A stretch of 64,000 nucleotides of DNA, taken from Lytechinus pictus. Taxonomy: Eukaryota. Where the stretch lies: NCBI RefSeq assembly GCF_037042905.1, contig NC_087245.1:34784001-34848000 (forward strand), in the 5' to 3' direction. The notes under the pieces were generated by a model that saw only the letters and a list, made by a program, of their open reading frames with translations, was not told the DNA's origin and ran no database searches. The position numbers were made by a program, and so were the translations under genes. The stretch's first letter is position 1, and each line of letters opens with the position of its first letter. Of this stretch, positions 1 to 64,000 are shown one piece after another.

Positions 1-1089
1 TTAATTCTCCTCGTACACAGACGACTTGCTATCGTGCAGCCACCATTAGGGGGTTAACAATGCGAAATCCCCCGATGGGGCTCATCGATTTTTGTCTTTA
101 TTTCATAAAAATATAGAAAAAGAATTGTACCAAAATAAAGATTATTCAGTTTTAGCCTCAAATGCACCAAAACGGGGAAAAATAAACTTAAAAGGGGAAA
201 AAACAGTGACTTACTTCGGCTGTCGCGCAACTTCACTTCCCTGTTTAGTCCGAACTTAATACATAAACATATGGCTATTTATAGTCCCTGTACAGATCGA
301 GCTAGAACTTCGGTATCTGTATTTGGTGAGTGGAGCCAACGGAGTTCAGCGGAACAACCAACATAACAGAGACCGAAGCTTTTGGTCTAAAGCGAGACCT
401 ACACACCTGGATGGATTTCAATAGGAAATCCATATTTAGAGGGTGAAATCGATATGTATGTATTTTATTTATGAACCTACATACGCCTAATGCATATGTA
501 GGGATAAAAATTATGTGAAAAATTAGAGGTTTCTTACCAGACCGATCTCTTGTAGATCCCTCGATCCGTTTGTCAACAAAGCAAATACAATAGAGTTGAC
601 CCTTGAACCGCTTCGTTATGATGTACCTTCGATTAGCGATGTTACAAAATGCCGAACAATTTATAGATAAAAATTATTATTTAAAGAAATAATAAAATCT
701 AATACGTGATTATAAATAATTATTATTCGTATTACTCCGTTTGCTCCACTCAGCAATTACCAAAGTTCTAACTCAATCTGTACAGGGACTCAATAGCCAT
801 AGATCTACATGTTGTATGTATGAAGTTCGGATATACCAGGGAAGTGGAAGTTGCGCAACAGCCGAAGTAAATCACTGTTTTTTCCTTTTAAGTTTTTTTC
901 CCCCCGTTTTGGTGCATTTCAGGCCAAGACAGAATAATAACTTTCATTTTGGTCCAGTTCTCTTTATATTCTGGTATTTTTATGAAATAAAGACAAAAAT
1001 CAATGAGCCCCGTCAGGGGGGTTTTGCAATGTAAACCCCCTAATGATGGCTGCACAATCGAGAGCGGTCTGTGTACGAGGAGAAATTAA
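1..1089. mobile_element. Foldback/MITE-like element with ~345-bp imperfect inverted arms (1-344 vs 735-1089), TTAA at both ends
   Basis: ttaattctcctcgtacacagac at 1 is the near reverse complement of gtctgtgtacgaggagaaattaa at 1067-1089; complementarity continues inward to gtgagtggagccaacggag / ctccgtttgctccactcag. Left end may be clipped by the window. Confidence 0.8.
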
Positions 1090-1129
1090 AAGAAAATTAA
1101 AATGTTAAAAAACTCCTCCAAACAGACGG

Positions 1130-1250
1130 CTGCCAGCTGTCCGGTGTTGGTGTTGGAAGCACAGTAATGTGGATTGCTTCCCCTAGCTCCAAAACCTATT
1201 CTGAGTTTTTTAAACTGATCCAAATCACATTATTGACACCCCAACAACTA
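1130..1250 (+). other. SLC12A8: Possible non-coding first exon (5' UTR) of SLC12A8
   Basis: GTGAGT donor at 1251; the ATG-containing exon is preceded by a good acceptor at 1880-1881, which implies an upstream exon. Start coordinate is a guess. Confidence 0.35.
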
Positions 1251-1930
1251 GTGAGTGAATTTTCAGGACCATCTTAATTGTTTGCTGAACATTATATACT
1301 CGTGTAAAAAATGACGTAACAACAACACCAAAAGGTTAACACTGAACTTGAAATCACCCAATGCGGTCTGACTGGGAACTGTCTCAAATACTTTATAAAT
1401 AGTAATCCATTTGACCCTACCATTCTTGAGCAGTGAACTAAAACACTAAAAGGCAGCCTTATTCACCCCATGCACTCTCCCCCAAATTGTCTGATAGCCT
1501 AGACTAGACGTATTGTCAGCTTTAATATAATTGCTAAAAAACCACTTCCATTAACAGCAAAAAATCAATGGAGAAATCTGAAATTTATTTGGAAGTATAA
1601 AATGAATGGGTGTTCGAAAGGCATGGTCATATGAGAAAATTTGTGGGGTTGTTTTTATAATTCTGCTGCTCATCAGATAAAAGTAAGCATTTCTCATAAA
1701 ATGATTTTACAGTTTCTTGAGAAGTTCAGAAGGGTTTCCGAAAATAGCTACTGCTGCAACATACATGCATTGTGTGTTCCTCATGAATCTGTATTTATAA
1801 CAAGGATTGTTGTAAAGGAGCAAAAGAGTAAAAAACAAAAACAAAAAGAACACTAAAATTGTTCTTTTACTCTGTTTACAGGAAATTGAGAGCTGCAGAT
1901 ATCCACTTGGACATCTGACAGGCATCCACC

Positions 1931-2167
1931 ATGGCCGATGATGGCAATACCGCGGAGGGGGTTCAGTTAGTAGGAGATCCTAGAACGGCACCAGGCCAAG
2001 GAGATAAAGCAAGCAAGAAAGACGTTGACTGGGGCAGGTTTGGGCTGAGCGATGAAAGCCATGCCAAGTCCTACACAGAAAGCACGTTGACGGGATATGG
2101 TGGAGATGGTGGGTACCAGCAGGGGGAGGGTGGACAAAAGATTCAAGAGCTCTTTGATGAACAGCAG
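1931..2167 (+). CDS. SLC12A8: SLC12A8 coding exon 1 (MADDGNTAEG...KIQELFDEQQ); exon begins 1882
   Basis: Acceptor tctgtttacag|1882, perfect Kozak CCACCATGG, donor CAG|GTAAGC, 237 nt phase 0 joining the next exon in frame. Confidence 0.8.
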
Positions 2168-3766
2168 GTAAGCTTCTCTTTCTGTTTTATACAAGCAAAT
2201 GAAACCAGTTGAATTCAGCTGGTTTCAGTTGAACTGGTTGAAATGAAACCAGTTGAATTCAACTGGTTTCAGAATTCAAGAAGAGAAAATCAAAGATCCT
2301 CAAATTGGCCATTTGACCAAGATCTTGACTTAATACATGTATAGCTTGTTGTTTGTCTGGACCAGACAGTAATTTCAGGTATTTTGTGTTTGATATTTAT
2401 TAGTGAATTACTAAAAGAAATGTTACATGTACATTACAAATCACAAATATTCACAAATTTGCTATCGAATGCACAGATTTTGAGAAAATCCAGAGCAAAA
2501 GTTGATGTTTTTATCGGCTCAAGTGTCAGGACAATGGACCCCCATCCTACAACTCCCCCTATTTACATTTTCATAACTTTCTCTTATAAATATCTATCAC
2601 AAGATCTTTGATGTCACACATGTACTTGTAACTTCCCCATTCCATATTCCACTTAATCTATCCATTAATGCTAAACTAGTATAAAGACTTTCCAATTGCT
2701 CCTAAAATTTGGCACAAACATTCATCTTGGGTAAGGACATGCAAGATTCACTTTCCAAGTGTGTTAGAAAATGGGTTGCTATTGTAATGACATAGGGCGG
2801 GTGTATTACTCATCTTTAGTGGTATTTCTAGTTTCAACCTGTCACTAGCAAATGCTGGGTTCCACTTCTTATTTCAGATTTTATAAGATTTTTTTTTTCA
2901 ATCTTACTCTCACACCCACAAAACATGCACCATGGGCAAGGTCATAAAAACAGCGTAAAGAGAAAGTTAACTGTGTGACAGCAATTTTGTAGCTGAAAAC
3001 AGGTGGTGGCCATAGACATGGTCACCAATTTTTTTCTGTGGAAGGTGTGCGGATGTATCGATAGCGATATTTATTTATTTATTTCAGTTTTATTTACGTA
3101 GGGTAGCCTTTTCAGTTATAGAAATGATTTACAAAGAGTCCCTGTGATAACGACATACGGTCACATTGTCTATACATGAAATGGTCTTGGCTCGTGATTT
3201 GATCGCTCAAGTATCAGTTGAAAATCATTGAGATGTGGCAATTTCATGCATATTCATGCGACGCACTGAAACCCGGAAATCAATTGACTTTTTTGCACGT
3301 TGTGATAGGTTATATAAACGCTAGCAAACACAAAGCACTATCGACGCTACATGTACTTCTTAAGATTTTGAGTTGATGGAAAAGCAAGAAGTAATCAAAA
3401 TGTACCAGGTGCGGTATCGGTAAGAAAATAGATCCTCTGCAGATCCTCTAAAAATACCTCTCGTAAATCAATATAGGAAAGTGAAAATTCTATGTTGATT
3501 TTGCAGCTGTGTTTGATGGAGTACTGTGTGAAGCCCTGATAGGGGTGTACTGCACATGTATGCAGACTATATTTTAATTCATGAATAAAACAGGTCACGG
3601 TTTATAGTAAATCAACTTTTCTCAATGACCTTTGCGATAATATCGCATTAGGATGAGCACATACATGTATGCATTTTTTCAAGTATTTTCAAATGAAGAT
3701 GTTGCGTAAGATTTCCCCGCAAAGCATTCAAATTCTAAGATCGAAAGCTATTCTACATGTATAGAT

Positions 3767-3928
3767 CAGGGGCCCATTTCATAAAGAGTTACAACTGTTG
3801 TAATTTTGCCACTATGGCAACTACCATGGTAACCTTGATTTTGATTGGCTGCTGAGCCCTGTTGCCATGGTAGTTGCCATAATGGCGGAAGTTGCAACAG
3901 TTGTAACTCTTTATGAAATGGGACCCTG
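3767..3928. mobile_element. Short palindromic MITE
   Basis: caggggcccatttcataaagagttacaactgttg ... caacagttgtaactctttatgaaatgggaccctg; related copies near 40336-40475, 45181-45348, 58265-58442. Confidence 0.8.
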
Positions 3929-4140
3929 GTGACTAGAATAGTAATTGATTCGGCTTGGGCTTGGTTTGAGGCTGTATGGTTGAGATAGTACTATTCACTG
4001 ACTGGTGGACTATTTTTGTGGTTTATTCGTAATAATGTGTTATATTATGAAGGGGGTACAGCCAGTTGAGAAGTGGGATAGGGACTGCGAATGTTCATGT
4101 ACATGTAGCTGAAGGGGAAATAGTCTAGAGAGATTCATAA

Positions 4141-4737
4141 AGGTCAAGTCCACCCCAGAAAAGTTTATTTGAATAAATACAGAAAAAAATCAAATTAGCA
4201 TAACGTTGAAAATTTCATCAAAATCGGATGAAAAATAAGAAAGTTACGGCATTTTAAAGTTTTGCTTATTTTTCACAAAACAGTGATATGCCCAACTCAG
4301 TGACATGCAAATGAGTCAGTCGATGATGTCCATCACTTACTATTTCTTTTGTTTTTTATTGTTTGAATCATACAATATTTCAATACAAATTTGACAATAA
4401 GTACCAACTTGACTGAACCATATACATGTAGTATTAAGCAATTCTAATTCCACGTGTTCAAGGAGGAATTAATCGTTTCACTTGACAATGTGGAGAAAAT
4501 TAGAATATTTCATATAATAAGATACAAAAGAAATAGTGAGTGAATGACGTCATCAGTCTCCTCATTTGCATACCGACCAGGATGTGAATATAACTGTTTT
4601 GTGAAATTAAGCGAAACTTTAAAATGTCATAACTTTCTTATTTTACATCCGATTTTTTGATGAAATTTTCAGTGTTATGCTTGTTAGATTTTTTTCTTTT
4701 TATTCAAATCAACTTTTTGTTGGGGTGGACTTGTCCT
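4141..4737. mobile_element. Kolobok-like non-autonomous DNA transposon with long TIRs
   Basis: aggtcaagtccacccc ... ggggtggacttgtcct followed by TTAA; arms complementary over >200 bp. Confidence 0.75.
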
Positions 4738-5701
4738 TTAACAATTCCAGAGTCCATTTAGTAGTTTCTATTTAGATATATCAATCAAATATGCAGGGGT
4801 CTGATGGGTTTACTGTCTACAGCAACTTGATTATCAGCGGTTGTTAAGGATGAACGTTTGCTTCATGGTCGTGATAAGAACAACATGTATACATTGGATG
4901 ATTTCAAGTCCTGCTTTTGAAATCTGGTGTGGTGTTTTAGCAGCACCAACACCAGCCACAACACCCTATTCGAAGTCAAAATGAGACTGGTGTTGGAATT
5001 TTACTCAGAAACCATGTATCCCAGTTGTAATGATTAAAGCCTGAGTTGATTATCGATTATTTTGTTAACCGGTGTTCGACAGCTTTAATTTGATCGAACA
5101 TCGACGCATCAAATTTTGAAGTGGGGGGAATCAATTGATTTTTTTTTTGCTCCAACAATGCACACAATAGGCACTGCATGTGAGGGGTTAGCGTTGCAAA
5201 AGCAAATGATCGACAGAGCAAAGTGCATTTTTATCTTCCATGATCACCAAAAAAAATAAAAGGGACCAATACAGAATTTTTCCTAAAATATCCAAAACAA
5301 TATTTTTGCAGGTGACATTATATACATTTGAAATAAAATAATATGAAGGACATGAATCACTCATAGTCGATCGGAACGATTCTCGGTCAATTCGCACACA
5401 TACTAAAGCCCCGTACCCAGCCCAGTACACTCATTCTCTGGAAATGACAAGCGTGCTTGCTGGCCAACAAATGCTATACTAACGGAGAGCACCTACATGT
5501 ACATGTACACTGTACCTTGCCTGAGATGTAGTTGGATCCAAAATGAGCTCCAAATTGGTGGGAATTAATATCATACGTAATTTTCTCTGGATGGTCATTT
5601 GAATTGGTATTCTTTGCTGATATAACGATTGTCAAGAAAATTTGTGGAATATGAGCTGTGACAATGTTCGAGAATTAAATCCTGATATGATTGATAATCC
5701 A

Positions 5702-6378
5702 TTTTTGTCTCGCCCACCAGAGGTGAAGGCGAGACTTACATGTAGGGATCCAAATGTCGTCCTTCCGTCACAAACCTTATACAAATAACTCCGCAACTGT
5801 AAGTCACTTTTCAACCAAACTTGGATTTATTGGTAGATGGACTTGAGGGACCTGCATGTTATGCTGAAGTCGGAGGTCACATGGTAAGGTCAAAGGTCAT
5901 TTCCAGGTCAAAGTTAAAGTTTACTTGCAAGACTTTCTTACGACACCTAACTCTGCAACCGTATTCACTTTTCAACCAAACTTGGATGGTAGATGAACTT
6001 AGGGGAGCTGCATATTATGCTGCAGTCAGAGGTCATATGTTTAAGGTCAAAGGTCATTTTCAGGTCAACGTTAAAGTTACATACAAGACTCTTATGACAC
6101 CTACTGTAACTCCGCAACCGCAAGTCACTTTTCACCCAAACTTGGATTGTAGATGTAGTTAGGAGTCACTGCATGTTGTTGTGTTCAGAGGTATGGTCAA
6201 AGTTCATTTTAGGTCAACATTAAAGTTTACGTGCAAGACTCTTATGACAAGTGTTATTCCATCCCAGTCATTTCACAATGAAGTTTCGATACAATTCTGT
6301 TGCGTGCCCTCGCAAATCACGATATTTCTGGTTGTTTTCATAAGTGGGCGAGACACAAAATCACTTTTATGCCTTGTT
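5702..6378 (+). mobile_element. Helentron-associated (HINE/DINE-1/Tsp-like) element, subfamily B
   Basis: 5' ttttgtctcgcccac...ggcgagac subTIR/IR, GTCC microsatellite, tandem ~155-bp cores with aggtcaaaggtca, 3' gtgggcgagac...cttgtt. Confidence 0.7.
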
Positions 6379-6441
6379 CATGTTAGACACAAGTGCAGAG
6401 CAAGCGATCAAAATGAATATGAATGTCTCAATTCAAGCTCT

Positions 6442-6700
6442 AAATTTATATGAATGATAACTAGATGTAAATTAATGTTAAATTACTATGATTTAATAGA
6501 ATTCTATGGTCATACTGAAAATATTGGTAATGTTGGCATTAATACTGTCATTCTTATTTCTTAAATTTTGAAATTTATATGAATGATAACTGGATGTAAA
6601 TTATTGTTAAATTATTACGATTTAATAAGATTCTATGGCCATACTAAAAATCTTGGTAATGTCAGCAAAGTTAATGTTATGTTCAAATGGAAGTATTGAT
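6442..6700 (+). repeat. Local tandem duplication, ~129-bp period
   Basis: aaatttatatgaatgataact(a/g)gatgtaaatta at 6442 and 6571. Confidence 0.75.
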
Positions 6701-6714
6701 ACTGTCATTATTTG

Positions 6715-7385
6715 TATTGTCTCACCCACCAGAGGTGCAGGCGAGACTTACATGTAGGGATCCAAATGTCGTTCGTCCGTCCGTCTCAAACATTATGACA
6801 CATAACTCCGCAACCGTAAGTCCCTTTTCGACCAAACTTGGATGGTAGATGGACTTGGGGGACCTGCATGTGTGATGCTGCAGTTTGAGGTCACATGGTA
6901 AGGTCAAAGGTTATTTTCAGGTCAATGTTAAAGTTTACATGTACATGTACATGCAAGACTCTCTTATGACACATTACTCTGCAACCGTAAGTCACTTTTT
7001 AATTAAACTTAGATGGTAGATGCACTTAGGGGACCTGCATGTTATGCTGCAGTCGGAGGTCACATGTGGGGTCAAAGGTCATTTTTAGGTCAACGTTAAA
7101 GTTTACATGCAAGACTCTCTTATGACACATAACTCCTTATCCGTTAGTCAATTTCAAATCAAACTTGGGTTGTAGCTGTATTTAGGAGACCTGCATTGTG
7201 TTCGTAGGTCACATGATAAGATCAGCATTAAAGTTTACATGCAAGGCTCTTACGACAAATGTTATTCCATCTAGTTATTTCACAATGAACTTTTGATACA
7301 ATTCTGATGTGTGCCCTTGCAAATCGCGATATTTCTGCTCATTTTCACAAGTGGGCGAGACACAACATCGCTTTATATGCCTTGT
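6715..7385 (+). mobile_element. HINE-like element subfamily B, second copy
   Basis: Same termini and cores as 5702-6378. Confidence 0.7.
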
Positions 7386-8374
7386 CTTTTTCAACAAAGC
7401 TTGATGAATGCTGAATTTACATGCACACATTGTTATCGAAATTGATGATGAAATGAAGGGATGGTGGTGCTTTAATGCTTTATGATAATTTGATGATGAT
7501 GCACCTGTGAACTTCATATTGATATTTGATACCTCTTGTTTGTATATTCTTGAACCAAGATTCGCCTTGTGCAATCATTGCTCATTTGCATTACTTTGGA
7601 GAAGAAGTTTTCGATGGGTTAAATCAGAATGTTTAAAAAAAGGATTACAGACTGCATCAGAAAAAAAAACCTTCATGAAACAAATCTCCTCGGATAATCC
7701 CTGTTATTTGTGCAATTAGTATTAAATCGAGTGCGATCTTCCATTGATCGAGTGAGTGAATGCCGTGTCAGTGAAGTAGTAGTTGTGAGGAGTGCAGTGT
7801 AGTGGTGCGTCGAGACAGCTTGTGTCATGTGCAAATGGTTTCGAATTTAATTTTAAAGGGATACTCCAGGTTGAAAATAATATGATTGGTCAATGTTTGA
7901 TATTCAAAGAAAAGCATTAAAAACTTGTATAATCCTTATGTAAGGGACACATTGTTCAAGGAAATCACATATTTTGTATAATTAATTAACTGATTCTGTC
8001 TTTTCAATTGCAAATTAAACCTGACCTGAGAGGGTTCGTGTCTATAAAAAGCAACTAGGTCAAAAATTAATCAAATTGATTTCAGGTGAATATTTTTTAG
8101 ATGAATCCTGTCCCATATGTAAGGCAGTAAATTTCAAATTGTGCAACGAGAGCATCCACTTTTTCATAAATTTGCATAATTTACATACTGTAAATAAATT
8201 CTTTAACTCTTTGGCTACATTATCATAGCAATGGGTTTTACATGAAGTCAAAATGAATTTTTGACATCTGACGGTACATTACCTTGGACATCATGGAGTC
8301 TAACTCCAGGATGGTGGACATCAGATCAGGTGCATGCATACATGATCATGCAGCTAGCTGGCTGCACTGCCGTG

Positions 8375-8860
8375 CCCGTATAGTGAGTGATTGTATTACC
8401 GACCGGCCTTGTATTACCGAACGCGCACATCGTACGCATCAGAAAATAAATTCATATGCTCAAAATTTTGCAACATCCTTCCAAAGAGAACTTGAATAGA
8501 TATTGATGAAAAATTGTCAAACACACATTTTCAAAGTCTTAATATTCTAACTATAATAAAATATGGTCAAAATAGCTCATAAGTGTTTTTGTTGTTTTGT
8601 CAACTTTTCTCATAGAAAACACACGTTCGGTAATACGATACCTTTTCAAGTGACCAAAATATTTCACGTGCGAAGAGGGGTCCGATTAGAAGCTAATATC
8701 GTAAAAAGGAAAAACAATTTTTTGGCAAAATTTTCACATATTTATATTTTGTAGGTAATTGTGTATTTATGTTTAAAGTTTGGTGAATTTTATGAGAATA
8801 ACGTGTTTTATATGATTGAATTCATGAAAAGTGTTCGGTAATACGATCCACTACCATACC
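8375..8860. mobile_element. Degenerate TIR element
   Basis: cgtatagtgagtgattgtattaccga vs ttcggtaatacgatccactaccatacc; repeated tattaccga/tcggtaata motifs. Confidence 0.45.
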
Positions 8861-9095
8861 GCGCTAACCCTGAATGCTTGTAGCTTGCGGCCTGCTCATT
8901 CTACATGGCAGGGCCAGGCAGGGTGATACTTCTTGGTAGATATGTTCTTTGAAGGACACCATAGGAAAAATCGGCCAGCTGGCTACCTTCCACTCCACTT
9001 TACACAGCCTTTTAATTTTTGCCCACATGGCTCCCCGAAGAAATTTACCCGAAACTTTCACGCCACTTACACAGCCTTTTATAACAAGCCCAATT

Positions 9096-9542
9096 ATATG
9101 CTTTTTACACTGCACTTTTTGTCCTAAATTGGTGGGGCTAAGGGGGGTCTTAGCCCCACCAATTTCCCGGGGTTAAGCTTAGCCCACTACGTTTTCACAC
9201 TTTGTTTTAGCAAAGTGGGCTAGCACGGCAAATAGTACGGTACTATCTGGCCCTGCAAAAAAGCAGGGTTAGCCGGCATATTGTGGTGCTAGCTAACACC
9301 ACAATTGCGGTGCTAAGAGATGCAGTGTGAATCGAAACCGGGCTAAGGAAAAGTGGGGCTAAGCATAAGCAAATCACAGAAGTCGAAATTGCACGTTAAT
9401 CGCGCTCTGTATGGTAAAATCATCAATATTAATGAACTGTGTGATTGCCCGGGGTTAAGCAAATAGTATGGGGTTAAGAAAGACAGTGTGAATAAAAAAA
9501 AAAGATAGTATGGGGTTAAGGAAATGCAGTGTGAAAAGCATA
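9096..9542. mobile_element. Harbinger-like MITE
   Basis: tatgctttttacactgca ... tgcagtgtgaaaagcata TIR; internal ggggctaag/cttagccc and cagtgtgaa repeats. Confidence 0.55.
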
Positions 9543-10424
9543 TTATTGTACTTAGTGCACATGTAAAAAGTATATTTTTGAAAATAGGGCCCAGTGTAGG
9601 ATTTTCAACAACCAAAATTTGTACAAGAACTGAAATGTCAAAGGTTGGTTTCATGATGCCAGGTTTCCTCCTTTTCGATTACTCATTTTAAATACAGTTT
9701 TAATATTTATTGAGCTCTGATAGCAGTGTGTAAATATACACTGTACATATTTGGCAGAAATGCAAACTGAATTATGAGTTCATAAAGGTCACACTTTTCA
9801 CTTCATGTTGTATTGGATAACCTGAACAAACTAGGATTCATTAATTTTTAATTTGTGATTGTACATGTACATGTATATGTGCTGTATTATGGATATATTT
9901 TTTTTTTTTTTTTTTTCATCTTCACATTTACAATTAAAAGAAATTATTCATATCTATGTCAGAATAACACTTTGATTGCAATGGATATACTCTTTACATG
10001 TACATAACATAGTCCATGTACATAACACAGGCTACATGTGCTGTACATGTACGTAGACTTGAGAAAACTATTGCACTGTGCACAGTCAGTCTATATCTAC
10101 TCAAGACTGGAGTATTGTGTAAGCCTAGTATATGATACATGTATGTAGCATGAGTGTGTTGCTAGTGAGCTTATTACATTTTAGCATCCTACTTTATACC
10201 CACAGTGACCTCACGATGCTCGGTATGACGTCAATCTGCAAATCAGTGAATACAGCATAGTAAATTGGTAGACATGCCCTTGTATTAACAACAAACATAT
10301 ATTTTATAATATTAAATTGCGTTTACAATATGCTCCCAAGGAATTGAAAAAAAATGTAGATCGGCTTTCTACAATGTACATGGATGTATCTGAAAGAGTA
10401 TGTTTGTTTTTACCATTCTCGGAA

Positions 10425-10542
10425 ATGATGATGATAATGGTGATGCATGATGATGATCATGATGACGATGATGATAACAGACATGTGATTGATCATATTG
10501 ATGATGGCAGCTCTAATGATAATAATGTTGATGATGATGATG
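10425..10542 (+). repeat. (GAT)n-like microsatellite
   Basis: atgatgatg runs. Confidence 0.85.
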
Positions 10543-11694
10543 TGTTCTTTCCATTTGCATGTATACATTTACATACTCTCTTTGGTTACACGTACCTTTA
10601 CGATTAGGATTCCACAAATTTACAATTAAATCACAGAAGTACAATAGTCTACCAGTCAGTGACACTGTTCCAACCATATTGCACAAATATTCACCATGTT
10701 TTTCAGACACATTGCAGTGAATCACATCAAACAATAAGTATTTCAAGTATGTGGTCTATGATACGTGCTTGACACATGTAAGCCAACAGTCAATGCATAA
10801 TTCTATGAAATCATAATGATTAATTTGTTAAGCTTTGCTTTGAATTTGATTTCCTTTATCATTTTATTAAAGAATTGGCTGTCAATGATTACATACAGTA
10901 TGTAAATTTAATGAAACATCAATTTGAGTGGGAAGAAAACATGGTTTTCCTATTCATATTTTTGTAGTTTTTAAAAATCTGTTACTTGGTCCCCTAACAC
11001 TATCATAAGGTATTACGATGGCAAATAGTGCAATTTGCAGTTTGTATATGTTGTAAGGTACTTCATGTACACACTCTTCAATATCATACATGCACTGATT
11101 GTAGTCAAGATCTACATGTACTGTGTGATGAACGAATGCCCCGTCTACAGTACACAACGTGAGTTAGGTTCAATCAATATATTTCACACAACTCTCTGTG
11201 TTGGGCTATTCATTAAATACCACGAGCAAAGCATATGTCACCCAGGCTGCCCAGGCAGGGTTTTAGCCTACCGTATGCTGTTATTATGCGAGATATCCAT
11301 TTGGGTCGGAGTAAAATTCATGACAAGCCACTGTTCATTGATTATCATTGATCTACAGAGATTACATAAAGCGTGCACAAAATTCATGTCATCTAGCATT
11401 GTATATATTTTCCATAACAATTTACCATCATAAACTGTTCAATATACTGTTATACATGTTCATTATATGTTTCAAATGAAAACAAATCATAGGCCTACTG
11501 TATATGTATAGCCGTCATTATAAAATGCATAATGCCATGCATTTATGGCATTATGCATTTTATAATGAAGGCTATGTACATATACATGTATGTATATGAT
11601 TTTTTTTTTCATTTGAAACAACAGTATATTGAACAGTTTATGATGGTAATTTGTTTAGGCCCTATTTATGGTAGATATCATACTCATCATCCTG

Positions 11695-12295
11695 ATGCGG
11701 CCCCCATTGATATTTTTCGCGATAAATCTGCTGCACAAATTTGTTGACCGCGTCACTCGCTGACTTATTACTTTCAAGTCTCACAAAACTTTGAGACCAA
11801 TATTGCGATCCCTGGAACACGGTTCTGAAATTACGCAATACTTCGTATTAGTGCATGTAAACCCAAAATTGCTCAAAAACATGAATTCGTGTACAAATCA
11901 AATGCAAATAGTGTTTTTAGCAAAAATTCATACATGTAGATGTGTCATTATTTTTCCTTTTATTAATCCAAATCAACTAATTTCATCGTATTTATCATTT
12001 AAATAAAGTCCCTGATAATTTCCATTGAAAAAACAGTAAAAAAACAAAAAGTTGAAAAACAAAAGAATACATAAGAAGTTGAGAAAACAAAATAAGGAAA
12101 TAAATGTGACGTTGATATTTTTTAAAAGTACAATTGATCAGATTCCTATAAGGAGTCTGTGAACCAAAAATTAGCACTTTAGGGGCATTATTTAGTTGAT
12201 TAGAGCAAAGTTTTGATATTACGCATGAATTATAATTAATTAGCAATGATATTTTTCGTCTTAATAGGCGTAGAAATAGCCCAGTCTATTTAGGG
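11695..12295 (-). mobile_element. piggyBac-like non-autonomous element, degenerate relative of 28474-29235
   Basis: Reverse-complement similarity to ~28700-29200; ends GGG followed by TTAA. Confidence 0.65.
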
Positions 12296-12298
12296 TTA

Positions 12299-12693
12299 AG
12301 GCCACCGCACACCTTATGACTCGACTGATCTGCGACTAGTTCAAGGTAGTCATAAGCCATCAAACACATTGCAATATGACTACCCTGGCGGCCCTGCTGT
12401 CAGTGAAAGCACATGCATGCGCTCTTGCTTTTTGCCATAGCAACTGAGAAAATAACACTTACTGCTGCATATGCGTTCGTTGCATATCATGTGCGTGTCG
12501 GTACTTAATACAACTGCTGTCTGATTAGCTGAAAGTTTGACTTGCGATCTAGTCGTTAGTATTTGATGTTTCAAATCCTTACCATTAGTCTGTGACCTGT
12601 ATGTGACTCTGAAGCTGACAAGGGCTGTGACATGACATTTCCCGTCACTCAGTCATAGACCAGTCAGGTCATAAGGTGTGCGGTGGGTGGCCT
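12299..12693. mobile_element. PIF/Harbinger-like MITE, TTA TSD
   Basis: tta|aggccaccgcacaccttatgac ... gtcataaggtgtgcggtgggtggcct|tta. Confidence 0.75.
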
Positions 12694-12923
12694 TTAAAAT
12701 GCAGTGATATTGCTGAAATTGATATCAAGTGGGTTTGCAGTTAAAACATTTTTTTTTAGCCAGTGTATATTGTAATGTATTAAATTGTTTTTGTGGAAAT
12801 TCTTGGAATTCACAAGTGCCATGATTATACAAAAATCATTGTTTATGAAGTGTTTGCTTGACAATTCATGTTTTTTTTTAATTGGTATTGTATTAATGAA
12901 ATGAAATAAATCTTCTATTGTAG

Positions 12924-13076
12924 GCTGGGCAGAGCAGTCATAGCCAAACACCATGGTGGAAGGCAAACTTCTTTGTGAGGGAACCTGTCCTCTTTGGAAC
13001 ATGGGATGGCGTCTTCACGTCCTGTATGATCAACATCTTTGGTGTGGTCATCTTCCTTCGGACAGGCTGGATGGTG
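12924..13076 (+). CDS. SLC12A8: SLC12A8 coding exon 2 ([51 protein letters not shown])
   Basis: tag| acceptor, |gtaag donor, 153 nt phase 0/0; [23 protein letters not shown] is the recognisable SLC12A8 TM1 signature. Confidence 0.96.
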
Positions 13077-13805
13077 GTAAGACTTTTTTTAAGATCATGG
13101 GTTAGCTAGGGGGTGCCTTAGGTGATGGCTCGTGTATGTTATACTACACAGACCATCAGAATGCGTCCATAGAAATTGGACAGTCTAATCACGACTTGTA
13201 ACATTTTTTTATAAGAATAATATGATAGATAATACTCAAGTGATAAACTACATGTTCTATCAGTTTGAAAATCAATGATTTTAAAATGTTTACCTATTGA
13301 AACTACATGCAGTTGCTTATCACTCCAATACATTCTAAAGATGCCTGCTAAGTTCATTTTTTTGCATTGATTATACTTTATATTGAATTAAAAAATGTTA
13401 CTAATAGTGAATCGACTGTCCAATTTGTATGGACTCACCCTGATGGTTTATGTAGTGTAACATAAATCATCACCTTTAATAGTTAGCTAGGGGGATGGAA
13501 TATGCGCCTATTCCTGCATCTTCCGAGATGAAAAAAAAAGGAAATGGAAATTGACAAACTGATGAAACCTATACTACCAACAATTCAAATGGCATGTTGG
13601 TCTTCATACAGTACATGTATTTTTGACATACATGTAGGTCATCAAAATAACTACCAGTAATATTTGTGTAAACTCAATTATTCCAGGTAAGTTTACAGTA
13701 TGTAATACTAGCTTTATAGTATTTACCAGCCCAAAAGTTGTTCTGCCGAGTTCCTACGGGAGTTGCCATTAAAAACACAACCAGAAAACAGTAGTCTGTA
13801 CATGT

Positions 13806-14726
13806 ATACAAATGATGCATGGGTTAGAGTGGGTCAGTAGGAACTGTGTGCACAAGGTAACTTTGGCATGGTTTAACCCACGAGGCGCAGCCGAGTGGGT
13901 TTAGACCATAATGCCAAAGTTACCGCGTGCACACAGTTCCACTGACCCACGAAAGAAACCCATGCATCATCTGTTTTATAGAATGGAAAAATTTTATTGA
14001 ATAAACCACAAAAATTAATGATTTACCGGATGCATGATAATTTCATGCGTCCAGTAAATTCAATTTACTGGACGCATGAAAATATTTACTGGACGCATGA
14101 TTTTTTTTACTGGACGCATGATTTTTTACCGGATGCATGAAAATTCCAAAATGTAATGCAGACCCTTTGATAACCCTGGAAAACATAAATATGTATGCCT
14201 AACTTGATAATATGTTGGCACAAAGGCATCATTATACCCAAAATGCCAGATACAGCTTTGCATTGACTAGATCTATGAGGCAGCCATAGCTGTGTGTGTA
14301 TGCCCGGGCCGCTCCGGTGGCCAGTGCCTACGGCTGCCTGGGCCCGCACTGGAGATTTGGCTGTGCACAGCCAGCCCAGGGCAGTGCCAGTAGATCTATA
14401 AACGTTAGATCGTATGTCTGGACTTCTCAACTAACGAGTATGCAGGCAGTTTTAATCCCTATGACAATTACGGTAACGTATTTGTACTTACAGATCATTT
14501 TGCATCCTTTATTTGATTCATTCTGCCTTGATCGAAAATTCAAAATTTTGACGTAAACAAGCGTAACAGTACATGCGCGATGACATCACAATGACCTTTT
14601 CGGACGATAGCTTGTTTACAGTGGATATCGTTTTGATTATCGGGATATCGTTCATGCAGCCCAGTAAAAATTCTTGCATTGCTCTCAACCAATCAGATTG
14701 CAGGGATTTTCCCATCCATTCTATAA
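13806..14726. mobile_element. Element with 5' ~170-bp palindrome (CGAGGCGCAGCCGAG centre), internal/terminal IR and short tandem repeats; possibly Crypton-like
   Basis: Hairpin 13812-13970; ttatagaatgga (13976) vs tccattctataa (14715-14726); tttactggacgcatga repeats 14020-14140. Confidence 0.55.
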
Positions 14727-14829
14727 TATCTATTGAAACTCCTCAATACAAAATACTGTTATGGGAAATAAATAAGCACAGAAAGTTTGTTTCTTATTCA
14801 GCCATATCTTGACAGGTTATGTACATGTA

Positions 14830-14912
14830 TGATGATGACAATGATGATCATGGATGATGATGAGGAGGATGATGATGATTATGTTGATAATAATGGTTAT
14901 AATGATGATGAC
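14830..14912 (+). repeat. (GAT)n-like microsatellite
   Basis: gatgatgacaatgatgatcatggatgatgatgag... Confidence 0.8.
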
Positions 14913-15658
14913 AAAATATTGATGGTGGTAATACTGTATTTTTCTAAATTTAAAGTGATAGTTTTTGTCTCACCTTCATAGCAGAGAGAGACTATAGGCG
15001 CCACTTTTCCAATGCCAGTGGCGGCTACGGCAACATCGTTGTCAAAAATGAAATCTTAATCAAGGTTAAGTTTTTGAAATGCTATCATAACTTTGAAAGC
15101 ATATGGACCTAGTTCATGAAACTCAGACATAAGGGTAATCAAGTATTACTGATCATCCTGCCTGAGTGTCAGGTCACATGACTAAGGTCAAAGGTCATTT
15201 AGGGTCAATGGACTTAAACTTATTGGAGGAATCAACATTAAAATCTTAACCAAGGTTAAGTTTTTAAAATGTCGTCATAACTGAAATTTTATATAGTTCA
15301 TGAAACTTGGACATTAGGGTAGTGGTGTACCACTGAACATCCTACCTGAGTTACAGGTCACAAGAGCAAGGTCAAAGAACATTTACATTGTAGGGTCAAC
15401 AAACTTTGGCCATGTTGGGGGTATTTGTTGTATTGCTGTCATAATCTTTAAAGTTTACGGATCTCGTTAATGAAACTTGGACTTAAGAGTTATCACTATT
15501 CAAAACATCTTGAGTGAGTTTCTGGTCACATGACTAAGGTTAAAGGTAATATAGGGTTAAACTCTGGCCACTTTGGGAGTGCAGAAGATGTTGATCATCG
15601 TGGTAGTAGAAAATCGATGTAAGAGTTGATCTGTTGTCTCACGATAAAGCAAACTGCT

Positions 15659-15701
15659 ATTGCTACGTTTCAATTGCACCTGCTAGTCTTCGTCAGGCAA
15701 T
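15659..15701 (-). ncRNA. Minimal type I hammerhead ribozyme in pLTR
   Basis: Minus strand AUUGC-CUGACGA-AGACUAGCAGGUGCAAUU-GAAAC-GUA-GCAAU: intact core and helix I, weakened helix II. Confidence 0.7.
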
Positions 15702-16466
15702 GTGGATAATCGCCGCTGCACACGCTTTTTATAGCGTAAGGTGCTGGGACCGCCATGCTGCGCCAACCAATCATAAGCTGTGGACGGTGCGATCGCCGGG
15801 CCGGATGCGGACGTCGGGGAAATCCCGGCAGCGTGGAAAGCGGGCGAATTGCGGCTGTCGAGGAGTCACTGGCGGTAGCTGCACAAATTTGGTTACATGC
15901 AGACGTTGGAGGGCGGTCAATTGGTGAGCAACAGATGGTCGTAGGGGGTGTATGTCGGCAGATGGTCGGAAGCCATTCCTCGGCAATGTCAATGCCGTTA
16001 TCCCTATTGATATTATTTGGATAGCCTCTTTTACACACCGTGTGTGCCAGTGCTTATCCCGCACTATGCAGCTTACCTCATCCCAATTGATCTGCATTCC
16101 AAGCATGCTCTGCGACTGCTGAGCTATCTATGCGCTGATACTTGACAACTCTGCGATGTTTTAGCATTCTTTCGCTAATGGGTCTACCCGTTTCCTGATG
16201 TACACCTTGTCACATTTTTCACATGGTATCTTGTAGACGATGCCATCGAGTCTGTCAGGTAGCACAGGGTTTACGAATAGTAGTATCGGACTTGAAAACG
16301 GCGCGCATGCCATGCTACTCTAAGTGTCGGCGGAGCTAGCGAGAAATAGAATCAACGAACAGTATTACAACGGTAGATTTGTATTGCACAACCTCTTTGT
16401 CAGTAGCGTTCTTCCTTCGGCACGCAGCTTATGCTATAAAAGGCATGTGCAGCAGCAATAGTCCAC

Positions 16467-16509
16467 ATTGCCTGACAAAGACTAGCAGGTGCAGTCGAAA
16501 TGTCACAAT
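16467..16509 (+). ncRNA. Second, degenerate hammerhead ribozyme in inverted pLTR
   Basis: AUUGC-CUGACAA-AGACUAGCAGGUGCAGUC-GAAAU-GUC-ACAAU: helix II intact, CUGANGA core mutated. Confidence 0.6.
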
Positions 16510-17247
16510 AACAGTTTGCTTTATCGTAAGACAACAGACCAACTCTACATGATTTGGGGAATATTTGTTGAATTGCTATCATTACCTTCAAAGATTACGG
16601 ATCTAGTTCATGAAAGTTAATATAAGAGTAGTCAAGTATCATTGAACATATTGCGTGAATTTCAGATCACATGACCTATGTCAAAGGTCATTTAAAGGGA
16701 TGGTCCGGGCTGAAAATATTCATATCTTAATACATCGAGTAGAATTCACTGAGCAAAATGCCGAAAATTTCATCCAAATCGGATAACAAATAATAAAGTT
16801 GTTGTAGTTTAAACTTTAGCAATATTTTGAGAAAACAGTCATCATGAATATTCATTAGGTGGGCTGATGATGTCACATCTCCACTCTCCGTTTTCTTATG
16901 TTATTACATAAAATCATAATTTTTTCATTATTTAATATTTGTGTGAATAATATGTCTCCATTATAATGACATAAGTTGCAGCAATAAATATCTAATGCAC
17001 TAAATCAGTTGTCAATCAAATTTTTCTAGTTCTTTGAGGAAAAAAATTGAATAAACCTAATTTCATATAATAAAATACAAAAGAACAAGTGGAGATGTGA
17101 CATCATCAGCCCACCTTATGAATATTAATGACGACTGTTTTCACAAAATATTGTTAAACTTTAAAATTCAATAACTTTGTTATTTGTTATCCGATTTTGA
17201 TGAAATTTTCGGCATTTTGCTCAGTGAATTCTACTCTATTTATTAAG

Positions 17248-18590
17248 CAGGGCTCGACTTTAGCGGGAGCCCGGTGGCAATCGGCTCCCTAAAACCTTGG
17301 CGGGCTCCTTAGAAAGTAAATCAAAATGCCCGGCTTGCTCCTTAAGTTTTTCTAGTATCAGCCAAGAAAGTTCATTCATAAAAACAGTGAGTGACCTCGT
17401 AACTGTCAACATTGAGCCTGTGTTGCTTGGTTACAATAGGTGGTTTCAAACCGCCTCGATCACAAGAATCCCCGTTAAATTACGAGAACTTTTTTAGGCT
17501 GAAAAATACCCATTAATTATTCCTGCATTCACACCGCCCTGAAACATACCCTTCGGGATAAGTTCCTGAAGTTACGAGCATGCGCAGTATGGTCTGATAA
17601 GCAGCAAGGCGCGAAATTCAAAATCACTAGCCCAGCAGCAACCCATGCACGGCGCCGCACCCAACGACACGCTGGGCTAAAAATTCCCGTAATTTGCTTT
17701 CAGACCGCCAAAATACCCACGACCTTGGAAAAATCCCCGCGAAAGTTCTCGTAATTTCGCCAAGTACCTACTATTTATCGGGTATTTTCTTTCGGGGATA
17801 TTACGCGTAGTTTGCTTTCAGACCGCCAAAATACCTGGTATTTTCTGATCGGGGTAAATTTCCCGATCAGAGAATACCTGGAACTGGCGAACTTCGAGGC
17901 GGTCTGAAACCACCTAATGGTATGTCCCCATGGCAGGGGTCATTGTATGAGCCCCTTGGGCATTCCTAGTGCCTGTGGCTGAGTTTAATGTAAACAAAGA
18001 TGTCTTTTCTGAAATAATGGGTGAGATGAATGTGATTTGAGTGGAAATTGAATATGCAATGAAACAGATTGAGCAAAGGATGAAAATATCATATTTTGGG
18101 AAGGTTCTGAAAGAAAAGTGTATTCCTAGTGGTTAAATGCATTTTCAATAGTTTTTGTCATTTATTTTCCTCTCTGCAAATGATATTAATTATTGCTTGC
18201 TCAATCTGTTGAGCAATATTGAAGATTGAATGAATATAAATTTGAACAGACAAGCGAGGAAGAGTGACTTATCCAGTGCTATATCTCATTCTGATAAAAC
18301 CTGAAGTCCAATGTTAGACTGTTACTGTAACAAAAGGGCTTCACAAAAGTCAATTGCTGTAAGATTAATTCTTCAGTTCAGTTAATCCTCACATTTACTT
18401 AATAATAATACACCTGGTATTGATGATTATAAAAACAAGGAATTGTGTTGGTGTGTTTTAATACTGACCATTGTTATGACCCCCCAAAAATGTGATAAAC
18501 TTGGGCTCCCTGAACCCCTTGCGGGCTCCCTAAAAAAGTGGTTGAGGAGCCCGGCTGGCTCCCTAAAAAAAAAGTAAAGGTCAGGCCCTG
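17248..18590. mobile_element. CAGGG-ended hAT-like element with 6-bp TSD (attaag)
   Basis: attaag|cagggctcgactt ... aaggtcaggccctg|attaag; subterminal ggctccc/ggagcc repeats. Confidence 0.75.
17438..17915. mobile_element. Harbinger-like MITE, 3-bp TSD (aat)
   Basis: aat|aggtggtttcaaaccgcctcga ... tcgaggcggtctgaaaccacct|aat. Confidence 0.8.
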
Positions 18591-19428
18591 ATTAAGCTAT
18601 ACATACTTTCAGCCCGGACCATCCCTTTAAGGTCAATGAATTTTTGCCATTGAGTTTGAATTTTATTCATAAATCAACAACTTTTCTCTTCTTGAATGAT
18701 GGTTGAAGGTGAAAACTCAATTCACAATAAAATGAAATTCAATATTCATTGATAGCAATTTAACATATCAAATTGCTGTTTGGAGAAATATGTACCTGTA
18801 TAAATGCATTATTGAAACTACCAGCAATGTCACACTAAAAAATCTTATTATCTTTCATACTGGTATGAAACTGTCAACCTTCGAAATGAAATCTATTTTT
18901 TATTTCCAGATATAATCATCATACAATACAAGTTTGGTGGTTATAAGTAAATTGTATCTGGTTTGGTGATTTGGAAAAGATAATGGTATGTACCCATACT
19001 TGGTTAACTCCATTTGGAAATTGCATGCGTTTGATACATTCCCATTCCAGAAGGACAGCTATATTATATTAACCACTAACACCACATCTAGCAAGTAACA
19101 CAAGAGCAAGCACGGTGCTTATGCACAGGTCTCCATGTATGGCTGTGTGTGGATGACTTCTCATGTCAGGGATAATTGGAAAAAGGCATGTAAACCAAGA
19201 TAGATTATTACTAGAGTAGAAGGTGAATAGAAAGCCAAAATAAAACATGGGAAACTAATGACACTAACATACATATGCTTAATGGGAAATCTACTAACAA
19301 GAAAAATGCAAGTTTGTTACTGGGTTCATTAAACATAGAGATGCTGTTTTCCCTGGTAGTTAGGCCTGATTCATGATCATCCCATTTTTTTTAATTGGTG
19401 GCTGCCAAGGATTTTTTTGGCGAAGACT

Positions 19429-19716
19429 ACTACTAATAATAATAATAACGGCATATTTACCCAGGGTAGCCACTTCAGTTCCGAAAACTGTTCTCCCAGC
19501 GAGCCCTGCTATTATTATTAGCACGGCTATCTTGATCGGGCGCTCGAGCATTCGAGGAATATCTTCCTACCGGGTACCCATTCACCTCACCTGGGTCGAG
19601 TGCAGCACAATGTGGATAAATTTCTTGCCATAGGAAATCTCGCCATGGCTGGGATTCGAACCCACGACCCTCTGTTTCAAAGTCCAGAGACTAATCCACT
19701 GGGCCACAACGCTCCA
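19429..19716 (-). mobile_element. Apparently full-length tRNA-derived SINE with 8-bp TSD (cgaagact)
   Basis: Minus strand A box tggcccagtgg, B box ggttcgaatccc, body cactcgacccaggtgaggtgaatgggtacc, (TTA)n tail; cgaagact at 19421 and 19717. Confidence 0.88.
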
Positions 19717-21139
19717 CGAAGACTGGTGGACCGATGAAATAGAGAATATTCCAGTGCCGCCAAAGACTGAAGATTATCAGCCACTTTTTATATTTGTTCA
19801 TATAGATCTACAAAAGGGACAGTTTTGTAAAGTTTGTCAAATTTTGTTTCAAATTATCATGTCAATATTTTGATGTTCATATATGCTCTGAAGTCTTATC
19901 TTTCAAATGCCACTAGAAGTTTTGTTAATGCTTGAACGAACACAAAATGTTTCTGTTGCGGGTTAAAAAAAAAACCTGCACCAAATTTCCAGAAAATCAT
20001 AAATATGATCATCAGACTTAGTAATCAGAAGACTCTTCTCAATTTTTTCATTATTTTGCCATTAATTTCTAATGCTATTTATTCATCTGATTTTGTTTTT
20101 GCCATTTTTGTCTCACCAAAACAAAGTGCGGCAGAGACCTAGGATTTTGGTCTGTTAGTCTGTTACAGAAATGTTCAAGTTTTTGTTCAACTTGCTCGAA
20201 TTTCTTTCTTTTCAGCATCAATTTATTTGTGAATCAATTTTAATAATCACACTTGGCTCAAATGATTTTTGGGTACCACGTGTGTGAACAATCTAGGGGT
20301 TAAAAGGTAAAAAGGTCTTGCTCTCATTTTATTATTTCTGCATCATTCTTGCTCAGCCGTGGTACATATATGATCCCTGTGTAATACCACATGTGTCCAT
20401 GAAGATTAAGGGGTCAAAGGTCATCTAGAGTACAAAAGGTCAAATGATACAAGGTCATCCATCCTTTTTCAAAGTTTTTGTTTAACTTGCTCTCATTTCT
20501 TTATTTCTGCATCTAAGTGAGTCAATTTCCCTGATTAATGTGACCTCAAAGTTTTAGCTAGCATCTCAAAATAATCCTGGAACATGTTCCAAAGATCATG
20601 TCGAATTGATGTCATGATGCACATTTTGACTAGCCTAACAATCACAGATTTTGATGGTATTGTTGGACTAGTAAATTTGCCATTTCTGAAAAAGTTACTG
20701 GTCTGACAACAAGAGCGATTTTTACCTGAGACTGTCGGACCGGCGCTAGTGCCGCGCGCTGGTGTAATGAAATGTCATGCTACTAACCTCAAGTTAATAA
20801 ACATCATTCAGTTTTCATTCAATGGCTAGCCCTGAATGTTAGACTTTCTAGACAATCAATAATTTCTGCATTGTTTGATTTTTGTATTATGCAAGTGTAC
20901 ATTTGAAATGTTAAAGTGTTATTTTATGAAAGCATTGATATCAGCTACAAAATCTATCCATCCACGTACCTGTAAATTTGTTTTAAAACTAAATCTTGTA
21001 CGGTGCACCAGAAATTATAAATATAATTTTTCATATCTCAGTTTTAAAAAGATAGTCATGCAAAAAAGAAGCTATTTTTATTATTAGGAGTCTATGACAT
21101 TTGGCCAATATCTGGTTTCATATTTCGTCATTTTGAAGA

Positions 21140-21870
21140 TTTTCAAGTTAACATAACTATGTGGGCCTAGTTCATAAAAATTAGACATAATGGTTATCAA
21201 GTATTACTGAACATCCTGTCAGAGTTTGAGGTCAAAGGTGTTTTTGGGTATAATGAACTTAGACCATGATGGTGGAATCAACATCAAAATCTTAACCGAA
21301 GATTAAGTTTTTTAAATGTCATCATAATTTAGAAAGTACATGGACCTAGTTCATAAAACTTGGACATAAGGATAAAGTATATTGAACATCCTGCCTGAGT
21401 TTGAGGTCAAATATCATTGAGGGTCAATGAACTTTGGCCTATGTTTCGTGTTTTTTGTTGATTTCCATCGTAACTTTGATAGTTTATGGATCTGGTTCAT
21501 GAAACTTGGACATAAGAGTAATCAAGTATCACTGAACATCCTTTGTAAGTTTCAGGTCACATGATTAAGGTCAATTAACTTTGGCCGTGTTGGGGGTATT
21601 CGTTGAATTGCCATCATAACTTTGAAAGATTATGAATCTAATTCAGGAGAAATGTGGACATTAGGGTAATTAAGTATCACTGATCGTCTTGCATAAGTTT
21701 TCGGTCACACAATCAAGGTCAAATGTCATTTAGGGTCAATGAACATGGAATTTTATTATCATATGAATGGTGTTTTTGTGAATAATTATTCTGTAGTCGA
21801 TTTTTAAAGTCAGCACTGCTGCTATATTGAATCGCATAATGCAGGCAAGACTGCCAGAATATGCTTGTTA
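21140..21870 (+). mobile_element. HINE-like subfamily A, 5' truncated
   Basis: Core repeats and 3' atgcaggcaagactgccag...cttgtt. Confidence 0.65.
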
Positions 21871-22187
21871 TTTTGTACAAAGTTTCTCCTTTTTAATGTA
21901 TTTTTCATGCTTATTCTTTATAGTTGAAAAATGTGCCTATAATTTTCATTGCTCTGAATTGTGCGCCAGACATTTAATTTGTTTTTTATCATCAGAATGA
22001 AAATATATCACATTTTAAAATCTAAGTACAAGATTTAATACCATAATAATGTATCTTTGATAGATCACTTCATTCATCTGCAAGTTAATCATTATCATTT
22101 TTATTCATCGTATATCATGTTGGAAATTTGTAAATTGCAGGTTGTTATCGGTTCTAAATCAATTATTTTCATTCTTCTCTGAACCAG

Positions 22188-22379
22188 GGTAACGCTGGAG
22201 TAGGACTGTCGATTCTAATCATCCTCATGACTGTGGCGGTAGCTCTTGTCTCGTCGTTGGCAGCCATCGGGGTCTGTGAGAGATGTAAGATGGAGAGCGG
22301 GGGCATCTATTTTCTCTTGTCCCATGTCCTTGGAGCTAGGATGGGGGCAACACTTGGAATCCTTTATTCCTTTGGGCAG
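22188..22379 (+). CDS. SLC12A8: SLC12A8 coding exon 3 (GNAGVGLSILIILMTV...GGIYFLLSHVLGARMGATLGILYSFGQ)
   Basis: cag| acceptor, |gtaatt donor, 192 nt phase 0/0; CCC-family GGxY-xx-S-xx-LG motif. Confidence 0.96.
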
Positions 22380-22891
22380 GTAATTCACACAACGATGATC
22401 ATATGATTATTCATGTCATTTACGTTTATTCACTTGGTCTAACATCAATTAAAATTATCAATTGAATAGCACTGATTTTCACCGTGACTTTCTTTATATT
22501 CTCAAGAATATTTGTTAATATTCGATCAATGTTATTGGTGTCACTTTTTTTGATATTTCAGTCTAACAGTCATTATTGATTATCATCAATATATTTTATT
22601 TTTAAACTGTTTATTTGATTCATATATTGGCAGATGAATTCTTATAATTCGTTTTTTATACGCCCGTCCCAGACAGGACGAATCATGGTATCACGCTCTG
22701 TGTCTGTCCGTCTGTCTGTCTGTCCGTCCGTTAACTTTTCCTAACGCGATAACTTCGGTTTTTCCTAGGCTCATCGATCTCTTACAAGTTTCCTCCAATC
22801 TACCTGCTCCAGAATGTCAGAAGGTATTTTGGCTTGTGTTAGCCCTATCTTATCAAGGTGTCCTTGAAGTGAAGGAGGGGATATGTCATAT

Positions 22892-23499
22892 CAGGGATGC
22901 CACTTTTCCGTCTTTATACGGAATTCCGGCTTTTTCCCTGCCATCTGTCTTATTTCCGTATTTCCGACTTTTCCTGTTTTCTGTGTATTAAAAAACCGGA
23001 AAGTCCTCCCTTTCCCCCCTCTCTCATGCATGTCGGCTAGCCCAAGGAGCTCCGGCCCGATTTGCGGGCCGGAGCTACCTGGGTTAGCTGATACATTGTC
23101 TTTATTTACGGGCCAACAACTCTTCAGTCTATGTATTGGTGAGTGGAGCCAACGCGGTTCAGCTGAACAACCAAAATACAGAGACTGAAGCTTTTGGTCT
23201 AGCGTTCTATGAGAAACACACAACTAATTACCGTCAGTTTTTTAAACCTAATTGACTTTAAAGTCATCGATCACAACAAGGTAAGAAGCCACTTGGTCCT
23301 CCCCCCCTCCCCTAAATTTGAGGTGGGGGCGGACCCCTCCTCCTAATTTTTTTTTTTTTTTCGCTTGTCCAATTCTTTACCTGTGTCCATCCCAAAATTT
23401 AAGGTGGACCCCCCTAAATTTTTTTCTTTGCCTTCTTGGACACTGTCCCGGCCCGCGATAAGTTTCAGTATTTTTGGAGGACACCTAGTGGCATCCCTG
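22892..23499. mobile_element. hAT5-like element with 13-bp perfect TIR and 5-bp TSD (catat)
   Basis: catat|cagggatgccact ... agtggcatccctg|catat. Confidence 0.6.
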
Positions 23500-23504
23500 C
23501 ATAT

Positions 23505-23855
23505 ACCCTGTGCACGTTTCAGGAACATGGCCAAGATCAAAGGTCATTTAAAGGTCAATGAACTCTGGCCGTGTTGGGGGTATGTGTTGAATTGGCATTA
23601 TGAATTAGAAAGTTTATGGATCTAACTCATGAAACATCGACATAAGGGTAATCAAGTATTAGTGGCGTTTTGCACATGTCTTAGGTTACACGATCATGGT
23701 CAAAGGTCATTTTGGGTCAATGGACATAGTATTTTATTATCACATAAGTGTTTTCTTCTGTGAATAATTAATTAGCTGTTTTCAAAGGCAGCACTGCAGT
23801 GCTGCTATATCGAATTGCGTAATGCAGGCGAGACTCCAGAGGCGTTCCACTTGTT
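23505..23855 (+). mobile_element. HINE-like subfamily A 3' fragment
   Basis: Cores plus aatgcaggcgagactccagaggcgttccacttgtt end. Confidence 0.7.
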
Positions 23856-24836
23856 CCTAGCCATTCATAACGATCTGAGACTCTACAAAACAGTTTGCAG
23901 AAAAAAGGGGACATGAAAAGAAAATTTGAAGCTGACCTGCCTGGTTACGCCTTTCTCGTCAACAGAGGGTATAAGAACCCAAAGTCGACACCAGCGATGT
24001 CTCGGCCTTACCCAGGCAGGCAGGTGCCTTTACACTATCAGACCCAGCCGAGCAACAAAAATCAATCAGACAGACAAGGTTGAAGGGTAGAAGAAAGCAC
24101 ACAGAATGTTAGGCACATGTGACTGCAGTGGCCATCTTTCATCTGGTTTCAATTATTGATGTGTGTGTGGGTGTGTGTGTGCCTTTCAACTTGTTTATCT
24201 CATGTTTCATTCCAACAAGCAGGCGACTGCATCAATTGTTCCCACCCTGTCTTTCCCTCTCTCTTCCTCTTATTCTCTCCATTTGAAGTCCTGCTCTATT
24301 ATCTTTCTTTATCTCTTTCCCTTTTATTTTCATATCCCTCGTGTGTGTATCCATTTTTTTCTTGTTCTTTGTTTTGTCGCCTCTGTGTCCGTCTTCGTAG
24401 TCAGTTCTACAATAATTATTTAGAGGGGTCCACACAATACAAGCACTGCTTTTTAGTGGATCCCTCCATTTTCTCAGAATTTTATTTTATAATGATATTT
24501 TGCTTTAAATACTTTGTTTTGTTTTACTTATGGAAAAATATATATCTTACATGCCTCAATTTATATTGTCTGTATAAAGTTCATTGTAATTATTTCGACC
24601 ACTTTACTTTGTTCTGTTGAAAATTAAATTTCTCTTTAACATCAGCCTCCGCTTTCTCTTTCTCAGTCGACAGTCCATTTGCTTCACTGCCGATAACTTT
24701 ACAGGCCTGTGGTGAAGACCTTGTGACGGTGCAGGAAATACCAGCTACCTGTTTAGAAGTTATATATCTTCAAATCATGTGCTGCTATTACAACTGTTGA
24801 ACGCTATCCTCTTATATTTTTTTTCTTTAATTTCAG

Positions 24837-25068
24837 ACTGTAGCCTGCTCACTCTACTGTACAGGTTTTGGGGAGTCTGTTGCCAAGACCTTTGGTTGGG
24901 ACAATGCCTGGGCCGTCAGGGGCGTTGGGATAGCGGTCATCTTGCTTCTACTGGCCATTAATATTGCAGGGGTCAAATGGGTCATCAAGATGCAGCTCCT
25001 CCTTCTGGCTGTCTTGGGCGTTGCTACTCTGGACTTCCTAGTTGGGACAGTAGCCCATACTGACAAAG
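24837..25068 (+). CDS. SLC12A8: SLC12A8 coding exon 4 (TVACSLYCTGFGESV...INIAGVKWVIKMQLLLLAVLGVATLDFLVGTVAHTDK)
   Basis: tttcag| acceptor, G|gtacc donor, 232 nt phase 0/1. Confidence 0.95.
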
Positions 25069-26066
25069 GTACCCTTGTCCTTGAGTGCAAGGACGAATTA
25101 AGCATTTTGTAAATGATAAGGCACAGACAGGGGATGGATATCTTAAGGATGAAAGAGATGCAATTGCATAAAACAAAATTTCACGAGCAAAAAAGAAATG
25201 AAATGTAAGATTTGGCTCTTCAAAAGGGAAGACACAATGCCAATATTTTGAGCAAATAGGGCAGGTAATGTCCGTCTACTCCCTTTCTTACCTTGTTACA
25301 TGCATGACTGACTGAGTGATAGGTAGGAGGTCAAAAAGTGTAGCTCTTCAAAATTTGTCATATTTCAACGAAGTGAAAGGTCTTTTCCACTCAGTAACGG
25401 GATGCTCTCCATTTTATAGTGAAAGGATGTACTGAAGTGCTGTTAACAGTGTTTTTTTTATTTCTCATTGTACAATTAAATCCATATAATGATTGAAATA
25501 TGTTTTTTAGGTGAAGTCAAAGATTTGATATTTTATCTTTAAAAAATTATTCAATCATAGAGAGTGGATTTATTATCAGGTCACCGCTTACAAGGGTGAT
25601 CGTTACTAACATGCTCAGTAACTGGTTATTGTTTATCCAACAAATCAACATCAAAAGGGAGGCCACCTAGGCTCATTCGATTAGAGCACCTGTTTTAGGT
25701 TCGAATCCTGCTCATGACAAATCATGTCTTACTAACTAAATAAAAAAGATCGCTGTATTCAGTGAAGATGTGAATGCAGTTGAAAAACATCACAAAAGAC
25801 TCAAATGTTTGTCCCATTATAGGAGAGTCATAACCTATGCACTTTAAAACCAATATTCTATTTCGAAAGAGTAGGGTGTTCATCCAGTGTATTGCACCTG
25901 CCAGTCCCAGGCAAACCTCTGTAGTACGATGATACACCAGAAGGTGGTCTGTACTCTGAGAGGAAAGAAAAAGAATACCAATGACCAACATTTTTATTAT
26001 AACTTTATCAAGTCCCATCTATACCACTCAAGTGCTTCTTCATATTTTCCTTTCCTTGCTATACAG

Positions 26067-26356
26067 CAAATGGTTTTGTAGGCTACAACCGCGCCGCCTT
26101 CCATAACAACACTGGCGCCGACTACCTACCAGGTGAAAATTTCTTCACGGTGTTTGGTGTATTTTTCCCAACTGCCACTGGAGTGATGGCAGGCATCAAT
26201 ATGAGTGGAGATTTACGTGAACCACACAAGAGTATCCCCAAGGGAACCCTATCAGCTCTTGGTGTGACAGCCGTCCTGTATCTTCTCTTTGCCATGCTTC
26301 TGGGAGCGACGTGTATGAGAGATTTCCTGCAGACAGATTACATGATAGCAGAGACA
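26067..26356 (+). CDS. SLC12A8: SLC12A8 coding exon 5 (NGFVGY...FFTVFGVFFPTATGVMAGINMSGDLREPHKSIPKGTL...DYMIAET)
   Basis: cag| acceptor, |gtaagc donor, 290 nt phase 1/0; hallmark SLC12 TM6 FFP-TG-MAG-N-SGDL-P-SIP-GT motif. Confidence 0.97.
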
Positions 26357-26555
26357 GTAAGCATTGCATTCCATTCCTTCAGATAGTCAGTGACTGGGTA
26401 GCTGGAAAGTTATTACCTTCCTAGGTTCTAATTTATTTCAGCTCCCGATCATCATTTATCTGTCAAATTTATAATCCTCAATCAAGTAAAATCATCACAA
26501 AAACGATCAGATTGACAAGTTTGGTCGCCCCACTCACACAGTGTGGTTACATTGT

Positions 26556-27378
26556 GTTTTCTCTCACCTGGCGGCGGCGTCAACATCAAACCTTAACCGA
26601 AGGTTAAGTTTTTGAAATGACAGCATAACTTAGTATATGGACCTAGTTCATGAAACTTGGACAGTAGGTTAATCAAGTATTACTAAACATCCTGCCCGAG
26701 TTTCAGGTCTCATGACCAAGGTCAAAGGTCATTTAGGGTCAATGAACTTAGACCATGTGGGGGGGTCAATATCGAATTCTTAACCTAAGGTTAAGTTATT
26801 GAAATGTCATCATAACTTAGGAAAGTATATGGACCTAGTTCATGAAACTTGGACATAAGAGTAATCTTGTATCACTGAACATCCTGTGAGAGTTTCAAAT
26901 CACATGACCAATGTCAAAGGTCATTTAGGGTCAATGAACTTTGGCCAAGTTGGGGGTATTTGTTGAATTACCATCATAACTCTAAAATTGTATTGGTCTA
27001 GTTCATAAGACTTACACATAAGAGTAATCAAGTAACACTGAACATCCTGTGCGAGCTTCAGGTCACATGACCAAGGTCAAAGGTCATTTAAGGTCAATGA
27101 ACTTGGCCACGTTGGAGATAATTATCAAATTGCTGTCATAACTTTCAAAGTTTATGGATATAGTTTTAGTTTTTATGAATTGTTCGACATAGGGGTAATC
27201 AAGTATCACTGACAAGTCTTAGGTCACATGATCAAGGTCAAATATCATTTAGGGTCAATGAATGAATAATGTTTTTTGTGAATACTTATTTTATAGTAGT
27301 TCTCAAAGTCAGCACTGCTGCTTCATGTATATTGATTCGTGTAATGCAGGTGAGACTGCCCGAGGTGCTCTACTTGTT
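26556..27378 (+). mobile_element. HINE-like subfamily A
   Basis: GGC microsatellite, tandem cores with aaggtcaaaggtca, 3' atgcaggtgagactgcc...cttgtt. Confidence 0.7.
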
Positions 27379-28164
27379 TTACATGTGACCTCTCAGAAAG
27401 TCATCCCAATGTGAATATCGCCACCTAAATTTTCGCCACATACAAATCTTTTCGAATTGGTGGTAAATCAGAATACTCCATAACAGTTCCCTAAATAACA
27501 AGTTCACAATCAGAAATCATGTTTTGCTGTTGACATAAATTTTGTAACAAAACAATTTTAACACTGGGAATGAAAATGGATAAAGACCTCATTGTTGTGT
27601 AAAAAAAAAATATTTGAACAAAAGCATTGGAGATGAAAAAATATTTATCGTACCATGGTTCATGAATAATTGAAAATTAATATTCATGAACTATATAATA
27701 TAATATTACTTGTTTTCAAATATTTACATACTTGCCAACATGGAAGAGTGCAAAAGCGGTAACCTTGGCAAGGGAGTGGAGCAACCAAGTGGGGGAAGGG
27801 TCTTGGAGGTGGGGAATCTCCCTCCCAGGGCGAGAGACATTTGCAGATATTGAAATCAATTTGATAAATTTTATAGCACTTTCAATTCTTAATTCAATGT
27901 GAAAGTACAAGCGTGATGATAATCTAAACCAGTAACCACCCTAATTGCTATCTCATTCAATAATGTAGTGTGCCTAATAAGATAAGCAAAATTTGCTGAT
28001 ATTAAGGCCTGAAAGCTGGACATTTTAAGCCATTTTGCAAGTATGAATAGGATGCATGGATTAATATATTAAGACAATCAGGCAATATTCACATATATAT
28101 ACCGCTATTCAGATTAGAATTTTAAGATTTTATTAACAAATATATATTTAACTTTGTGTTGTAG

Positions 28165-28311
28165 GTGTCACTAGTGGGATTCCTATGGCTGCTTGGGCTG
28201 TACATCTCGTCTTTGTCATCATGTTTAGGAGGGCTTTATGGAGCACCCAGAATACTCCAGTGTATAGCTAACGAGAACGTTATTCCCATCATTAAATTCC
28301 TGGGCCATGGG
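28165..28311 (+). CDS. SLC12A8: SLC12A8 coding exon 6 ([49 protein letters not shown])
   Basis: tag| acceptor, |gtaagt donor, 147 nt phase 0/0; GAPRILQ motif. Confidence 0.97.
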
Positions 28312-28473
28312 GTAAGTCAGCTTTAAAGGAAAAAAATCTTTTTATCGTAATTCTTCTCTGGAGTTTCTAAGTGAAGGTGGATTATATCTTGACACATTTA
28401 TAGGATGTTGCCAGAAACTTGGGATGAATTCCATATGAAGCTTGAATAAACTAAGTGCAAATGCATTGATTAA

Positions 28474-29235
28474 CCCTATCTAGGCCGGGGTATTTTGGGA
28501 GTTCATATGGCCAGGGGGGGCCTCCCGGGCCCCTCTTCGAAATCTCGGCCGTTGATTGCGCAATTGCGCCGAAAATTGGTACGCAGGTTGTCTTGGACAT
28601 AATCTACAAAATTGTAGAGTAATTTGTTTCATGCAAATCACTATTAAGCGATTATGCTAATTTATGCGTATTTAGTATGCGAAATCGCACTTTTTCCTCT
28701 AACTCCCTAAATAACGCTCCAAATTATCTAATTTTTGGTATATAAACTCTTTGTGGTGTTCTTAGAAAATGTACGTGAACAAAATTGCAATATGAAATCA
28801 ATTTTTTATGTATTACATTGTTTTTTTGCAATTTCTTATGTATTTCTCAATTTTTTGGACCTTTTGTTTTTATTTTTTTTTCAATGAACTTTGTCGGGGA
28901 CTCTTTTGAGATCATAAACGGAATAAAATAAATACATTTGGACCAGCAAAGCTAAAAATAATCATACATTTATGATTTTTGGTTGAAAACACAATTTGCA
29001 TTGACTTTGTACACGAATTACGCTTTTAGCAATTTTTGGTCTGACATGCACTTACAAAATGTTGCGTGATTTCGAAATCGCGTACCGGGCGTCGCAAAAT
29101 TGGTCTCAAAAGTTGCGCAAGACTTGAAAGTAAAAAGTCAGCGAACGGCGGGGTAAAAAAAATTTGCGCGGGGAAAATATTGCACGAATCATTGAGGGGG
29201 GGCCTCCGAGGCCCAGCCCCCCGGCCTGGATAGGG
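28474..29235. mobile_element. piggyBac-like non-autonomous element
   Basis: TTAA|ccctatctaggccgggg ... ccccggcctggataggg|TTAA. Confidence 0.88.
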
Positions 29236-29611
29236 TTAAATGCAAATTTTAGTTGATATGTATTCAGTTGCAACTCAATTTTCTACCCAAGCTCAATTAT
29301 ACTTAATTTTGGGCTTATGTTTGATTTGCAAATGAACATAAGTTTCTTGCAACACTGATAAAGATTGACTTTAGTGCCTTTCATGCCTTTGGCCACTTTA
29401 CATTACATGTATGTGTCATAAAATAGACTGTGTCTGGACAATTATAACATCCATCCCTTCATTACATTACTCATTAAATCCCTATTAACAAAATTATAAA
29501 AATAATGATAATATTCCATTATATTTTATTTTGAGACACACCTTTCACATAACGTTATCTGTATTATTTTCCATGGCATATTTGGCTTTCTTTCACTGCA
29601 CTCTCAATACT

Positions 29612-29900
29612 TTTTATACAACCGTCTAGACGGGACGTATATGTATTATGGTATCACGCTTGGTGTCCGTCCGTCCGTTAACTTTTCCTTGTAAACGTGA
29701 TATCTTCAGTTCAACTTAACCTAGGCTCATATAATTTGGTGTGTATGATACTAGCATAGATACCAGGAAGCCAATTGATTTTGAGGTCAAAAGGTCAAGG
29801 TCACAGTGACATGTTTTCATCTTACCCTTCTGCAGTCCTTGTAAACGCAATAACTTCAGTTTAACTTAACAATTTTATCTTAACCGAGGCTCATATAATT
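29612..29900 (+). mobile_element. HINE-like subfamily C fragment (others at ~22654 and 39858-40183)
   Basis: ttttatac..ccgtc..gacgggacg, GTCC microsatellite, aaggtcaaggtcacagtgac core. Confidence 0.6.
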
Positions 29901-29994
29901 TGCCTTTTCTGCTTCAAAATTAATAGCTCAAAAGTATGTACATTGATTCCCCAGGCCGTGTCAGACCAAAAGACATAAAAAGATGGGAGTTACT

Positions 29995-31319
29995 CAGGGA
30001 AAAAAATTAATTTTTTTTTTCGGGGGCTCCATTTTAATTTTTTTGTCAAATTTCGGGGGCTCCATTTCTACCTTTCGGGGGCTACTCTTTGCATTTCGGG
30101 GGCTCTTTTTGAATGCTACTTTTTTGTATTTTGAGGATTACCTGTTCACTTATTAATGAATTATTACTTTTTGTTTGATATTGTATGATTTTGTAAGTTA
30201 TTTTTTTCATGCTTAGAATCTTGGGTGTGTGTGTGTGGGTGGATGTGTGTGTGTGTGGGTGTGACTGTGAGTTGGAATTGGATATAAATGAATTCAATAT
30301 GTAATTTCTACTCAGTCTATTCCAGTACAATACCCTGTACTCGGCCATGTACATGTAATAAATGCCCACATTATTTATCAAATACCCTAACTTTTTGTGA
30401 AGTTCTTTGAAAACGCAGATCTCCATGAAAATTGCATTTCTCTATGGGGGAGTCTAAATTTGGTGAGAATGTATTCATTAAGAACTTAAATATACATGAC
30501 AATGAAGAAATCATCAAACTTTATTGGCAGTTTTGAATAATATACCCGAAATGTAAACTCTGTCTGAAACAGAAAATCACCATCATTGAGGCCTTTACTG
30601 AGCGAATTGTCCCCCAGAGCTCTGGCAGAGAGACAGAGCTCAGACTGGCTAGCTAATACAAGCGCCAATGCGTGCGCCTGCCGCCGGCCTTGTAAAATAG
30701 ATGGAGCTTTGTTTGATGATTTATTGTCTGATATTTACCACATCCCCGAGAAAAATAAAACAAATGAATTTTAAGTTATAATTAATAAATAAGGTAAGTT
30801 ATTTTGGATGTTAATAGGCTGTTTTGAAAAGCAAAGCCGAATGACAACTCACCAATGATAGGTTACTAGACTCGAATTATTTTATCACAGAATTGTGATA
30901 ACTGTAGGGGAAACATGTGCATTAGAAATTGCACATAGTGGTAGTCATAATTGACCCCTATACATGCAACTGTTTCCCGACCATCGCGTTCATTTTTTTT
31001 CCATACCTGGTACCATGTGTGTGGAAATACGTGGTACAGGAAAAAAGACGCAACTTCGGAATTTGAAACTGCGCTCCTCGCTATTTTCAAGGCTTATTCA
31101 TGATTTTGAGTGTGGATTTTGGATGTTTTTTAAATGGTAAGCGGAGCTCGAGCATATGGCGCTAGTGGTTGGTTGAGTTGTTATCACTCGGCAATAATTT
31201 CGGGGGCGACATTCAGATTTTATGTCGCCCCCGAAAGCATGATTTTGGGTGATTTCGAGGGCGACTTTAGGCATTTCCGGGGCGAATTCGCCCGCCGCCC
31301 CCGTGTATTTTTTTCACTG
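29995..31319. mobile_element. hAT-like non-autonomous element with 8-bp TSD (gagttact), inserted in a SINE remnant
   Basis: gagttact|cagggaaaaaaa ... tttttttcactg|gagttact; subterminal cgggggc repeats. Confidence 0.8.
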
Positions 31320-31531
31320 GAGTTACTGCTACATGTACACTTTTTGACTTTCAACAATTTAAGAGATAGAGCTACATCAACCCGGCGCTACAATCAATTG
31401 GGCAAAATGATTTTTTTTTTTAATATTTCTATTCGCCGATTTCTATTTTGAAAAATGAAATATTTTTCCCTCAATATTAACAATATGCCCCCAAGGCATC
31501 CCATGAAATACTCCCTCAATTCTGATTTAAT

Positions 31532-31700
31532 GGGAGCATTATGGTCTTGTGGTTCAGACTTTTGCATTTCAATCAGAGGGTCATTAATTCAAATCCCAGT
31601 CATGGAATCATTTCCTTTAGTATTGAAATTTATCCACCCTGTGCTGCACTTAACCCGGGTGAGGTAAATGGGTGCCTGGCAGGATTTTATTCCTTTAAGC
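31532..31700 (+). mobile_element. Degenerate tRNA-SINE, same family as 19429-19716
   Basis: tttatccaccctgtgctgcacttaacccgggtgaggtaaatgggtgcc body and eroded A/B boxes. Confidence 0.7.
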
Positions 31701-31816
31701 ACAGAATGGATGCACTTCTCAAGCCAGGGAAATTATACTAAACTATTGTCTTCTGTTAAAGTAATTGCTTCGTGGTTTATAAGTACTAATTATTTCTTTT
31801 CTTCAATCATACACAG

Positions 31817-32291
31817 AAAGGGCCAAATAAAGAGCCTATCATAGCCCAGCTCCTTGTGTGCTTCATAGCTATCCTCTTCATCTTCATCGGTCAAGTCAAC
31901 TATCTTGGTCCTATCGTAACCATGCCTTTCCTCCTCTCCTATGCCGGTATCGACTACGCCTACTTCTCCCTGGCCATGAGCTTCGACCGCGTCGGCGGTG
32001 AGCCCGGGAAGGAGAAGGACAGCCTCCTCTCCCACGTCATCGATAAGAATCGACAGGATGGCACCTCGTACGGCGCCCTCGTCAACGAACCCGACGATGA
32101 TTCGAACCGCAGGGACTCGCTCTCAGAATTCAAGCAGGACATCGAGAAGGCAGAAAAGGCATTTGGAGTTTCGGATGAAAAGAAAGAGGACGGTCAAGAG
32201 AAGAATTCGGTTGAGAATGGAGGAAATCAGTATGGAGGTGTGGTCGGGATCAGTGATAAGGAGTCACTTATTGATTCACAAAATAGAGGGG
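31817..32291 (+). CDS. SLC12A8: SLC12A8 coding exon 7 (KGPNKEPIIAQLLVCF...GPIVTMPFLLSYAGIDYAYF + hydrophilic loop)
   Basis: cag| acceptor, G|gtaagt donor, 475 nt phase 0/1. Confidence 0.95.
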
Positions 32292-33075
32292 GTAAGTGAA
32301 ATCTTTTAAAGTGAGACAAGGACATTTTAGGTTTATCAAACAACAACCATGCCTGAGATTTAAAGAAAAAAACCCATAGACTATAAAACACTAAATTGTC
32401 AATAAAATCACCTATATAGAGCGCAATGTTTATTTAAAGCAAAATTTTAGATGTACTTTTACTATGCCAATTTAAAGGCACTATTGGACTTAATCTCAAA
32501 TGTAGATGTTTGACTTTGAAGCATTTTTGTTTACTTGATCAAATAGTAGCTGCCCGATCATGATAGTGATTTTAATTTTTGTTAGAACATGAAGCCAAAA
32601 AGTCATTAACCATAATGGAATTGAGCCTAAAAGAGTTGTAGAAATTCACTAAACCATAAAGCATTGGACATTGAATGTCAGCAGTTGTATTCGCACAATA
32701 TACTTGCACACAATGTAAGTGGCTGAAAAAATGAAATTAATCAAATTGTATCTTGACAAGAATTTTATATGAACTAATAATGAAGATAAGAGGGAAAAGC
32801 ATTCTTGCAGCATTATTACTACAGTTCTATCAAACAACTACCCTTTTTCCGCAAATCACATTTGATGTATGGTTATTTTGCTGCCTCGAATGAACTTTTA
32901 GCACAAAAAAAGAAAAATATTAAATAGTTATATAATGTTTTAACTATTTGAGATTGAAAAAAATCTATATGCATTTATATTGTGATATTGTTAACATACA
33001 AGTTGCAATCTTATATTCTTGCGTTGATCAAATATCATTGTTGGTTTAGCATGAAGATTATTACTTTCTTTTTAG

Positions 33076-33164
33076 ATTCCAAAGGTCCATTCAGTACAGA
33101 GATAACTCGCATGCCCCCATCATGGTATTCAAGATTCTGTAACAGATGGGTCTCTCTTATAGGT
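33076..33164 (+). CDS. SLC12A8: SLC12A8 coding exon 8 (DSKGPFSTEITRMPPSWYSRFCNRWVSLIG)
   Basis: tttag| acceptor, |gtaagt donor, 89 nt phase 1/0; CNxWVSLxG motif. Confidence 0.93.
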
Positions 33165-34797
33165 GTAAGTATTAAGCTTGTTTTATACTCACAATCATGA
33201 CTTAATGTAGAAACACACCCTATGAAGACGAAGATAGTATTATCACAAGGTTATAGAAATATTCTGAAATTACTGTGCTCATTATGAGGATGATTTAACT
33301 TTGTCAAAAGTAGACAATTTTGTTTCTGGTGGAATGAGGGATGTATCATATCTGTTTAATTTGTTTATTGATTATTTATTTTGTTATATTTATATGTTGT
33401 ACCCCATTATAGTAGACCGGCCAAAAGTCAAAAAGTGCTCTAGATAAGGATTCGACGGCAAAATTTGTTAATGCTTGGCATCCCAGCTAAAAGTCTTGCA
33501 AAAATACCCAGGAATAGCGTACTGAAAGAATGTCGAAAATCACGCATTTTGATATTTTGACGGATTATCATCATATTTTTGGTTATCTTTCATATGAAAT
33601 TATTTTTATTCAGAGTTTCAAATTATAAGTCTCATAAATATGCATTTCAAATTTGAATATTACACACACACACATATGGCACAGGGAAACATAAAACCGC
33701 GATTTCCTCATAATAAAAGTTTGTGAAAACTATCAATAGTTTGAAGTTTTTTTACGCAGCTTAAATTCTTCGATTTAACTGCGTTTATCCATCAAATGTA
33801 TAGTAAATGTCCTAATGTCACAAATATTAAAAGAATTTTCAAGTAAGATTTAAGATATCTCACTTCATGTTATCCGAAAGGAGACAATGTGCATTTTACC
33901 AGGTGCGCATTTTGAAAGAAAAATTGAAAATACCGTACATTATGTACATAATTACATGTATAAGTACATACTAAAGCGAGTTTTTAATTACATGTATAAG
34001 TGCACTCTAAAGCGAGTTTTTAATTGGATAGCACAATTTGTCAATTCTTTGCATCCCAGCTAAAAGTCTTGCGGAAATCCTGAGAAATAACGTACGGGCG
34101 TATACCAAGTGCACTTTTGCGTGAAAGTATCATTTTTTGCGTAAAATTTGAAAGACTGTTGAAAATCATGCATTTTGATATTTTGACGGATTATCATCAT
34201 ATTTTTGGTTATCTTTGATATGGAATTATTTTTATTCAGAGTTTTAAATTATAAGTCTAGTAAATATGCATTTCAATTTGGAATATTACACACACATATA
34301 TGGCAATATGAAATATAAAATCGTGATTTACTAAAAATAATAGTTTGTGAAAACTATCAATAGTATAATGTTTGTGTTCCGCATCTCAATTTCGTCAATT
34401 TTAGCGCTAACCGAATAAATACATAATAATTGTTGTCATGGCACATATAGTGAAAACAAATGTTGTAATAAGATGCAAGATATATCATTTTATGTTATAT
34501 ATGCGAAAGATAACAATGTACATTTATCGGATGCGCATTTCTGATAAAATACAAACAGCGCACAATATTACATCTATATTGCACATACTAATATCAATCA
34601 GTGCGATACTCGTCATGATCTTATATAGGATTATGTTTACTTTTGTAGAGTTCGATCTTCTTGCTATTTCCGCGAATTAATTGGTGCTGAACGTAAATCT
34701 ACCTGTGGCGATATTCATAAATAGGTCTGATATTTAATTTGCCGTTACCATGGTAACATTAATTTTGTAGGAATATCTATATCCAAAATCATAGAAA

Positions 34798-35038
34798 CAG
34801 TAGCGTACCTATAGGATTTTCCACAGGGGGGGGGGGGCAAAACCGTTGGCCAAAAAATTTGACAAGCAAAAAAAAAAGGTCTTCAAGCTCGTCAGGGGGG
34901 GGGGGCAAAAAAAGGTCTTCAAGCTCGTCGGCGGGGGGGGGGGGGTGTGGCATGGATACGTCTTTTGCATGGGTTGGGACTCGTCAGGGGGGCAGACTGC
35001 CCCCTCTGCTCCCCCCCCCCCCCGTAGGTACTCTAGTG
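34798..35038. mobile_element. Poly-G/poly-C hAT-like MITE, 8-bp TSD (catagaaa)
   Basis: catagaaa|cagtagcgtacct ... aggtactctagtg|catagaaa. Confidence 0.8.
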
Positions 35039-36343
35039 CATAGAAAATATACATGTATGAATAAAACGATCGAATTAGCATGTTTAAACTACTCTGTCAA
35101 TCTACATTTTACTTCAATTATTGGATTATCAAAGTCTAAAAAAATATGGCCGTTACCACGGCAATACCTATTTTTTGTCTCGCCTGCATGCATAGCAGAG
35201 CAGGACTAAAGGAGCCACTTTTCCGGCGGAGGCGACGGTAGTTTTGATATAACAGCGTCATATCAACCTTGAAATTTTAACCAAGGTTACGTTTTCGAAA
35301 TTTCTATATAACTTTGAACGTATAGAAAAAAATTAATGACACTTATAACAGTATTCAGGTATTACTGATCGTCTTGCACAAGTTTTAGATCACATGATTA
35401 AGGTCAAATGTCATTTAGAGTCACTGAACTTTGGCCATATGGGGATATTTTTTCTTAATGTCATCATAACTTTTGAATTCTAAAATTGGGAAAATGAGCT
35501 ATGGACACTGACATAAGCCTTTTGAAAGAAGATGCATGGAAGTGAGGGGGAGGGGAAACTTGCCCCCCAAAAAAAATCAAGAAAAGGCATAAAACAACAG
35601 AAGCAAAATAATAGAAAGCTTGTTGGGGAGGGGGTCATTTAGTTATTTATTTATTTAATTATTTATTTATTCTTTTATTTATATATCTATACATATTTAT
35701 TTATTTATTATAACCTCAATTGAATGTAAATATTGTAATTCTAATTTTTTTTTTAAATTAATAAACACAAATTATTCCCTAAATTAAGGCTTTTGCTTAA
35801 AAGACTTGGTCAGTCAGCTCACTCACCAGCAGCGTAGCTAGGATTTTGTCAGCAGAGGAGCACGGGGGCGGGGCTTGGTATTTTGCAGGGGGTACCAAAA
35901 TAGATTGATTCATCAAGTATTTATTATTAAGTACATATTAGCTTTATTCTCACAAGCACGATTAAGTATCTGACAAGGCCCATTTGAATAATGCGAGCGC
36001 GAAGCGCAAGCATTTTTATAATATGCAATGAAATTTAGAGCTGAAATTTAGAAAGTTACACAATTCGTAAGTGTAATCACGAACATTATTGTAATGTTAG
36101 AAATTTCAGAAATTTTTAATATTCTGACGTGAAAACGGAGCATTTAATACATATCTTAAAAAAATGATATATAGGCTATTGATGCGAGTCCGAAACGCAA
36201 TCTGATTTTTATATTCCAATCCGTAAACTGGACATTTTGATGACGTTTTGAAATAAAGAATGTTATGTATCTGTTTTTAAAAATCCAGCACAAGCCGAGC
36301 TGGCTTTTTTTAAATTAGAAACGAAACATTCTAAGGCGCGATA

Positions 36344-36545
36344 GGGGCGATAGCTCAATCGGTAGTGAGGGGGTTTCGGATTCCGGTGGCCTGGGTTCAA
36401 TTCCCACTTGGCGCGCTAGTGCCAAGTAAGGCATTTAAATGGTAGTAAGGCATTTTAGTCCTATAGGTCCCTCGGAGAGTACCTTAAGCCATCGGTCATC
36501 TGGTTGCTTGCTTAGAAGCATTCACGCTTTCTTAGCAAATGAGGT
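36344..36545 (+). mobile_element. tRNA-derived SINE (possibly Deu-domain type)
   Basis: ggggcgatagctcaatcggtag (A box), gggttcaattccc (B box), gtccctcggagagtaccttaagccatcggtc body. Confidence 0.65.
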
Positions 36546-36995
36546 AAAACAAAAATCGTCAAATCATGAACAATGATCAGTATTTAATTATAGCATTTGA
36601 TGCGAGCGCGAAGCGTGAACTGAAAATGTCGAATTAAACGAAGGATTTTAAACATGTTTTTAATGTAGAAAAAGATGAATATCTTACTTAACAAAAACGT
36701 TAGCGCAAAAGCGCGAGCTAAAATTGGGAGAGACTAAGAGCTAAAGATCGGACATACAGTATTCACATTTATTTAATAATGGACTGGATGCGACTGGATT
36801 CTGAGAAGTTGACACTTCAAGCAAGGTTTTTTTTAAACAGATAGCAAGTTGTTTATCTCATATATTAATGCCAGCGCGAAGCTCGAGTCGAAAATTTATT
36901 TGCCATCTTTTTGTAATCTCGTGTAGGGTGCCTATCTCGCTAAACCACAATAAAATATACACTCGAATCGCGAGCAGAATACTTTGGGTATATTA

Positions 36996-37173
36996 CAGCG
37001 GCGTACCCAGGATTTTCCAAAGGGGGGGGGCAATTTTTTGGAGGATATTTCGTCCGCGAAAAAAAATTACAAGCAAAAAAAAAGGTTTTCAACCACAAAT
37101 AAAGGATTTTGTACCAATAAAAAAAAATCGTCAGGGGGGGGGGGGGCCAGTCTGCCCCCCCTTTATGCTAGTG
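36996..37173. mobile_element. Poly-G hAT-like MITE, 8-bp TSD (gtatatta)
   Basis: gtatatta|cagcggcgtacccagg ... tatgctagtg|gtatatta; same family as 34798-35038. Confidence 0.75.
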
Positions 37174-38740
37174 GTATATTATCTTGAAAACGGGATACTT
37201 TCAGCTCCATGTAATCCTTTCGGACACTACACATGACCTTAGGCAGCGGGGGAGGGGGGGGGAAGAGGCAGTTGCGGCCAGAAATTTTGTAACTCGTTTT
37301 AAGTATGTACTTATTCATGTAATTATGTTAACAATTTACAGTATCTTCAATTTTACATTCAAAAGGCCCCCCCCCCCTTCCCGCTAAATTTTGCATACCC
37401 CCTTTCGGAAAATGTTTCTTTCATCTTACTTGAAAATTCTTTTAATATTTGTGACATTAGAAACGATCGATATTCAATAGATGAACCAATTTAAATCGAA
37501 GAATTTAAGTTGTAAAAAAACTTAGAACTATTGATAGTGTTCACAAACTTCTATTTTGAGTAAATCACGATTTTTTATGTCGTATTGCCATATATGTGTG
37601 TGTAATATTCCAAATTGAAATGTATATTTAGTAGACTTATAATTTGAAACTCTGAATAAAAATAATTTCATATCAAAGATAACCAAAAATATGATGATAA
37701 TCCGTCAAAATATCAAAATGCGTGATTTTCGACAGTCTTTCAGATTTCACGCTAAAAATGATACTTTCACGCAAAAGTGCACTTGGCATCCGCCCGTACG
37801 TTATTCCTCAGTATTTCCGCAAGAATTTGAGCTGGGATGCAAAGAATTGACAAATTGTGCTATTCAATTAAAAACTCGCTTTAGTGTGTACATATACATG
37901 TAATTAAAAACTCGCTTTAGTATGTACTTATACATGTAATAATGTACATAATGTACGGTTTTTTCAATTTTTCTTTCAAAATGCGCACCTGGTAAAATGC
38001 ACATTGTCTCCTTTCGGATAACATAAAATGAGATATATTCCATCTTACTTGAAAATTCTTTTAATATTTGTGGCATTAGGACATTTACTATACATTTGAT
38101 TGAGAAACGTATTTAAATCGAAGAATTTAAGTTGCGTAAAAAACTTTAAACTATTGATAGTTTTCACAAACTTTTATTATGAGGAAATCGCGGTTTTATG
38201 TTTCCCTGTGCCATATGTGTGTGTGTAATATTCAAATTTGAAATGCATATTCATGAGACTTATAATTTGAAACTCTGAATAAAAATAATTTCATATGAAA
38301 GATAATCAAAAATATGATGATAATCCGTCAAAATATCAAAATGCGTGATTTTCGACATTCTTTCAGATTTTACGCTAAAATGACACGTTCACGCAAAATT
38401 GCGTTTGGCATCCGGCCGTACGCTATTCCTGGGTATTTTTGCAAGACTGTTAGCTGGGATGCCAAGCATTAGCAAGCATTAACAAATTTTGCCATCCAAA
38501 GTATAAAAAATCGTTTTGGCCGGTCTACTATTAGTGATCATTTGTATTGTTTTCTAAGGAGCCCTATATATATACACTTGAACATTATTTCTCTTTTTGT
38601 TACTGTTGAACTAACTCCCGAAGGAACTCCAAAATCAATCTTACTGTTCACATTGTTTTTTTCCCCTACAGGCTTTAATATCTGTTGCAATCATGTTCGT
38701 CATCAATCTTTCTCGTCACTTGGTTTTCTTCTCCCTACAG

Positions 38741-38916
38741 GCTTTAATATCTGTTGCAATCATGTTTGCCATCCAATGGGGCTATGCTCTTGCCAACGTG
38801 TGCGTATACTTAATCGTCTACATCTATATTGGCCAGGCTAATCCGGGAGTAAAACCAGGCGTGGCCGACTTTCAGTTTTTCAGGTGGATAAAATCCCTGT
38901 TCCAGAGGCTTCTCAG
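38741..38916 (+). CDS. SLC12A8: SLC12A8 coding exon 9 (ALISVAIMFAIQWGYALANV...YIGQANPGVKPGVADFQFFRWIKSLFQRLL); alternative in-frame start 38672
   Basis: ctccctacag| acceptor, AG|gtatga donor, 176 nt phase 0/2; IMFxIQW and YIGxAxPG motifs. Confidence 0.95.
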
Positions 38917-41900
38917 GTATGAACATTATCCCTCATTTACCATCTTTCTCATCTTTTGCACCCCCCCCTCCCATGGAAAAAAAAGCTTTCTGTTCTTGTA
39001 GTTCTCAGTTTTTTTTTTTTTTTCTATTTGGCATCTTCTGTCTCTGCTGTTCTTCCCTACCATTATAATCCTTTTCTTCTGACATTCCTCACACTTCAGT
39101 AGTATTCTTTCTAAATGATCAGGACCACTAATACAAAGCTTTAGCCTTGAATATATTAAGCCTCTTTTGTATGCTTCATAACATTGATCAGTTTACGCAA
39201 ATGATTACACAAATCAACTGTATGATCGATCGCTGTGCCACAAAGCCCTGATCAGCTGTAGCATATGGCATTCCATCTAGGTTTAATAGATCTCTCTATC
39301 ATTTATAGATTAACTTTTTGTTTTTCTCTGCATGCTTTTAGAGAACTGAGGAATGCAATGTAGCTTTTATGCACATTCAAGTCTTTGTGCACTTCTCCAA
39401 TCCTAGCTCTTATTCAAATTTTTGGAGTTAAAGTTACATTTTGTTAATAGTGCATGTATTTTTGTAATGGAGTAGTAAACATGTAGATTATTTTAGGTGT
39501 GGACGTGTGTATTGGAGGTTCATCGTGTAAGGGTTCTGTTTTGTGAGCCGGATATGAATGACAAGTTACTGTTCATACATTTTGAAATTGTGTTGTTTGA
39601 GTGGGTGAGAGCAAACTTGTCATCGCAATATAACATCTATTGTTGGTAACAGGTTTTATAAAACAAGCCTTTAATACTAGACACCTGCAGAAACAATAGT
39701 CCCATGGGTGTGTGTTGAAAATTTGTGATGCTGCAAAATGAAGAGTGAAATTTTTGTAAACATTTTGTAAAAGAACTGTAAACATCTTGATATGATAAAA
39801 AAATCAAGTACTCTTCTCATCCCTCATCTGATTCATGTGACCCTTTTTGCTGTTTGTTTTTTATACCCCCGCCTAGCAACGGGTCGGGATGTATTGTGGT
39901 ATCACGCTCCGGTGTCAAAAGGTCAAAGGTCAAGGTCACACTGACATGTTTTCATCTTACCCTTCTGAAGTCCTTGTAAACGTGATAACTTCGGTTTAAC
40001 TTAACCTAGGCTCATAGAATTTGGTGTGTATGATACTAGCATAGATCCCAGGAATTCTATCGATTTTGAGGTCAGAAGGACAAAGGTGAAGTCACCAGCT
40101 TCCACTTTTTTTGCTTGACCAATAACTCCATTTTCCAAGTTACAGGCAGGTGTATTATGTGCTCGCCTTAGCGACACTCTTGTTCTTTTAATGTATACCA
40201 AATAACAGCTCAAAATACTGTAAGAAATCATAAGTGCAAGAAATACAAGTCATTCAGAATACAGTACCGGGTATGTTTGTTTTGTTGAGTGTGATGCAAT
40301 GTGTGTGACTCAATCACTATGCTAGGAGCTCTGTATGGCCCGTTTCATAAAGAGTTACAACTATTTTAACTTGCTATTATAATAGCAAATACCATGGTAA
40401 CCTGGCTCGGTTTTCATGATAGTTACAATAATGCCAAAGTTACAATAGTTTTAAGTCTTTATGAAACTTGTCCCTAGTTTGTCTTTAAAAAAAAACTTGC
40501 AGCTTTAGAACAATGCAATTGACCCAAAAAAATGTAGCTATCAGTAAGTGCACTATTCTGAATAATGAATGAGACTTATTTATTTAAAACGATTTATTTC
40601 AACAAGGGTATCTATAGCGGCTGAAAAGCCGAATTGCATTACCCTTTACAATCATTTACATAAAAATACAATCAATATCAAATAAAAAAACTCAATTTAC
40701 ACAAATTCTACATCATAAGAAATATCAAAACACATAGAAAGGTTGTTTATCATGTTGGGGGTGCATGTATTAAATTACGACATTCATCCCCATCATGATA
40801 AACCAAAATTGAAAATACATGCGGCCAAATAACATAAAAACAATGAATTCTGTCGAACCAGAAATTAGCACGGAAGAGATGGGAATAAATAAAAGAAAAA
40901 AAAGAGGAAGAGAGAGAGAGAAAGTGTGTGTGTGAGAGAGTGTAACAATTAGAATTTCTACAATCATAGATCCTGGTAGATTTGAATGATTCAGTATAAG
41001 GTGTACAATATTTTAGTAAACTGGCCGCAAGAGACGAAACATACAACAATCCATAAATACACTTATAATATCACGATATAAATTAACTGATAAATTAATA
41101 CTGATAGTACATGCATTTAGAGATAAAATGACAATTAAACATATTGGAATGTACACATGAAATCAAGACTCAAACATGTGGACAAGATGGTATGCATCAC
41201 TGCTACAACTCATTCTACAGTAGACACAGCTTCCTCCTATACGGCGTCAACGCAACATTTGCTGCTGGTGGTGGAAAATAATATTTCTTCTTTTCATCTT
41301 AGGTTGGTGGATTTGATATTAACTATAAAACCCTCTCCTTACGCTTTCTGCATTCATCCAATTTCTAGATCTATAGAAATTTACAATTTGATTAGTTTCA
41401 TAATTTTTTGTCCTATTCTCATTGGTGATGGGAGGAGGTTAGAAGTGTAGAAGCTGTAGTACTCATCTAATGTAGTTTTGATAAAGATACACGTATCGGT
41501 CACTTGTATATAGACACTTGTATGTAGTGCAAATTACAAAAAAAAAAAAAATAAATAAAAAATAATAATGAATAATCAAATTTTGTTAAACCAGTAGACG
41601 AAATAGTTTTAAGGAGCATGTTACTCTAATAGTAGTAAATTTTCTTATGTTTGAGGCTAATTTCGAGGCTTAAAATGAAAAGCAATGTTAACGAAATTAT
41701 CAAATCTGCCATCCCCCAATCAGTTACATCGGGAGGAGAGACCTGCGGGTCACAGTGATTTTGTTTGCTTTTCGCCTCCCAGGCACAGGTGATGCTAAAT
41801 GAAATAATGATAATGAATTTATGTCAATGTTGTTTTTAGCGGAATAAACCAAGATTGAAAATCTATAGCTGATTTCAAATACATGTACGATAAACCGATG

Positions 41901-42225
41901 TATCATCTATCACATTTAATGAAGAAACATATACTATTAATAAGAAGAAGGGGGGGGGGAACAGACTGCATATATTCAACAATAAGACCTTGATAAAGTG
42001 GGGAAATGCAGGTACTTTGCTGAAATTTGATTGGAATGATACATTCTTCTTGATAAAAAGAAGCTAATTTTTATGGCAAATACATGCATAGAAAGTTTTC
42101 TTAAGGAATTACTTTATTGTCCATAGGCTAAGTAGGATACTGCACTTCTGGAGGAGTGGGCATTTCCATAAATTCTTGGACAATATAGTCACATGACCAC
42201 TTCCTTCATCAATATTAATCCTTAG

Positions 42226-42556
42226 GAAACCATCTCCGGTTCCTGAGCAAATGATCCTCAGTCCGTTCCCGGACAACATGGGCATAGAGGAGTCTAGTGT
42301 CAATCGGGATAATGAAGATTTTGCCGACCGCCATCGTTTCCACCACTCATCCGTCGTCGAGGGCAACAACTTGGTTGATGACCAGCCCTTGTCTGCCGTT
42401 CAGGCCATCGGTGGTGAATCGGAGGAGGAGTTCTCTCCTCAAGATAGTCTTCCACATTTACCACATACAAAGAGGCATTTAGAAATATTGAAAAAGGGTG
42501 GCGAGAGTCAACCTTTACTCATAGAGACAGATAAAGTATATAAACCCAGCATGTGA
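42226..42556 (+). CDS. SLC12A8: SLC12A8 alternative last exon A (KPSPVPEQMILSP...DNEDFADRHRFHHSSVV...ESQPLLIETDKVYKPSM*)
   Basis: ccttag| acceptor, phase 2 compatible, carries the SLC12A8 C-terminal EQxIL and NxDFAxRxR[YF]HHSS motifs, open to TGA. Confidence 0.85.
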
Positions 42557-43659
42557 TCTGTTTATTCTTATTTTTGTTTCATTTTTTGTTTTTTTTAATG
42601 CTTATTTAAAGTTTACTTGATTACTACTTTTACTAGTACATGTATTGCTCCACATGAATATAGATTTATCTGCTATTGAAAAAGTGGACAGCATCCACAA
42701 GAATTTTCCTGAAAAGCGGCACCCTAAACTATGATTCAAGAGCATGCCGTTATTAAAGACAACCTAATCACATATCTTGTGCGAGTGTCCTTGTTTTACA
42801 CCTCTTAAAAAGGAATTTCATGTAATTTGGACATACAAGTATATGACTGTTTGATATAGCAATGGGGTTCAGATTTGAGATGTGAGGTTGGGTTTGCAGT
42901 CAACTTTTCATCAGGGTTTTATTGAGGTGGCATAAATGATTTCCATCCTCAAGTCAGTGCAAATTACATACCGTTTTGTTTAGTTTATCGTAATTTAAGG
43001 GCTTTTTACTAATTTTGGGTATTTGTAACACTTTATTTGTGTTGTGTGCATCCCACCCCCCCCCCCCAAAAAAAAAAAAAAAATAAAGCAATATATATTT
43101 CATAAATAAATGAATAAGAAATATATTAATCAATCAAAAAAAAAGATTAAAATGACCCTGAATTTTTTTTTTTTTTAATGTTGTCCACTCTTCATTGGCA
43201 GTGACCCCTTTGGCCATGGGCTACATCCTGTCATTTGACGCTATGGGCTAAAATTTGCCCATGGGGTAAGGTGAATCAAATCATGTGATGCATTATTTTA
43301 TATTAAATTAAACCGACCATCTTGAATCTGCGCCATCAAGCTTTGAGTCAGTCTGTTTTTAGGAAAAGGGTGAAAATCTGTCAGTCTATTCATTTCATGA
43401 AATTATTGACTTAAATATGTACATTGTAAGATAAGATTTGAAGTTTCCATTGATATCAAAATCTTATGAAAAATGTTTAGAGTTATACTGCTAAACCTGA
43501 AGTGAATTTGTCAATGTGTGATGCTTTAAAGTTATTTAGTATTTGATATGAAAAAAAAATGAAAATCCATGTTTCATTGTTTAAAATGAAATCTGAAGTA
43601 GAAATACTACTGTGTAGCACCAGAATGACGTAGCTCTATCCCTTGAATTGTTGAACTTC

Positions 43660-43760
43660 AAACAGGGTAGCAGCAACTCCCTTCTTTTAACGTCTTTTGG
43701 TCTGACGTTGCCGAGCTTGAATTCCTGACCCCCCGGTTGTGAGACGGACGCTCTAACATC
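43660..43760 (-). mobile_element. tRNA-SINE fragment
   Basis: Minus strand gttagagcgtccgtctcacaacc...cgtcagaccaaaagacgttaaaagaagggagttgctgctaccctg; similar to 29945-29994. Confidence 0.55.
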
Positions 43761-46700
43761 CCGGTTGGGTCAGACATGTTTTGTCAACTTTATTGATGAA
43801 AATTTATTTGTCAATAGGGCACGACTAGGACCCTGTTTCGTGAAGCTTGTTCTCAATTGCAAATCTTAAAATTCCTTGACATATTTCGTCTTATTGAATC
43901 ATGTTTTTGTAGTTAAGTATAGTTACCTCATTGATGAAAGGTTATATTAAACAAGGAAGGACCATATACCGAAATAGTATATTTTTGTACGTATACATGT
44001 TACATGTGTGAGTTGGTTTTAATTCAGTCTGAGAATTGATGAAAAATGTATTCCGCTTTTTCAGCCTATTTCCATTATTCAGGTGGCTAGATATTTCTGA
44101 AATAAAAATTTCTAGAACTTGCTTTTAGAATATATAATAAAATGATTTAGTGATATTTTACATATATTGTGCATGATCATATTCCTTCATAATTAAGAAA
44201 AGCTACATGTTCAAATATTATACAAGGGGTCTTGGCCTGTAGAAAGTTGGTGGTATCACAGTCATTGTTTTTATTTACATGTAGCCCCATCAGTAATTTA
44301 AATATTGTTTACATTGGTGGCCTATATTACATAACAACATTGAAATACAACACGATACTTTAGTGGTATAAGCCATTGGAACTTAACAACTGAGGCAGTA
44401 TTCAAACTTGGATTTGTTTCTAATTTCATATCCAGTTCAACATTTGGCTTTCTACTTTAGTCAGCCAAATAATGCCCAACGAATGTGTTGCACCAATTTA
44501 AGCGCTACTCTGTACAACTCAAGATTTCTGCATATTTAAAAACTAGATTTTTTTTCTTTATGAGAGATGTCTCAATAATAGGATAGAGAATTAGGTTTAA
44601 AAAAAAACCAATTTCATTAATGGTATAACCAATTCAGCCAAGTATTTTGTATGAGCCAAATTCTAACTAAAATATGGATTCATTTTTCTGACTGAACTAT
44701 TGAATTGAATGTTGATCCTATATCAGTCTTAGAAGGGCACACTTGCCATCACTAATGTCATTTTTGAAGGGTACCATTTTTGGCAATATTACTAGATTCC
44801 AGGGTTCATGGTGACAGTATTTATTGGAATTCTGTATTGTATTTTACAGCCTTTCTTTTTCTCTTTGGTCAGAATAGCGCCATAAAATAAATTCAGATAT
44901 TAATAATAATATACGGTTTGTAATGTTTTAGGCGCGATATCCATCTCGTCAGAGATGCTCAAGGCGCACAAGTGAAGGGGGAGGGGGCAAACAAACTGGC
45001 AAGTAACAGAAAGTCATTGATAAAATGAGTTAAAGAGGTAAGTTTTTCTATTCAAATCAATTTTAAAGCCCTTTACTGTTCAGGAATAGACTATCATTTC
45101 ATGGACAATTGTCCCATTTGGAATAGTGATATAAGAAGAATCATACATCTAAGGAAGTTCATTTGCATAATAAAAACATTCCAGGAGAGTGCTTCATCAA
45201 CATTTTCATCCGACAAGTTGTCAGATCTGACATCTTTATCTGATGTTGATTGGCTGAGAGGTACTGTTACTATGGTAACTGTCGGATAAAATGGGACTTG
45301 TCGGATAAAACGTCCGACAAGTCCCTTCATGAAACGCCCCCCCCCCAGAATGTCTTAGTTAAGCTTTGGTATGTAGGCATTAGGCAGAGTAATGATTGGT
45401 ATTTGTATAATTTACAATGATTCTTGGTAGACATAGGGCCTGCTGGCTGCAGTGGAAAAGGACAATATAGGATTAGCTATTTTGTTTACATTGTTAATTT
45501 CACTGAGGTGATTCAAGAGTCTTCTAGAATTGAACTGCTCTAGAAAGGAGAATGTTCTTTTTAAAGACAATACTTTAGTATGCTTTCAGAATAGTGGAAA
45601 CTTAAGCTGGCAGTTTCTACATCACCAGACTTTATGTCAGAGCATAGTTTATTTCCAACTGGAATACAACATTTATCTTCTGTGGAATTATTTGCACACC
45701 ATCAATGAACTGTTTGCAGTTATTTTGAGAGAGGAATTCTCAGTTCTCATCGAGGTCATCAACCTGTTTTAATGAACCCTTTCAACCCATGGATTGCTGA
45801 AATCGACTGTTTATCATCACCAACTTTGTCTTCACGGACATTTCAACTCAGTACAGTGACTCTTATTATTCGTTGTGTTTCAACATCAATTTCTTCATCG
45901 CCAGCATTGTGGGCATTAATTTGAGGAACCTTTGCCAGCCAACTTGAATATGTATATCATTTGGAAATTTGTGGACTAACCAGAACTGACACTTCAAGAG
46001 ATATATGTGTAAATAATTAAAAAGTAAAAATAATCTAATCAAAATTTTCTTTATTTGTTCGGTATTCATTATCGCAACAATTTTGATATATTTTTTATTA
46101 TTTTTTTTTAAAGCAAAATTTTAATTCAAAACACAACTTAAGATAGCAAAAAAAATATGTGTGAAAATAAAAATGATTTAATTACTAATGACAGGAATGG
46201 ATCCAGGATTTATCGGGGGAACACTTCCCCGACTTCCCCCTAAACTAAGAAGTAAATAAATAAAGCACACTTTTTGACAAGCAAAAAGTAATCTGATTTT
46301 CATTCTCATATTTATTGTTCATAATGGGATGTATTTAATCTACTTAGGGTTGTATGTGATCTTTTGCAATAAAGGTTGCAAGTATTCATTCTTTCGTTGT
46401 TAATCCTAAATTATAATGCTCACTTTTTTGGGGGGGAATTACATGTAAATTGTAATTTAAAATATTTATAACTTGATTTCTAATGTATTTATTTGAAAAT
46501 CTATTTATTCATAAACCAGAATAAAATTAGCAACAAGGTATCAATTTCTTTCAATTTTGTTCTTCCCATTACAATCAAGTTTAAATCATTTTTTTATCAC
46601 TATATGTTAAATCACCTTCTTCACTTCTGATGTACATCAAGTTAAAATTGCCATGTGATTACTTTCCCTTTTCTGAGGTTTGAAATTACTGATTTTAATC

Positions 46701-48250
46701 CTCAAATTGGTAACAACTACATGTATAAAATAACAAAATAAATACCCAGTTACATAATTTGAAGGAAAAAAAATGTGGATATAATACAAACTTATGAACA
46801 ACATTTTCAAGATTCTATTAAAAGGCCACAAATCTTGCATTTTTGATTTTTGAAATAATGATTTTGTTGTTGTGTTGCCAAATTATAGAGTGTGATGATT
46901 GGCATCAGTTGAATAGGTATGCCAATTGTGGTAACGATCTCGAAATGAATATGAACAGAATCCAATAAAAATGACCACCCTAGTTTTTAATGTATGAAAT
47001 AAAAATATGTGCCAAGTTCTCTGAAAGAAAATGTGTAATTGCTGAGAAATAAGCAAAATAAACATTGAATTCCATCAAATATCAGGTATTTTGCCAAGTA
47101 ATATTAATTAACTTTCCCACATATTGTTAGTGATCCTAAGTGTTGTCAGTTTTGAGCTAAGATTTCATGATTTCACAAAGATAAGTTCATATTACTGTAC
47201 CAGCTTTAGATGTATGATAATGGACAAATGGCCTTGATTTTAAAAACTTTTTCATGAAATAATGGTTTGCTGCAACTACATTTTTTTTACCTTTAAAAAG
47301 CTTCTTTCACTCGAAATGTTATTCCTTTGTTTTTAAAGTACATTTTTGTCCTTCTACCACATTCCATGTACATCCGTGCCTTGCTAGTATTGAGAATAAA
47401 AAGAAGCTGCAAAAGTATTTCATTGAGAATTTTTACCTCTATCTATGAATGAAACATATTACTTGAGGTATTTATATTGGGAATGATGTGCAGTACATAT
47501 TTGAAACTGAAATTACTTATGTGATTTGTACAGAACTAAGAAGATGTATTATTTATTTTATTACATTGTCCTTTTATTGTGTCAAACCAAAAATACATAT
47601 TTGTATATCAAGTATTCCTAAATTATACATTGCATTACATGTGTATATTCTTTTTGAAGATTGTATATTTCAATCAAATTCATACATGTAGTAATTTATT
47701 CATGTTTACATGTTAAAGTTGTGACTTGTAATTCGGTATATTGGACTGATTAAAATTCTGATATATGATCATAAACAATGAAAGTAATTATTTCTCGTAG
47801 ATCTATTAAAAAAAACCAATATCATACCATTATAAGTATGTTGTTGGCCTTGTGCAAATTAAACACACTGATATTCATAAACATTTTAATTTGGCATAGA
47901 TGTAGATAATCTTTCATTATGAATGATAGTCTGATTGTGCACTAATTGGAGGGTTGACCGGACTGGGAAATACTGGTAAATACCTCCGCAATATTTTTTT
48001 TAAAGGAAAATGGGAAATAGTTGGAAATTCAGGGAAATACTACAAAATGTTTTTTCTAATATTTTCCAGTGTTTCTTGAGTATATTAGCATTCATCTTTC
48101 CAGCATTTACGAGTTTCTCCCAGTATTTTCTACCTGGAGAGGAGGCACATGTACCTCATTCAATTCCCAAGAGAATGCCAGTCCTGACTGGATTATTTCC
48201 ATAATTTAAAGTTGTAGGGAAACTTAGCATGTTTGTGTCATATTATTGTA

Positions 48251-48412
48251 CAGGTAACTCTGCCCAAGTCCAATCTTTTGGGACCGCATAAATCTGATCG
48301 ACTTCGATGAAATTTGATTTAAAAGAGGTGTATAACACATGTTTTGGATAATATGGTAAAAAAAATTTGCTTTGACTAATAGGCAAATATTCGACTTAGG
48401 CTGAGTTACCTG
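48251..48412. mobile_element. Tc1/mariner(pogo)-like MITE, TA TSD
   Basis: ta|caggtaactctgcccaagtc ... gacttaggctgagttacctg|ta. Confidence 0.75.
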
Positions 48413-48947
48413 TATTTTACTTTACAAGTTCTGACCATGAACTTCATTGTCATGTTCAATTCAATTGAATTTTGATTTATTAGATATAAAACATATATAT
48501 ACAAACAATACAATGCTGTAGTCCGAAGACTAATTGTGCAATGTTTACATTGAAATATTATTTGCATTCGAAGATTGTATGTACACTTCAAATTATTTCA
48601 CACTTAATGAGGAAACAGTTGGTTGATTGAGACATGCATAAGTGAGATTTTATTAGATGATACCAGCCTGGGATTCTGATAGTTGTGTATAGAAAAAAAA
48701 TGTTTTAAAGTTAAAACATGTAACAAAAAGGTCAGAAATATAACTCAGATTTGATATGAAGTTATGAAATACAGATTTGGAATCAAGTTATTGCAACAGA
48801 ATTGATCATAGTTAATAGAAAATTTATATAAAAAACAAAACCTTTGAGATATGAAATCCATTCATAATAGAACGGAGATTGCTTTGAGATATGTGGTCTA
48901 GGCTGGTAAAATAATGAATAGTAATTCTTAAGAAAAATCAAGATTTG

Positions 48948-49915
48948 AAGTGATGGTCCAGGCTGGAAAAATTTGTATCTCATTAAGTAGAGTAAAATCC
49001 ATGGAGCAAAATTCTGAAAATTTGATCAAAATCGGATAACAAGTAACAAAGTTATTGAATTTAATGATTTGCATCATTCTGGTGAAACAGTTCTACATGT
49101 AGGCATGTTTTTATGAATATTCATTAGGTGGGCTGATGATGCCATATCCCCACTTATTCTATTGTATTTTATTATATGATATTAAGTTTATTCAAAATTT
49201 TTCTACCAAGAACTCAAACAGTTGGATTGACAACTGATTAAGTGCATTAGTTATTCATTGCCGCAACTTATGTCATCATAATTACACATGTATGAAAAAA
49301 TGAAACATTTATGATTTCCTGTAATAACATAAGAAAAGGAAAGTTGGGGATGTGACATCATCAGCCCACCTTATTAATATTCATGAAAATGTGCATATTA
49401 CTGTTTCCTCAAAATCGGATAACAAGTAACAAAGTTATTGAATTTAATGATTTGCATCATTCTGGTGAAACAGTTCTACATGTAGGCATGTTTTTATGAA
49501 TATTCATTAGGTGGGCTGATGATGCCATATCCCCACTTATTCTATTGTATTTTATTATATGATATTAAGTTTATTCAAAATTTTTCTACCAAGAACTCAA
49601 ACAGTTGGATTGACAACTGATTAAGTGCATTAGTTATTCATTGCCGCAACTTATGTCATCATAATTACACATGTATGAAAAAATGAAATATTTATGATTT
49701 CCTGTAATAACATAAGAAAAGGAAAGTTGGGGATGTGACATCATCAGCCCACCTTATTAATATTCATGAAAATGTGCATATTACTGTTTCCTCAAAATAT
49801 TGATAAACTTAAAAATTCAATAACTACATTATTTGTAATCTAATTTTGATGAAATTTTCAGCATTTTGCCACGTGAATTTTGTTCTATTTATTTAGATAT
49901 ATATATTTTCAGGCC
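48948..49915. mobile_element. Kolobok-like element (family of 16696-18626) containing a 383-bp tandem duplication
   Basis: gatggtccaggctggaaaa start, shared aggtgggctgatgat / atcatcagcccacct internal IR; 49027-49409 repeated at 49410-49792. Confidence 0.75.
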
Positions 49916-50044
49916 TAGTGGTTGGTCTAGTGTACCACGCACTCTAAACAGAATCACCAACATGATTTTTGCTAGTGATCATGTTGATGATCTTTTTAGA
50001 GTGCGTGGTACACTAGACCAACATGGTTATCACAGGGAATAAAT

Positions 50045-51290
50045 ATTGAAATCTTAACCAAGGTTAAGTTTTTTAAATGTTGTCATAACTTTGAAAGTAT
50101 ATGGACCTAGTTCATAAAACTTAGACATAAGGGTGATAGTGTATCGCTGAAGATCCTGCCTGAGTTTTAGGTCACATGATTAAGGTCAAAGGTCACTTAG
50201 GGTCAACGAACTTTGGCCATATTGGGGGAATTTGAAGGATTGTCATAACTTTGAAATTTTATGTATCTAGTTCATGAAACTTGGACATAAGAGCAATGAA
50301 GTATCCTTGAACATCCTGTGCTAATTTCAGGTCACATGACTAAGGTCAAAGGTCCTTTGGGGTCAACAAACTTTGGTAATGTTGGGGGTATTTGTGGAAT
50401 TGTCATAACTTTAAAAGTCTATGGATCTAGTTCATGGAACTTGGACATAAGAGCGGCAATGTATCCCTGAATACCCTGTGTGCGTTTTAGGAACATGGCC
50501 AAGATCAAAGGTCATTTAAAGGTCAATGAACTCTGGCCGTGTTGGGAGTATGTGTTGAATTGGCATCACAACTTAAGAAGTTCATAGATCTAGCTCATGA
50601 AACATCGACATAAGGGTAATCAAGTATGAATGGTTGTTCAGGGACTCAGTTTTATAATTATGAGGGGAGCAATAAAAAGCTCTCCTAAAACTTTCAAGGG
50701 GAGCATTAGCGGAGCACTACAAAAAGCTCTTCTTTGACATACAAGGGGAGCTCTCTTGTCCGATTTCAAAATGGATGGAGGAACGTACGCTAATTTACAA
50801 CCCACAACCAAAGGAGACAAACAATCAGATATAGATCTATGCAATATTAATCTCATTGAACTTTTTAATGTCATTCTTGCAAGTGTGTTTAATTGCTTAC
50901 AATATAGTTGTGTGGTATTCACACAACCTTGACAGCGAATGAAGTTTTCAAGGATGACTCGAACAGTTTGGTCATCGACTGACAATCTTGTTAAGCAATT
51001 GCTGAGGCGAGTGATAAATCGCTCTACCAAAAATGGATTAAGGAGAGCGGTAGCGAGTGATCACTCTCACTCCCCTTAAAACTGAGTCCCTGGTTGTTTT
51101 GCACATGTCTTAGGTCACATGATCATGGTCAAAGGTCATTTTTGGGTTCAAATGGATATAATATTTTATTATCATATTAGTGTTTTCTTCTGTGAATTAT
51201 TATTTATTGGCTGTTTTGAAAGGAATCACTGCTGCTATTGCTATATTGAATTGCGTAATGCAGGCGAGACTGCCAGAGGCGTTCCACTTG
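50045..51290 (+). mobile_element. HINE-like subfamily A, interrupted by 50639-51092
   Basis: Tandem cores, 3' atgcaggcgagactgccagaggcgttccacttg. Confidence 0.7.
50639..51092. mobile_element. CAGGG-ended hAT-like MITE with 16-bp perfect TIR and 6-bp TSD (gttgtt)
   Basis: gttgtt|cagggactcagtttta ... taaaactgagtccctg|gttgtt. Confidence 0.85.
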
Positions 51291-51373
51291 TATAGGAATG
51301 AATTCCACCCTCTCATCATGAAAAATTGTCAGAAGGCTTGTAAAAAGTACTTTTTAAAAGATGATACATCGTT

Positions 51374-52684
51374 TTTGTCTCGCCTGCATAGCAGAGCGAG
51401 ACTATAGGCGCCGCTTTTCCGACGGCGGCGGCGGCGTCAACATCAAATCTTAACCTAAGGTTAAGATTTTGAAATGACATCATAACTTAGAAAGTGTATG
51501 GACCTAATTCATGAAACTTGGACATAAGGTTAATCAAGTATTATTGAACATCCTGCCTGAGTTTCAGGTCACATGACTAAGGTCAAAGGTCATTTAGGGT
51601 TAATAAACTTTGACCATGTTGGGAGAATTATTTTCAAAATCTTAACCGAAGGTTAAGTTTTTGAAATGACATCATAACTTAAAAAGTATATGGACCTAGT
51701 TCATGAAACTTAGGTATAAGGTTATTCAAGTATTAGTGAACATCCTGCTCGAGTTTCAGGTCACATGACCAAGGTCAAAGGTCATTTAGGGTCAATGAAC
51801 TTTGGTCAAGTTGGGGGTATTTGTTGAATTACTATCATAACTTTGAAAATTTATGGATCTAGTTCATGAAACTTGGACATAAGGTTAATCAAGTATTAGT
51901 GAACATCCTGTTTGAGTTTCAGGTCACATGACCAAGGTCAAAGGTCATTTAGGGTCAATGAACTTTGGCCAAGTTGGGGGTATTTGTTGAATTACCTTCA
52001 TAACTTTGAAAATTTATGGATCTAGTTCATGAAACTTGGACATTAGGTTAATCAAGTACCACTGAATATCCTGTGCGAGTTTCAGGTACCATGGTCAACG
52101 GTCATTTAAGGTCAATGAACTTTGGCTGTGTTGGGGTTATTTGTTAAATTACCATCCTAACTCTGAAGGTTTATGGATCTTGTTCATAAAACTTGTACAT
52201 AAGAGTAATCGAGTATCACTGAACATCCTGTACGAGTTTCAGGTCACATGACCATGGTGAAAGGTCATTTAAGGTCAATGAACTTTGGCCGTGTTGGGGG
52301 TATTTGTTAAATTACCATCCTAACTCTGAAGGTTTATGGATCTTGTTCATAAAACTTGTACATAAGAGTAATCGAGTATCACTGAACATCCTGTACGAGT
52401 TTCAGGTCACATGACCATGGTGAAAGGTCATTTAAGGTCAATAAACTTAGGCCACGTTGGGGTAATTGTTGAATTGCCAGAGTGAATGAAATGAGGACAT
52501 GGGTGTAGTTGACAAGTCTTAAGTCACCGTTCAAATGTCATCTATGGTCAATGAACGTGGTATTATGTCATTATATGAATGGTGTTTTTGTGAATGATTA
52601 TTTTATAGTAGTTTTCAAAGTTAGCACTGCTGCTCTATTAAATAGTGTAATGCAGGCGAGACTGCCAGAGGCGTTCCACTTGTT
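51374..52684 (+). mobile_element. Complete HINE-like subfamily A element with long core-repeat array
   Basis: ttttgtctcgcctgcatagcagagcgagac 5' subTIR/IR, (GGC)n, tandem cores, 3' atgcaggcgagac subTIR then tgccagaggcgttccacttgtt; T-rich insertion site. Confidence 0.8.
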
Positions 52685-54001
52685 TACTAAATTTTACGGT
52701 TGAATATTTAAACACAAGTCAAAATTTGCTATAATTGGAGTTTTTGCACATCTCTATCAATAAAATTGATAGAATGTAGTGACAATTATTTTGGGGAAGA
52801 GTATCTTCAACAATATTCATCATTTCACGGTTCAATGAACATTTGATTAAAACAAAAATAAAATTTTCAAATATAGGCCAGTATTGTTTCATTTTGGGAA
52901 CTGAAATTATCTTATCAACTTTTTTTCGTTATGTTCATGATAAATTACCATGCTTTAACGATTCAAAGGCGTTTGATTAAACATTCAGGCTTGAATGAAC
53001 TTGTGGAATGTGAATTGCCAACTATGGATATCTGTCACAAACATTCTAGCAGAGTTCATTTGATTTGATTTTTTATGAAAATCCCGATGTCTATTTCAGT
53101 GAGCACACAATATTAGAAAATTATGCAAATGAAAAGAAATTTCAAGGCCTTGGCCCCACTCTGCCGTATCAAATGATTATTTTGGTGTGGGCATCTTTAG
53201 GATAATGTCACTCTGCAGCTTTGTGCAAAGTTTTATGAAAAAAACTGTTGGCAGAAGTACCAAAAACCGTCCATGAAACAGGCGCTCATTTTACTTTTGT
53301 TAAAATTTTAACTTCCTCTCTCACGGACATTGTGTACACAATGGGTGTGTATATTTAAGATTTTTTTCAAGGCTGTCTTTAGCAATGTAATTTGGCAATA
53401 ATGTTATCGTATGGGGAGAATTCTGAGTAAAAATGAAATCGTTTTATTTATGAATGAGTGAGTACGCATCAAAGGGGGCAAAATGGCATTTTCAATGCCA
53501 CAGACTCATTTTGCAAAAGGGGTTAGATCCACAATGGAAATATTAAAAAAATATATATATTTTAAAAAGTTGAAGACAGATTTCTTTTAAACCCTATTTC
53601 ATATTCACACGGCAGGGTAGTACATCATGGCAATTTAGTTTCTCATAAGAATATCGAAATATGGGAGAATAAAACACATGATTTTTCTCGGAATGGTCCA
53701 AAGTGGATCTAACCCCTTTTGCAACCAAACTCTTCATAATGTTAAAAAGAAACAAACAAGATTTGGTCCATTTCCGATGGGGCCTAGCCTGGACTACTGG
53801 TGCATTGTGGACAAGCAAAAGCTTGTGATGGGGCAGGCTCAGTGATTTTTTTTTTTTACGCTGGCGTTTTTGTTCTTGCTTGTCCACATGTCTTGATTCG
53901 TCGGCACAAGCCGTAACCATGGTGCACCAGGCAGAATGGTCTTCAATTGATTCTTCCCTGGTGCCTAGGTTGATGCCACAGCACTTCAGTGAAGATTTCA
54001 G

Positions 54002-54403
54002 AGGGCGGTGCTACACCAGCTCGAGTTTGCTCAATCTCGAGATTTTAGCCCTCTTGGCCCTCTTCATGATTAATCTCGAGATTCTAGAAACCCTGTCTCC
54101 ACCATCGCAAGAAGAAAAATTCCTGCTCAAGCGAGGCATCGATGCATTATGGTCTCACGCCGTGAATAAATAATCCCGAGTGCGTCTGCACTTGCGAATT
54201 AGCGGAATAATTTGTAAAATAGCGCGCTATTTTGCAAATAATCCCAAGTTGACTTGGGATTGCAATCTCGAGATTAATCCTACGAACTAGCGCGATAATT
54301 GCGTCTCCATTACAAATAATCTTGACATTGTTCAGATCGGAATAATTTGCTGGATCAGAAATAGCGCGCTTATTTGAAAACTCGGGCTGGTGGAGACGGC
54401 CCT
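54002..54403. mobile_element. Harbinger-like MITE, copy 1
   Basis: agggcggtgctacaccagc ... gctggtggagacggccct. Confidence 0.75.
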
Positions 54404-54648
54404 ACAATGTCTTTAAAGCGCTTCCTCTCACCGTCAGAGCACTTGCCTTCAAGGTCCCTTGAAGAGGGCACTGAAGACCTGAGTCCTCTGGTTATTAACA
54501 AGTAACCTTTGTAGATGGGTGATATTACATCCACTTTTAGGCAAATTAGTGGGGGCAAAATGACTGACTCTTTATATTGCCTTTTTTTGCATTTTTCACT
54601 GAATTTTTTGTTCACATTTTACTTCCCCCCCCCCCTCTATTTCATTAG

Positions 54649-54820
54649 ACGGTCATCACCCACCACCGAGCACATGGTCGTCCCGTCGCAGAATTTCGCT
54701 CCCAAGATGACCACGGAACAACTGACAGAGGATAACGAAGACTTTGCCTCTAGAGGGCGCTATCACCAGTCCATGATGAACCAGACGAACTTGGAGGATT
54801 ACGAGTACGTCAATAAATAA
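54649..54820 (+). CDS. SLC12A8: SLC12A8 alternative last exon B (RSSPTTEHMVVPSQNFAPKMTTEQLTEDNEDFASRGRYHQSMMNQTNLEDYEYVNK*)
   Basis: Strong polypyrimidine tract + ttcattag|, phase 2 compatible, QLTxxNxDFAxRxRYH motif like the vertebrate SLC12A8 tail; gives ~720 aa. Confidence 0.9.
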
Positions 54821-55801
54821 GCATGAGAGGCTCTGGAGGGAGAATTATCAATGTGGACGATAATAAAGAGAAATATGATAGATAGCACAGGAGTGATGAT
54901 GCATTTGTGTACCTTTTTTTGTCCCATTGTACATGCCAACCATTCTAAGATACGGTGTATTATGGTAGCACATGACCTTTGACTTGGTGAGCAAGGATAT
55001 TATAAAGATCAGAATCCTTTATTTAAAACAATACTTGAAACCTGTGCCAAAGGTTCTCACAATGCAAATTCACTCTGTATTTTAGCTGACACCAAATGTT
55101 AAACTTGTCATAGACAGTGATAATATAATGTATTTTTAGCAAAGAAATGTATTCTTTTTCTTGTGTGAATGTATTGCTGTTGACATATTGTACTCTTGCC
55201 ATGTACCATTGTAATCATTAATTTATTTATTCCGAGAACGAGTACTGGGTAGGTACTTTATGTTAGTTTAGATTGTTTTAATGTGTTTCAGAAAATTATT
55301 GTATTCAGGGATGGTCATATAGGGCAGTTTCAAAAGGAAAACATTGACAGTGATAGTTTATTTTTTTTAAATAAACATGATATCAATAAGATATTTCAGA
55401 GATCAGCTCAGCTGAGAACTGTTTAAAAACAAGACTGTATAATATATGCCATTATTTTGCATACAACAATCATACCTTTGTATTTTGTGCGTTATACCTG
55501 AATAATCAATTCACTCAAGAATCAGTGATATGCATAAATTACGGACATGAAAATGTATAGGGATACTTGGAAGTGAAGCAGGTGTGGTACTATAGCCAAC
55601 GATTGAAATACAAAAAATTAGAAACGCATTGTTGCTAAAGTCCTTTACTCTTGTATATTTTATTTATTTCATTCACTGTGATATATAGGAATGGTAGTTT
55701 GCTGTGTTTATTTGTTTTGGTTTAGCCAGCTGTGACATTTAGTACAATCCTGATAAAGTCCAAATAATCCCAAGATTAAAATTGATAGAGTTGGTTTACG
55801 A

Positions 55802-56200
55802 AAGGCGGTGCTGCACCAGCCAGAGTTTACTCAATCTCAAGATTTTAGCCCGATCGGCCCTCTTCGTGATTAATCTCGAAATTCAAGAAACCCCGTCTCC
55901 ACCATCGCAAGAAGAGCGATTCCTGCTCGAGCGAGGCATCGATGCATCATATGGTATGATGCCGTGAATAAATAATCCCGAGTGCGTCTGCACCTGCAAA
56001 TTAGAGGGAGAATTAATAGCGTGCTATTTTGCAAATAATCCCAAGTTGACTTGGAATTGCAATCTCGAGATTAGTCCTGCGAACTAGCGCTATAATTGCG
56101 TCTCCATTACAAATAATCTTGAGATTGATCAGATCGGGATAATTTGCCGGATCAGAAATAGCGCGCTTATTTGAAAACTCGGGCTGGTGCAGATGGCCCT
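55802..56200. mobile_element. Harbinger-like MITE, copy 2 (direct repeat of 54002-54403)
   Basis: Colinear high similarity over ~400 bp. Confidence 0.8.
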
Positions 56201-57559
56201 ATTGTGCAGCACCCAACCCAGATTTATGAGATGAACAGGTGTGAATGCACTCAGTGAGCACTGCTGCAGAAGCAGTAGCTCAAGCCAGAGAAAATGTCTC
56301 ATCTGTTTTGTATGTAAGCTTCAAAGGTTGTAAAAGGTTTATTCTGTATAATAAATTGGGTTAATGCTCTTTATGATATTTCTATGTGAAATAAATGGAT
56401 GCTGAAATAAATACATATAATTTGCACCTGCATTGAATTATTAGAATTACTATCATTTTATTTTACATTATACTACTTTTCACGAATACGTCTAAATCCA
56501 TAATATGCTGTGTCATTATTCCCTTCATATTTAACTATATATTGTGAAATACATTTGTCCTAATATGTGTATATATGTACTTGTTCCTTATCTTCTAATG
56601 TTGGCTATAAAATTGAATAGAAATATTGAACATTCCTTTTATTTCCTTTGAAAACCTATATGTAAAGAGCAAAGAGAGCATTGACAAGAATGAAATACTT
56701 TCAATGAGTGATTAATCAGTCTTATTCATTTGAGTTTGCAATCAGGTAAATTCTAATTTCATCACTAAAATTACATTTCTTCACAATAGAGATACTGCCA
56801 TTTCAGATGATGATTTCTGTTCAAATTTCACAGACAATTCCTTCATATATGTGTCTGGGGATAGTAATTTCATTGGGAAATATAATTATAGGATGAAATT
56901 GTATCATTTTAAACTAGTTTTACACTTTATTGGACAGCTTATTTGTTTGTGGTTTTACTTGTGCAATGTTATTGTATGAATTTGTTTTGCCAAGTTGATT
57001 TTGCAGTGCATAGTATCTTTAGAAATGTGTGTTGGGAGTTCAATAAATCAGTATAGTAACAATTTCCAAAACAAAAAAATGATTATATACAATAGAAATT
57101 AAATTTAAATGAAATAACTATTAGGTGATAATTTTATTTATCACAAGAACAAATTGTTTGACAGCATTGAATCAAAAGTTGTATTCATGACATACTGTAT
57201 TATTGTTTTTTGCTTCCTTCTTGAATTGGATTCATTGATGAAGGGACACTTGATTTAGATCTTATACAATGAATATCCAGGGTTCTGTTTTTTTGTTTTT
57301 TTTGTATTACAAGATGGTGCAATATTATGATGTTTTAAATCTTGTTTACATTTCATATTATTCAGCCTCAGATTCTCCTGAAGAGAATTATAAAGCCAAT
57401 TGGTAAACATAATGAGAAGTTTGTTACATACGCAGACCTCCCAACTATCCTGCTTTTGGGGGTACCTTACCGTCATTCTGATTTTTACCCTAATTATCCA
57501 GCTAAATTGACATTTTCAATACTATGCATGTATTATGTGTAGGTATATCGCTTGATTTA

Positions 57560-58600
57560 CTCAGGGTTCTGTATTGGGGCCTCTACTCTTCAGATTGTAT
57601 TTAAGACCACTTTGGGACATTCAGAGGCACAACAATGTTGAATTTTATTTACATGCTGATGATGTCCATTTATGCTATTCTTTTTATTCCAATCCCATGT
57701 TCAGAATGCTTTTCTATTTATTTTCTCTTTTTTTTAAATGTGTTCGGGAAGTTAATGAATGGATGGTAGGAAATAAGTTACTCTTAAATGAAGAAAGAAC
57801 AGAATCTCTATTGATCATTTCTCCTTGAGTTAGGCACTGCTTACCTGTCCATATTTAATCAGAACTCTAGTTGCTGAACCGGATTCGTCGCCAACGATGT
57901 CTCAACAAGTAAAGTCCCTTTGTAAAATGCTTAACTTTCACAATATATCTAGGGTCAGGAAGATGTTGACAGATGGCTTGCCATCATGCTGTTTGCTCAC
58001 TGGTGTCATCTGGACAATTCTAGTTCTCTTTTGTCTAATATTAACATTTCAGACATAGACTGCTACATGTTCAGAATTGTGCAGCCTTTCAATGGCCAGA
58101 AAATGTTATGTGTCTCCATTCAAAGAATTGGTTACCGGTCTGAAAAATAATTACTCAAAGAATTGCTTTCCTTGTTTATATGTCTTAAATAACCTGACAC
58201 CACAATATATTTCATACTTATTTTCTCCAGTCCAACAATCTCACTATTCATTATATTCTAGATCAGGTGGGCGTTTCATAAAGCTGATCATAAGTTAAGG
58301 CGACTTTAAGAATGACTGGTGATCCTTTCTCGTGGTAAATAGTATATTCACTGGCGATGGTTTGGCACATAAGAAAGGTTCACCAGTCGTTCTTAAAGTC
58401 GCTCTTAACTTAATATGAACAGCTTTATGAAACGGCCCCCAGGTCCTTTTTGTTAACTAATTCCTACAATGAACTATAAGAGAGGTCAGCAGTGTATTGG
58501 CTTCACTGGTCCCAGTATCTGGAATACCGGTAGTCACCCTATCAATATCCATACAAGTATTCAAAAATAAGCTTTAAAATGTATTTGTTTTCACAAGGTT
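57560..58600 (+). mobile_element. Decayed L2/CR1-clade LINE reverse transcriptase 3' fragment
   Basis: QGSVLGPLLF...LHADD...WMVGNKLLLNEERTE (RT PQGSxLGPLLF/YADD region); later LNNLTPQYI; interrupted by MITE 58265-58442. Confidence 0.75.
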
Positions 58601-58644
58601 ATCCCCTTTACATTTTTAAAGCACTAGAGAGAGCAGAATTTACT

Positions 58645-59190
58645 TTTTGTCTCGCCTGAACAAAGTTAGGCAGAGACCTAGGGATCACTTTTCCCGTTGG
58701 TCTGTTACAGAAATGTTAAAGTTTTCGTTCAACTTGCTCTAATTTCCTTATTTCTGCATCAATTATGTTGATAATTGGTGCATGTGATACTTGGGTAATA
58801 CCACATGTGATCCGTTGAGAATGATGGCGATCAAAGGTCATCTAGGGGTCAAAAGGTCGAATGATATGAGGTCATGTCCATCCTTTTTGTCTCGCCCACA
58901 AGAGGTGAAGGCGAGACTAAGGGATCCAAATGTCCGTCGTCCATCACAAACATGACATATACAACCGTTTGTCACTTTTCACGCAAACTTGGATTGTAGA
59001 TGTTGTAGTTAGGAGACCTGCATGTCATGCTGCAGTCGGAGGTCACATTGTAAGGCCAAAGGTCATTTTCAAATCAACGTTAAAGTTAACGTGCAAGACT
59101 CTTATGACACATAACTCTGCAACCATAAGTCACTTTTCAACTTAACTTGGGTTGTTGATGTACTTAGGAGACCTGGATGTTATTGTGTTC
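58645..59190 (+). mobile_element. Two adjacent truncated HINE-like fragments
   Basis: ttttgtctcgcc starts at ~58646 and ~58886; first resembles 20105-20520, second resembles 5702-6378. Confidence 0.65.
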
Positions 59191-62100
59191 GTAGACGAGC
59201 TGATAGGGCCTTGCTGTCATGACATATAATGAATTTTAACTAGCAAATGTTGGGAGGTCTGCAGAAAATTGCATGATAAAACATCCCTCCATCATGGATT
59301 GTGTATGTCACAAGTACAATAAAGTTGGAATGTATTCATTGTACATAAAGCATACATTTGTGAGATATTATCGACATGTGAATTGGGATTTTTCTTTTTT
59401 CTCCCCATAGGCAATGGATGTATTCATGATCTAAATGTTGATATATTATAAGTATTCATTAATACTAGAATTAGTACATGTACTATCAATACATTCTATT
59501 GGTATGAATCCAGCCTTGGTAAATTTCAGGCTTCATGAAGTTATATCCCATACAATTTATACAAGACCACGTTGATTAAAACATTCCTGCTAAATGTATA
59601 AGTTGGTTTTTTGGTGAACTAAACTACCGTATATGTGATATATTTGTAAATATGAATATCTTTAATGTGTAGGCAGAGTGTTTGTTGTCAAAACATGGAT
59701 ATAGATTTATATTATATAGATGTATTTTAGTTATATTGTTAAATATATTGAGAAAATTGCCATATTATTATGTGGTTGACCCTGGTTAAACTATCATAAA
59801 AAGCAGTGGTTTTGTGCTGAAAATAAATTGTAGAAATCAAGATTAGCTTTTGATGTCTTTTGTTGATTTCATATGTTTTCATGAGCAATCCTACATTGTT
59901 AGTGTAGACAGTGCCCCATACCTATCATCTTTTCATGAACCATCCTAGGTTTCAAATTCAGCTTTTGTTTTATGGCTATTGTGGAGGGCTAAAAGCACTT
60001 GCCTGAATAATAGTTTTAGTCCATTCAAAATATGAAATAATCCAAAACAAATGGCAACAGAAACGATTTTTTCAGCATCGATCTACTATAGTTAACAAAA
60101 TAACATACTGTACATGCTGTTATTTTTGCGAATTGCCGATCGGCTGCGAATTTAACAATGTGCAAAAACATTAACACATATAGTAACCTGTGCCAATGTC
60201 CCCAACAGCAAAGCTTTGCTATTGCAAACATCATGTGTGGTGAAAGAGTCGACATTATGACTTGGAATAGAGAGACACCACATTATTAAAAACAAATTGC
60301 AACCTCCATCAAATTCAATTAAAAACAAGTACTTTTTATTTTGCAACCACACTTTCATTTCAATCCATGATTGATGTTGGTGAAATAATTACATTTTGTT
60401 TTAAATTTCATAGAAAATACAGAGTATTTCATATCTCCATTTATAATTTAGAGTAAAACTCCACATAGAATGGATTTACCCTGGGAGGGCTTACTGTATT
60501 CAGCATTGTACACGAAGCACAATTCCTTATATGAAATGCTGAATAGGTGTCCACTTAGAATTAAAGGTTGAATAATAATCATATTTTTCATTACTCTCCA
60601 CAATGTATGTTCCATAATGTAAATTAACGCTTGTCACAGGTAGCCATATATGAGTTCAAACTTATATTTGTTCCTTTCGATCATTCTTTAAATGAAATCC
60701 TATACAAGTGAATTATAGGTAATGAATTATACCAATCACATGGAGCTGAATGACAACCTATATTACCTAGTTACATTAATGTTAAAGAGGACAACAATGT
60801 TTGCACAAAGATACCAAGTTCTGGTTTATGATGTGCATATCGGCTTGTATTATCTAAATATTTGAAAATTTGCCCTCACAAGCAATCAAAGAGTCAATTG
60901 ATGGTATTTCTACAGTCACTCTTCAAGCAAAACCTGAATGAAAGTCTGTGCCACTTATTTATTTAAGATATGGAAAAAACCTATTTGAGGTACAACATGG
61001 CTATATCTAGATGATGCAAACTTTTTTAGATTTCATGTTCGATTAGAATTACACATCAACAAGGCTTGAACATACACGCATTAGATTAGACAACTTTTTG
61101 CTTCAAAAACCATAATTGAATATAAAATATTCATGTATATGACTGACTATACTCACTTCAATATTCCAATAAGTAAATGACACGATTTTCTCTGAGATAT
61201 AACCTATCACTCCAGAATCAAACCAAATCAAATTATCCATACCATACTGAAAGATTAAAATGTACAGGTGAAAACAATGTAATGTAATGTAATGTTTGTT
61301 AGAGCTGGATCCTTAGATAATTTTTTTTAAGAGCAAACATACTTGTTCGTCCCCCCAGAACAAAAGCACAGACAATGCACAACAGATGACATTATCCCAC
61401 ACTGTGTTTCACAGTACTTAATGTGATGAACATTTTCAAATGAGTTTATTACTCATATTACAAATCACATTAACATCATTTTAAACACTATTTTACATAA
61501 TGTTGCACAGATCAAGATATATGAATAGTTTATAGTCCAAAGCAAAGAGGAATCATTGTGCTATTACATAAGGGGTTCTCAATTACTTATGTAGAAGTAC
61601 CATACGTGTCATTAGAATTGTGTATCCAACATGCATGAGTGAGGTCAGTATAACCTCACCTATACATGATCTAGGGACTCATCTTAAGGGCCCTTGGTAG
61701 TTGGTGGCATCGAGGGGTCAGAACCCATCAAAGGTTTTCAATACGAGACCTTTTGGCCCTATAATTGCTATTATTTTGTGATTATTTGTGTAAACAACAA
61801 TGACTTGATCCTAAACATTCTACATAATTTTTTGGGGAAAAAAAATGAAACATCTTTATTCATGTTTCTTCATAGAAGCTTACATGCGCCGCATCAAAGG
61901 CCCAATACGCCATACATGGCATACTGCAAACTCACTGATAACCCTGCTATAGATGATGTAATAAAATATAGACCCTGTGACGTACGAGAGTTGAAAATTC
62001 CTGCCAAGCAATTAAACTATTTTTATCCATTTATTATATAGAAACCAGTTTCTTATTGATAAGTGTAGCATGTATTTGGACTTTTCAATAAACTCCTTTG

Positions 62101-62576
62101 ACCCCCCCCCCCCCCCCCCGTCACTCGTAACTACCCCTAGAACTGCCAACTGCATAAGAAAAATCAAGGATAATATATTTGTAGTACAACTGCAAACATG
62201 ATAATATAAGTCATAATAAAATTAACTCCTGGCAAGCAACTTTCCTCTTTATCTATAAAATGACTTTTCATTCAAATATCAAAGTCATTACTCAAAGTTG
62301 GTTTTAGTTAAAAGCAACAATGATTACGATGACAATGTGAGTTTTTATATTTCATTCATTCAAAGTACATCATGCAGAATCGTCTTGAATAACAATGTTT
62401 TGATATCCACTATAAAATCTCACAAAGTAAAACCGGCAACTGAACGGGCATAATCCCAACAAGTCTGAACTTTGGGTATATCAAGTTGCCAATTTTCCGT
62501 TCCTGCATGAATAACATACAACAGAGTAAAATCTAGGCGTTCCATTATTAGTCAGTCATCCAGGTTGTAAATCTAT

Positions 62577-62834
62577 GCCCTGTCTTACAAAGAGTTACAA
62601 TCGATCCAATGTATCGTAACTCTATGGAAATCCATCAGTGTCATAATTTTCTCTACAGGATATTTGCACAATGTCCTTTGTAAACAAAGAGAAGCACAGT
62701 AAATTTTCAAGAAAACAGTGCATGAATATGCATCATAGAAAGTATTTTGAACAAACATAATAGATCTTGAGGTTACTGGCCTTCCATAGTTGCGTTTGAT
62801 CGGATCAATCGCAAATCTTTGTAAGACGGGGCCC
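62577..62834. mobile_element. MITE
   Basis: gccctgtcttacaaaga ... tctttgtaagacggggccc. Confidence 0.65.
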
Positions 62835-63013
62835 AGGTTTAGTTCCTGACTACGGAGTTGACCAGATTCACCCTCATCCTCCCTCCACTTCACTCTTTCT
62901 TTACACCAAATTGATTGAATTTTGTGCATTATAAGACGAAGAACATCAACATTGGTGATGTACATATTTTTTTTCAATGAGACACAGTCACGATGCATTC
63001 AAGTCAAAATATA

Positions 63014-63845
63014 CAGTGTGTCCCATAAAAAAACATGAATCTGAAATTGATCGATTATTTTTCATAACTTAATCACACTACAATAGACAAATGACCTGTC
63101 ATTATAAAGCTTAGATTCTCCTCTTTCATCTGAAATAACTTCAGATTATTCCTCATGCATGCATGAGTGATCAAAAACAATTTGAAGAAAGGATACCTAA
63201 AAGTCACTCGGCGGGTGGTATCTGGGTTTAAATAAAAAATAACAAATTTCTAAAACTTCAATATCTGCTATCTGCTCTTTAATTTGCTACCTCAATTACA
63301 GAAAATGATCAAGAAATAACAAAGTTCTACTTATTTGAAATAAGGACCTGAATTTCAATAATTTCATGAAATTAAGAGGTTTTACAAACTTATTCGAAAC
63401 TCAACTAAAAAAAAAAAAAAAACTTATTTGAAACTCTGTTTTGCTGACGATCAGTCATGCATATTTGTTAACTGTGTGATAGCTTTGGTTGGAAACCGAT
63501 GGAAACACATTTATGGAAATACAAGCATTGTTTCGAAGGAACACCATTTTGTTATTTCTAAACCATTTTCTGTGAGTGATGAACCAAATTAAAGAGCAGA
63601 CATTGGACTTTTTAGGCATGCAATTTTCTACTTGAAATTCAGATTCCCCCCACCAAATGACTTTTTGGTATCCTTTTTTCAAATTGTTTTTTCTCACTCA
63701 TGCATGAAGAAATACTATATGTTACACCAGGTGAAAGAGAAGACTCTAAGCTTTACAATGATAGGTCATTTGTCTTATTTTATTTGCGATTAAGTTATGA
63801 TAATTCATCTCTAAATCTCGATTTTGATTTTTGTGGGATGCACTT
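63014..63845. mobile_element. Tc1/mariner-like non-autonomous element with ~150-bp TIRs, TA TSD
   Basis: ta|cagtgtgtccca...agacaaatgacctgtcattataaagcttaga vs tctaagctttacaatgataggtcatttgtct...tgggatgcactt|ta. Confidence 0.7.
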
Positions 63846-64000
63846 TATATGCCCATACACCTGGGCACAACCCTCAAATAAAGTACTTAAACATATAACG
63901 CTACTTCCAATAAAGACATCTTTGAACACAAAACATGATGCCTTCATGGACAAGTATTCAAAGATCAATTATTTACTACTTATCCTGCTTTGCTAAGGAA

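Follow-up and report, generated by a model that had tools for sequence, protein, structure and literature searches.

Two homologous last exons of SLC12A8 in echinoderms that may alter transporter sorting

Organization of the SLC12A8 locus

The window, that is the whole 64-kb stretch of Lytechinus pictus DNA analysed here, carries on its forward strand a gene for SLC12A8 (CCC9), in which nine shared coding exons are followed by two tail exons, hereafter A and B, lying in tandem on one strand of the one gene, with equal splice phase and separate stop codons. In the features below, the inner borders of the shared exons are accurate to a few bases, those of exons 5-6 less so.

1931..38916, + strand: nine shared coding exons of SLC12A8/CCC9 (664 aa), from mapping of P0001 on the window and an acceptor scan
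about 1931-2167, 12924-13076, 22188-22379, 24837-25068 and 26067-26356, + strand: shared exons 1-5
about 28175-28311, 31817-32291, 33076-33164 and 38741-38916, + strand: shared exons 6-9
32012..32272, + strand: two acidic dileucines in the shared large loop, EKDSLL (32012-32029) and DKESLI (32255-32272), present in both isoforms
38741..38916, + strand: exon 9, encoding the last two membrane helices and then another helix, with the phase-2 donor common to both tails
42226..42556, + strand: terminal exon A, coding part (109 aa and TGA), 98% match to RefSeq XP_054760151.1
42308..42349, + strand: conserved family tail motif in A, DNEDFADRHRFHHS
42503..42520, + strand: acidic dileucine ESQPLL (isoform A residues 757-762, 11 residues from the end), a putative sorting signal
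42557..44535, + strand: probable 3' UTR of A, from run X1 contigs, 3' limit approximate
54649..54820, + strand: terminal exon B, coding part (56 aa and TAA), identical to the S. purpuratus X2 tail
54731..54772, + strand: conserved family tail motif in B, DNEDFASRGRYHQS
54821..55700, + strand: probable 3' UTR of B, from read-word content, 3' limit approximate

Exon 9 ends at 38916 (AG/gt, phase 2), and the acceptors lie at 42226 for A (ccttag/G) and 54649 for B (cattag/A). As the first-pass annotation had claimed, this donor leads in frame into either exon, A being open through 109 aa to its own TGA ending at 42556 and B through 56 aa to its own TAA ending at 54820; since the nine shared exons give 664 aa, the isoforms amount to 773 aa (A) and 720 aa (B), the very sizes it had predicted. 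Exon B has the strongest pyrimidine tract among the 12 acceptors scored (22/24, run 17), the tract of exon A being weaker (17/24, longest run 8). Each exon has its own poly(A) signals downstream, with AATAAA at 43082, 43105, 44101 and 44136 for A and at 54862 and 55370 for B. Contigs of run X1 match 42539-42871, 44097-44283 and 44254-44535 with zero mismatches, while 94-96% of the words of 54649-55700 are present in 4 runs presumed to be RNA.

The label of mutually exclusive exons first given to the pair is better replaced by that of alternative terminal exons, probably chosen together with poly(A) use, a class that PMC8373072 keeps apart from strict mutually exclusive splicing. Joining of A to B through a donor within A was also considered, and no donor there matched the patterns used; comparison of the two flanking introns for inverted repeats, by which an RNA stem might loop exon A out, gave nothing better than E 0.41.

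Homology, distribution and conservation of the two tails

Tails A and B are homologous, as had been proposed: their protein alignment holds 18/49 identities (pairwise E 4e-8), their cores are identical at 14/45 positions with the family motif common to both, and when the two were run by tblastn against the entire window, the only strong non-self match of either was the other (E 6e-5 and 1e-5), the next-best matches standing at E 1.7 and 2.8. That the protein motif is kept at low nucleotide similarity also holds, codon-aligned DNA identity being 44% over 45 codons and blastn of both exons with their flanks giving no match below E 0.1.

In 12/12 database pairs, from 11 species of all five echinoderm classes (crinoids, brittle star, sea cucumbers, starfish and sea urchins), tails A and B are attached to the same protein body, the two members of a pair agreeing at every position as far as the junction residue (642-673 aa). 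This evidence is mostly computational annotation, with both isoforms predicted by RefSeq for 10 named species; besides, full-length B-tail proteins come from Logan assemblies (P0026, P0051 and P0052, on 2.4-4.7 kb contigs), and Logan is among the listed sources of a full-length A-tail protein, P0169.

It is extremely improbable that a dead copy, the exon of a paralogue or a haplotype misassembly has been joined to the gene by annotation pipelines. Read alignments covered 38500-48700, with exon B outside and tables filled by repeat-derived reads; none of the rows shown for 4/21 listed runs, 36 joints and 928 loose ends lying beyond these rows, joined exon 9 to A, nor did the 4 runs yield a called transcript end in this interval. 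Raw-read depth on exon A was ~1-2 reads per run, and the run search listed no RNA run as containing the sequence. Among the records inspected, three further species show one tail only; L. pictus is represented by A, and A. rubens and D. setosum by B. The missing joint and these one-tail records would suit an artefact, against which stand the genome and its relatives: searches of the L. pictus genome, which score best candidates only, found exon 9, A and B once each, inside the window, speaking against a separate paralogue; the 44% DNA identity excludes A and B as two haplotypes; and both tails are intact in the 11 species of five classes, where stops or frameshifts had been named as a possible refutation. 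Both tail exons are very probably functional.

The two tails have not evolved alike. B is slow-evolving and has a short, acidic-aromatic end, like the tails of hemichordates, amphioxus and molluscs; A, an extended tail, ranges from about 57 to 109 aa across species and mostly bears [DE]xxxL[LIM] near its end. Mean within-group core identity is 0.47 for A vs. 0.67 for B, and the A core of urchins shares only 14-17 of 44-45 residues with that of other classes. An old duplication under purifying selection in both copies had been suggested: the age and the retention of both are borne out by the five classes, with the correction that constraint is unequal, B being far more conserved than A. Three core columns read P, G and HH in every database A tail (11/11), while in every database B tail (11/11) the first of these columns holds S/G and the last Q. 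No conserved C-terminal PDZ-type ending was seen by eye among A or B tails.

The tail core motif is kept from corals to mammals. No second motif-bearing tail was found among the vertebrate, amphioxus, hemichordate, tunicate, protostome and coral proteins inspected, in keeping with the single motif ascribed earlier to vertebrate SLC12A8, and a profile search for broader outgroups gave no recognisable new A-type tail among the best 76 new entries screened.

Origin of the duplication

B tails form one clade, with crinoids in and every A out (support 98/90 in the first tree and 90/91 in the wider-taxon tree), so placed that duplication of the tail exon before crinoids split from other echinoderms is supported by the tail sequences. 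A tails are not one clade in the free trees, and A monophyly is not rejected (p-AU 0.16 in the second tree, 0.43 in the wider-taxon tree). These tests of origin use 53 columns, the second tree omitting three unnamed rows and two window rows, and the wider-taxon tree omitting window rows and P0071 and placing a long coral branch inside vertebrates. An echinoderm-only origin has p-AU 0.30 and 0.375 in the second and wider-taxon trees, respectively; A with vertebrates is the best topology in the second tree (77/81) and has p-AU 0.065 in the wider-taxon tree. Outside echinoderms, HH/HQ flips often (64 vs. 57 tails).

A far-reaching combination, which we hold to be very unlikely, is that of a regulated switch sending A to endolysosomes and B to the cell surface with a duplication in the deuterostome ancestor, vertebrates having kept the A type (G-M, HH), hemichordates and amphioxus the B type, and echinoderms alone both. 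If true, such a deuterostome-old exon pair would make echinoderms a natural experiment on where a human orphan transporter works.

Protein identity and predicted structure

Named matches among the 120 listed are all SLC12A8(-like) or hypothetical, with one exception, a stray NCBI label on an entry whose UniRef name begins with "Solute". Identity to vertebrate SLC12A8 orthologues is about 47-51%. There is no solved SLC12A8 structure among 35 PDB sequence matches, and the structural description relies on models, in which the body has the predicted 12-helix fold of cation-chloride cotransporters (CCC) without their large C-terminal domain: the membrane domains of NKCC1 and NCC are matched with TM 0.83-0.84 as scored by target, the isoform A model matching that of NKCC1. 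Exon 9 encodes the predicted helices at residues 599-616, 618-638 and 651-663.

In both models the tails follow the last helix and are of low confidence, and a folded tail domain, considered as a candidate, is unsupported by either. With pLDDT <50 for residues 712-773 of isoform A, its tail is predicted to be unstructured, as well as cytosolic, the side being taken from the established topology of NKCC1 and the model match. The A model has two weak strands (684-688 and 704-708, pLDDT about 47-62), which the B model is without. As a further idea, the SLC12A8 tail may be what is left of the first strand in the C-terminal domain of CCC proteins.

The acidic dileucine and the role of the tails

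Acidic dileucine sorting signals follow the consensus [DE]xxxL[LI], extended in our count to admit M in last place. So counted, the motif is present in 10/12 A tails, one of them ending in LM, and in 0/12 B tails, as well as in 0/96 distinct non-echinoderm tails (1/121 after widening). In echinoids and asteroids, it lies 11-12 residues from the end despite two-fold differences in tail length, and FETQKLL is common to the A tails of a crinoid (Anneissia) and the brittle star. Its chance per A tail is 0.06-0.19 by shuffling, and 0.08-0.10 per tail in real cytosolic windows of the family, while B tails after the core are too short to hold it often (shuffle chance 0-0.017); the four-class product of 2e-4 is post hoc, the motif having been chosen after the sequences were viewed. 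Besides, the shared loop of 11/11 echinoderm bodies has one or two acidic dileucines, and such a motif is present in the N-terminus or loop of 51/85 family members; in other words, B is not signal-free, and A has an added signal rather than the sole one.

Within the family, mutation of EXXXLL in SLC12A9 is reported to move this lysosomal ammonium-chloride cotransporter from the lysosome to the plasma membrane (bioRxiv 10.1101/2023.05.22.541801), and a C-terminal dileucine to send NKCC1 (SLC12A2) to the basolateral membrane (PMC7727275). Like them, isoform A may have a location that depends on a dileucine; while in these accounts the motif is constitutive, N-terminal in SLC12A9 and C-terminal in NKCC1, it is extra and linked to an exon in echinoderm SLC12A8.

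The best overall reading, which we favour at slightly better than even odds, is that the alternative last exons of SLC12A8 alter the sorting of the transporter, and the same modest preference applies to sorting as the main difference between A and B. The last coding exon would have been duplicated in tandem before the crinoid split, so that one transporter body can be finished with either tail. Exon A would be used upon recognition of both its poly(A) site and its relatively weak acceptor; whenever A is passed over, splicing would continue to the strong acceptor of B, which makes B the probable main form. From its sequence, the A-tail dileucine is a candidate signal for binding AP clathrin adaptors, through which the A extension would direct the isoform to endosomes and lysosomes or to the basolateral membrane, and the choice of exon would then set where the transporter works.

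Sorting alone leaves the strong difference between the A and B cores unexplained. It may be, though we consider it rather doubtful, that both exons function primarily through the core motif, via different cytosolic partners or a fold-back tuning activity or dimerisation, the dileucine being secondary. The core, though retained from corals to mammals, shows consistent A/B differences, both sea-cucumber A tails are retained without a canonical dileucine, and the weak strands are confined to the A model; their low pLDDT, the lack of a known partner and the fast drift of the A core, in which the dileucine nevertheless persists in four classes, weigh on the other side.

Still less probable is a switch working mainly at the RNA level, in which separate 3' UTRs and transcript ends 12 kb apart would make stability, translation or localisation depend on tissue or stage, A needing only to stay tolerable as a tail. 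While the faster evolution and variable length of A and the separate poly(A) signals agree with it, the fixed residues proper to A, together with its dileucine in four classes, argue for selection on the protein.

Known systems and significance

The tails of LAMP2 bear lysosomal sorting signals. In human, LAMP2 with three duplicated 3' exons is among 77 C-terminal cases of the 236 tandem exon duplication-derived substitutions reported in PMC8373072 and PMC9741552, an ancient class enriched in membrane proteins, in which, as predicted for echinoderm SLC12A8, homologous 3' coding exons are swapped on one body. The supplement of the human catalogue gave 0 matches to SLC12A8, and, unlike the human events, the duplication of its tail is confined to echinoderms among the proteins inspected: the tail motif is the same elsewhere, with two tails in echinoderms and one in the other animals inspected. 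Within the SLC12 family, exon 4 a/b/c of SLC12A1 (NKCC2) is likewise a set of alternative exons that arose by tandem duplication (PMC8373072), although these are described as internal and strictly mutually exclusive in vertebrates while those of SLC12A8 are terminal. Thus the event class of duplicated C-terminal exons, as well as both isoforms as database entries, is already known. The earlier remark that such a tail-switching system was not known to be described stands insofar as no paper on both isoforms was found, but not as regards the isoforms themselves, already predicted in RefSeq; no description of the phylum-wide retention and the A-linked dileucine was found in the literature.

SLC12A8 is the least understood cation-chloride cotransporter. 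An orphan proposed to carry polyamines and amino acids or NMN, its substrate is reported as disputed even in mammals (PMC13607439, PMC8904813), and its location as mixed cytoplasmic and membranous (PMC8904813). In echinoderms, both tail exons have been retained since before the split of the five classes and differ by a recognisable sorting motif. This split dates back roughly 480 million years or more. Tails A and B are a natural pair of variants on one transporter body, in tractable embryos, with which the role of the tail and the link between location and function of SLC12A8 may be approached.

Two homologous terminal exons of SLC12A8

SLC12A8 (CCC9) spans 53 kb in the window, its closest named proteins being Lytechinus pictus SLC12A8 records. 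Exon 9 ends in phase 2 at 38916 and continues in frame into either of two terminal exons, each with its own stop codon.

Shared exon and alternative terminal exons (window positions, forward strand)
38741-38916, exon 9, the last of nine shared coding exons
42226-42556, terminal exon A, 109 aa
54649-54820, terminal exon B, 56 aa

Since the body shared by both forms is 664 aa, the isoforms are 773 aa (A) and 720 aa (B) long. At the protein level the two tails align with 18/49 identities (E 4e-8) and are, within the window, the sole strong non-self match of each other; codon-aligned DNA is 44% identical over 45 codons, and blastn of A against B returned nothing with E < 0.1. The exon 9 donor, the coordinates and open frames of A and B, their homology, their low nucleotide similarity and isoform sizes of about 773 and 720 aa, as proposed in the first-pass annotation, are thereby confirmed. 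Searches of the species' own 812-Mb genome recovered a single exon 9, a single A and a single B. Of note, a 69-bp tandem duplication (38634-38773) carries a copy of the exon 9 acceptor, at 38672, with a pyrimidine tract equal in quality to exon 9's own; use of this candidate acceptor would insert 23 residues, in frame, inside the second-last membrane helix.

Other features of the window
8293-8382, alternative first coding exon, replacing the conserved exon 1931-2167 in the L. pictus RefSeq model XP_063960482.1 (P0017, 724 aa)
41168-41447, candidate third last exon, non-homologous to A and B, matching L. variegatus isoform X3 (protein record P0018)
49026-52479 and many introns (span of the repeat group), 383-bp tandem repeat, two copies, 99% identity
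Same span, 160-190-bp tandem arrays and palindromic MITE-like elements

The candidate last exon at 41168-41447 is probably noise, given its poor acceptor (10/24 pyrimidines), near-zero read depth and a stop position that is not the same in L. pictus and L. variegatus.

Distribution and age of the duplication

Searches that used either tail or the C-terminal half as query, followed by opening of the clusters, recovered both tail types in echinoids (Lytechinus variegatus at two loci, Strongylocentrotus purpuratus, Diadema antillarum), starfish (Acanthaster planci, Patiria miniata, Asterias amurensis), sea cucumbers (Apostichopus japonicus and Holothuria leucospilota, the B form of the latter being a Logan protein from the same cluster), the brittle star Amphiura filiformis and the crinoids Anneissia japonica and Antedon mediterranea. 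Records with a single tail were A only for L. pictus and B only for Asterias rubens and Diadema setosum. The two L. variegatus loci are near-identical and annotated with both tails at each (P0013/P0015, P0016/P0019); their contigs are given the same length, and they are possibly an assembly duplicate.

Outside echinoderms, the tail motif was matched in 198 proteins (121 distinct tails), no chain of which carried it twice, and no species had two motif-bearing tail types among the annotated tails inspected, which speaks of annotation rather than genomes. These outgroups include two hemichordates, several amphioxus records, Ciona, lampreys, jawed vertebrates, protostomes and corals.

In trees built on 53 alignment columns, B tails form one clade with crinoids in and every A out (98/90; 90/91 in the second tree), and the duplication therefore predates the crinoid split. 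A tails do not form one clade; a tree with a single A clade is not rejected (p-AU 0.16, 0.43). A single origin of A is favoured by the residues fixed in 11/11 A tails (P, G, HH) and by the FETQKLL common to the A tails of a crinoid and of the brittle star. As to a possible pre-echinoderm origin, grouping of A with vertebrates obtained 77/81 in one tree and a p-AU of 0.065 in the other; an echinoderm-only origin of the duplication was never rejected (p-AU 0.30, 0.375). B evolves slowly, its core in the window being identical to that of S. purpuratus at 45/45 positions and to that of starfish at 33-34/45; A evolves fast (36/45 and 16-17/45, respectively). With bodies identical up to the junction arginine in 12/12 A/B pairs (identical stretch 642-673 aa) and crinoids within the B clade, the old duplication with both copies kept, as first suggested, holds: the two-tail event is real, old and conserved phylum-wide.

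Transcripts and exon choice

Reads of 4 of the 21 runs listed were mapped over 38500-48700, which includes exon 9 and A. In run X1, the 7/30 bins of zero depth were all non-coding, so this run looks unlike whole-genome DNA. X1 contigs without mismatches reached depth 8 over A and 3-5 downstream of it, and the bin directly upstream of A was empty in all four mapped runs. Exon 9 bins were several-fold deeper than A bins in X1, which fits A as the minor form, contig depth being a poor measure. Raw reads covered A at a depth of about 1-2 per run. No exon 9-to-A junction was among the joints listed for the four runs in this interval, where abundant RNA reads from elsewhere pile on intronic repeats (~39900-40200, 41700, 45200, 47050). 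Regarding B, 94-96% of the words of the exon and 0.9 kb downstream were present in four runs, the RNA status of which is guessed. Better, indirect evidence that both forms are spliced comes from RefSeq models, present for 10 named species, and full-length Logan proteins: B proteins are recorded on 2.4-4.7 kb Logan contigs, although the gene extends over 53 kb in this window, and one A protein record has Logan among its sources.

The acceptor of A is the weaker (17/24 pyrimidines, vs. 22/24 for B), poly(A) signals are present for both, and no stem to loop out A was found. The acceptor and poly(A) site of A may thus compete with read-through to B.

A known class of event

SLC12A8 A/B belongs to the known class of C-terminal tandem-exon substitutions; in human, C-terminal cases amount to 77/236 tandem-exon events, LAMP2 among them (PMC8373072, PMC9741552). 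A term search of the human catalogue's supplement did not return SLC12A8. The event was not described among the matches listed on echinoderm SLC12A8/CCC9, on sea urchin SLC12 splicing, on SLC12A8 C-terminal isoforms or dileucines, or on echinoderm alternative last exon duplication, as judged by listings and abstract starts and with few subscription journals covered. The isoforms are already in databases, unremarked.

The tails as linear-motif regions

The predicted structures consist of an NKCC1/NCC membrane fold, then a helix and a low-confidence tail, so the A/B exchange swaps a linear-motif region. The topology known for the family places this region on the cytosolic side. B is short after the core and ends in an acidic-aromatic stretch resembling that of hemichordates, amphioxus and molluscs; crinoid B tails (protein records P0055, P0176) end in KKAF, absent from other B tails, which fits a dilysine ER-retrieval pattern.

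A extends past the core and carries a dileucine, [DE]xxxL[LIM], in 10/12 tails, the two without it being sea cucumbers, as opposed to 0/12 B tails and 0/96 outgroup tails (1/121 in the wider set); shuffling puts the chance of the motif in an A tail at 0.06-0.19, and real cytosolic windows put it at 0.08-0.10. In crinoids, brittle star and starfish the acidic residue of the A motif aligns, by eye, with the glutamate of the old [FY]E end, so that the motif may have arisen when this end was slightly extended. Besides, a look-alike seen by eye in echinoid A, DQPLS/DQPMS (about 42383-42397), some 40 residues before ESQPLL (42503-42520), suggests that an internal duplication lengthened the urchin tail.

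Among relatives of SLC12A8, dileucines sort SLC12A9 to lysosomes (bioRxiv 10.1101/2023.05.22.541801) and NKCC1 to the basolateral membrane (PMC7727275). Such motifs are held by the shared loop of the SLC12A8 body in 11/11 echinoderms, and by the N-terminus or loop in 51/85 family members; common to both isoforms, the loop motifs count against a clean A/B sorting switch. None of the 7 echinoid, asteroid and ophiuroid bodies has the N-terminal motif; the sea cucumbers do have it, and there it could compensate for an A tail without dileucine. The sorting hypothesis for the two tails is both specific and testable.
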